Part shown: positions 1-42,746 of the stretch, piece after piece
Position numbering within the stretch: position 1 is the first letter of the stretch
How the letters are laid out: each line of letters opens with the position of its first letter
Position numbers and translations under genes: made by a program
The notes under the pieces: model-generated
Told to the model about the DNA's origin: nothing
The model's database searches: none
The model's input: the letters and a program-made list of their open reading frames with translations, nothing else
NCBI GenBank assembly: GCA_017853115.1
Contig: JAFMKE010000003.1
Coordinates: 1-42,746 of the forward strand
DNA from: Verrucomicrobiota bacterium
GTDB taxonomy: Bacteria; Bacteroidota; Bacteroidia; Chitinophagales; UBA8649
Direction of reading: 5' to 3'
Length of the DNA: 42,746 nt

Positions 1-34
1 TCAATAATCCTTAACTTTACGCAAAACTGAAGGC

Positions 35-2344
35 TTGAATTACTGGTTGCTTTTATTGCCATTTTTCATTCTGATTGTAGGCTATTTCTCTTTTCCATTC
101 TTAATTAGTTATGCCAAGCGCATCAATTATGTGGATGAAGGGACGAGCAGAAAGAGACATCGGGATAATATTCCACCTATAGGTGGTTGGCTTGTTTATT
201 CGGCCTTTGCTCTGACCTTCTTTTTTGCCTTGCTTTTGCCTAATTTTTCTTTTAAAAATTTAGGTGTTTTCCTCAGTGTATCTGGCGTGTTTTTATTAGG
301 AGTAATTGACGACAAGTACCCTATGAATGCCAGTAAAAAGTTCGCTGGTCAGTTTTTGGTTGCTGCGCTTTGTGTATTCTTAGGAGAAGTTCATTTTGCT
401 GAATATATGAGTTTGTATGGCATCCCTTATCTTTTAGGCCAAGTGTTGTGTATGGTCGCTATTGTTTTTGTCATTAACGCTTATAATTTGGTGGATGGAA
501 TTAACGGCTTGGCCGCTATGCTTGGCATAGTTGCTATAGGTTTTTTGAGTTTGTGGCTGTTTAGTGCAGGCTTATTTTCTTATTTTATTCTAGCCTTGAG
601 TGTTATCGCAGCCTTACTTGTATTTCTTCGTTATAATGTATTTCAAACCCTGATTTTCTTGGGTGATAATGGATCCATGATAATCGGCTTACTAGCTACT
701 ATTTTTGCGTTTACATTTATCAAGACCTTTACGGGATTTGACAGCGTGGTTCTTACAAAGTGTAATGCAGAAGTAGGTATTGCCATAGCAGCAATGGCCA
801 TACCCATCGCTGATACCCTGCGATTGTTTTTCCTTCGACCATATTATCTAGCTAAGTCACCATTCAAAGCGGATAGAAACCACGTTCATCATTTGCTTTT
901 GCGCATCGGCTTTAGTCACGCCGAAGCTTCTTTATTACTTTTTGGTTTGTCCATCTTGCTTGTATTGGCCGCATTGGCCGCCCAGGATCTTGGCAGTATA
1001 GCCGTAATATTTATTACTTTTTCTATTTGTGTTGCTTTTCTTATGGCAATTGATTTTCTGGTTTTTAGTCGTTACCGACGAAAAGTAAATAAGAAAACGG
1101 TATTCAATAGCTTGCAAAATGTTTCTCAAGCTCTCGGTAATCCGGTATTCATTGAATACACTTTTGCTATTAGCATGTTCTTACTGGTTATTTCGATTCC
1201 GTTTCACCGGGTTTCCACCAGTATTCCAACCATAATTCTAATTTTCTCCTTTATAGCTTTGAGCATACGTAACCTATTAATCTTTAAAGGAGATTTTATA
1301 ACTAAGATGAAAGGTGAAGTTGCTGCCTTTCTTAAGCATCCGTATACTTGGCTTATTCTAGTTTTCCTTCTTTATACCTTGATACACCTATTCTTTATCC
1401 AAGCTGAAGGAAGGTGGAACAAATGGACAATCTATTTATTACTTTTGGTGTATTGGCTTAGTTTATTCCAATTTGAAAAGATAGTTCAGATTAGACCAAG
1501 GATATTGCTTACGGCTTTTATTGCGGGCTGCCTGGGGTTTGGAATCTATATTTTGATGGAATCCTTTGTGGAGTTTCCAGATAAAGGCTGGAATGGATTT
1601 ACCTACAATGAATTATTGAGCAATGTAAAGGCAAACCCAGTTACGCATTCTTTATACTACAACCTTGCAATATTATTTTTGGGAAACAATTACAAATTTC
1701 TAAAGCGAGAGGAATGGCGAATATCGTATTGGTTAATGCTCGTATTCTTCATTCTTATGGTATTTCTGTGTAGTTCGAAGGTTGGGATATTTATCTTGGC
1801 ACTTTCCTTAAGCAGCGCTATTTACAACATGGTAAGAAATAACAAAACGGCCTGGTTGATAATCGGAGTTATTGGATCGCTTGCCTTGTTAATTGGATTG
1901 CGATTAGGACTCTTTACCCTTGAATATATCCAATTGGCTTTTGATTCGAGGTTGGTGGTCTGGATGGAAACCAAGCAAATTATAGCGCAAAACTTGCTAA
2001 CTGGCGTTGGTGTTGGAAATTCAGTAGAAACCTTGCGTTTGGCTTTTGAGAATATAGACTTTGTTCAAGGCCTAGAACAAGCGTACAATGCACAAAATCA
2101 ATTTTTGGAATCTTTCCTAGAAACCGGCGTATTTGGCTTTTTAATTCTCTGCTTGTTTTTTGTTTATTCCTTGTATAAATCCATCCAAGAGAGGAATAAA
2201 CTCTATTTTGTATACATCCTGGTTGTCGGTATCTACATGATGACTGAGTCACTCTGGCAAACGCAGATGGGAATGGTTTCCTTTGCCTTCTTCAATGCGC
2301 TTTTCTTGGCTTCGTTTTATCACAAAGAGACTATTTCTTCCTAG
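35..2344 (+). CDS. Fusion: MraY/WecA-family polyprenyl-phosphate HexNAc-1-phosphate transferase (approx. aa 1-345) plus O-antigen ligase/Wzy_C-like membrane domain (approx. aa 365-769)
   Basis: N-half has WecA-family motifs (RKRHxxxIPPIGG, GVIDDK, NAYNLVDGINGL, IFLGDNGS, DRNHVHH). C-half is polytopic with Wzy_C-like motifs (SSKVG, RLVVW, LLTGVGVGN, YNAQNQFLESFLETGVFG). TTG start is preceded by a promoter-like TAACTTTA at 12-19. Confidence 0.8.
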   Translation: MNYWLLLLPFFILIVGYFSFPFLISYAKRINYVDEGTSRKRHRDNIPPIGGWLVYSAFALTFFFALLLPNFSFKNLGVFLSVSGVFLLGVIDDKYPMNASKKFAGQFLVAALCVFLGEVHFAEYMSLYGIPYLLGQVLCMVAIVFVINAYNLVDGINGLAAMLGIVAIGFLSLWLFSAGLFSYFILALSVIAALLVFLRYNVFQTLIFLGDNGSMIIGLLATIFAFTFIKTFTGFDSVVLTKCNAEVGIAIAAMAIPIADTLRLFFLRPYYLAKSPFKADRNHVHHLLLRIGFSHAEASLLLFGLSILLVLAALAAQDLGSIAVIFITFSICVAFLMAIDFLVFSRYRRKVNKKTVFNSLQNVSQALGNPVFIEYTFAISMFLLVISIPFHRVSTSIPTIILIFSFIALSIRNLLIFKGDFITKMKGEVAAFLKHPYTWLILVFLLYTLIHLFFIQAEGRWNKWTIYLLLLVYWLSLFQFEKIVQIRPRILLTAFIAGCLGFGIYILMESFVEFPDKGWNGFTYNELLSNVKANPVTHSLYYNLAILFLGNNYKFLKREEWRISYWLMLVFFILMVFLCSSKVGIFILALSLSSAIYNMVRNNKTAWLIIGVIGSLALLIGLRLGLFTLEYIQLAFDSRLVVWMETKQIIAQNLLTGVGVGNSVETLRLAFENIDFVQGLEQAYNAQNQFLESFLETGVFGFLILCLFFVYSLYKSIQERNKLYFVYILVVGIYMMTESLWQTQMGMVSFAFFNALFLASFYHKETISS

Positions 2345-2364
2345 GAAGAACAAAACAAATGTGT

Positions 2365-2997
2365 TCAGAACATATTCTTTCTGCCTATCTCCTTGCAAAT
2401 AGGGCAGATGTGGGGTTTATGTCCACGTGCAGGGCAGTATTCACGACCAAAGAAAATAATTTGAAGGTGGAGCTTGTTCCAAAGTTTCTCAGGAAACAAG
2501 CGTTTGGCATCTTTCTCGGTTTGAACTACATTTTTTCCTGAACTTAGCGTCCATCGATACATTAATCGATGAATATGCGTGTCAACCGGAAAGGCTGGAA
2601 CACCGAATCCCTGACTCATTACTACTGAAGCTGTTTTGTGCCCAACACCCGGTAGTTTTTCAAGCGCTTCAAATGATTGGGGTACTTTTCCTTCATGCTC
2701 TTCCACCAGAATTTTAGAAAGCCCGTATATGCCTTTCGATTTCATTGGGCTCAAGCCACAAGGCCGAATAATTGCTTTAATTTCTTCAACACTTAACTTA
2801 AGCATATCATATGGATTATCTGCTAATGCAAATAAGTGGGGAGTGATTTGATTAACCCGTTCATCGGTACATTGGGCAGACAATAGAACAGCAACAAGTA
2901 AGGTGTAGTTGTCTTTATGATTGAGGGGAACTGGCACTTCAGGGTATGAAGCTTCAAGGGTTCTGATAATGAATTCAACTTTTTCCTTTTTATTCAT
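2365..2997 (-). CDS. nth: Endonuclease III (HhH-GPD DNA glycosylase/AP lyase)
   Basis: LLVAVLLSAQCTD, HhH LPGVGHKTA, FPVDTHIHR, C-terminal Cys cluster. Confidence 0.95.
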   Translation of the reverse strand: MNKKEKVEFIIRTLEASYPEVPVPLNHKDNYTLLVAVLLSAQCTDERVNQITPHLFALADNPYDMLKLSVEEIKAIIRPCGLSPMKSKGIYGLSKILVEEHEGKVPQSFEALEKLPGVGHKTASVVMSQGFGVPAFPVDTHIHRLMYRWTLSSGKNVVQTEKDAKRLFPEKLWNKLHLQIIFFGREYCPARGHKPHICPICKEIGRKNMF

Positions 2998-3165
2998 GGC
3001 CTAAAAATAAAGTTTTTGTTTGAGGTGATATAGACGAAATGTCTAAACCACTAATTTTCCAAGTACTTTGAGCGTGTTCACTTTCATTACACATTTCAGT
3101 TTAAATCTGCCTGGTTACTGTTACACCAAGCAAAGTCATTTGAGTTGAAATCCTGAAATTTTTCG

Positions 3166-3173
3166 TAACTTTG
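3166..3173 (+). promoter_or_regulatory. Bacteroidota housekeeping promoter -7 element (TAACTTTG) for hppD
   Basis: Exact TAnnTTTG match 25 nt before the ATG; TTTG at 3139-3142 and TTG at 3145-3147 are possible -33 elements. Confidence 0.65.
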
Positions 3174-3198
3174 GGGGATTACTGAAATCAACAAAACT

Positions 3199-4332
3199 AT
3201 GGAAAGAACTGTTTCTAAAAATCAAGATAAATTAGTAGATGCGCCAGATTTTTTACCCCTCTTAGGTACTGATCATGTCGAGATATATTGTGGCAACGCC
3301 AAGCAGTCTGCTTTTTATTATCAGTCTGCTTTCGGGTTTAATTTAGTGGCTTATTCAGGTTTAGAAACGGGTAATAAAGAACAAACTTCTTATGTTTTAC
3401 AACAGGAAAAGTTGCGTATTGTGCTTACCTCCGCCTTAACGCCAGAAAGTCCCATTAATGCCCATTTGGCTAAGCACGGAGATGGAGTAAAATATTTAGC
3501 TTTATGGGTTGATGATGCAACACAAAGCTGGAAGGAAACTACTTCGCGCGGAGCTATAAGTGTTCTGGAACCAACAGTAATGAAAGATGAGTTTGGTGAA
3601 GTGGTGGTTTCAGCTATCCAGACCTATGGTGATACTGTCCACAAGTTTGTTGAGCGTAAAAATTATACTGGTGCGTTTATGCCAGGGTTCATAGCCAAGT
3701 CCTCAACCATGGAGGTTAAGCCGATAGGTTTGCAATATATCGACCACTGTGTAGGGAATGTAGAGTTAGGTAAAATGAACCATTGGGTGAAGTTTTATGA
3801 GGAGGTGATGGGTTTTGGATTATTGTTGACTTTCGACGATAAGGATATTTCAACGGAGTATACTGCTTTGATGAGTAAGGTGGTAAGTAATGGAAATGGG
3901 TATGTTAAGTTCCCAATAAATGAACCAGCGAAAGGAAGAAAAAAATCTCAGATTGAGGAATACATAGACTTTTATCAAGGTGCTGGTGTGCAGCATATCG
4001 CGGTGGCTACAAAGGATATTATTTTTACCGTTGGCGAGTTGAGAAAGAGAGGGGTGGATTTCTTAGAAGTGCCAGCCACTTACTATGATGATTTGATTGA
4101 CCGAGTAGGAGAGATTAAGGAGGATCTCGAGATACTAAAAGATTTGAATATTTTGGTTGACCGGGATGATGAAGGATACTTACTTCAGATATTTACGAAA
4201 CCTGTTCAGGACAGACCAACATTATTCTTTGAAATTATTCAGCGAGAAGGCGCGCAGTCCTTTGGAAAAGGCAACTTTAAAGCCTTGTTTGAAGCAATAG
4301 AAAGAGAACAGGCCAGTAGAGGTACACTATAA
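3199..4332 (+). CDS. hppD: 4-hydroxyphenylpyruvate dioxygenase
   Basis: IDHCVGN, GAGVQHIA, YLLQIFTKP, FFEIIQR, FGKGNFKALFEAIEREQ (Fe-binding His/His/Glu). Confidence 0.96.
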   Translation: MERTVSKNQDKLVDAPDFLPLLGTDHVEIYCGNAKQSAFYYQSAFGFNLVAYSGLETGNKEQTSYVLQQEKLRIVLTSALTPESPINAHLAKHGDGVKYLALWVDDATQSWKETTSRGAISVLEPTVMKDEFGEVVVSAIQTYGDTVHKFVERKNYTGAFMPGFIAKSSTMEVKPIGLQYIDHCVGNVELGKMNHWVKFYEEVMGFGLLLTFDDKDISTEYTALMSKVVSNGNGYVKFPINEPAKGRKKSQIEEYIDFYQGAGVQHIAVATKDIIFTVGELRKRGVDFLEVPATYYDDLIDRVGEIKEDLEILKDLNILVDRDDEGYLLQIFTKPVQDRPTLFFEIIQREGAQSFGKGNFKALFEAIEREQASRGTL

Positions 4333-4363
4333 AGAAGATTCTTGTATATTCGCAAGCCTTACG

Positions 4364-4657
4364 ATGAGAAACCTGGTTCAAATAGCGACGTTTGCCAACG
4401 AAATTGAGATGTCTATGGTCCGCAACAAGTTAGAGCATGTGGGCATAGAGACTTTTCTTAGGGATGAGCGAATCAATGCCTTACGCGAATTCTCGGCAGG
4501 TAGCATGAACGGTGTGAGAATATTTGTGGATGAAGATGATTACCCTCGTGCAATGAATTTTCTGATTGAAATCGGTCACTATAGTGCCGCAGATTTCGAA
4601 CCAACTTGGTTGGATCGATTTCTATTTAAAATGTTCGGAAGGTTAAAAAATAAGTAA
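4364..4657 (+). CDS. DUF2007-like small protein (putative signal-transducing domain)
   Basis: Pattern 'VRNKLEHVGIETFLRDE...GVRIFVDEDDYPRA' resembles DUF2007. Confidence 0.7.
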   Translation: MRNLVQIATFANEIEMSMVRNKLEHVGIETFLRDERINALREFSAGSMNGVRIFVDEDDYPRAMNFLIEIGHYSAADFEPTWLDRFLFKMFGRLKNK

Positions 4658-4689
4658 AGAAAAGCTCCGATGGAGTAATTTCTGACAAG

Positions 4690-5040
4690 CTAGAGCTGCT
4701 CTTTTAGGCTTTCGATAATCTTTTTAGAATTCCCGATAAATATTTTGCCATTAACAAGACATACCGGTCTTTTTAAGAAGGTATATTCATCCAATATGTA
4801 TTGGCGATAATCTGATTCACCCAAGTTTTTCTCTTTGAGATTGAGCGCACGGAATTTCATCGCTGTCCTGCTGAACAGTGCTTCGTACGAACCAGCCAGC
4901 GCTTTCATTTCATCGAGTTGTTCTGGTGTTATCCTATCCTCTTTGATATTCTGTAATTCAAAGCCGTTTTTCTCTGCTTCAATTTCTTTTAAGATTCGTT
5001 GGCACGTGCTGCAGGTTTTGAGATAATAGATTTTTTTCAT
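4690..5040 (-). CDS. ArsC/Spx/MgsR family thioredoxin-fold protein
   Basis: CSTC motif and FLKRPV; start moved to ATG 5040 (MKKIYYL) to avoid overlap with sufE. Confidence 0.85.
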   Translation of the reverse strand: MKKIYYLKTCSTCQRILKEIEAEKNGFELQNIKEDRITPEQLDEMKALAGSYEALFSRTAMKFRALNLKEKNLGESDYRQYILDEYTFLKRPVCLVNGKIFIGNSKKIIESLKEQL

Positions 5041-5041
5041 T

Positions 5042-5455
5042 TTAGTTTTTGTTATATAGTTCTGCAAAGGCTTTCATCTGCTTAATCATTGAAGTTAGTC
5101 CATTACTTCGCTGTGAACTCAGGTGCTCGTGCAATTTGATCGCTTCAATAAACCCAAGAGGGTGTTCGATCACCTCCTGAGGACTTAAATCGGATAGGAC
5201 ATTGACCAACATGGCGATAATTCCTTTCGTTATGACCGTGTTACTATCGGCTTTGAAGAATATTTTACCATTTTCTTCATATGGATAAAGCCAAACTTTA
5301 CTCTGACATCCTTTGACTAGCAAGTCATCAATTTTATATTTCTCGTCGAGTGGAGGAAGTTCCTTGCCAATACTAATAATATGCTCGTATTTGTCCATGG
5401 GATCATCAAACAAATCGAATTCATCAATATAATCTTGTTCTACTTTACTCAACAT
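5042..5455 (-). CDS. sufE: SufE-family cysteine desulfurase sulfur acceptor
   Basis: VKGCQSKVW, ADS..ITKG, LSSQRSNGL. Confidence 0.92.
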   Translation of the reverse strand: MLSKVEQDYIDEFDLFDDPMDKYEHIISIGKELPPLDEKYKIDDLLVKGCQSKVWLYPYEENGKIFFKADSNTVITKGIIAMLVNVLSDLSPQEVIEHPLGFIEAIKLHEHLSSQRSNGLTSMIKQMKAFAELYNKN

Positions 5456-5460
5456 TTATA

Positions 5461-7488
5461 TTAGTTTTTCACCAGTTTAAACGGATAATTTTGCCCTGCA
5501 GTTCGAATGTGTAAGAAATAGATTCCAGGTGCTAAATCCCCATAATTTAGGATGGAAACTTGCTCCTCAATCTTGCTCTCAGAGAGCAATTGTCCTTTCA
5601 AGTCATATAAGGAAACTACTACCTTTTCTCCCGAAAACTCTTTCAATTCGAGAACTAATCCCTCGTTCAGATAACTAAATCCATAGGTGTTAAACAGCTT
5701 AGGCTTATTAGAGTCCTTATATTCTCGAACGCCACTGTAAAAATCATTGCAAGTCCCTTCAACAAATTTTCGCTCCAGCAATATGTTAAATATGCTACAA
5801 GTATGAACGCCATTAAACAAAAGGGTATCAGCTAGGAATAGATTAAAGGCGGCTTGCGTAAGACTCGAATTGGGCATATTATAATACATGACTTCAATGG
5901 CCAATTGATCTGCAACCGTTGCTCCTAAATCTAAGTACAAGTCGTTGAGAACCGCCGACCAAATCTCTCCGTTAAAGTAAATATTCTGATTCGAGGAGAG
6001 GTCTAGTTTTGTTTTGTTTGAATTACTGATTCTTCCTGCCCAGAATTCATTGTGACCGTCCCACGAAAAGACTTTGTTCGCCTCAAAATTATCATACTGC
6101 CTAGAGTAAGTGGTGGCTAGGTAGTCCCCAAATCCTTCGTCCAAAGCTCTTCGCTCGTCACCGCTATTGGTTTCTGGCGAAGCAAAGGCACTTATTGCAT
6201 GACCATATTCGTGTATAATCACGTCTGCATCTTCCGCATCATCTACACCTCCTTCGCCAAAAACCAATCGAGGAGGGCTCGTTGGGGTAAAGAATGAATT
6301 GTCTGCCCCATTGTTACCATGAGCATCTACCAAAATGACTTCCGATGCTAAATTGGTAAAACCTAAGCTTTCCCAGTAGCGTTTGAAATTATTGAGGTGG
6401 TAGAAGGCATTAACATCTTCAAATTCTGTCAAATTTCGTGTGAAATCAAAGCTGTCCGTGGCACTATTCGCCGGATTGGTGAAGGGCAGGCTGAATTCAC
6501 TAATTATAAAATCAGCATTGACGAGATTGAAGCTACCGCCTGAAAAATCTACGGGTAACTCACCCCATACTTGCTCTTGTGCAAGGCTTGGGTAATTATA
6601 ATCTTCAATAATTATCTCAGTAGTATAGTTACTAAGGTCTTCTGTAATGGCTGTATTGAAACCTAAAATGTTTCCATTGCCATCCAAAAATATATTTTCA
6701 AACACTTGTTGTATAATTGGTGCAGAGAAATTATTTATATAACTTTCTGTTGGTACGTTGAAGGTTAAACCGTCATAGCTAAAGTTGATTCCATTAGCTG
6801 TAATCGTAGTATTTCCAGTATTATTCAGGTTTTGAATCACTAAGGCAGTTGTGTCGAAGCGCAAGGCATCTTGATAAGTTCCGCCATACAATACATTCGC
6901 GCTTGTCAAGGGATCGGGCTGAAAAACTTTTGCATACGCTGTTGTGTCGTTGTGGTATTTAAGGATATTTTCGAAATAAACTTCGTCATTTATCCAAAAT
7001 CGATGGGCGTAATAATCTTTTTCCTCTTGAATACCTAGTTCTTTTCGAACCAACTTCATTGTGTCGTCAAGAAGAATGTAGCAGAGATTTTCATCAGATT
7101 CATTCGAGTTGAAATGAATAGTATTCCATTCTTCTAGCAGCGGTAGGGTAGTTTGCAACAAACGAGGATGATTATTAAAATCAAGTAAAATCTTGACTAA
7201 AACTTGTTCTATTGGATAAGTGCCATAGCGGCATTGAAAAGTATAATTGACACCACCAAGACTTTGTTTTTCGTATAATAAGGCGAGTTCAAGATTTTGA
7301 TAGTCTTTGAAAAAATCATCGACAAAGTCTTGCACGGATTCTACGCGCACAGAATTACTTACATCTTGCGGCTTGTTTTTGAAAGGAAGGATATACGGCC
7401 CCATATCTTGAGCAATGCTTAATTCGCCCAAAGTGCATAGCACAATCATCAAGAAAAATGACTTGATATGTTGAAAATCACCACTCAT
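5461..7488 (-). CDS. Secreted zinc metallopeptidase (M36/M4 gluzincin-like) with T9SS type-A C-terminal sorting domain
   Basis: Signal peptide, propeptide-like region, DAEDADVIIHEYGH (HExxH at 6199-6213), third ligand in EGFGD, GEIWS; C-terminal 'LYDLKGQ...LAPGIYFLHI...KLVKN' CTD. Confidence 0.85.
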   Translation of the reverse strand: MSGDFQHIKSFFLMIVLCTLGELSIAQDMGPYILPFKNKPQDVSNSVRVESVQDFVDDFFKDYQNLELALLYEKQSLGGVNYTFQCRYGTYPIEQVLVKILLDFNNHPRLLQTTLPLLEEWNTIHFNSNESDENLCYILLDDTMKLVRKELGIQEEKDYYAHRFWINDEVYFENILKYHNDTTAYAKVFQPDPLTSANVLYGGTYQDALRFDTTALVIQNLNNTGNTTITANGINFSYDGLTFNVPTESYINNFSAPIIQQVFENIFLDGNGNILGFNTAITEDLSNYTTEIIIEDYNYPSLAQEQVWGELPVDFSGGSFNLVNADFIISEFSLPFTNPANSATDSFDFTRNLTEFEDVNAFYHLNNFKRYWESLGFTNLASEVILVDAHGNNGADNSFFTPTSPPRLVFGEGGVDDAEDADVIIHEYGHAISAFASPETNSGDERRALDEGFGDYLATTYSRQYDNFEANKVFSWDGHNEFWAGRISNSNKTKLDLSSNQNIYFNGEIWSAVLNDLYLDLGATVADQLAIEVMYYNMPNSSLTQAAFNLFLADTLLFNGVHTCSIFNILLERKFVEGTCNDFYSGVREYKDSNKPKLFNTYGFSYLNEGLVLELKEFSGEKVVVSLYDLKGQLLSESKIEEQVSILNYGDLAPGIYFLHIRTAGQNYPFKLVKN

Positions 7489-8090
7489 TATAGTTCCTTA
7501 ACGATTTCAAATTTCATTTCGTTCGTCCTTAGCCATAAAGATACTTCTTCCGTTGAAGAGCGCGGCAACTGGAATGAAATTTTACAATGTGCTGAATAAT
7601 CTTCACTCCACTGATCCAAACCGCGGCGTTTCAGGTAATTGAACAAATCATTTACCTGAGTGTAGGCGCATGAAACCATCCAAAAGCTTTGTATTTCTTT
7701 CTCTACAATGTGGGCTTCGGTTAAGGCATCTTGCGCAGCTTTTTTATAGGCATTGATTAATCCGCTTACTCCGAGATTCACCCCGCCATAATATCTAACT
7801 ACCACGATGAAGACATTACTTAATTCGAATGAATCGATTTGACCTAGAATGGGTTTTCCCGCCGATCCGCTTGGTTCACCATCATCATTCGCACGAAAGT
7901 TATTTTTATCTGTCCCAATGCGATAAGCATAGCAATGGTGACTCGCTTTTGGATGTAATGCTTGAACTTCGGCTAATTGGGTTTTAAATGAATTTTCATT
8001 ATAGCATGGGAAAGCATAGGCATGAAACTTGGATGCCTTGTCCTCAAAATATCCTTTACTTGCTGTTTCAATGCTAAAATAGGTGCTCAA
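7488..8090 (-). CDS. yigZ: YigZ/IMPACT family protein
   Basis: SKFHA, ASHHCYAYR, DDGEPSGSAGKPIL, VVRYYGG. Confidence 0.92.
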   Translation of the reverse strand: MSTYFSIETASKGYFEDKASKFHAYAFPCYNENSFKTQLAEVQALHPKASHHCYAYRIGTDKNNFRANDDGEPSGSAGKPILGQIDSFELSNVFIVVVRYYGGVNLGVSGLINAYKKAAQDALTEAHIVEKEIQSFWMVSCAYTQVNDLFNYLKRRGLDQWSEDYSAHCKISFQLPRSSTEEVSLWLRTNEMKFEIVKEL

Positions 8091-8958
8091 TCGACATTAG
8101 AATTATTGAAAGAATAGCTAGAATAAAACCAATAACATTTTTTACGCTTAGTTTTTCTTCAAAGGCAACAACGGCAATAAGTGTGGAGGCTACTACTATC
8201 CCCACGTTGTTAAGAGGAAATACGGCAGCGGAGTTGTTTGAGTAGAAATTCAAGGCTTTAAACAAGAAATATATGGAGAAATAGTTGGGAATGCCCAGTA
8301 TTATTCCCGCAAGAATATTTTTCAGTGTGAAATGATTCTTCTTCTTTCGAACATCATGGAATATTGCAGCCATGGTTCCGAGGGATGCGGCTGTAAAAAA
8401 TAGAATAATTAAAAATGCTTCGAAACCACTGCGCTGGAAGAATGACTTCTCCGTAAACTGAACGATGGCATCACAGATACCACTTCCCACGAAGATGATT
8501 AAGGGAAGTAAGAAAAGCCATTTTTTTCCTTCAAATTGGTGTTCTTCTTTTTTATCTTTTAATGAACTTAATACCACTGCAATAATCGTGAGTATTATGG
8601 CGAATAACTTAATATTCGTGATAGGCTCTTTGTAAAGGGTGAAAGCAAGAAAAATTGGTAACACATATCCCAACTTCATGGAAACAGTGGCCACGCTGAT
8701 ACCAAGTTCTTGGGTAGTTTTTCCAATTAAAAAGAACAAACTGATGAATAATGCTCCTAAAATAAGCGCATAAGCATACCAATCGGTGTAGCTTGTAGCC
8801 ACAACTTCCCAGTCATTGACAAAGGGAATACCAAGCGCCATGGCAGTAAAGTAATTAATGACTATGGCATGAAAAGTACTCACTTTAAATTGCTTGAAGG
8901 ATTTAAAAATGAGCATAATAGCTGTTGAGCTGAGTATGCTAAGCAGTAACCAAATCAT
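8074..8958 (-). CDS. EamA/DMT family transporter
   Basis: About 10 hydrophobic segments in two repeats, each ending in (L/F)xEx.. motifs. Confidence 0.8.
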   Translation of the reverse strand: MIWLLLSILSSTAIMLIFKSFKQFKVSTFHAIVINYFTAMALGIPFVNDWEVVATSYTDWYAYALILGALFISLFFLIGKTTQELGISVATVSMKLGYVLPIFLAFTLYKEPITNIKLFAIILTIIAVVLSSLKDKKEEHQFEGKKWLFLLPLIIFVGSGICDAIVQFTEKSFFQRSGFEAFLIILFFTAASLGTMAAIFHDVRKKKNHFTLKNILAGIILGIPNYFSIYFLFKALNFYSNNSAAVFPLNNVGIVVASTLIAVVAFEEKLSVKNVIGFILAILSIILMSIEHLF

Positions 8959-9991
8959 TTTTTACATTTTTAAAGTGATGCACCTTATCTCCAAAAATGG
9001 TAAAGGACTTTACCATTTTTGACTCTAACCGCGGAGCCAATTTGCCTTCCTTCAGCTCCTTATTGCCGATTAGAACATAGGCTTCATCCCATAAATCTGC
9101 ATCAATAAATTGCTGCAGTGTATACGCTCCTCCTTCAACCAACAAAGATTGGATATTTCGTTCGTACAAGGTATTTAGTATTTGAGAAAGTGGAGCTTGG
9201 TTCTTGGTAAGCTGAATCCATTCTTTTGGAAACTCTAAGTTGGTCGCTTCTGATCCGAAAACCAATGTCTCTTCGTTGTCTGTAAGTAATTCAATTGTAG
9301 TATCCATTGGCTCATCTCCCTGCAACACGATGCGCAAGGGATTTTTACCTTGTATGAGGCGTGTAGTGAGTTTTGGATTGTCAATTCGGGCAGTTCTACT
9401 GCCAACAAGAATGGCCATGTGGTTTCGTCTCAGCATGTGAACGAATAGCTTACTTTTTTGATTGGTAATCCAAAATTGTTTTTCGGCTGCAGGAGCAAAA
9501 TATCCTTTTGCAGTTTGTGCCCATTTCAGTGTGATGAACGGACGCTTGGTTTTATGTGATTGAAAGAAACTTTTGTTTAGCTCTCTAGCCTCATCTTCCA
9601 AGACATTTTCGATTACTCGAATTCCAGCATCTCGCAATTTTTGTATTCCTTTTCCTGCTACTAGCGGATTGATGTCGGTACATGCTACAACCACCGTTTG
9701 AATTTTTTCTTCGATAATCAAATTACTGCAGGGCGGAGTTTTACCAAAATGACTGCAGGGTTCTAAACTAACATACAAAACAGCATCTGATGGGATTTTA
9801 CCCATTCTTCGCTTACAATCTTCAATGCAATTCACTTCGCCGTGGGCTCCTCCGTATGGGGAGGTATATCCTTCGCCTATAATCTGATTATTACTAACAA
9901 GAATGGCACCTACACTGGGGTTGGGCGCTGCAGTGGGGAGACCAATTTTAGCTAATTGCAAACACCTTCTCATGTAGGTTTCGTGAGACAT
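8939..9991 (-). CDS. ribD: Bifunctional riboflavin biosynthesis deaminase/reductase
   Basis: PNPSVG, HGE, LEPCSHFGKTPPC, LVEGG; start moved to ATG 9991 (MSHETY), directly downstream of a -7 promoter element. Confidence 0.94.
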   Translation of the reverse strand: MSHETYMRRCLQLAKIGLPTAAPNPSVGAILVSNNQIIGEGYTSPYGGAHGEVNCIEDCKRRMGKIPSDAVLYVSLEPCSHFGKTPPCSNLIIEEKIQTVVVACTDINPLVAGKGIQKLRDAGIRVIENVLEDEARELNKSFFQSHKTKRPFITLKWAQTAKGYFAPAAEKQFWITNQKSKLFVHMLRRNHMAILVGSRTARIDNPKLTTRLIQGKNPLRIVLQGDEPMDTTIELLTDNEETLVFGSEATNLEFPKEWIQLTKNQAPLSQILNTLYERNIQSLLVEGGAYTLQQFIDADLWDEAYVLIGNKELKEGKLAPRLESKMVKSFTIFGDKVHHFKNVKNDLVTA

Positions 9992-9995
9992 GCAG

Positions 9996-10003
9996 CAAAG
10001 ATA
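9996..10003 (-). promoter_or_regulatory. -7 promoter element TATCTTTG for the ribD operon
   Basis: Exact consensus ending 4 nt before ATG 9991. Confidence 0.65.
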
Positions 10004-10078
10004 AGGCATCAATCTAATTAATCACTACGCGTATGATTTCAGTCTATCTTTTCTATGCACGACTATCTAAAGTTTATT

Positions 10079-10086
10079 TACTTTTG
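10079..10086 (+). promoter_or_regulatory. -7 promoter element TACTTTTG for the E1 gene
   Basis: Exact consensus; implies the start codon lies downstream of it (TTG 10103). Confidence 0.55.
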
Positions 10087-10102
10087 TGTAAAACCGAGAA
10101 AG

Positions 10103-12082
10103 TTGAAATACAATACCAAAAATATATCAAAGGAAAGGCAAATCGCTTTGTACCGGGATATGCTTTTTTCTCGCATGATTGAGGAGAAGATGCTCAAATT
10201 ATTGCGTCAAGGTAAGATCTCCAAATGGTTTAGTGGTATCGGTCAAGAAGGTATTGCTGTTGGAGTTACCTCAGCCTTGGAAGCCGATGAGTATATCCTG
10301 CCAATGCACAGAAATCTGGGTGTTTTTACGACGCGAAAAATCCCATTTTCTAAGTTGTTTCAACAGTGGCAAGGAAAGAAAAATGGTTTTACGAAAGGGC
10401 GTGATCGAAGCTTCCATTTTGGTACAAACGATTATCATATTGTAGGAATGATTTCACATTTGGGCCCTCAGTTGAATGTAGGTGATGGCATCGCATTAGC
10501 ATCTAAATTAAAAGCTGAAAAAAAAGTAACGGTTGCGTTTACTGGTGAAGGGGCAACAAGTGAGGGCGATTTTCACGAAGCCTTAAATATTGCTGCAGTA
10601 TGGGATTTGCCCATCATTTTTGTAATTGAAAATAATGGGTATGGCTTATCTACCCCTACTCAGGAGCAATATCGCTGTGAACGGCTCTCTGATCGTGGAG
10701 TGGGTTATGGAATACAAGCTTTAACCATAGACGGAAACAATATTGTGGAAGTGTATGAAACGATTCGAAAACATGCTGAATCCATTCGTGAAAATCCACA
10801 TCCCGTATTGATAGAATGCGAAACCTTTAGAATGCGGGGTCACGAGGAGGCTTCTGGCACAAAGTACGTGCCTGATGAGTTGTTTGAAGAGTGGGGGAAG
10901 AAAGATCCTTTACTAAACTTTGAATCTTATTTGCTTGATAAAGGGCATCTTTCAACCGAAGACATTGATAACTTCAAAACAGCAATGACCTCAGAGATTG
11001 AGGAGGGACTTGAAGAAGCATTTAATGCGCAAGATGTTATTCCGAATGTTGCAGAAGAACTCGCAGATGTCTACAAAGCTTTTTCACCCGCGTTAATTAC
11101 GCCAGTAAATGATAAAAGCAGCATTAAGCGGATGGTAGATGCTTATTCTGATGGTTTAAGACAAAGTATGCAGCGTTTCGAAAACCTAGTAATCATGGGG
11201 CAAGATATTGCTGAGTACGGAGGTGTATTTAAAATTACAGAAGGATTTGTTAATGAGTTTGGGCGAGAACGTGTGCGAAATACCCCAATATGTGAATCGG
11301 GTATATTGAGCGCAGCTCTGGGCTTAAGTATAAAAGGGATGAAGGCTGTCGTAGAGTTGCAGTTCGCTGATTTTGTTACTTCAGGATTTAATCCGATAAT
11401 CAATAACTTAGCTAAATCCCATTACCGGTGGGGACAAGCAGCTGATGTTACTTTACGCATGCCGACGGGAGCAGGAGTTGGTGCTGGACCCTATCATTCA
11501 CAGAGTAATGAGGCGTGGTTTTATCATACGCCTGGATTAAAAATCGTTTATCCGAGCAATGCGTATGATGCGAAGGGCCTATTGGCTGCTGCTATAGAAG
11601 ACCCTAATCCCGTTATGGTGTTTGAACACAAGGCACTTTATCGAAGCGTTGAAGGCGAAGTTCCAGAAGATTATTACACCGAACAGATTGGCAAGGCGAA
11701 AACTGTCCGAAGTGGTCACGATATTAGTATTATTACCTATGGATATGGTGTAATCTGGGCAGAACAACTCGCGGAGAAGAACAGTAATTATAGTATAGAC
11801 ATACTTGATTTACGTTCTCTGGTTCCCATGGATTTTGAAGCTATTCGTCTAAGTGTTAAACGCACGGGAAAGGTAATTGTGCTTAATGAGGATTGCTTAA
11901 CAGGCAGCATAGCCTCAGATGTGGCCGCTTGGATTGGTGAAAATTGTTTTGAGTTTCTCGATGCACCTGTTCGCAGAGTAGGAAGCTTGGATACTCCGGT
12001 ACCTTTCGCTAAAGCTTTAGAGAATCAATTCTTACCTCCGGAAAGATTAGACGAGGTATTCCACGATTTGCTTGCTTATTAG
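10103..12082 (+). CDS. Fused E1 alpha/beta 2-oxoacid dehydrogenase (probably branched-chain 2-oxoisovalerate dehydrogenase)
   Basis: TPP motif GEGATSEGDFHE...ENN, FRMRGHEE, beta-part GQDIAEYGGVF, NTPICE, GPYHSQ; start is likely TTG 10103 (ORF track gives 10055). Confidence 0.9.
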   Translation: MKYNTKNISKERQIALYRDMLFSRMIEEKMLKLLRQGKISKWFSGIGQEGIAVGVTSALEADEYILPMHRNLGVFTTRKIPFSKLFQQWQGKKNGFTKGRDRSFHFGTNDYHIVGMISHLGPQLNVGDGIALASKLKAEKKVTVAFTGEGATSEGDFHEALNIAAVWDLPIIFVIENNGYGLSTPTQEQYRCERLSDRGVGYGIQALTIDGNNIVEVYETIRKHAESIRENPHPVLIECETFRMRGHEEASGTKYVPDELFEEWGKKDPLLNFESYLLDKGHLSTEDIDNFKTAMTSEIEEGLEEAFNAQDVIPNVAEELADVYKAFSPALITPVNDKSSIKRMVDAYSDGLRQSMQRFENLVIMGQDIAEYGGVFKITEGFVNEFGRERVRNTPICESGILSAALGLSIKGMKAVVELQFADFVTSGFNPIINNLAKSHYRWGQAADVTLRMPTGAGVGAGPYHSQSNEAWFYHTPGLKIVYPSNAYDAKGLLAAAIEDPNPVMVFEHKALYRSVEGEVPEDYYTEQIGKAKTVRSGHDISIITYGYGVIWAEQLAEKNSNYSIDILDLRSLVPMDFEAIRLSVKRTGKVIVLNEDCLTGSIASDVAAWIGENCFEFLDAPVRRVGSLDTPVPFAKALENQFLPPERLDEVFHDLLAY

Positions 12083-12843
12083 TCTTGATCGCGATTAGCA
12101 AGTACCTCTTCGTAGTGCTTAACATATGTAGGATTTTCAGTGCCCATCAGTCGGTCCCAGAATCTAAAGTATAAGCCATAGTTTCCCTTGAAATACTGGT
12201 GGTGCATATTGTGATGCACCGAGGTGTTTAAAACTTCAAATAGTTTGGTTTGTCGAAACCATTTTGGCATGATTTCATAACCAAGATGCCCGTACACATT
12301 GATTAACAAACTGCTTGTGGTAAATGCAAGTATCGCGTAGAGGTGAATAGGCATGATAAAAATCAGGATTAAAATGATTAGGGCCTCCAAAACCGATTCT
12401 CCTGCATGGAAGGCGAATGAGGCGAAAGGCGATGGGTTAGTGGATAGATGGTGTGTCTTGTGCATGCGGCTATAGAAAGGCTCAATGTGCAGGAAACGGT
12501 GCATCCAATAAAAATAGGTGTCATGTATAATGAGGGCTAGTATCACACTAACAGGCAAATACCATAAGGGGAAATCATCGATGTCTTGATACATTTGAGA
12601 GTATTTCGCCAATGGCCCAAACTCTACAAACAAGGCGATGGCTACAAATATCAAATTGGTGACTACTGAATAGAAGATTTCTCTCCGAAAATCAATCCCT
12701 TTGGCCTGCTTCTGTTGGATTTTATGTTTCTGAAAAGTCTTCTGAAAAACGATGTAAAAGAAGCTAAATGCAATACCTGCAAACAAAAAGTAGCGAAGTA
12801 GAAACATCGTGGCCAACTTCATACCAAGAAGAAAACTGTCCAT
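12079..12843 (-). CDS. Sterol desaturase/fatty acid hydroxylase family protein
   Basis: His boxes HRFLH, HKTHH, HHNMHH; GNYG..FWDRLMGT. Confidence 0.9.
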   Translation of the reverse strand: MDSFLLGMKLATMFLLRYFLFAGIAFSFFYIVFQKTFQKHKIQQKQAKGIDFRREIFYSVVTNLIFVAIALFVEFGPLAKYSQMYQDIDDFPLWYLPVSVILALIIHDTYFYWMHRFLHIEPFYSRMHKTHHLSTNPSPFASFAFHAGESVLEALIILILIFIMPIHLYAILAFTTSSLLINVYGHLGYEIMPKWFRQTKLFEVLNTSVHHNMHHQYFKGNYGLYFRFWDRLMGTENPTYVKHYEEVLANRDQD

Positions 12844-12888
12844 GTAAATCGATTTAGAACGAAAGTTAGAAAATGATATCGGTAAATC

Positions 12889-13641
12889 TTAGTCTTTAAC
12901 TTTGTATAACAGAATGTTGCTTGGACTCGCATCCATAGCCAAGGGTAAGGTTTGAATATTTACGATATACAGGCCATCTTGAATATCGTCTGGAGCATAA
13001 ATCATTTCCGTAATGGTGGCATCAAGCCTTGGCAAGTCACTGGGGTAGTTCCAAAATGCTTTGTGCGCTAATAATTTACCTTCATCTTCTTCCCGATCCA
13101 CGGAGGGTGTATCAATCATGAAATGTTCAATACCTTTTTTTACTAAGAATTCCATCGCTTCATAGCGGATGTAGCATGGATTAGTGCCACTCCAGTCTTT
13201 AATTTTGTCTTCCGGTTGGTTTGGCAAAGTTCGAATCATTAGGCAGTTTACAGATTCGGCGAAATGGATTGCTTGCACTTGTTCAAGTGAAATAAAATAG
13301 TCATCCTTCAACTTTTCCGGATCAATAGTGATTAATTGACCTAGTTGATGGGTGTTTGTCAGACAGTCTTTAATCAGATAAGGTTCAACTGCTATGTGTC
13401 CAAGGCATTCTGTATGGGTTCCATTGCCATGAGGATTGATAAAAATATTTTTAAAATTTAAGATTCCTCCTTCAGTGGTGCTGCCTACCCAATTGTCCAT
13501 TCTAACGGGTTCGATATCTAGTTGAGGAGAATAAAAGGCCCTTGGCAAGTGGTTTTTTCCATAAAATGGGGTTGAAATTGACCGGCCTTCATTTAAATTA
13601 ATTTCGTATTCTTTTCCTGCTATTTCTATGCTTGCTTTCAT
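12889..13641 (-). CDS. Cyclase-family metal-dependent hydrolase (kynurenine formamidase-like)
   Basis: HGNGTHTE, IDTPSVD, DASP motifs. Confidence 0.85.
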   Translation of the reverse strand: MKASIEIAGKEYEINLNEGRSISTPFYGKNHLPRAFYSPQLDIEPVRMDNWVGSTTEGGILNFKNIFINPHGNGTHTECLGHIAVEPYLIKDCLTNTHQLGQLITIDPEKLKDDYFISLEQVQAIHFAESVNCLMIRTLPNQPEDKIKDWSGTNPCYIRYEAMEFLVKKGIEHFMIDTPSVDREEDEGKLLAHKAFWNYPSDLPRLDATITEMIYAPDDIQDGLYIVNIQTLPLAMDASPSNILLYKVKD

Positions 13642-14768
13642 CGTTTAGTTTCTTCATTAATTTCAAAGAAATGGGCAGCAATTCCGTCTGCGTAAAACAA
13701 TCCTTCTTCGCTAAGTGTGATAATAGATTCTTCCTGATTGAACATTTCTGTATCTAGGTCTTTAAGCTTACTTTCAAATGTAGGGTAAAAATTCGGAAAC
13801 ACGTTTTCAATCTGTTCGGTGCTTATTCCCCACTTTGTTCTCAATCCAGTCATAATATACTCGTTGTATTGGTCTTGTAAACTTAGATGCTCAATTTCGA
13901 TTTGATTTGCCTTCTTGTCGATATATCCCTTCAAGTTAGGCTTGTTCCATTGGCGACTTTTTCCATTAAAGGAATGCGCACCAGGGCCTAAACCAAGATA
14001 CCATTCTCCTTTCCAGTAGGATGTATTGTGCTTGGAAATTTTCTCGTTTTTACACAGATTAGATATTTCATAGTGGTCCCAGTTTAGATCCTTTGCCCAT
14101 GAACGGAGCATTTTGAAATTTTCAGCGGCTAGTTTGTCATTTACTTTAGCCACTTGTCCTTTTCTGATTTGATGGAATAATGCCGTTCCTTCTTCTACAG
14201 TTAGCGCATAGCAAGAGAGATGTTGCACTTGTAGATCGGCAGCCGTGTTTAAATTGTCTTCCCATGCTTGTTTGGAAAGCGTTGGCGTTCCATAGATTAA
14301 ATCAATCGAGATATTGTCTAATCCAATATCCTGAGCTGACTGTATCGAGTTAAGGGCTTCTTGAGCATTATGCGCTCTGCGCATGAACTGCAAATCCCTA
14401 TCTTGAAATGATTGAGTGCCAATACTCAACCTATTGATCCCACTTTTCCTTAAATCCTTCAGTTTTACTTTGCTCAGGTCATCGGGGTTAGCTTCGAGGG
14501 TGATTTCTGGCACTGAGTCAAGTATATAATGCTTATTTATGACATTGAGAATTTCTTCTATGGTATGGGCCTCCAAAATAGATGGCGTTCCTCCCCCAAA
14601 ATAGATGCTTTCAATCGTTTGATTGCTCAAATAATTTTTGCGTGCTGGAATCTCTTCGAGTATGCGTTCAACAAAAGCTTCTTTAAAGTGAAGTGATGTA
14701 CTAAAGTAAAAATTGCAATAATTGCAGGCTTGTTTACAAAAAGGGATATGAAGGTATATGCCTGCCAT
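13638..14768 (-). CDS. hemW: Radical SAM heme chaperone HemW (HemN-like)
   Basis: YLHIPFCKQACNYCNF, YFGGGTPS, YEISN, HNxxYW; start moved to ATG 14768 (MAGIYLHIPF). Confidence 0.9.
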   Translation of the reverse strand: MAGIYLHIPFCKQACNYCNFYFSTSLHFKEAFVERILEEIPARKNYLSNQTIESIYFGGGTPSILEAHTIEEILNVINKHYILDSVPEITLEANPDDLSKVKLKDLRKSGINRLSIGTQSFQDRDLQFMRRAHNAQEALNSIQSAQDIGLDNISIDLIYGTPTLSKQAWEDNLNTAADLQVQHLSCYALTVEEGTALFHQIRKGQVAKVNDKLAAENFKMLRSWAKDLNWDHYEISNLCKNEKISKHNTSYWKGEWYLGLGPGAHSFNGKSRQWNKPNLKGYIDKKANQIEIEHLSLQDQYNEYIMTGLRTKWGISTEQIENVFPNFYPTFESKLKDLDTEMFNQEESIITLSEEGLFYADGIAAHFFEINEETKR

Positions 14769-14781
14769 CAATTCTATTGCG

Positions 14782-14789
14782 TACTTTTG
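14782..14789 (+). promoter_or_regulatory. -7 promoter element TACTTTTG for the Omp85-DUF4271 unit
   Basis: Exact consensus in the 56-bp divergent gap, 35 nt before TTG 14825. Confidence 0.5.
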
Positions 14790-14824
14790 AAAATAAATTG
14801 TAAAGTAAAGGGTTTTATTCATAC

Positions 14825-16597
14825 TTGAGACAGAAATTGTTATATATCGTGGCCCTGTGCCTTTGGGCAAATCTTTTGTTTGCTCAAACATCGGTTGAAC
14901 TAGAAGTTTTATATGCTGATAGCCAAGCCTTGGATAAAAAGTATCACTTAGCAGAGAGCTTCAAGAGTGTACTTCAGTTGAATGCATCACTAGAAGATTT
15001 AATTCACCAGCTTAAAAAAGATGGTTATCTAACAGCCTCAGTGGATAAATTGGGCTGTGATAGCGCTATGACAAAGTGTGTTGCAACACTATTTGTTGGC
15101 CAAAAATATTCAATTGAATCTATAGAGAATGGCAATATAGAGGATGTCGTATGGAAAAAGTTGGGTTTGCATAAGCTACAGCCGGGTGTCGATTTAAGTC
15201 GACTCGAGTATATTCAAGCTAGTATACTGAATTACTACGAAAATAACGGATTCCCGTATGCGCAAGTTTGGGTGGATTCATTGGCTTTGCAGGATGGCAA
15301 GGGAAGTATGCACTTATTCGTTGAACCTAATGACTTGATTACCGTGGATAGTTTGGTAGTGCATGGAAACACGAAGACAAAGTCTAAGTTTTTGCAACGA
15401 TATTTAGGTATAGAGTCGGGCGATTTGTTTAGCCAAGGTAAATTCGATGCAATTGAGCAGAAGTTAAAACAACTTCCTTATTTCCGAAGCGCACAAACTC
15501 CTGAAATATATTTCACTCCGGGTGAAGCTACGCTTCATGTTTTTTTGGAGAAGCAACGAAGCAATCAGTTTAATTTGATTCTTGGCGTGTTGCCGAATAG
15601 TGAGTTGGGTGACAAAAAGTTGACAATTACAGGAGAAGGTAAACTTCAGCTTCTTAATTCTTTTGGTGTAGGAGAGGAGATTTATGCTGAGTTTCGTCAG
15701 CTTAAGCCCAGAACACAAAATTTGGATATCGCCTTTACTTATCCTTATTTTTTAAACTCGCCTATTGGAGTTTACGGTTCATTCAATCTGTATAAAAATG
15801 ATAGTTTGTTCATCGATGTGAACACGGAAGTTGGTATCCTTTACCAGTTTGGGGGATTTAACCGATTAAAATTTTTCTATGACAATCAGAGTTCAAATAT
15901 TTTGAATGTCGATACCCTTTCTATTAAAAATAGTGGCGTTTTACCTACAACTTTGGATATAAGAAACAACATCTACGGTATTGCGCTCGAACTGCAACAA
16001 CTCGATTACGTTTTAAATCCAAGAAGGGGCTTTCAATTGCATCTCAGCGGTGGAGTGGGCTTGAATCGAATAAGGGTGAATCAGAGCATAGCTACCTTGA
16101 TTGCTTTTGATGGAAATCCACTGCAGTTCCAATATGATTCATTACCATTAAAGAGGCTCAACTACTCTTTAGCTTTGAATGTTTCCCAGTTTATTCCGAT
16201 TCGTAAAAAGAGTACATTGTTGCTACGAAATCAATCCAAGTTTTATGTCGCAAAAAATATATTGGAAAATGAGAAGTATCGAATTGGAGGTTATCGGATG
16301 TTAAGAGGGTTCGATGAAGAGGCAATTTATACTCCATTCTATTCTATCTTTACCACAGAGTTTAGGTTGCTGTTGTCGCAAAATTCTTATTTCAACTTAT
16401 TTACGGATGTGGGAATTGTGGAAGACGAACAGAAGGGCTCGGGCAATATAGATATTCCTGTTGGTTTTGGTGTCGGTGTTGCTCTTGAAACGAGAGGAGG
16501 TATTTTTAGTTTGAGCTATGCCTTAGGAAGGAATTTGGATAATAAAATTCAAGTTAGAAATGGAAAAATACATTTTGGATTTGTCAGTTTGTTTTAA
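14825..16597 (+). CDS. Omp85 (BamA/TamA) family outer-membrane protein
   Basis: Signal peptide, POTRA-like GYL/GFP motifs, barrel starting LNSFGVGE, IGG..LRGF lid motif, C-terminal Phe. Confidence 0.85.
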   Translation: MRQKLLYIVALCLWANLLFAQTSVELEVLYADSQALDKKYHLAESFKSVLQLNASLEDLIHQLKKDGYLTASVDKLGCDSAMTKCVATLFVGQKYSIESIENGNIEDVVWKKLGLHKLQPGVDLSRLEYIQASILNYYENNGFPYAQVWVDSLALQDGKGSMHLFVEPNDLITVDSLVVHGNTKTKSKFLQRYLGIESGDLFSQGKFDAIEQKLKQLPYFRSAQTPEIYFTPGEATLHVFLEKQRSNQFNLILGVLPNSELGDKKLTITGEGKLQLLNSFGVGEEIYAEFRQLKPRTQNLDIAFTYPYFLNSPIGVYGSFNLYKNDSLFIDVNTEVGILYQFGGFNRLKFFYDNQSSNILNVDTLSIKNSGVLPTTLDIRNNIYGIALELQQLDYVLNPRRGFQLHLSGGVGLNRIRVNQSIATLIAFDGNPLQFQYDSLPLKRLNYSLALNVSQFIPIRKKSTLLLRNQSKFYVAKNILENEKYRIGGYRMLRGFDEEAIYTPFYSIFTTEFRLLLSQNSYFNLFTDVGIVEDEQKGSGNIDIPVGFGVGVALETRGGIFSLSYALGRNLDNKIQVRNGKIHFGFVSLF

Positions 16598-17406
16598 TGA
16601 GGCATTGGCTTAGTATATTTGGTTTTTTGTTCTTTGGACTTTTCGCTCAAGCACAAGTCGATACAGCTTTTTTGGAAACTGATAGTGCAGTTGGTTCAGT
16701 AGGTATCCATGCAAACGTTTGGTTTTTTACAGGTAAAGGATTACCTGGAATTGATCGAGTAGCTGCTTATCAGCTAGAAGGAGGGGTGCAGGATTTCTAT
16801 TTTTATTTTGCAATCGTTTTGAGTCTAGTGTTTGCTTTGGTTTTTGTTAGTTCAAAGGAAATTGTGTTTTCGAGCTGGCGTTCTTTTTTTCGTGTCCAAA
16901 ACCAAATTCAATACAACCGTTCGGATAAGTCGGGTAATTTGATTTATTTACTACTGTATGCTGTATTATTTATTCTGGTGTTTAGTGTGCTGCTGTCTTT
17001 TGTTATGCAAACTTTTTGGACCTACGATGTAAGCTTATGGCGGATATGTTTAGTTGGTTCCCTTTATTTTACATGGGATTATCTTTCGGCGAATCTTTAT
17101 TATTTGTTTGCAGGGAATCGGAAGGCCATTGATGCAGTAAAATATATTGGTTTATCTTATGCCCCCTTATGGTCAATTCTAGTGTGGATTGGCTTATTTT
17201 TTATTCTCTTTGCTTCACGAGAAATTTCAGGGTACACGGCTTCGGTATTGGTTTTCTTTTTAGGTGCATCTATTGTAATTAAGGAGCTTCGGGTTCTACA
17301 AGTTCTTTGGGGTGAAAAAGTAGATATCATATCATTTCATTTTTTTGCTTATCTTTGCACCTTCAAATTTTTACCGTTTATGCTGCTTGTGTGGTTATTT
17401 TTTTAA
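16597..17406 (+). CDS. DUF4271 family membrane protein
   Basis: Polytopic; C-terminal 'FHFFAYLCTFKFLP' resembles the DUF4271 YLC motif; position upstream of hemD-porP-gldK. Confidence 0.7.
   Translation: MRHWLSIFGFLFFGLFAQAQVDTAFLETDSAVGSVGIHANVWFFTGKGLPGIDRVAAYQLEGGVQDFYFYFAIVLSLVFALVFVSSKEIVFSSWRSFFRVQNQIQYNRSDKSGNLIYLLLYAVLFILVFSVLLSFVMQTFWTYDVSLWRICLVGSLYFTWDYLSANLYYLFAGNRKAIDAVKYIGLSYAPLWSILVWIGLFFILFASREISGYTASVLVFFLGASIVIKELRVLQVLWGEKVDIISFHFFAYLCTFKFLPFMLLVWLFF
17350..17357 (+). promoter_or_regulatory. Internal -7 promoter element TATCTTTG(C), probably for hemD-like gene
   Basis: Exact consensus inside the DUF4271 coding sequence, about 100 nt before ATG 17454. Confidence 0.5.
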
Positions 17407-17453
17407 CCATGCTCAAGTAAAGAGGGTAAAGGCAGGAAAAAGAAAACATTTCT

Positions 17454-18200
17454 ATGGCAAAAATTACTAACGTCCTAATTTCGCAGCCTGAGCCGATGGC
17501 GAGGTCCCCGTACTTTTCCCTAGCTAAAAAATTTGGATTTGAACTAGAATTTCAGCCTTTTATTGAGGTTGAACGTGTCAGTAATAAAGAGTTTCGAAAG
17601 CAGCGCGTTGATTTAAATAATTACTCTGCAGTTACTTTTACGAGCAGAAATTCGATGGATTTCTATTTTCAGATGATGGAAGAGATGCGGGCAACAGTCT
17701 CCCAAGAAACTAAATATTTTTGCATGTCTGAAGCTATTGCTTTGTATTTGCAGAAATACATACAATATAGAAAGCGTAAGGTTTTTTATGCCAATGGAAC
17801 TTTTGACGATTTTCAGAATCTTTTGTTAAAGTATAAAGCCGCTGCTGGTACTTTTTTAGTTCCCTGTCCGGATGTGCGTAATGATAAGTTGGCTACTTTT
17901 TTAACTGACGAGGGTTTTGATTATAAGGAATGTGTGATGTATCGTACCGTTAGTGCAAAGCTTTCGGAAATGGATATTGCCAAGTATAATATGATTGTTT
18001 TCTTCAGTCCTCTAGGTGTAGAGTCCTTGTTTGAAAATTTTCCAAACTTCAAGCAAGGGGAGACCCATATTGCGGGCTTTGGGCCAACAACTTGTCAGCG
18101 TATTCAGGAGTTGGGTTTAACATTGAATCTCTGTGCGCCTATGCCAGAGGCAAGATCGATGTCTGCCGCTTTGGAAAGATATTTAGAAGGATTATCATAA
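17454..18200 (+). CDS. hemD: Uroporphyrinogen-III synthase (HemD)-like protein
   Basis: LISQP, FTSRN, YRT, FFSPLGV, FGPTT. Confidence 0.85.
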   Translation: MAKITNVLISQPEPMARSPYFSLAKKFGFELEFQPFIEVERVSNKEFRKQRVDLNNYSAVTFTSRNSMDFYFQMMEEMRATVSQETKYFCMSEAIALYLQKYIQYRKRKVFYANGTFDDFQNLLLKYKAAAGTFLVPCPDVRNDKLATFLTDEGFDYKECVMYRTVSAKLSEMDIAKYNMIVFFSPLGVESLFENFPNFKQGETHIAGFGPTTCQRIQELGLTLNLCAPMPEARSMSAALERYLEGLS

Positions 18201-18241
18201 TTCCCATTTATCTGCGTTAACTTTACTACAAACAAGTCAAG

Positions 18242-19213
18242 TTGATGCGCTTAACTTTATTCGCTTTATTTCTTTTTGTCAATTCGCAAGCATTTGCTCA
18301 GCAATGGGTCCAATTTACCCAAGCCAATGCTTATGGTTCTTTCTTGAATCCCGGGCATATTGGATATCAAAGCAACTTAAATGCCACTGCTGCGCACAGA
18401 AGTCAGTATGTTGGTTTGGGTACCCGAGCCATTGGCACTCAATTTGTTTCTTTTAGTTCGCCCTTTCTTAGTTCCAAATTTGGACTGGGTTTTAGATTGC
18501 TTAATGATTTCATTGGTGTCCAACGATTTACGCATATAGATTTGGGCGGCGCTTATCATTTTATGCAGGGTAAACATCGATTGTCTGCTGGATTTCAGCT
18601 GGGGATAGTTCAGCTAAGTATAAATGGCGCTGAGCTAACTGCTCCTGATGGAAGCTATTCGTCTGGGGTAGTCGTCCACAATGATCAAGTCCTTCCTCAA
18701 GAATCTTCATCTGGTTTGGCCCCTACCATTAGTGCAGGATTGCTATATGGTTATAAAAAATTTGAAGTGGGTGTTTCAATGCAGCATGTAAGTTCTCCAC
18801 AAATTGAGCTCTCCAATACGGCGAATGGAACATTAATAATTTTATCGCGTACAATAAATTTATATTCGTCTTACGTTATAGAGGCGAATAACGTGAAAGT
18901 TAAACCAACGTTCTTTAGTAAAACAGACTTCAAGGAATGGCAAGCACAGATGAACCTAGAAATTGATTGGCGTAAGTTGATTGTTGGTGCGGGTTTTAGA
19001 GGTTATAGTGGCTTGAATAACGACGCTATAATTGGTTTGTTTGGATTCCGAGTGAAAGAAAAGATTCGATTGGTGTATAGCTATGATTACAATGTTTCTT
19101 TTTTGAATAATTCGAATTCAGGTTCTCATGAGCTTAGTTTGAGGTTTGATTTACCAAAAAGTTTTAAACAAACCGTAAAAAGTAATAAAATTTTTAACCC
19201 AAGATATTTATAA
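18242..19213 (+). CDS. porP: PorP/SprF family T9SS beta-barrel protein
   Basis: QFTQ..LNPG..HRSQ, YSYD, GSHE, C-terminal PRYL; directly upstream of gldK. Confidence 0.88.
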   Translation: MMRLTLFALFLFVNSQAFAQQWVQFTQANAYGSFLNPGHIGYQSNLNATAAHRSQYVGLGTRAIGTQFVSFSSPFLSSKFGLGFRLLNDFIGVQRFTHIDLGGAYHFMQGKHRLSAGFQLGIVQLSINGAELTAPDGSYSSGVVVHNDQVLPQESSSGLAPTISAGLLYGYKKFEVGVSMQHVSSPQIELSNTANGTLIILSRTINLYSSYVIEANNVKVKPTFFSKTDFKEWQAQMNLEIDWRKLIVGAGFRGYSGLNNDAIIGLFGFRVKEKIRLVYSYDYNVSFLNNSNSGSHELSLRFDLPKSFKQTVKSNKIFNPRYL

Positions 19214-19303
19214 AAAAATATTACTTTAGCGCGGTGATTGTTTTGCTTTTTATCAAAGAGTATTATATTTACACGCTTTAAAATTGCTATTAAAAGACAA
19301 AGT

Positions 19304-20563
19304 ATGATGAAGTTTCAATCTTTAGCCCTAACAATTCTTTCTTTTGGAGTTTTGATTTTATCAGGATGTGGGGGAAGTTACAATGGCCAACTTCTTGGAG
19401 AGTTAGATAGGCCCAATTGGCAGCCAGAAATGCCTTATGGTATGGTGTACGTGCCTACAGGTTTTTTACATATTGGACCATCAGACCAAGATGTAAATCA
19501 TGCCTTGTTGGCTCAAAGTAAGTCGATTTCAATAGCAGGCTTCTTTATGGATGATACGGAGATAACAAATAATGAATATCGTCAGTTCGAGCACTGGGTG
19601 CGCGATTCAGTAGCTCACAAGTTGTTGGGTAACATCATTGTAGATGAAGAATCTGGCTTAGAGCGAATTGACTGGAGTATCGACATCGATTGGGAGGATA
19701 CTGAGACTAAAGAACTTTTAGCGAGTATGGTTTATCCGAAAGATGATCCATTGGGTGGAGGTCTTAATACTACGAAGTTGATTTACGAATATGTTTGGGT
19801 TGATTGGCAAACAGCGGCTAAAGAGCCTAATATTGAAAGAGAAGATTTGGCTATGCAAGAAGAAGTTGAGATTTATCCAGATACCTTAGTTTGGATTCGT
19901 GATTTTTCTTATTCTTACAACGAACCATTCGCAAGAAACTATTACAACCATCCTGCTTTTGATGATTATCCAGTTGTTGGTATTACATGGGATCAAGCGA
20001 ACGCTTTTTCAGCGTGGAGAACTGGATTCTACAATGGCTTCAAAAAACAACAAGGTTTGTCGGTATTAGATGATTTCCGTATCCCAGTAGAACATGAGTG
20101 GGAATATGCTGCGAGAGGAGGTAAAAAACAATCTCCTTATCCGTGGGGTGGTCCATACATCAGAAACAGTCAGGGTTGTTTGTTGGCTAACTTTAAGCCA
20201 GGAAGAGGAAACTACCCGGAGGATGGCGGTTTGTACACCGTGCGTGCTGATGCATACTGGCCGAATGATTACGGTTTGTATAACATGGCTGGAAATGTGG
20301 CTGAATGGACGTCTTCAGCATTTTATGAAAACTCTTACAATTTTATTCATGATCTTAACCCTGATATTCGATACGATGCGAATGACAGTGAGCCAAATAC
20401 CATGAAGCGTAAGGTGTTGAGAGGTGGTTCGTGGAAAGATATAGGATATTATATTCAAACAGGTACACGTCACTGGGAGTATTCTTTTGAAGCGAAAAGC
20501 TACATCGGATTTAGATGTGTTTCTACTTACTTAGGTAGAGATTATAGAGATGCTTCATATTAA
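19304..20563 (+). CDS. gldK: Gliding motility/T9SS lipoprotein GldK (PorK)
   Basis: Lipobox LSGC, PYGMVYVPTG, TEITNNEYRQF, YPDTLVW, EWEYAARGG, NMAGNVAEW; start moved to ATG 19304. Confidence 0.93.
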   Translation: MMKFQSLALTILSFGVLILSGCGGSYNGQLLGELDRPNWQPEMPYGMVYVPTGFLHIGPSDQDVNHALLAQSKSISIAGFFMDDTEITNNEYRQFEHWVRDSVAHKLLGNIIVDEESGLERIDWSIDIDWEDTETKELLASMVYPKDDPLGGGLNTTKLIYEYVWVDWQTAAKEPNIEREDLAMQEEVEIYPDTLVWIRDFSYSYNEPFARNYYNHPAFDDYPVVGITWDQANAFSAWRTGFYNGFKKQQGLSVLDDFRIPVEHEWEYAARGGKKQSPYPWGGPYIRNSQGCLLANFKPGRGNYPEDGGLYTVRADAYWPNDYGLYNMAGNVAEWTSSAFYENSYNFIHDLNPDIRYDANDSEPNTMKRKVLRGGSWKDIGYYIQTGTRHWEYSFEAKSYIGFRCVSTYLGRDYRDASY

Positions 20564-20647
20564 ATTTGAATTTTATATACTATTTATTTAATAAGTTAAT
20601 CGAAGATTAACCCTAAAGACTATTATTAAAAACTAAAAAAAACTAAA

Positions 20648-21283
20648 ATGGCAAAATCACAATCATTCTTTTTAAGTAAGTCAGGTAAAACATATCTTAA
20701 CTACGCATATTCGATAGGTGCGGCAGTTGTTATTGCGGGTGCGTTGTTTAAGTTGATGCACTGGCCATTCGCAAGTTTAATGCTAATTGTAGGTATGAGT
20801 ACGGAGGTGTTGATTTTTATTATTTCTGCTTTTGAACCTCAATTTGAGCATCATGATGAATACAAATGGGAGCGAGTATATCCTGAATTGGCGGATGATG
20901 AGTTAGGCTCGAAATCGATTACAAAGAGTTTAGATGATATGTTAGCCCAAGCTAATATTGAGCAGGAAATGCTTTCTCGCATTGGAGAAAACTTAGGTAA
21001 GTTAAGCACGAATGTGGCTAGCTTAAATGATATGGGAGATGCCATGTCTGCAACGCAAGATTATACCACCAACGCAAGAGCTGCAGCGAACGCGTTAGGT
21101 GAAGTTAAGGATGCTTACACGGCGGCTTTATCATCAGCAGATGGATTAGCTAGTACGCTAGATACAATGAAAGCAATTTCAGAATCAACTTCGGCAGTTC
21201 AAGCGGAAATGACAGAGTTATCATCAAATTTATCATCGTTAAATACTGTATACGGAAATATGCTTTCAGCAATGAAAAGCTAA
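20648..21283 (+). CDS. gldL: T9SS/gliding motor subunit GldL (PorL)
   Basis: GAAVVIAGALFKLMHW, TE..F..SAFEP, WERVYPEL, LNTVYGNMLSAM. Confidence 0.95.
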   Translation: MAKSQSFFLSKSGKTYLNYAYSIGAAVVIAGALFKLMHWPFASLMLIVGMSTEVLIFIISAFEPQFEHHDEYKWERVYPELADDELGSKSITKSLDDMLAQANIEQEMLSRIGENLGKLSTNVASLNDMGDAMSATQDYTTNARAAANALGEVKDAYTAALSSADGLASTLDTMKAISESTSAVQAEMTELSSNLSSLNTVYGNMLSAMKS

Positions 21284-21336
21284 GAGGCAGTTTATTTAAG
21301 TAATCAAATTCCTAAACCGATTAAAAATAGATTATA

Positions 21337-22977
21337 ATGGCAGGTGGTAAATTAACCCCAAGACAGAAGATGATTAATATGATGTATCTCGTATTAACTG
21401 CACTTCTGGCAATGAACGTATCCGCTGAAGTACTTGAAGCTTTCAAATTAGTTGAGACGGGTATCGAAAATTCAAACGATGTTTTAAGAGATAAAATAAC
21501 TTTTGTTGATGAAGCATTTCAAGGAAAAATGGCAGATTCTCCAGATGGTCCTGCGTTGTATGCGATGACGCAAGATGTTTCAGGCTTAACAGGTGAGTTG
21601 GTCGGTCTAATCAATGAAATCAAGGAAGATTTGTATGGTCTTTCTGGTCGAAATGAAGAGGGGGGCTTGGAAAAGATGGACGACATCGATTCTCCTTCTC
21701 GTTTGTTAGCTATGCCAGATGCCCCGGAGTTTAAGGGAGAAGCTCTTCAAAACAAGATTAAGGAAGTTAAGGCAAGGTTAACGGATATTATCAATGATAC
21801 GACGCTCGACCTTTTGGCTACTCAACGTACGGCTTTGATCAATAGTTTAACATTGACAGCTGAAGATGTAGAGGGTACTCAAGGTATCGAAGGAAAGTGG
21901 TATTACAAAAATTTCTTCCATGTTCCGTCTGCTGGTACAATGACCATTTTGACGAAGTTGGAGAATGATGCATTAAGTGCTGAGGCTACTGTTAATGAGG
22001 CTATTCTTAAAACGATTGGTGCATTGGATTTTAAATTCGATAAGTTAAGAGCTACAGTGCAAGCGCCAAAGTCATATCTTCCAGGTGGAGCTCAATATGA
22101 AGCGAACATCTTCCTAACTGCATCAAGTTCAGGTATTGTGGCTGAAACTTATGTGGGTAATTTAGATATGTCGAAATTCGAGAAAGATTCGTTGGGCGAC
22201 TATATCCCTTTTAACAGTGACGACGAAACGCCTTTTACAGGTGAACCTGTGATTGTTGAGAATGGTAAGTATTCAGCTGGAACGGCAGTGGGACAAAATG
22301 AGAAAAAGGGTGCTATCAAAATTCAAAATCCGAAAGGTGGGTTTGACTGGTATCCCTTCGAAATTTCTTACGAAGGAGCTGCTCCAGGTGGTTTCTCTGT
22401 TTCTCCTACAAAAATGAATGTATTATACATCGGAGTAGATAATCCGCTGTCCATTACCTTGGGAGATGCTAAGCCGGGCACAGAGCGTGTTTCTATCTCG
22501 CAAGGAAGTATTTCGGGAAGCGGTAACAATTGGACTGCTAAAGTAAGTTCAGTGGGAGAAGCTACGATTACGGTGGGAGGTACTACACCTTCAGGTGAGC
22601 CTGCCAAGTCGCAGTCAGCTAACTTTCGTGTGAAGTTAATTCCCGATCCAATCCCTACCTTGGGTGGTGACGAGATATTGACTACTAATGGTAAAGGCCA
22701 AAAAGGTACAATTAAGGCGAAAGGTGGTATTGTTCCATTATTAAAGGATTTCGATTTCGAAGCAAGGTTTAATGTAATCAGCTATGATTTTTATTTAACA
22801 TCAGGTGGTGAGCTCTTACCGGCTAGAGGTAATAGTGGGCCGTTGTTTAGTGGCGCAGTTACTAATCTTATTGATAGAGCAAAACCGAATGATTTAATGG
22901 TATTTGATAATATTAAGGTTCAAGGTCCTGATGGGAAAACGAGAAAAATCCCAAGTATGACTTTCCAGATTTTCTAA
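21337..22977 (+). CDS. gldM: T9SS/gliding motor subunit GldM (PorM)
   Basis: MAGGKLTPRQKMINMMYLVLTALLAMNVS, KMNVLYIGVDNP, PDP. Confidence 0.95.
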   Translation: MAGGKLTPRQKMINMMYLVLTALLAMNVSAEVLEAFKLVETGIENSNDVLRDKITFVDEAFQGKMADSPDGPALYAMTQDVSGLTGELVGLINEIKEDLYGLSGRNEEGGLEKMDDIDSPSRLLAMPDAPEFKGEALQNKIKEVKARLTDIINDTTLDLLATQRTALINSLTLTAEDVEGTQGIEGKWYYKNFFHVPSAGTMTILTKLENDALSAEATVNEAILKTIGALDFKFDKLRATVQAPKSYLPGGAQYEANIFLTASSSGIVAETYVGNLDMSKFEKDSLGDYIPFNSDDETPFTGEPVIVENGKYSAGTAVGQNEKKGAIKIQNPKGGFDWYPFEISYEGAAPGGFSVSPTKMNVLYIGVDNPLSITLGDAKPGTERVSISQGSISGSGNNWTAKVSSVGEATITVGGTTPSGEPAKSQSANFRVKLIPDPIPTLGGDEILTTNGKGQKGTIKAKGGIVPLLKDFDFEARFNVISYDFYLTSGGELLPARGNSGPLFSGAVTNLIDRAKPNDLMVFDNIKVQGPDGKTRKIPSMTFQIF

Positions 22978-23035
22978 CTTTCAATACTATTAAATCAAAG
23001 ATTAACGTTATTACGCAAGTTGTAAAACAAGAATT

Positions 23036-23854
23036 ATGAAAAAGTTATTATCACTGTTTGTGTCCGCAGTTTGTATCTCTGGAATAATCCAGGCTCAGGA
23101 TGTAATTGACGGTGTCTACGAAAAGGTAGTTACGGTTGAAAAAGGAATCATCCCTTATGATGACATTCGTGAGGCTGATGTTTTTTGGTCCAAGAGAATT
23201 TGGCGGACTATTGATGTTCGGGAAAAAATGAACTTAATTTTTGCCTATCCTCAGCAGCCATTGATTGACATTCTGCATACAGCTGCTACCAATGGTGACT
23301 TAACTGTTTATGATATGACCGTGTTGAATGCTGATCAGTTTACAGAAGTTCTGAGTGTGGAGAAAGTTAAAATGATTGGTAACAGTGTAGATACGATTTC
23401 AAGAATCAACCCGATAACACTTCAACAGGAAGAAGTTATCCAAGTGAACGAATTTGATCCCGCAAAGGTTATTAAATATAAATTAAAAGAAGACTGGTTC
23501 TTTGATGAGGAAACGTCAACTTTTCAGGTTCGGATTATTGGTATAGCTCCAGTTATTGAATCCTATAGTTCTGATGGGAATTACCTAGGTGATGAAACTA
23601 TGTATTGGGTCTACTATCCAGATTTAAGACCAATTTTGGCGAAGTATGAAGCCTACAATACGGGTAATGATGCTATTCGTTTAAGTTGGGAAGATATTAT
23701 GGAGGCTAGATTTTTCTCGAGCTATATTACTAAAGAATCAAATGTATATGACCGTGTTATTCAAGAATACGCAACGGGCTTAGATGCTTTGTTTGAGTCA
23801 GACAATATCAAGCAAAAGTTATTTGAGTTTGAGCATGACTTGTGGTCATATTAA
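23036..23854 (+). CDS. gldN: T9SS/gliding protein GldN (PorN)
   Basis: READVFWSKRIWRTID, KEDWFFD, RIIGIAP, RFFSSYITKE, FEHDLW. Confidence 0.94.
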   Translation: MKKLLSLFVSAVCISGIIQAQDVIDGVYEKVVTVEKGIIPYDDIREADVFWSKRIWRTIDVREKMNLIFAYPQQPLIDILHTAATNGDLTVYDMTVLNADQFTEVLSVEKVKMIGNSVDTISRINPITLQQEEVIQVNEFDPAKVIKYKLKEDWFFDEETSTFQVRIIGIAPVIESYSSDGNYLGDETMYWVYYPDLRPILAKYEAYNTGNDAIRLSWEDIMEARFFSSYITKESNVYDRVIQEYATGLDALFESDNIKQKLFEFEHDLWSY

Positions 23855-25656
23855 GAGGTAAAAAAACGTAATACTTTGTCAGCTTTAGCCTGACCAATAA
23901 ATAAAGCGAGTTCTTCCAAAGAAGCTCGCTTTATTTTTTTTACCGAGCCAAACTCATTCAATAAAATTTCTTTTGTCTTCTTGCCGATGCCCGATATTTG
24001 ATCTAACTCGGATTGAATGAAATTTTTACTTCTTTGATTGCGATGAAAGCTAATGGCAAATCGATGGGCTTCATTTCGCAAATGTTGAATGACTTTCAAA
24101 CTTTCACTTTTTTTGTTGATATACAAGGGCAAGGAATCTCCAGGGTAATATATTTCCTCTAGTTTTTTAGCTATTCCAATAATCGGTAGTTTACCTCTTA
24201 ATCCAAGCTTGTCAATACTCTTTAAAGCAGAACTTAACTGACCTTTGCCTCCATCTACGATTACTAGGTTGGGTAGCTCTTTACCTTCTTTCAACAAGCG
24301 GCTATAGCGACGAAATACTACCTCCTCCATGCTTGCGAAATCATTAGGTCCTTGAACAGTTTTTATATTATAGTGTCTGTAATCTTTTTTTGCTGGTTTA
24401 GTGTTTCGAAACACCACCATGGAAGCTACAGGATTTGTACCTTGAATATTAGAGTTGTCGAAGCACTCAATATGTCTAGGAAGTTCAGTCAAGCGCAAAT
24501 CTTCTTGTATTTGTTTTAGAACGCGTTCAATACTACTTTCTTTTTTGGCTTGTTTCTCCTTGATATCGAAGTAATGCTGTTTTTGGGATACTAGATTTCT
24601 AAATGCTAAATCCAGGATCTTTTTCTTGTCTCCAGTTTTTGGGATTGTAAGTTTGGGACCCTCAAGTTCTATGGCAAATGGAATAACTATTTCATTAGCG
24701 TTTTCTTCTTCGTCTCGATCATTGCGGTGTTGCTCGATGACGAACATAAGTAATTCCTCATCAGATTCGTCGAGTTTAGATTTTAACTCAAAATTATAGG
24801 TGCTTACAATGGCTCCATTACGTATTTTAAGATAGGTAATAAAGGCTTTTTCCGGCACGGAGAGTATGTTATAGGCATCGATATGTTGGATGCTCACATC
24901 TACTACAGTGTTTTTCTCGCCATAGTTTAGTAGAGTTTCTATTCTTCGTTGGTAGTCATAAGCTTTTTCAAATTCCAGTTTTTCTTCAAATTCCGCTTGT
25001 TTTTCTTTTAAGTAGTTCACTGCCATATCAGATTTCCCAAGTAGGATGTTTCTGATCTGTTCGATGTTCTTCATATAATCGTCTTCTGACTGATGTGCTT
25101 CGCACGGGCCTAAACAATTATCAATATGGTACTCTAAACATACTTTAAACTTATTCTTTCTTATGTTTTCCTGATTTAAGGCAAGCGAACATGTTCTAAG
25201 TGGAAAGAGTTTAACAATGGTTTCGTATGCCTTTTTAGCATAGAACATAGAAGTGTATGGCCCAAAATATTCTGATCCATCGTTAATCTTTTTTCGGGTA
25301 AAGACAACTCTTGGAAATTTTTCATTTTTTATGGCTATCGAAGGATAACTTTTATCGTCTCGAAATTGAATGTTGTATTTTGGTCTTTCGTTTCGAATGA
25401 GATTTTTTTCAAGCAAAAGCGCTTCCCGTTCATCCTTCACAACGGTGAATTGAATGTCGCGAATTTGTTTTACCATTAGTCGAAGACGAAAACTATCATG
25501 AGTTTTAGTAAAGTAGGAACTTACCCGTTTTTTTAGATTTTTGGCTTTCCCAACATAAAGTAATCGCTGGTCCGCATCATAGTGGCGATACACTCCAGGT
25601 TTTTCTGGTAAGGAATGGATAAGATCTTTAATTCTTTCGGTATCTTTTTTACTCAT
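23851..25656 (-). CDS. uvrC: Excinuclease ABC subunit C
   Basis: GIY-YIG PGVY..YVGKAKNL, IECFDNSN, DGGKGQL, RNEAHRFA, C-terminal HhH. Confidence 0.97.
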   Translation of the reverse strand: MSKKDTERIKDLIHSLPEKPGVYRHYDADQRLLYVGKAKNLKKRVSSYFTKTHDSFRLRLMVKQIRDIQFTVVKDEREALLLEKNLIRNERPKYNIQFRDDKSYPSIAIKNEKFPRVVFTRKKINDGSEYFGPYTSMFYAKKAYETIVKLFPLRTCSLALNQENIRKNKFKVCLEYHIDNCLGPCEAHQSEDDYMKNIEQIRNILLGKSDMAVNYLKEKQAEFEEKLEFEKAYDYQRRIETLLNYGEKNTVVDVSIQHIDAYNILSVPEKAFITYLKIRNGAIVSTYNFELKSKLDESDEELLMFVIEQHRNDRDEEENANEIVIPFAIELEGPKLTIPKTGDKKKILDLAFRNLVSQKQHYFDIKEKQAKKESSIERVLKQIQEDLRLTELPRHIECFDNSNIQGTNPVASMVVFRNTKPAKKDYRHYNIKTVQGPNDFASMEEVVFRRYSRLLKEGKELPNLVIVDGGKGQLSSALKSIDKLGLRGKLPIIGIAKKLEEIYYPGDSLPLYINKKSESLKVIQHLRNEAHRFAISFHRNQRSKNFIQSELDQISGIGKKTKEILLNEFGSVKKIKRASLEELALFIGQAKADKVLRFFTS

Positions 25657-27928
25657 ATTTACCCGGATCTATACCATTACTGGTAGTCTGCGTAAACTTA
25701 GAACAATCGAGTTCAACGGATAGTTCTTCGAGTGGTGCCTCAAAGGTAGAATCAAAATTATAGTTGAGGCTTGTATCCTTGTATACCTTGTCGATAAACT
25801 TTGCCCAAATGGGAAGGGCCGTACTTGCACCTTGTCCTAAAGATGTGCTTCTGAATCGAATGAACTTGTCATCACAACCAACCCAAACTCCTGCTAGTAA
25901 GTCCGGAGTAAATCCCATAAACCATCCATCTGAGTTATTTTGCGTCGTTCCTGTTTTACCAGCAATCTCCAAAGATTTTGGAATATTGTATTTAAATCGA
26001 ACTCTTGCTCCAGTAACTTCGCCGGGAGGACCATCAACTACATTGCGCATCATTTGCGTAATCACATAAGCGGTTTCTTCATCCAAGGCTGCAGTACTTT
26101 CTGCGAAAAATTCTTCAATTACATTGCCGTGGCTGTCTTCGATTCTAGAAACGAAAATAGGTTCATTGCTAGTGCCTTTGTTCGCAAATGTGGTATAGGC
26201 GCGAATCATTTCATAAACAGAAATATCGGCAACACCTAAACAAATTGAAGGGTAGGGTGGTATCTCACTCTCTATACCCATCTTCTTGGCAAATTCAACA
26301 ACAGCCTGAGCGCTCAACTCATGCATTAAGTAGGCGGTAACCTGATTTTTTGAAGCGGCTAATCCATCTTTTATTGCCATCATGCCATCCGATTCTCCAT
26401 CGGAATTTTTTGGGCAATACTGTTTTAAGATCGGCCATCTCGCGTCATTCGCTTCGAAACAAATCGGTAAATCTGGCACTTTAAAACAAGGGGAATATCC
26501 CTTTTCCTTAATGGCTAAGGTGTAAATAAGTGGTTTAAAGGTCGATCCTACTTGACGCTTTGTATTTTTGTTTACGTGATCGTATTGGTTATATTCAAAA
26601 TTTGCCCCACCAACCCAGGCTTTTACATAGCCAGTTTGCGGGTCAACGGCCATTAATCCAGTTTGCAAAATCATCTTATAGTACTTAACGGAATCCAGAG
26701 GGCTAAGCACTGTATCAATCATGCCATTATGACTCCATATTGACATTTCTCTTGGTGTTGTTATTAAAGCATGTGCAGCTGAATCTGATAATGAAGAATC
26801 ATTACTTTTAAAAATCTTCATTACCTTGTTTACAAGAACTTCACTTTGCTTAGCATACGATGCTTCTCTGTCATATTTATCGTAATATTCCCATGGATCT
26901 CGATTTTTCCAATGCTTGAAAAATTCATTTTGCCACTCACTTAAATGCTCATGAACTGCATCCTCTGCGTGTTGCTGCATACGACTATCGATTGTGGTAT
27001 AAACTTTCAAGCCGTCCTTATAAATATTATAGGGTTCTCCCGTGCTTGGATTAATATGTGAAGTTGCCCATTCTTTTAGCCATAATCTTAACTGTTCCCT
27101 AAAATGTGGGGCTAGTCCATTGATGTGATTAGTTGCTTTATAGTCGGTTACAATAGGCAGCGCTTGTAATGAGTCTTTAAGCTCTTTGGAAATATAGTCG
27201 TAGTTGTGAAGTTGATAGAGTACAACATTCCTTCGTTGCATACTGTTTTCCATATTGGATATGGGGTTATATTTTGACGGAGCTTTGAGCATTCCCACGA
27301 GGACCGCACTTTCTTCAATGCTAAGATTTTCGACCTCTTTGTTGAAGTAGGTTTTCGCGGCTGATTTTATTCCATAGGAGTTGTGCACAAAGTCTACCGT
27401 GTTAAGATACATGGTCAAAATTTCTTCTTTGGTATATGTTCTTTCCAACATTACGGACATAACCAATTCCTTAATCTTTTGACCAATACGTCCAAGTTTG
27501 GATTGCGGAATATCATGAAAGAGATTCTTTGCTAATTGCTGCGTTATTGTACTTCCGCCACCTCGCTTTCCCAAAAATACTATAGCTGAAATGGAACGCT
27601 TTAAATCGATGCCTGAGTGTTGATAGAAACGAACATCTTCGGTTGCCACCAATGCATCAATCAAATTTTGAGGTAACTCATGTGTTTGTGCATTGGAACG
27701 GTTTTTACTAAAAAATTTTCCAATAGGAATGTCTGAGTCGGCAGAAAAAATTTCTGTTGCTAACTCACTGTTAGGGTTTTCGATTTCAGCAAAGCTTGGC
27801 ATTTTCCCTAGTAGACCTTTTGAAACGCCGTAAAAGAATAACATCAGACTAAAAATCCCAATGAAAAACACAGCCCATAAGACTATGATGGGCTTCTTAA
27901 AATTTATTTTTTTCTGTGTTTTAGCCAT
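25649..27928 (-). CDS. Class A penicillin-binding protein (PBP1A family)
   Basis: N-terminal TM; transglycosylase EDVRFYQHSG and GGSTITQQLAKN; transpeptidase STFK, SKN, KTGT. Confidence 0.93.
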   Translation of the reverse strand: MAKTQKKINFKKPIIVLWAVFFIGIFSLMLFFYGVSKGLLGKMPSFAEIENPNSELATEIFSADSDIPIGKFFSKNRSNAQTHELPQNLIDALVATEDVRFYQHSGIDLKRSISAIVFLGKRGGGSTITQQLAKNLFHDIPQSKLGRIGQKIKELVMSVMLERTYTKEEILTMYLNTVDFVHNSYGIKSAAKTYFNKEVENLSIEESAVLVGMLKAPSKYNPISNMENSMQRRNVVLYQLHNYDYISKELKDSLQALPIVTDYKATNHINGLAPHFREQLRLWLKEWATSHINPSTGEPYNIYKDGLKVYTTIDSRMQQHAEDAVHEHLSEWQNEFFKHWKNRDPWEYYDKYDREASYAKQSEVLVNKVMKIFKSNDSSLSDSAAHALITTPREMSIWSHNGMIDTVLSPLDSVKYYKMILQTGLMAVDPQTGYVKAWVGGANFEYNQYDHVNKNTKRQVGSTFKPLIYTLAIKEKGYSPCFKVPDLPICFEANDARWPILKQYCPKNSDGESDGMMAIKDGLAASKNQVTAYLMHELSAQAVVEFAKKMGIESEIPPYPSICLGVADISVYEMIRAYTTFANKGTSNEPIFVSRIEDSHGNVIEEFFAESTAALDEETAYVITQMMRNVVDGPPGEVTGARVRFKYNIPKSLEIAGKTGTTQNNSDGWFMGFTPDLLAGVWVGCDDKFIRFRSTSLGQGASTALPIWAKFIDKVYKDTSLNYNFDSTFEAPLEELSVELDCSKFTQTTSNGIDPGKYE

Positions 27929-27954
27929 GATAAGACTCCTTCTGTGAGTTAAAC

Positions 27955-30483
27955 CTACTCGTCTTTGGTTGATTTTACTTCTTCTTGCTTGTTGCCACCA
28001 AGCTGAACTTCCTTGCTGCCCAATTTAAATTTTACTCCACCATCACTGGAAGAGTTGGTCTGTTCTTTAACATCAAGTGATTGCTTGTTTACCGGGATTT
28101 GTTTGTCAATTTTTAGTTTATCTATTGTTCCTTGGTCAACATCTCTTTGTACAGGTTGATCTGTTCCATTGAGATAAGATAAGATTTCTTCCGCCTTTTC
28201 TTGTTCCGCGGTATTAGCGTGATTATTCACCACGTATTCTAGTGAAGAAATATATGATTCACGAAGTTGTTTGCTACCCATGCACATTGCTTTGAGTAAA
28301 TCGAATTTAGCCATCATCATAGTTTGACTATATTTCTCCTTGGCTATTTCACATTGAATGATGACCTGGTCGAAATCTTTTATCTGATACAAAGCGTATG
28401 CTTCTTCATAAAAATCTGTTGCTTGATCTTCCAAATTTTTGGTTTCTACGCTACTTGGGTTAGTGAAGAACTGGCTAAATTTATTGTCGGGGTATTTTTC
28501 AAGTAAAGTTTGCTTTGCCTTCATTGCCTGAGCGCTTTGATTCATATCGGTGTAAAGAACATATAACTGGTAGAGCGCTTCTGGTTCATATCGGTTATCT
28601 GGGTGTAGCATATTGAGCATTACGAACATTTCTGCACTTTTCGGCAAGTTTTCTAAGCCGACTTTGTAAATAACCGCACCGTTGTAATACGCTTCAATAA
28701 TTTCTTTCCGGAGTTCCTTCTTTTCTTTTTCTGATGAAGGAATTGCATTGATCATTTCTTGATATTTAGCATCAATTCGCGCAAAATACTCGTCACTTTC
28801 TGTTTCGAATGAATCACCGCCGTCTGCTGTCATATTGCTTCCCTTCTCACTTCTCCTCCAGTCATCTTCCAGCAAGATATCACCCCAAGTTTGCTTGAAT
28901 TTTTTATATCCACTATTTCTACTTGCTTCGCTGTAGAAATACCAGGCATTCTTACCACTTGTTTTAGACGTTTGGGTACTGCTTGATGCGATTAACTGAG
29001 CCTGCTTATTTTTTTCTTCTTCCTTGATTTCGGCATCTATAATATCAACGGCTTGTTTGTAGAGAATACTCTCTAATTCTTTGGCAGGAATTTCACCCAA
29101 TACAAGCAGACTATCATTGATGGTGATAATCTTGAGGTAGTCTATCAACTCAGTTAATACTGTACTTCTATTTAGAATAACATCATAGGCTATGTAGCTG
29201 TTGTCAAGTAGACTAACTGCACTATCATAATAAGCCTGAGCCATGGGATAGTCTTCTTCCTCGTAGTAGATGTCAGCTAGTTTTCCGTATGAAATACCCT
29301 TTTGCTTTTGATTAGATTGCGAGACTTTCGCTGATTTTAACAAGAATTTTTTGGCATCTTCGATTACATCATTATTTAATGCAATCATAGCTTTTTCATA
29401 GTACAATTGATCGTAATAAGCACGATTCTTATTGTCTTTGGACATTTTAGCAATAAGCTTTAATGCCTCATTTTCTCCTCCTGGTGATTGTCGATTCATC
29501 TGGATGAGCTTCAATTTAGCGTAGAATATCATTTCGAAGTCAGCATTGCCTTTCATCGATTGCTTGTAATAATCTGCGGCAATTGTTTTTTGACCTAAAG
29601 ATTCATATACCTGCCCTGCTATAAATTGTAAACGGGCTTTATTTTTTTGTTTTTTTGTGTTTACTATCGCACTATCCAAATAGTTTATTCCGGTATTGAA
29701 ACTGCCCTGTGCGAAATACAAATAGGTATTGACCATGTCAACTTCTCTATCATAATCTTTAAGAAAATTTTGACTTCCTCGAATAAAGGTCAAAATATTT
29801 TCCGCTTCGATGTATTGTTCATTGCTTATGTATGCCTTTGCCAACCAAACCAAAGCGTCGCTGTATGCACTTTCGTGCGCAATAAGTTTCTTCGATGGAC
29901 GGATGTCTTTGCCTGCAAGTTCTTTTTCAATCAGCTTATCTTCTAGCTTTTTAGCTTTAGCCTTCTTCTTTTTGCTGTTTTTCTGCTTCTTGATTTTGTC
30001 TTTGCTACGGGCATCTACGCCTTCCTCAAAATTCGCAGTCACATACCGAAAGCAATTGATGGCTGAATCTAATTCACCTTGAAAATAGTATGCTTTTCCG
30101 ATGAGGACAAAAGCATCGTCACTCCAATTACTTATGCTATTGTCTACTCCCGTAATGTAGTTTTTCCCTTCTTCTTTCTCCTGATGTGTTTGGATGCTGA
30201 GGCGAGCCTTGGCAATCGTTGTATTCAAGCTTTCATTCTGGCTGTTAATATCTTCATAATGACCATAGCTTTCAAGTGGCAATATTTGTTCATAATCATC
30301 TTTATTGCCGTCACGTAAAGTTTTTAATTGATTATTGAATTGCTCATTCGCATTGAAATAACCATTATAATGACTTGTAAGGTCATGATAGGTTTGCTTT
30401 ACTATTCCCGCATTCTGTTTGGCGCAAGAATTCAGGAAAATCAGAACCAGAAAAAGGGGGAAGTGCTTTGCTATAGAATTCAA
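27955..30483 (-). CDS. sprE: T9SS TPR lipoprotein SprE (PorW)
   Basis: Lipobox LNSC, YHDLTSHYNGYFN, TPR-like repeats, AYYDS, WYFY...F...WG...LEDDWRRS. Confidence 0.85.
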   Translation of the reverse strand: MNSIAKHFPLFLVLIFLNSCAKQNAGIVKQTYHDLTSHYNGYFNANEQFNNQLKTLRDGNKDDYEQILPLESYGHYEDINSQNESLNTTIAKARLSIQTHQEKEEGKNYITGVDNSISNWSDDAFVLIGKAYYFQGELDSAINCFRYVTANFEEGVDARSKDKIKKQKNSKKKKAKAKKLEDKLIEKELAGKDIRPSKKLIAHESAYSDALVWLAKAYISNEQYIEAENILTFIRGSQNFLKDYDREVDMVNTYLYFAQGSFNTGINYLDSAIVNTKKQKNKARLQFIAGQVYESLGQKTIAADYYKQSMKGNADFEMIFYAKLKLIQMNRQSPGGENEALKLIAKMSKDNKNRAYYDQLYYEKAMIALNNDVIEDAKKFLLKSAKVSQSNQKQKGISYGKLADIYYEEEDYPMAQAYYDSAVSLLDNSYIAYDVILNRSTVLTELIDYLKIITINDSLLVLGEIPAKELESILYKQAVDIIDAEIKEEEKNKQAQLIASSSTQTSKTSGKNAWYFYSEASRNSGYKKFKQTWGDILLEDDWRRSEKGSNMTADGGDSFETESDEYFARIDAKYQEMINAIPSSEKEKKELRKEIIEAYYNGAVIYKVGLENLPKSAEMFVMLNMLHPDNRYEPEALYQLYVLYTDMNQSAQAMKAKQTLLEKYPDNKFSQFFTNPSSVETKNLEDQATDFYEEAYALYQIKDFDQVIIQCEIAKEKYSQTMMMAKFDLLKAMCMGSKQLRESYISSLEYVVNNHANTAEQEKAEEILSYLNGTDQPVQRDVDQGTIDKLKIDKQIPVNKQSLDVKEQTNSSSDGGVKFKLGSKEVQLGGNKQEEVKSTKDE

Positions 30484-30503
30484 GGTAATTCTTTTAACTT
30501 TAG

Positions 30504-30511
30504 TAACTTTG
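30504..30511 (+). promoter_or_regulatory. -7 promoter element TAACTTTG for the M23-bactofilin operon
   Basis: Exact consensus in the divergent sprE/M23 gap. Confidence 0.5.
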
Positions 30512-30581
30512 TTTTAACTGAATTTAAACTAATTTATTATTCCGGAGAGCATAATAATGCTATAATTGCAGCTAATAATTT

Positions 30582-31484
30582 ATGGCTAAAGATAAGAATA
30601 TTAAGAATAAAAAGTCGCTTTTCGTTAAATTAAGGTACAAGTATAGGCTTGTCATTTTGAATGAAGATACCTTTGAACAAAAAGCCTCTTTGCGCCTATC
30701 ACGTATGAATTTATACGTGCTTAGTAGTGTTTTATTTTTTGTTGTGGTTAGTGCTGTAACAGCGGTTATTGCCTTCACCCCGCTTAAGTATTATATGCCG
30801 GGAGTTGGATCTGTTGATGTAAGAACGCAACTGATAGAAATGGAAATGATTACAGATTCTATGCAGCGGCAATTAGATAAACGAGATATTTGGTTAATGG
30901 CTTTTCAGAAAGCTTTGAGTGGTGAGCTGGATAGTACTTTTTTTCTTGGAGACTCTTTAATCAATGAGGAATATGGTGCGGTAGATATTGACGAAGTATC
31001 ACCTGTTGAACAAGGATTTAGGGAGGAAATGGCGAGTGAAGTTGCTGTTAAAAATACTGGAGATAATACCGCAATGGCTGGCTATGGCATAGCTAAGTCT
31101 TATCCTTTGCGATTTATAACACCCGCCTTGGGTACGGTAATCAGTGAATATGATGAGCTTAGCGGTCATAGGGGGATAGATATTGCAGGTGAGGAGAATG
31201 AGTTTGTCCGGGCAACAGAATCAGGGGTAGTATTTTTGGCGGATTGGAATCCTGAAACCGGCTATGTGATTGGCATTCAGCATCAGGGCAACACCTTGTC
31301 TTTTTACAAGCACAATGCGGCATTGTTGAAAAAAGTTGGTAACTTCGTCGAACGTGGGGAAGCAGTAGCTCTCATGGGAAATACGGGCCATTTAAGTAAC
31401 GGTCCTCATTTACATTTTGAGCTATGGCAAAATGGGAAGACAATAGATCCCATGGACTTCATGGTTATTAATACCATAAATTAA
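30582..31484 (+). CDS. Membrane-anchored M23 family peptidoglycan endopeptidase
   Basis: N-terminal TM, coiled coil, HRGID and HLHFE zinc motifs, GNTG. Confidence 0.92.
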   Translation: MAKDKNIKNKKSLFVKLRYKYRLVILNEDTFEQKASLRLSRMNLYVLSSVLFFVVVSAVTAVIAFTPLKYYMPGVGSVDVRTQLIEMEMITDSMQRQLDKRDIWLMAFQKALSGELDSTFFLGDSLINEEYGAVDIDEVSPVEQGFREEMASEVAVKNTGDNTAMAGYGIAKSYPLRFITPALGTVISEYDELSGHRGIDIAGEENEFVRATESGVVFLADWNPETGYVIGIQHQGNTLSFYKHNAALLKKVGNFVERGEAVALMGNTGHLSNGPHLHFELWQNGKTIDPMDFMVINTIN

Positions 31485-31490
31485 TCGATT

Positions 31491-31913
31491 ATGTTTGGAG
31501 ATAACAAGGACAAAAAAAGTGTGGCCAGCCAGGATAATTTTTCGGCCAACACCATTCAGTCTGGAACTATAATTAAAGGTGAAGTAAATTCTGAGGGTAA
31601 TATTCGTATTGACGGAAAATTAGAAGGGTCATTGGATACACAAGGTAAACTTGTCGTTGGGAATAGTGGCGTAATTACTGGTGATGTAATTTGTCAGCAT
31701 GCGAATATAGAAGGTCGTATAGAGGGTAAGTTGGAAGTCAATGAAATGCTCATTCTCAAAAGAACTGCGGTAATTAAAGGAGATATTACTACGCGTAGAT
31801 TGGTGGTTGAGGAAGGTGCAGTTTTCAATGGAAATATTGCTATGGGTGTCATTATGAAAAAATCTGTGGGTAATAATCACGATGAAACAGCCGTCCGAAA
31901 AGAAGCGGTTTAA
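31491..31913 (+). CDS. Bactofilin (polymer-forming cytoskeletal protein, CcmA-like)
   Basis: Beta-helix repeats 'IKGEV..GNIRIDG..EG', ending in 'LVVEEGAVFNG'. Confidence 0.93.
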   Translation: MFGDNKDKKSVASQDNFSANTIQSGTIIKGEVNSEGNIRIDGKLEGSLDTQGKLVVGNSGVITGDVICQHANIEGRIEGKLEVNEMLILKRTAVIKGDITTRRLVVEEGAVFNGNIAMGVIMKKSVGNNHDETAVRKEAV

Positions 31914-32100
31914 GCCGGGAAAATTCATTCAATATTCGGGAATGGCTTTTCAAATGATAGCCACAATTCTCCTTGGTTTGGGTATCGGATTTCTCTTGGA
32001 TTCCTATTTAGGTACAGAAAAAATGTTTACGGCAATTTTTACTTTATTATTTGTGATTGCCAGTATGTACCTTACGCTCAAAGATTTCATTAAGCCATGA
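31882..32100 (+). CDS. AtpZ/AtpI family (ATPase gene 1) small membrane protein
   Basis: YSGMAFQM..G.GFLLD, two TM helices. Confidence 0.8.
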   Translation: MKQPSEKKRFKPGKFIQYSGMAFQMIATILLGLGIGFLLDSYLGTEKMFTAIFTLLFVIASMYLTLKDFIKP

Positions 32101-32489
32101 ATTCACCCAATCGATTGCTGTACATCCTCTCGTTGATTCTTCTTTGTTTTGCTGCTCTTCCGCTGTATTTTCTCGGTATAAATAATGAAGCGATAATTAT
32201 AGCAACGATGGTTGTGCTGTATGTATTTATTAGCCTTCAACTGGACTTATTCATTCGTATCGCTAAGGCTTTGAAATGGTCAAAAACAGCGGTGATTCTC
32301 GTTGGCTTTTTTGGAATCAAGAATATATTTTTCGGTTTTTATTTCATTCTAGCTTATAAAGCTGGATGGATAGGGCAGTCATGGACAAGCTTTCTTGTAC
32401 CTACACTCTATCTGATCTACAGTGTGGTTATAGCCAATAAATTACTAAGTTTGGATGCTAGAGATTTTGAATCTTCGCCTATTTCTTGA
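32097..32489 (+). CDS. Hypothetical 4-TM membrane protein (positionally AtpI-like)
   Basis: Four hydrophobic segments with a Lys in TM3 (GIKN); ATGA coupling to the atpZ-like gene. Confidence 0.6.
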
Positions 32490-33837
32490 TGGTGTCGTAA
32501 TCAAAACGATCCATTAAGCCGGTATCGTAACTACCTGTTCGGAATTCATCATTTTTTAATAAAGCTAAGTGAAGGGGAATAGTGGTTTCTATCCCTTCCA
32601 CTATGAATTCTTCTAATGCGCGTTCCATTCTTGCAATAACCTCTTCTCTGTTCTTGCCTTTGCAAATCACCTTGGCAATCATCGAGTCGTAGTATGGTGG
32701 TACCGTATATCCTGCAAATGCATGCGTGTCTACACGCACACCAAATCCTTTGGGTGTATGAAACGCAGTAATTTTACCAGGGTTAGGAGCGAAGTTTTTA
32801 AGTACATTTTCTGCATTGATTCGACATTCCATTGCGAAGGTGCCGTCGGGTAGGTAGCTGTTTCCAACAATTTTTTCCCCAGCAGCAATTTTAATTTGTT
32901 CTGCAATTAGATCATACTGCATCACTTCTTCGGTAACTGGGTGTTCTACTTGGATTCGTGTATTCATTTCCATGAAGTAGAAGTTCCGATGTTTATCCAC
33001 TAGGAACTCGATGGTCCCCATACCCTCATATTTAATGGCTTTTGCGGCTTTAATAGCGGCATCTCCCATTTTCTTTCTAAGCTTTTCGTCTACGAACGGT
33101 GATGGACATTCTTCGATGAGTTTTTGATGGCGGCGTTGGACAGAACAATCCCGTTCGGATAAATGACAGGCATTTCCTCTGCGGTCACCGGCAACTTGTA
33201 TTTCAATATGTCTTGGCTCTTCAAGGAATTTTTCCATATACATCCCGTCATTACCAAAAGCCGCAGCCGATTCTTGACGAGCGGAATCCCATGCGGCTTC
33301 GAGGTTTTCTTCTTTATGCACAATGCGCATCCCTTTACCTCCACCACCAGCAGTGGCTTTAAGAATAACTGGGTAACCTATTTTTTCAGCAACTTTTTTG
33401 GCATTAGCTACACTTGATAAAAGACCATCTGAACCTGGAATGCAAGGCACACCAGCGGCGATCATTGTTTCTTTCGCCGTAACCTTGTCGCCCATTTTAT
33501 TAATCATTTCAGATGTCGGACCAATAAACTTTATACCGGTATCCTCACAGATTTTCGCGAATGTGGCATTTTCTGCCAAAAATCCATATCCCGGGTGAAT
33601 GGCATCTGCATTAGTAATTTCAGCGGCAGCCATAATATTGGCAATCTTTAGGTAAGAATCTGTACCTTTTGGTCCACCTATGCACACGGCTTCATCTGCA
33701 AATTTTACGTGTAGGCTATCTTTATCTGCGTTGGAATACACTGCAACAGATTTGATTCCCATTTCGCGACAAGTACGGATAACACGAAGGGCAATTTCTC
33801 CTCGATTAGCGATTAAAATTTTCTTAAACATTTCCAT
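32479..33837 (-). CDS. accC: Acetyl-CoA carboxylase biotin carboxylase
   Basis: [45 protein letters not shown]. Confidence 0.97.
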
Positions 33838-33906
33838 AGCTTGGTTATTTAATGCATCTATGATTTCAGCGGTTGGCTGAAAACGATAAAGGCGTACTAA
33901 TTCGGT

Positions 33907-34404
33907 TTAAGCGGGATCAATAAGGAATAAAGGTTGATCATATTCAACTGGCGTTTGATCATCAACCAGAATTTTAACAATCGTACCTGAAACTTCAGAT
34001 TCAATTTCGTTAAACAGTTTCATAGCTTCTATGATAGCAAGAACATCACCTTTACTCACCGTATCACCGACTTTTACAAATACATCCTTGTCTGGAGATG
34101 GTTTTCTGTAGAAGGTTCCAACCATAGGCGATTTAAAGACAACATGATTAGCATTTTCAGTGTCCGAACTTACTTCCTCTGAAACTACTGCAGCAGGCGT
34201 TTCTTGCACGGGAGTATTGGCTTGTGGTGCAGCTGGAGCTGGTGCAGAAGCAACGGGCATAATAGGAGCCATTGGCTGCGCCTTACCATTGAAATAATCT
34301 TTCGATCGAATGGTAACAGAGAAATCCCCCTTACTCATTTTGAATTCTGCTAAATCAGTTTCGTTAATTAGTTTGACTAATTCATGTATTTCTTTATTAT
34401 TCAT
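33907..34404 (-). CDS. accB: Biotin carboxyl carrier protein
   Basis: [13 protein letters not shown] biotinylation motif, Ala/Pro linker. Confidence 0.97.
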
Positions 34405-34423
34405 GATAGTGTATTTGGCTTAA

Positions 34424-34987
34424 TTATTTTGCTCTCTCCATGTAGGCTCGAGTAGAGGTGTCCACTTTTATTTTATCTCCTTCATTAATGAATAAAGGTA
34501 CATTTACTTCTGCCCCAGTTTCAAGTTTTGCTGGTTTTGTGGCGTTAGTAGCCGTATCTCCTTTAACACCCGGCTCACTGTATGTTACCTCTAAAATTAC
34601 ATAGGAGGGTAGTTCACAAGTTAAGATTTCATCTGTATTTGCGTTATACAGTGCTTCAACGTTCATGCCATCCAGCAATAAATCGTTGTTTTCGATTAGG
34701 TTTTCAGGAATGCTTACTTGCTCAAAGGACTCACTATTCATAAAATGAAAACCCATGTCATCTTTGTAGAGGTATTGAAATTTTCTTCTCTCAATTCGTA
34801 CTTCATCAATTTTATGTCCTGACGGCCAGGTGTTATCGACTACTTTCCCAGAGGTCAGACTTTTTAACTTGGTACGCACGAAAGCTGGTCCTTTTCCTGG
34901 TTTTACATGTTGAAATTCCACGACAGTATATATGTCATGGTTGAAATTGATGCATAATCCATTCCGGATGTCAGATGTTGATGCCAT
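34424..34987 (-). CDS. efp: Elongation factor P
   Basis: HVKPGKGPAFVR, PGVKGDTA, LETG, VPLFI. Confidence 0.97.
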   Translation of the reverse strand: MASTSDIRNGLCINFNHDIYTVVEFQHVKPGKGPAFVRTKLKSLTSGKVVDNTWPSGHKIDEVRIERRKFQYLYKDDMGFHFMNSESFEQVSIPENLIENNDLLLDGMNVEALYNANTDEILTCELPSYVILEVTYSEPGVKGDTATNATKPAKLETGAEVNVPLFINEGDKIKVDTSTRAYMERAK

Positions 34988-35094
34988 AAAAATTTATAAA
35001 AGTTTAAGGGAGTAAATGTAATAGTTTTTTTGGAAACGGGGCTGTCATAACTGGGTAAAATGACAATTCAAAAAGTAGCTTAAGTGACCTAGGT

Positions 35095-36093
35095 TTATTT
35101 TGAGTAGCCCCAAGTTAAATACATAGAGCCCCAGGTGAATCCACCACCAAATGTGGTTAATATGAGTTTGTCACCCTTTTTTAGTTGGTCTTCCCATTCC
35201 GCGAGACAAAGAGGAAGCGTGCCAGCTGTGGTATTACCGTATTTATGTAGGTTTAGCATCACTTTTTCGGGTGCTAGATTAATACGTTGACGAGCGGCCT
35301 CAATGATACGCAAGTTAGCTTGGTGAGGGACTAGCCAATCGATATCTTCCGCGCTCAGCTCGTTCTTTTCAAGAATGTCTTGACATGCACCAGCCATTCC
35401 AGACACAGCAAATTTGAATACTTGTTTACCTTCTTGATAAACACAATGTAAATTCTGCTCAACGGTTTCCTTACTTGCCGGGTTTAATGATCCACCAGCT
35501 TTTTGATGCAAGTAATTTACACCTGATCCGTCTGATTTGAGTATGCTATCTTGAATACCAATTGTAGGGTCTTCGCTAGGTTCTAACAAAACAGCCCCTG
35601 CTCCATCTCCAAAAATGATACATGTATTTCTGTCAGAATAGTTGATGATAGAACTCATGGTGTCGGCACCGACAATAATCACTTTTTTGTATGCCCCACT
35701 TTCAATGAATCGCCGGCCTGTTTCTAAGGCGAAAAGAAATCCTGAGCACGCAGCGCCTAAATCGTAACCAAATGCATTCGTGAGACCACACTTATCAGTA
35801 ATTAAATTAGCGGTAGCCGGAAATGGCATGTCTGGAGTTACTGTAGCGCAAATCAGGAGGTCAATTTCTTTTGGGTCAATTCCTCGTTTTTCAAGCAATT
35901 GATTCACAGCTTCAGCCCCCATGTCTGAAGTAGCTAAATTTTTTTCTTTGAGAATGCGTCTTTCGTGAATACCCGTTCTACTTACAATCCACTCATCGGA
36001 GGTGTCCACCATTTGTTCAAGCATAGCATTAGTGAGCTTATGTGGAGGTACATAAGCTGCAACACCGGTGATGCTAGCTTTAAGGGCTGACAT
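35095..36093 (-). CDS. fabH: Beta-ketoacyl-ACP synthase III
   Basis: AACSGF, FGDGAGA, PHQAN, YGNT, FGGGFTWG. Confidence 0.96.
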   Translation of the reverse strand: MSALKASITGVAAYVPPHKLTNAMLEQMVDTSDEWIVSRTGIHERRILKEKNLATSDMGAEAVNQLLEKRGIDPKEIDLLICATVTPDMPFPATANLITDKCGLTNAFGYDLGAACSGFLFALETGRRFIESGAYKKVIIVGADTMSSIINYSDRNTCIIFGDGAGAVLLEPSEDPTIGIQDSILKSDGSGVNYLHQKAGGSLNPASKETVEQNLHCVYQEGKQVFKFAVSGMAGACQDILEKNELSAEDIDWLVPHQANLRIIEAARQRINLAPEKVMLNLHKYGNTTAGTLPLCLAEWEDQLKKGDKLILTTFGGGFTWGSMYLTWGYSK

Positions 36094-36101
36094 ATTAGCG
36101 A

Positions 36102-36281
36102 TTATGCTTCAGTTAACTGCTTGCCTCTGTAGTATAGAACCCCATCTACAAAGTAAGCACGGTGACGCATGTGCGCTTCGCCCGTTTTGCTACAGATAGA
36201 AATAGTAGGCGCAGTAGCTTTGTAATGCGTTCTTCTTTTATCTCTTCTTGTCTTCGATATTTTACGCTTAGGATGTGCCAT
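36102..36281 (-). CDS. rpmF: 50S ribosomal protein L32 (not in ORF track, 59 aa)
   Basis: Manual translation [59 protein letters not shown]; canonical position between yceD and fabH. Confidence 0.95.
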
Positions 36282-36287
36282 AATCGT

Positions 36288-36818
36288 TTACTTTTTATTC
36301 TTTAATTTTTCTAGTGCAGCCCATCTTGGATCCACACTCGGTTTTTCTTCTTGTTTCAGTTGCTTGATGACTTCCACATTACACGCCGAATGGCCATCCT
36401 TGTCTTCTGGATGAACGCACCGAAGTGGAATACTTAATACAATGAATTCATAGATTAAGTTAGAAACATCAATAAAATCATCATTCCTAGAGATGAAAAC
36501 TACATCTTCATCTTTGTTGTCAATCTCGTCCGCATCACCAAATTTAACAGCAATTTCGTAATCGCCGAATACTTCCTGTTTAAAAGGCTCTGAACAACGA
36601 TCACACGGAACTTCCACATTCCCATCAATAAAAAAAGTCAAAAGAAAGAAGTTCTCTCTTCGGTCGAAATCAATTTTCACTTCGACATCACAATGCTGGA
36701 TGTCGCTTTTCGGGAAGTTTTCGAAGAATTGGTCTCCAATCAGGTATTCAAACTGATAGAGCTTAGTCTTCATTCCTACAAAAGGAATTTTAAACTCCTG
36801 TAAAAATTTATTTTCCAT
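36288..36818 (-). CDS. yceD: YceD/DUF177 family protein
   Basis: CDRC motif, YEFIVLSIP, DPRWAALEKL; upstream of rpmF. Confidence 0.92.
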   Translation of the reverse strand: MENKFLQEFKIPFVGMKTKLYQFEYLIGDQFFENFPKSDIQHCDVEVKIDFDRRENFFLLTFFIDGNVEVPCDRCSEPFKQEVFGDYEIAVKFGDADEIDNKDEDVVFISRNDDFIDVSNLIYEFIVLSIPLRCVHPEDKDGHSACNVEVIKQLKQEEKPSVDPRWAALEKLKNKK

Positions 36819-36835
36819 TTTTAAAAATAGGAGTG

Positions 36836-36843
36836 CAAAGGTA
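36836..36843 (-). promoter_or_regulatory. -7 promoter element TACCTTTG(CA) for yceD-rpmF-fabH
   Basis: Exact consensus 17 nt before the ATG. Confidence 0.7.
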
Positions 36844-37091
36844 AGAATAAATATCCAAACAATATTCGCTAAAGCGCAATAAAATTAGACCTTACTACTG
36901 TTTATATACGTTCTAATCCTTTTTGGGCTTTGGAACCTGAACAAATCGTTCCGAAAAATGAATAACAAGCGATAAGGGTGGGTTTGAAATTTCATCTTTG
37001 GTTAATTTATTTTAAAATGCACCTGCGTGGATAACCCAACTGTACAATACGCTAAACTTCTTTTACTTTTGTGAAAAATTTATTTAGAAAA

Positions 37092-37931
37092 ATGAAAACA
37101 AAACAATTGATTCTAGGGGTGCTCATGGTGAGCTTTTTAAGTGCTTGTGTTTCTAAAAAGGAATATTCAAAATTGCAATCGCAGTCAGATGAATTTGAAA
37201 AAGAATTGATGGAGCGAGATAAGGAATACGGAGAACTCGCTGTACTTGCTGACGGTTTGAGAGATAATATTGCTTTAGCACAAAAGCAGAATGATGCTTT
37301 GCAAAAGTCGCTTGCGGCGTGCCTTGAAAACACTACACAGGGTTCTGCAAACATTACCAAGTTGTTAGACGAGATAGATAAGTCAAACGCTTACATTAAA
37401 AAATTGGTTGATAGTAAGTTTAAGAATGACTCGTTGAATTTGTACATCTCGAACTCGCTTAAACGTTCATTGGACGATATCGATGATAAGGACGTTGATG
37501 TAAAAGTGCTTAAAGGTGTCGTATTCATTTCTTTATCTGATGCATTACTGTATAAGACGGGAAGCTATGAAGTTCAGCCATCAGCAGAGTTAGTGCTAGC
37601 TAAATTGGCTAAAATCATTAATGATTACGAAGATTATGATGTTTTGGTAGAAGGCCATACTGATAATGTGCCCTACACGGGTTCGGGCCTTATCAAGGAT
37701 AACTGGGATTTAAGTGCAATGCGTGCAACTTCCGTGGTTAAAGTGTTGCAAGATAAGTTTGATGTAGATCCTGCTAGAATGACAGCAGGTGGTCGCTCGG
37801 AGTACAATCCTAAAACAAGTAATGAAACGGTTGAAGGGAAAGCGGCTAACAGAAGAACGGTTATTGTTGTAATGCCTAAGCTAGATCAGTTCCTAAACTT
37901 GATGAATCAAGTGCCTTCGGGAGGAAATTAA
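37092..37931 (+). CDS. OmpA/MotB-C domain lipoprotein with N-terminal coiled coil
   Basis: Lipobox LSAC, coiled coil, VEGHTD, NWDLSAMRA, NRR; start likely ATG 37092, after TACTTTTG at 37064-37071. Confidence 0.88.
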   Translation: MKTKQLILGVLMVSFLSACVSKKEYSKLQSQSDEFEKELMERDKEYGELAVLADGLRDNIALAQKQNDALQKSLAACLENTTQGSANITKLLDEIDKSNAYIKKLVDSKFKNDSLNLYISNSLKRSLDDIDDKDVDVKVLKGVVFISLSDALLYKTGSYEVQPSAELVLAKLAKIINDYEDYDVLVEGHTDNVPYTGSGLIKDNWDLSAMRATSVVKVLQDKFDVDPARMTAGGRSEYNPKTSNETVEGKAANRRTVIVVMPKLDQFLNLMNQVPSGGN

Positions 37932-37942
37932 ATTTAATATTG

Positions 37943-37981
37943 AAAAAAAAGCCGCTCCGAGCATTCGGAGCGGCTTTTTTT
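37943..37981. terminator. Bidirectional rho-independent terminator
   Basis: A8-GCCGCTCCGA-gcat-TCGGAGCGGC-T7, a perfect 10-bp stem between convergent OmpA/MotB and htpG genes. Confidence 0.93.
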
Positions 37982-37998
37982 ACTCTAGCTATGTTAAC

Positions 37999-39879
37999 TT
38001 ATTCAGCCAAGTCTTTTACACTTCGTTGAATGAAGTTTGTCAGCTTTTTACCTTTAAGCATACCTTGACCAAGCAATGCTAAGTCGTAGAGCTGAGCAAT
38101 ATATTCACCTTGATTTTTCTTGGCTTTCAACAATTTGCCTGCCACGGGATGATTCGTATTTACAACCAGATTCAAACCGCCCGGCATATCACCCATAAAT
38201 GGCATACCTCCACCGAGTTGTTGCATCTCTTTCATTCGTCGAAGCCATTCACTTTGTGTTATCATCACTGGCATATCTTCTGGAGATAGGGCCTTCAGTT
38301 CAACAGTTACTTTATTGTCTTCGATAGCCTCTTCAAAAGCTTTTTTCAGTTTCTCTTGTTCTTTTTCACTCAATACAGATTCCATGGAATCTTCTTTCTC
38401 GATGAGTTTATCAAGTGTGTCTGCATCCACCCTTTTGAAAACCGAATCACTATTTTTCATTTCCAGCTGCTGCATGAAGTGATTATCGATTAGTGCATCC
38501 ATTTTCAACACGTCGTACGATTTTGCCACAGCTCCTTGTATATAGGCATCCTGACCTTCTACATCATTGGAGTATAAGTGAACGATCTTATCATTTTTAT
38601 CCGTTTGTAATGGCTTTATTTGCTCTGCGTACTCTGTAATGGTTTTGAACTGCCCTTCGATGTTTTCTAACAAGCAAGCATCCTTGGTTCTATCAAAGAA
38701 TTTTTCATCGCTCAACATGCCATATTTGACAAATACACCGAGACTTTCCCATTTTTGCTCATAGGATTCTCGATCTTTTTTGAATAGTTCTACTAGTTTA
38801 TCTGATACTTTCTTACTGATATGGCCCGTAATTTTCTTCACATTGCTGTCACTTTGCAAATAACTTCTCGATACATTCAGCGGAATGTCCGGAGAGTCAA
38901 TCACCCCATGTAGCATCGTTAAGAACTCAGGTACAATGTTTTCTACATTATCTGTAACGAACACCTGATTGCTGTATAAGCCTATTTTGTTCTTTTGTAC
39001 TTCGTAAGTTTTCTTCAACTTAGGGAAATATAAAATTCCGGTTAGCTTGAAAGGAAAATCTACATTCAGGTGAATCCAAAACATAGGATCTTCGCTCATC
39101 GGGTATAATTCACGGTAGAAATTTAAATAATCTTCATCGTTTAAATCACTCGGTGCCTTTACCCATGCAGGAGCAGTGTTATTGATGATATGGTCTTTGG
39201 TTTTAGTTTCCATAACATCTTTACCATCATCGTCTTTTTTACCTGAGGCTACCTCGTAAGTTTCTTCTCCAAATTTGATTTCGATTGGCAAGAACTTACA
39301 ATATTTGTTTAGCAAACTTTTAATTTTTGCTTCTTCCAAAAACTCTTCAGATTCTTCATTAATGTGCAGTACAATGTCTGTTCCGCGTTCTGTTTTCTCC
39401 GCTGCTTCAATCGTGTAGTTTGGACTACCATCACAGGACCATTTTGAAGCAGGGGCATCCTTGTAAGATTTGGTTAAGATTTCTACGTGGTCGGCTACCA
39501 TGAATGCACTGTAAAAACCTAAGCCAAAGTGACCAATAATTTGTGCTTTGTCATCAATTCCTTTGAATTTTTCAATGAATTCTTCCGCACTTGAGAAGGC
39601 GATTTGATTAATATATTTATCAATCTCTTCTTGGGTCATTCCGATTCCTTTGTCACTGATAGTTAAGGTTTTCGCTTTCGAATCCAACTTAACTTCGATT
39701 TGTGTGCTTCCTAGGTCACCTTTGATGTCACCTTTTTTGGATAGTAAGACAAGCTTTTGTGTTGCGTCTACAGCATTTGATACCAATTCACGTAAAAAAA
39801 TGTCTTGATCTGAGTATAAGAACTTCTTAATTATCGGAAAGATATTTTCCGTTTGTACATGTATACTACCTTGTTGCAT
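37999..39879 (-). CDS. htpG: Molecular chaperone HtpG (Hsp90)
   Basis: FLRELVSNAVDA, DKGIGMT, IIGHFGLGFYSAF, DIPLNVSRS. Confidence 0.97.
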   Translation of the reverse strand: MQQGSIHVQTENIFPIIKKFLYSDQDIFLRELVSNAVDATQKLVLLSKKGDIKGDLGSTQIEVKLDSKAKTLTISDKGIGMTQEEIDKYINQIAFSSAEEFIEKFKGIDDKAQIIGHFGLGFYSAFMVADHVEILTKSYKDAPASKWSCDGSPNYTIEAAEKTERGTDIVLHINEESEEFLEEAKIKSLLNKYCKFLPIEIKFGEETYEVASGKKDDDGKDVMETKTKDHIINNTAPAWVKAPSDLNDEDYLNFYRELYPMSEDPMFWIHLNVDFPFKLTGILYFPKLKKTYEVQKNKIGLYSNQVFVTDNVENIVPEFLTMLHGVIDSPDIPLNVSRSYLQSDSNVKKITGHISKKVSDKLVELFKKDRESYEQKWESLGVFVKYGMLSDEKFFDRTKDACLLENIEGQFKTITEYAEQIKPLQTDKNDKIVHLYSNDVEGQDAYIQGAVAKSYDVLKMDALIDNHFMQQLEMKNSDSVFKRVDADTLDKLIEKEDSMESVLSEKEQEKLKKAFEEAIEDNKVTVELKALSPEDMPVMITQSEWLRRMKEMQQLGGGMPFMGDMPGGLNLVVNTNHPVAGKLLKAKKNQGEYIAQLYDLALLGQGMLKGKKLTNFIQRSVKDLAE

Positions 39880-39910
39880 AATTTAACTTCTTTTGATTCA
39901 CCCTAGCTAA

Positions 39911-39950
39911 TCAAAGTCTGTGCCTGTAAAAAGTTTGTGACAAGATGTCA
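39911..39950 (-). promoter_or_regulatory. Putative htpG regulatory element: TGACA-N3-TGTCA palindrome plus sigma54-like GGCAC-N4-TTTG
   Basis: Minus strand reads TGACATCTTGTCA-N12-AGGCACAGACTTTGA, ending 31 nt before the ATG. Confidence 0.5.
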
Positions 39951-40038
39951 GCGAATGGGAAATTTTTACCGATTATTTTATTATTAAAAAATAAAATTCA
40001 GCTAATTACCTTTTTGTAAACTCTCTTAGCTGGAGAAC

Positions 40039-41817
40039 CTAATGCTTTGAGTAATTGTTATACAAGGTTTTGAATGGACCATCTTCCTTTCTGAGCAATT
40101 CTTCTCTGGGGCCGTAATCTACAATTTTACCTCCTTCGAGCATGAGGACGTAATCGGCATTACTAATGGTTGCTAGTCGGTGGGCAATGATTATCGAAGT
40201 GCGTTTTTTTATCAATTTATCGATAGCGTTTTGAACAATATATTCTGTTTCTGTATCAACTGAAGATGTCGCCTCATCTAAAACCAGGATTTTTGGATTA
40301 AAAACTAAAGCGCGCACAAAAGAGATGAGCTGTCTTTGCCCCAAGCTTAGCGTTGCCCCTCGTTCCATTACCTGGTATTCATAGCCATTCGGCAGCTGTT
40401 CAATGAATTCATCTGCCCCTATCAGTGCGGCGGCTTTCTTTATATCTTCATCTGTGATATTGTCATCTAACAAACGGATATTATCCATGATACTGCCAGA
40501 AAAGAGAAAAACATCTTGAAGTACTGTGCTGATTTGTTTTCTGTAAAATCTCAGATCAAAATCTTTAATACTCGTATCGTCTAAGAAAATATCTCCTTTT
40601 TGCCAGGTATACAATCGACTGAGTATATTGATAATACTGCTTTTCCCGGAGCCAGTTTGTCCTACTATGGCAAGCGTTTTACCAGCTGGAATTTGAAATG
40701 AAATATTTTTAAGCACGTAATCTTCATCGTTGTACGCAAAACTAAGGTCTCGGAATTCGACTTTACCAGTTATTGCTACATCTTTTATTGCTCCTGAGTC
40801 TTCAATTCGATCTTTACGATCCAATAAAATGAAAACTCTTCGGGCGGCCACTAATCCCATTTGCATCGTGTTAAAACGCTCAGCCATGAATCGGATAGGG
40901 CGGAAAAGTAGACCAATCAACAAAATAAACTGAATGATTAACCCAACGTCTGCTGGAGCGCCAAAACTGGTAGTTAGGTGATTCTGAATCAATAAGTCTG
41001 CACCCAACCATACCATCAATCCAATGGCAACGGCAAGTAAAATTTCAACTACTGGAAAGAAAACGGAATAGGCCCATATCGCCTCTACATTGGCTTCTTT
41101 GTGCTGGTCGTTAATGTCACGGAATTTCTCAAACTCTTGTTGTTCAGCCCCAAAGATTTGAACAAGACGCATACCTGAAATATGTTCTTGTAGGAAGGCA
41201 TTGAGCAAAGAAACTTGCGTTCTCACTTTTTGAAAAGCTTTTTTTACACTTTCTTTAAACAGGTAAGTGCTTAGAATCATAAAAGGTAAGGCAGCCAAAC
41301 TAATTAGTGCCAATTGCCAACTTTTCAGAAACATCCAGATGACAATAATGAGTAAAGTGAGTATATCTGCCAAAAGCTGTATAAAGCCTTGGGTGAATAT
41401 GCTGTTGATGGTTTCAATATCGTTAACTGTCCGTGTAGTGGTTGTTCCAATCGGTGTTTTATCGAAGTAGCTCAGATTCAAACTTAACACATGCTTAAAA
41501 ACGGCTGTTCGCAAATTTTTTACCACAGACTGTCCGAGTTTATTACTACTATATATGAAAAAGTAACGCAAGACTGACTCAGCCATCAAAGTCAGGATGA
41601 TAAGAATTACAAGTAATTGCGTATTATCTCCAGCGCCTAGGATGTTTTCATCAATTAGTCGTTGAATCAATTCTGGACGCAGTGGACCCAATATGGCCAA
41701 AACAAGCGAGTACACTACCGTAGCAATAAGTAGGAACTTAAACGGGAAAGCGAGCTGAATCACCTTCCATAATAATTTCATATCCATTGCTTCTCCTGTG
41801 GAATCTGACTTAGACAT
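40039..41817 (-). CDS. ABC exporter, fused permease/ATPase (MsbA/MdlB-like)
   Basis: TM domain, Walker A GQTGSGKS, signature LSLGQRQ, Walker B ILVLDEAT, IAHRL. Confidence 0.93.
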   Translation of the reverse strand: MSKSDSTGEAMDMKLLWKVIQLAFPFKFLLIATVVYSLVLAILGPLRPELIQRLIDENILGAGDNTQLLVILIILTLMAESVLRYFFIYSSNKLGQSVVKNLRTAVFKHVLSLNLSYFDKTPIGTTTTRTVNDIETINSIFTQGFIQLLADILTLLIIVIWMFLKSWQLALISLAALPFMILSTYLFKESVKKAFQKVRTQVSLLNAFLQEHISGMRLVQIFGAEQQEFEKFRDINDQHKEANVEAIWAYSVFFPVVEILLAVAIGLMVWLGADLLIQNHLTTSFGAPADVGLIIQFILLIGLLFRPIRFMAERFNTMQMGLVAARRVFILLDRKDRIEDSGAIKDVAITGKVEFRDLSFAYNDEDYVLKNISFQIPAGKTLAIVGQTGSGKSSIINILSRLYTWQKGDIFLDDTSIKDFDLRFYRKQISTVLQDVFLFSGSIMDNIRLLDDNITDEDIKKAAALIGADEFIEQLPNGYEYQVMERGATLSLGQRQLISFVRALVFNPKILVLDEATSSVDTETEYIVQNAIDKLIKKRTSIIIAHRLATISNADYVLMLEGGKIVDYGPREELLRKEDGPFKTLYNNYSKH

Positions 41818-42565
41818 AAGGGTATTTTATATTCCACAAAAACAACCCTTGCGGCGGAGCTGTTGGTTTGTACTTCAATTCTGTACCATCTCGCAAAGCA
41901 CTTTCTAATTCTTCTAGGCTGATTTTTTCTCGTCCGATATCAACCAGGCAGCCGACCATTCTACGAATTTGATTGCGTAAATAACGATTCGATTTCACTT
42001 TGAAAATCACTCGTTTTTCAGGCTTGAAATAACACCATTCCGCTTGGCTAACATGCGACAGGTGATTGCTTAACTCGGGATTAAATCGACATAAGGCTAT
42101 GTAGTTGTTGTACTGGGTAAACAGTTCACAAGCTTTATAGATTAAATCCGTATTTAAATCGCTCAATGGATACCACCAAGCTTGATTTCTTCTAAACACA
42201 TCATAATTTTCATCGAGGAAATACCAATACGTTCGTTCTGTAGCATCATATCGAGCATGGGCTTCTGGTTCCACTTCATGTATGTTGAGTATACCTATAT
42301 CGCTTGGAAACATTTTCTGTAAAATGAAAGCTAGGTTTTCCCGATGCTTGGGTGCGTCGAAATGAAGGAAGTATTGCTTGGCATGCACCCCAGTGTCCGT
42401 TCGACCGCAACCAACTACTTGGATGTTTTGATCATACAAGCGACTGAGCACCTGTTCGATGGCTTCTTGAACAGAGGCGAATTCAGGCTGCCGCTGCCAA
42501 CCGAAGTAGTTTGTGCCATCGTAGGCAATCTCTAAAAAAAGTCGTTTCGGATAATCCTCGTTCAT
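41810..42565 (-). CDS. truA: tRNA pseudouridine(38-40) synthase
   Basis: IAYDGTNYFGWQ, GRTDTGVHA, HARY, TAPPQGLFL; start moved to ATG 42565, after TATATTTG at 42575-42582. Confidence 0.94.
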   Translation of the reverse strand: MNEDYPKRLFLEIAYDGTNYFGWQRQPEFASVQEAIEQVLSRLYDQNIQVVGCGRTDTGVHAKQYFLHFDAPKHRENLAFILQKMFPSDIGILNIHEVEPEAHARYDATERTYWYFLDENYDVFRRNQAWWYPLSDLNTDLIYKACELFTQYNNYIALCRFNPELSNHLSHVSQAEWCYFKPEKRVIFKVKSNRYLRNQIRRMVGCLVDIGREKISLEELESALRDGTELKYKPTAPPQGLFLWNIKYPYV

Positions 42566-42729
42566 GATCGTGCGCAAATATATGGCTTTCCTTAACAAGC
42601 GCTTGAATTCATTTTAGCGTTCAAAACTAAACCGTGATAGGACTATAACATTATTAAGGGTGTTTGGTTTCTTTTTTAGCTTGTCTCAAGTTATTTTCAC
42701 TCGTATCTTTACAAACTAATTGGAAAAAC

Positions 42730-42746
42730 ATGATACAACGCATTCA
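42730..42746 (+). CDS. 5' end of a truncated CDS, possibly DUF4293 family
   Basis: ATG after an A-rich leader and TATCTTTA (42704-42711), encoding MIQRI(Q/H). From recall, DUF4293 proteins begin MIQRIQ and lie near truA/ABC genes in Bacteroidota. Only 5 complete codons are visible. Confidence 0.4.

Follow-up and report, generated by a model that had tools for sequence, protein, structure and literature searches.

Can one polypeptide start a lipid-linked glycan on one face of the membrane and handle the finished product on the other? When undecaprenyl-linked glycans are assembled, the first and the last membrane steps take place on opposite faces and compete for a lipid carrier that is scarce, which raises the question of how these steps are coordinated. 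A single-chain fusion of both enzyme types would provide a direct handle on this coordination. Such a fusion had been predicted for a gene of a Chitinophagales bacterium, whose product was proposed to join a WecA-like initiating transferase to an O-antigen-ligase-like domain and to act as a prime-and-transfer machine that might channel or recycle the lipid carrier for LPS, A-LPS or protein glycosylation.

An intact gene for a fused protein

The window, i.e. the whole stretch of 42,746 nucleotides that was analysed, belongs to a fragmented metagenome-assembled genome (203 contigs, 95.7% complete). The host is an uncultured aquatic Chitinophagales bacterium. ORF analysis revealed an uninterrupted gene of 769 codons on the forward strand (35..2344, +), which encodes a product of 769 amino acids and ends with the stop codon TAG (2342..2344, +). 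The window begins at a contig end and the gene starts only 34 nt from it. Nevertheless, the N-terminus is complete because an in-frame TAA is located at positions 5-7, upstream of the start codon TTG (35..37, +). The TTG codon is invariant in 7/7 genus orthologues, the homologues open with MNYW or MSY at the same position, and the alignment revealed that an MNYW-type N-terminus together with TTG is common to the relatives. A promoter-like motif, TAACTTTAC (12..20, +), lies 15-23 nt 5' of the start codon and may resemble the Bacteroidota -7 element TAnnTTTG. Within the genus, the TAnCTTT motif at positions 12-18 is conserved in 7/7 genomes and the nucleotides T12, A13, C15, T16, T17 and T18 are invariant across all seven upstream regions.

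The fused frame is open in all seven genomes of the genus (7/7). Moreover, both domains occur together in 31 protein clusters with 40-98% identity from several sources, and one 98%-identity cluster of the fused protein comprises 42 member sequences. Two independent DNA contigs from different runs cover positions 1-2029 and 233-1194, spanning the junction at nt 1050-1150 with 0 indels. A contig from an RNA library covers positions 1045-1194 with 0 differences; the RNA-library contigs span parts of the gene only and are no proof of transcription. Thus, the fusion, which is intact throughout the genus and the 31 clusters and is crossed by contigs free of indels, is no assembly error. Both halves are also under purifying selection, with dN/dS values of 0.06-0.12 for the N-half and, taken from three unsaturated pairs, of 0.11-0.13 for the C-half and 0.19 for its periplasmic loop. 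The idea that an error of assembly or sequencing merged two neighbouring genes, or that the long frame is a recent functionless read-through, could appeal to the fragmented source genome and the nearby contig end, but it deserves hardly any credence and is refuted as far as the present data reach, because the frame is also open across three GTDB families and the linker is conserved in addition to the evidence given above. The single-polypeptide architecture of the original prediction therefore stands: one ORF encodes two Pfam domains above their cut-offs, neither a stop codon nor an indel is present at the junction, the relatives are not all split into two genes, and the C-half is Wzy_C-like.

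A WecA/MraY-type N-terminal half

Judged by family, motifs and predicted fold, residues 1-344 (35..1066, +) represent a complete polyprenyl-phosphate HexNAc-1-phosphate transferase of the WecA/MraY type, for which the hydropathy profile shows about 11 transmembrane helices. The Pfam domain PF00953 (Glycos_transf_4) was detected at residues 77-227 with 92.5 bits (cut-off 27), and the NCBIfam WecA model TIGR02380 (ECA_wecA) aligns end to end with residues 11-337. The score for TIGR02380 is 118.9 bits, which is below the curated equivalog cut-off of 326.05. By this measure, the N-half is WecA-like, but neither a WecA equivalog nor an orthologue of the enterobacterial WecA. A Foldseek search matched the N-half to MraY and DPAGT1 chains (TMt 0.57-0.76, probability 1.00).

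As predicted for the first half of the protein, every WecA/MraY motif is kept and invariant in the 21 fused proteins that were aligned (21/21). These are the Asp92-Asp93 motif (308..313, +), the N148-AYNLVDGINGL-159 motif (476..511, +), in which N148, N151, L152, D154, G155, N157, G158 and L159 are invariant and which aligns with the corresponding motif of MraY 4j72, the F208-LGDNGS-214 motif (656..676, +) with the invariant residues F208, L209, G210, D211, G213 and S214, whose aligned counterpart in MraY is FMGDxGS, and the histidine motif H283-V-H285-H286 in the last large cytoplasmic loop (881..892, +), of which H283, H285 and H286 are invariant. Which of these residues count as catalytic is assumed by analogy with WecA and MraY. 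Accordingly, Asp92-Asp93 presumably have a role in Mg2+ binding or catalysis, and the histidine motif, which resembles the HIHH loop of E. coli WecA, presumably has one in sugar-nucleotide recognition.

A linker and a WaaL-fold C-terminal half

The two halves are connected by a linker of residues 345-369 (1067..1141, +), for which a pLDDT below 50 was obtained at residues 348-370 of the predicted structure. It begins with the basic stretch SRYRRKVNKK (residues 345-354, nt 1067-1096) that had already been noticed, is rich in Lys and Arg, is crossed by the contigs without indels, and is kept as a [KR]-rich ...KKT[VM]FN sequence in the main fused clade. The C-terminus of WecA and the N-terminus of WaaL are both cytoplasmic. 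We infer a cytoplasmic location of the linker because it fits both of these termini. Hydropathy analysis suggests about 11 + 12 membrane helices and thus about 23 in the 769-residue protein. The model of the whole protein has a pTM of 0.76, which is the sole hint that the halves pack together.

The second polytopic domain had been described as Wzy_C/WaaL-like, and profile and structure comparisons agree with this description. Residues 370-769 (1142..2341, +) are predicted to form a 12-helix domain with the fold of the WaaL O-antigen ligase (Wzy_C, GT-C_B). Pfam PF04932 (Wzy_C) was detected at residues 568-705 with 40.9 bits (cut-off 31.7), and the family profile of the C-half matches chain 7tpg_B with an E value of 4.4e-8. 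Alignment of the C-half model to WaaL 7tpj_B with VIA-align yielded Z 27.7 and an rmsd of 4.1 over 367 of 403 residues; the next matches were RodA and FtsW with Z 12-13, and as no Wzy_C-type polymerase is among the structure matches, the match to WaaL cannot tell a ligase from a polymerase. Foldseek also matched the C-half to 7tpg_B (E 2.3e-4), and a search of the ESM Atlas returned generic Wzy_C clusters only. The model has the 12 helices and the periplasmic loop ahead of the last three of them that characterise the Wzy_C/GT-C_B superfamily.

Several polar residues of the C-half are conserved. In the HMM alignment, Lys582 (1778..1780, +) is aligned with Arg191 of WaaL from Cupriavidus metallidurans, which would be a conservative replacement; Lys582 is nearly invariant in the fused family and shared with the paralogues, and the position is K or R in other Wzy_C proteins. 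Arg639 (1949..1951, +), which is aligned with Arg265 of the C. metallidurans WaaL, and Glu738 of an invariant E-S-L motif (2246..2248, +) are invariant in 21/21 and in 10/10 of the fused proteins in two alignments. We take R191 and R265 of WaaL to be the two arginines that bind undecaprenyl pyrophosphate.

A lost histidine and a shortened loop

The roles of R191, R265 and H313 of WaaL are in part assumptions. The designation of H313 as the proposed catalytic histidine comes from a published description, which also describes H324 and E379 of PglS and reports that PglS H324A is inactive (PMC12800693). In the window's protein, the position of His313 within the N-A-H-N-Q-F motif is occupied by Gln687 (CAA; 2093..2095, +). 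Among the 10 proteins of the genus clade, nine have Gln and one has Leu at this position. By contrast, the sister fused clade (10/10 proteins), the third fused group, the C-half paralogue of the own genome and P0059 have a histidine at the equivalent position. In a comparison with 13 other Wzy_C-superfamily proteins, 12 retain it, as does every PF04932 protein compared, irrespective of its role. In the tree, the Gln clade is nested inside the His-bearing forms. Compared with the sister clade and the stand-alone paralogue, the periplasmic loop (residues 627-694; 1913..2116, +) lacks about 18 residues, among them a conserved His. These sequence features suggest that the C-half is likely a pseudo-enzyme within the WaaL family in the window's genus.

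Glu742 was also considered as a second lost catalytic residue. The position is Gln in the window's clade and lies 55 residues past the histidine position, as in the spacing of PglS H324 and E379. This candidate was rejected, as the residue found there differs between the relatives that have the histidine (E, G, N, S).

Distribution and genomic context of the fusion

Within the order, 401 genomes were sampled and at least 13 of them contain the fusion, compared with 0 of 400 sampled from the rest of the phylum; its carriers span three GTDB families. No published description of the fusion was found in the literature. In these samples, the architecture is thus rare, and it is apparently undescribed. 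When the C-half and its alignment were used in protein searches for longer proteins, the same fused family and one Wzy_C protein of 897 aa were retrieved, which is weak evidence against other fused forms. A P0022-based search for related loci in metagenome contigs found none, and an A1-based search found genus-clade fused loci and stand-alone WecA genes only. The free trees separate two fused groups, and a single origin of all fused N-halves was not rejected by the AU test (p 0.40).

In the window's genus, the gene resides among housekeeping genes. None of the 36 further ORFs of the window (0/36) matches a glycan-assembly family and the 40 kb downstream contain housekeeping genes, as expected from the earlier statement that glycan genes are missing downstream. 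The upstream context, which was obtained from a 98%-identical contig and three other genus loci, comprises genes for an aldo/keto reductase, thioredoxins, a GldC-like protein, Lgt and enolase, and the housekeeping context was observed in all four genus loci with a 9 kb upstream flank (4/4). No glycosyltransferase, flippase or acceptor-related gene was found in the flanks and the window, and LPS-core genes were likewise absent from the upstream flanks and the window. The own genome also encodes a separate WecA-like protein and MraY. A glycan primed by GlcNAc-ManNAc(A), as in G007 and G026, was considered for the genus and dropped because searches of the own genome (95.7% complete) detected neither WecG nor UDP-GlcNAc 2-epimerase.

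The His-bearing fused relatives are located in or beside Wzx/Wzy-type glycan clusters where the context is readable; this link between the kept histidine and the glycan cluster refers to one sister-clade locus (G093) and five loci of the third group, with one contig being too short to judge. In G093, the genes for Wzx, a polymerase-like protein of 449 aa, two GT1 enzymes and a Wzy_C protein precede the fusion in this order, and the polymerase-like protein shows a weak match to TIGR04370 (35 bits; cut-off 40). In G021, G185, G167 and G118, the fusion adjoins Wzx, sugar-nucleotide or PGT genes. The unfused loci G007 and G026 contain a wecA-like and a Wzy_C gene within one WecG-containing cluster. 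The cluster that contains the C-half paralogue of the own genome includes Wzx, a Wzz-like gene for chain length and a gene for a separate polytopic protein of 396 aa, which has no family assignment and is a possible polymerase. The location of fused relatives in or beside glycan clusters and the wecA-like and Wzy_C genes lying side by side in unfused relatives support the view that the two halves probably came from one pathway.

What the fused protein may do

The fusion presumably arose within Wzx/Wzy-type surface-glycan gene clusters of Chitinophagales. In the His-bearing relatives that are still encoded in such clusters, the protein would probably start an undecaprenyl-PP-linked glycan at the cytoplasmic face, and the same protein would then probably handle the finished lipid-linked glycan on the outer side, in the periplasm. 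The gene of the window's genus seems to have moved out of the glycan cluster, and the WaaL-like half has lost the histidine, now Gln687, and about 18 loop residues, with Lys582 and Arg639 being retained and the C-half remaining under purifying selection. In this genus, the N-half most likely still primes undecaprenyl phosphate with HexNAc-1-phosphate. The lost histidine, the deleted loop and the housekeeping context argue that the C-half has most likely ceased to be a canonical ligase. It would more probably be a putative module that binds Und-PP or Und-PP-glycan, or one with a structural or regulatory role. As a whole, the best explanation is an active initiating transferase with a tethered WaaL-like module that is constrained and probably non-canonical, and we hold it with about as much confidence as doubt. 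The original prediction thus survives with respect to the domain families and the real and conserved fusion, but its prime-and-transfer machine is weakened for the window's gene because the residue aligned with His313 is Gln, or Leu in one clade member. On the other hand, a Gln side chain remains able to donate hydrogen bonds and the invariant Glu738 could serve as another base, so that the C-half may still be catalytic, and strong purifying selection on the C-half is equally expected of an active enzyme.

In the strongest competing explanation, which corresponds to the prime-and-transfer enzyme of the original prediction, both halves would be fully active in the genus. The N-half would prime the carrier and the C-half, as a ligase or O-oligosaccharyltransferase using another residue, would move a flipped and perhaps very short glycan to lipid A-core or to proteins. 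The entire WaaL fold is retained, K582, R639 and E738 are conserved, the dN/dS of the C-half is low (0.11-0.13) and the His-bearing fused relatives reside in glycan clusters; moreover, with a separate TIGR04370-like protein (35 bits; cut-off 40) as possible polymerase in G093, a Wzy_C protein could take on a ligase-type role. However, the Leu in one of the 10 proteins indicates that a non-polar residue is tolerated at the H313 position, Ala at the equivalent histidine is reported to inactivate PglS (PMC12800693), the deleted loop residues included a conserved His, and a nearby glycosyltransferase, flippase or acceptor-related gene is missing in the genus. We therefore regard full activity of both halves as unlikely, while giving it a substantial minority of our belief.

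A more specific version of a non-catalytic C-half would be a WaaL-like half that binds Und-PP or Und-PP-glycan without transfer and either feeds the carrier back to the WecA half or reports its state. If this were true, carrier release outside would be physically coupled to re-priming inside, and the protein would contain a built-in device for recycling or feedback; in this precise form, the proposal is improbable. A similarly low likelihood is given to a C-half acting as a Wzy-type repeat-unit polymerase that is fused to the transferase starting the same repeat unit. Pfam Wzy_C spans polymerases and ligases, which the structure match cannot separate, and the own-genome paralogue clusters with Wzx and a Wzz-like gene. 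However, the fusion of G093 is already accompanied by a TIGR04370-like candidate polymerase and by a further Wzy_C protein, the 396-aa protein of the paralogue cluster could be the polymerase, and standard catalysis of any kind is disfavoured by the loss of a histidine that every compared PF04932 protein retains. If, in turn, the two halves merely act independently, the protein would be an ordinary Rosetta-stone fusion that confirms the functional link between WecA-like and Wzy_C proteins.

Comparison with known systems

The N-half shares the DD, NxxNxxDGxxGL, FLGDxGS and HxHH motifs with transferases of the E. coli WecA (Rfe)/TagO type, which belong to the PNPT superfamily together with their relatives MraY (4J72) and human DPAGT1 (6BW5). 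About 11 transmembrane helices, the MraY/DPAGT1 fold and the end-to-end alignment to TIGR02380 are also shared. In contrast to these enzymes, the window's protein has an extra WaaL-like domain of 400 residues at its C-terminus. With the WaaL enzymes of C. metallidurans (PDB 7TPG/7TPJ) and E. coli, the C-half has in common the 12-helix GT-C_B fold, the Wzy_C domain and Arg639 at the position of R265; Lys582 is aligned with R191. It differs from WaaL by an identity of just 13%, Gln687 in place of H313, a shorter periplasmic loop, the fusion to an initiating transferase and the lack of LPS-core genes near the gene. The O-linking oligosaccharyltransferases PglL and PglS are members of the same superfamily and show the N-A-(H)-N-Q-F motif followed by an invariant Glu about 50 residues further on. 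Unlike PglL and PglS, the window's protein lacks the histidine and the extra periplasmic C-terminal domain, and a candidate acceptor protein was not identified for it.

Other fusions of Glycos_transf_4 were observed with UDP-GlcNAc 2-epimerase (P0035, P0039, P0041), GT2 (P0106), NTP_transf_5 (P0157) and CrcB (P0165). There, the initiating transferase is likewise joined to a second enzyme that serves sugar or envelope metabolism. However, none of these partners is a periplasm-facing GT-C enzyme, and only the WaaL-like partner would work on the other side of the membrane. Also close are the His-bearing fused relatives (P0022-P0032, G093; P0058, G021, G176, G185), which have the same domain order and linker position at 27-44% identity. 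The His-bearing forms in glycan clusters and the conserved form without the histidine are natural variants that can be compared with respect to activity, carrier binding and structure. What sets these relatives apart from the window's protein is the retained histidine and, in the P0022 group, the longer loop as well.

Architecture of the fusion gene

The fusion gene occupies window positions 35..2344 on the forward strand as one open frame that begins with TTG and runs for 769 codons. The N-terminus of the protein is complete because an in-frame TAA at positions 5-7 closes the frame upstream; the window itself is the beginning of a contig in a 2.07-Mb genome (203 contigs, 95.7% complete). Two Pfam domains score above their cut-offs: Glycos_transf_4 at residues 77-227 (92.5 versus 27 bits) and Wzy_C at residues 568-705 (40.9 versus 31.7 bits). 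A hydropathy scan revealed about 11 helices before and about 12 after the linker SRYRRKVNKK (residues 345-354). The original prediction of one uninterrupted 769-aa frame combining both domains, with Wzy_C similarity in the C-terminal half, was thus confirmed.

The transferase half

In the alignment of 21 fused proteins, D92-D93, N148/N151/L152/D154/G155/N157/G158/L159, F208/L209/G210/D211/G213/S214 and the histidines H283/H285/H286 are invariant (21/21), and the first three blocks match the corresponding MraY motifs. A Foldseek search with the full-length AlphaFold model (mean pLDDT 80.8, pTM 0.76; below 50 in the linker region 348-370) retrieved MraY and human DPAGT1 (TMt 0.57-0.76). Moreover, the dN/dS ratio of the N-half is 0.06-0.12 in three unsaturated genome pairs. 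The N-half is therefore predicted, from sequence and model, to be an intact polyprenyl-phosphate HexNAc-1-phosphate transferase, and this end of the protein is expected to work like WecA.

The same genome also encodes MraY and a second, stand-alone WecA-like protein. The latter gene (contig C158, locus L029, 7316-8429, reverse strand) is cut by the contig end and directly followed by a CrcB gene. Since Glycos_transf_4 and CrcB are neighbours in L029 and fused in P0165, a protein from the representative search, this pair recurs. Furthermore, Glycos_transf_4 is fused to UDP-GlcNAc 2-epimerase, a GT2 glycosyltransferase or an NTP_transf_5 nucleotidyltransferase in P0035, P0039, P0041, P0106 and P0157.

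The WaaL-like half

The model of residues 351-769 (pLDDT 79.2, pTM 0.83) aligns with the C. metallidurans WaaL ligase (7tpj_B) over 367/403 residues (Z 27.7, rmsd 4.1 Å); the next matches in the all-against-representatives search were RodA and FtsW (Z 12.1-12.7). The family profile also matched this ligase from sequence (E 4.4e-8). In the profile alignment, R191, R265 and H313, which we take to be key residues of WaaL, pair with Lys582, the invariant Arg639 and Gln687, respectively. Position 687 is Gln in 9/10 and Leu in 1/10 of the genus-clade proteins in the 21-protein alignment, and His in all ten members of the sister fused clade (P0022-P0032), in P0058 and P0059, in the proteins of G021 and G093, and in the stand-alone paralogue of the window's own genome. 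The histidine is also present in 12 of 13 other Wzy_C-superfamily proteins aligned, the lone exception belonging to the PF13425 family. In addition, the genus clade lacks about 18 loop residues immediately before Arg639, among them a conserved His. In the C-half tree, the Gln clade (10 rows; support 100) branches from within His-bearing fused forms (21 rows; support 97), which makes the loss of the histidine a derived state.

The genus clade has kept K582, R639 and the E738-S-L motif, and dN/dS is 0.11-0.13 for the C-half and 0.19 for the loop in unsaturated genome pairs. A still-active ligase that uses another base in place of the lost histidine is an unlikely reading, though the strongest of the alternatives. 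It is decidedly less probable that the C-half is a polymerase; the fold match to WaaL cannot separate the two activities because neither a Wzy_C-type polymerase nor PglL was among the structure matches.

Genomic context

In the window's genus the fusion gene is an orphan. Four loci that extend 9 kb upstream, including one 98% identical to the window, share the same neighbours: RpoA, L17, CarA, enolase, Lgt, two thioredoxin-type genes, a GldC-like gene and an aldo/keto reductase lie upstream, and endonuclease III lies downstream. As had been noted, glycan genes are absent downstream, none of the 36 further ORFs of the window matching a glycan-assembly family. Searches of the window's own genome (95.7% complete) turned up neither WecG nor UDP-GlcNAc 2-epimerase.

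Elsewhere in the window, consecutive genes for PorP/SprF, an FGE-sulfatase-domain protein (GldK-like, judging from its position), GldL, GldM and GldN make up a type IX secretion/gliding core block (18242-23851, forward strand). A possibly secreted protein of 675 aa (5464-7488, reverse strand) contains an HEYGHA motif and matches fungalysin (M36) metallopeptidases weakly. Three co-directional genes (12082-14891, reverse strand) encode a fatty acid hydroxylase family protein, a putative cyclase and a radical SAM protein.

The His-bearing fused genes adjoin glycan genes. In G093, Wzx is followed by a 449-aa protein that weakly matches TIGR04370, a model for repeat-unit polymerases (35 bits against a cut-off of 40), then by two GT1 genes, a stand-alone Wzy_C gene and, lastly, the fusion. 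Nearby are an UpxY-like NusG gene, a methyltransferase, Wzx and UDP-GlcNAc 2-epimerase in G021; GFO/IDH/MocA and UDP-sugar dehydrogenase genes in G185; Wzx, two hexapeptide transferases and an epimerase/dehydratase in G167; and a Bac_transf gene in G118. The G176 contig is too short to show the gene's context. Unfused relatives show the wecA-like/Wzy_C association in glycan clusters, too. A cluster of G007 with Wzx, pyruvyl transferase, O-antigen_lig (PF13425), GT1 and WecG ends in a Wzy_C gene and, immediately after it, a wecA-like gene; on a single 6-kb contig of G026, WecG, an epimerase and a wecA-like gene occur together with a Wzy_C gene.

Proposed function

The fusion protein is one polypeptide under purifying selection, with an intact transferase half and a WaaL-fold half that has lost its histidine. 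The basic linker would be cytoplasmic, which would place the two active regions on opposite faces of the membrane, as is the case when WecA and WaaL are separate proteins. The His-bearing relatives would use both halves in a single Wzx/Wzy-type pathway. Within the window's genus, the N-half would still prime the carrier; the C-half would no longer be a standard ligase and is probably retained as a module with a binding, structural or regulatory role. To this reading as a whole we give an even chance. The fusion protein may channel or recycle the carrier.

An artefactual fused frame can practically be dismissed, as the junction (nt 1050-1150) is crossed without indels by contigs of other sequencing runs covering window positions 1-2029 and 233-1194 (DNA, 0 gaps each) and 1045-1194 (a 150-nt RNA-library contig, 0 differences). 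No insertions or deletions in the gene are listed in the contigs of other runs; RNA-library contigs are no proof of its transcription.

Distribution and history

A search of 40 relatives identified the full-length fused frame in 6/6 other genomes of the genus (7/7 with the window's own). A word-indexed protein search gave 54 matches, including 31 clusters (P0002-P0032) with both Pfam families, which are drawn from several sources, comprise 738-804 aa and share 40-98% identity with the fusion protein; one 98% identical cluster has 42 member sequences. The profile of the 21 fused proteins was searched against a sample of 401 genomes of the order, including the window's own. The fusion occurs in at least 13 of them, across three GTDB families: complete in G000-G006 of the own genus (7/7) and in G093 of family f26 (1/18 genomes), with none cut by a contig end, and in family f7 complete in G021, G176 and G185 and cut by a contig end in G118 and G167. 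Other genera of the own family have split forms only (9 genomes). When 400 other genomes of the phylum were sampled evenly, nothing reached E 1e-97, a level that every fused form of the order scan surpassed. In the exhaustive representative search, only P0014, P0029 and P0058 were full-length matches among the best 150 proteins. Independent, more distant Glycos_transf_4/Wzy_C fusions may exist elsewhere. Of the 24 runs listed, 14 contain 50% or more of the words sampled from the gene; all of these are labelled freshwater, estuary or seawater metagenomes. The carriers' records are titled "Chitinophagales bacterium" and once "Flavobacteriaceae bacterium"; these labels differ within one genus-level group (locus L021 Flavobacteriaceae, L022-L024 Chitinophagales).

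Among stand-alone genes, that of G007 branches closest to the main fused clade in the N-half tree (support 92, not starred). Stand-alone proteins set the f7 group apart from this clade in both half-trees, and a single clade of all fused N-halves was not rejected by the AU test (p 0.40). The fusion may have arisen either once or twice. The C-half paralogue of the own genome (contig C175, locus L028, 882-2216, reverse strand; stand-alone, 444 aa, about 30% identity) has kept the histidine. At its N-terminus, an extra hydrophobic helix and a polar linker precede the conserved IPF[HY]RVSTSIPT motif, and profile matches to the paralogue start within the final helix of the WecA half (profile positions 300-329), a pattern that might reflect the splitting of a fused ancestor. 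Its cluster includes two GT2 genes, Wzx and a Wzz-like gene, together with a 396-aa polytopic membrane protein (2304-3494, forward strand) with no Pfam/NCBIfam match, a candidate novel polymerase.

Comparison with known systems

No description of a WecA-WaaL or Glycos_transf_4-Wzy_C fusion was found in listings, titles and abstracts from a literature collection with few subscription journals. The architecture is a new variant of two known kinds, rare, conserved and undescribed in the literature searched. The NCBIfam WecA model TIGR02380 aligns end to end with the N-half (residues 11-337) but below its cut-off (118.9 vs 326 bits), and the protein is placed in the PNPT superfamily. The C-half resembles WaaL but differs in one defining feature, the histidine (Gln687); because this residue is missing, it is placed in the Wzy_C/GT-C_B superfamily and not as a WaaL ligase.
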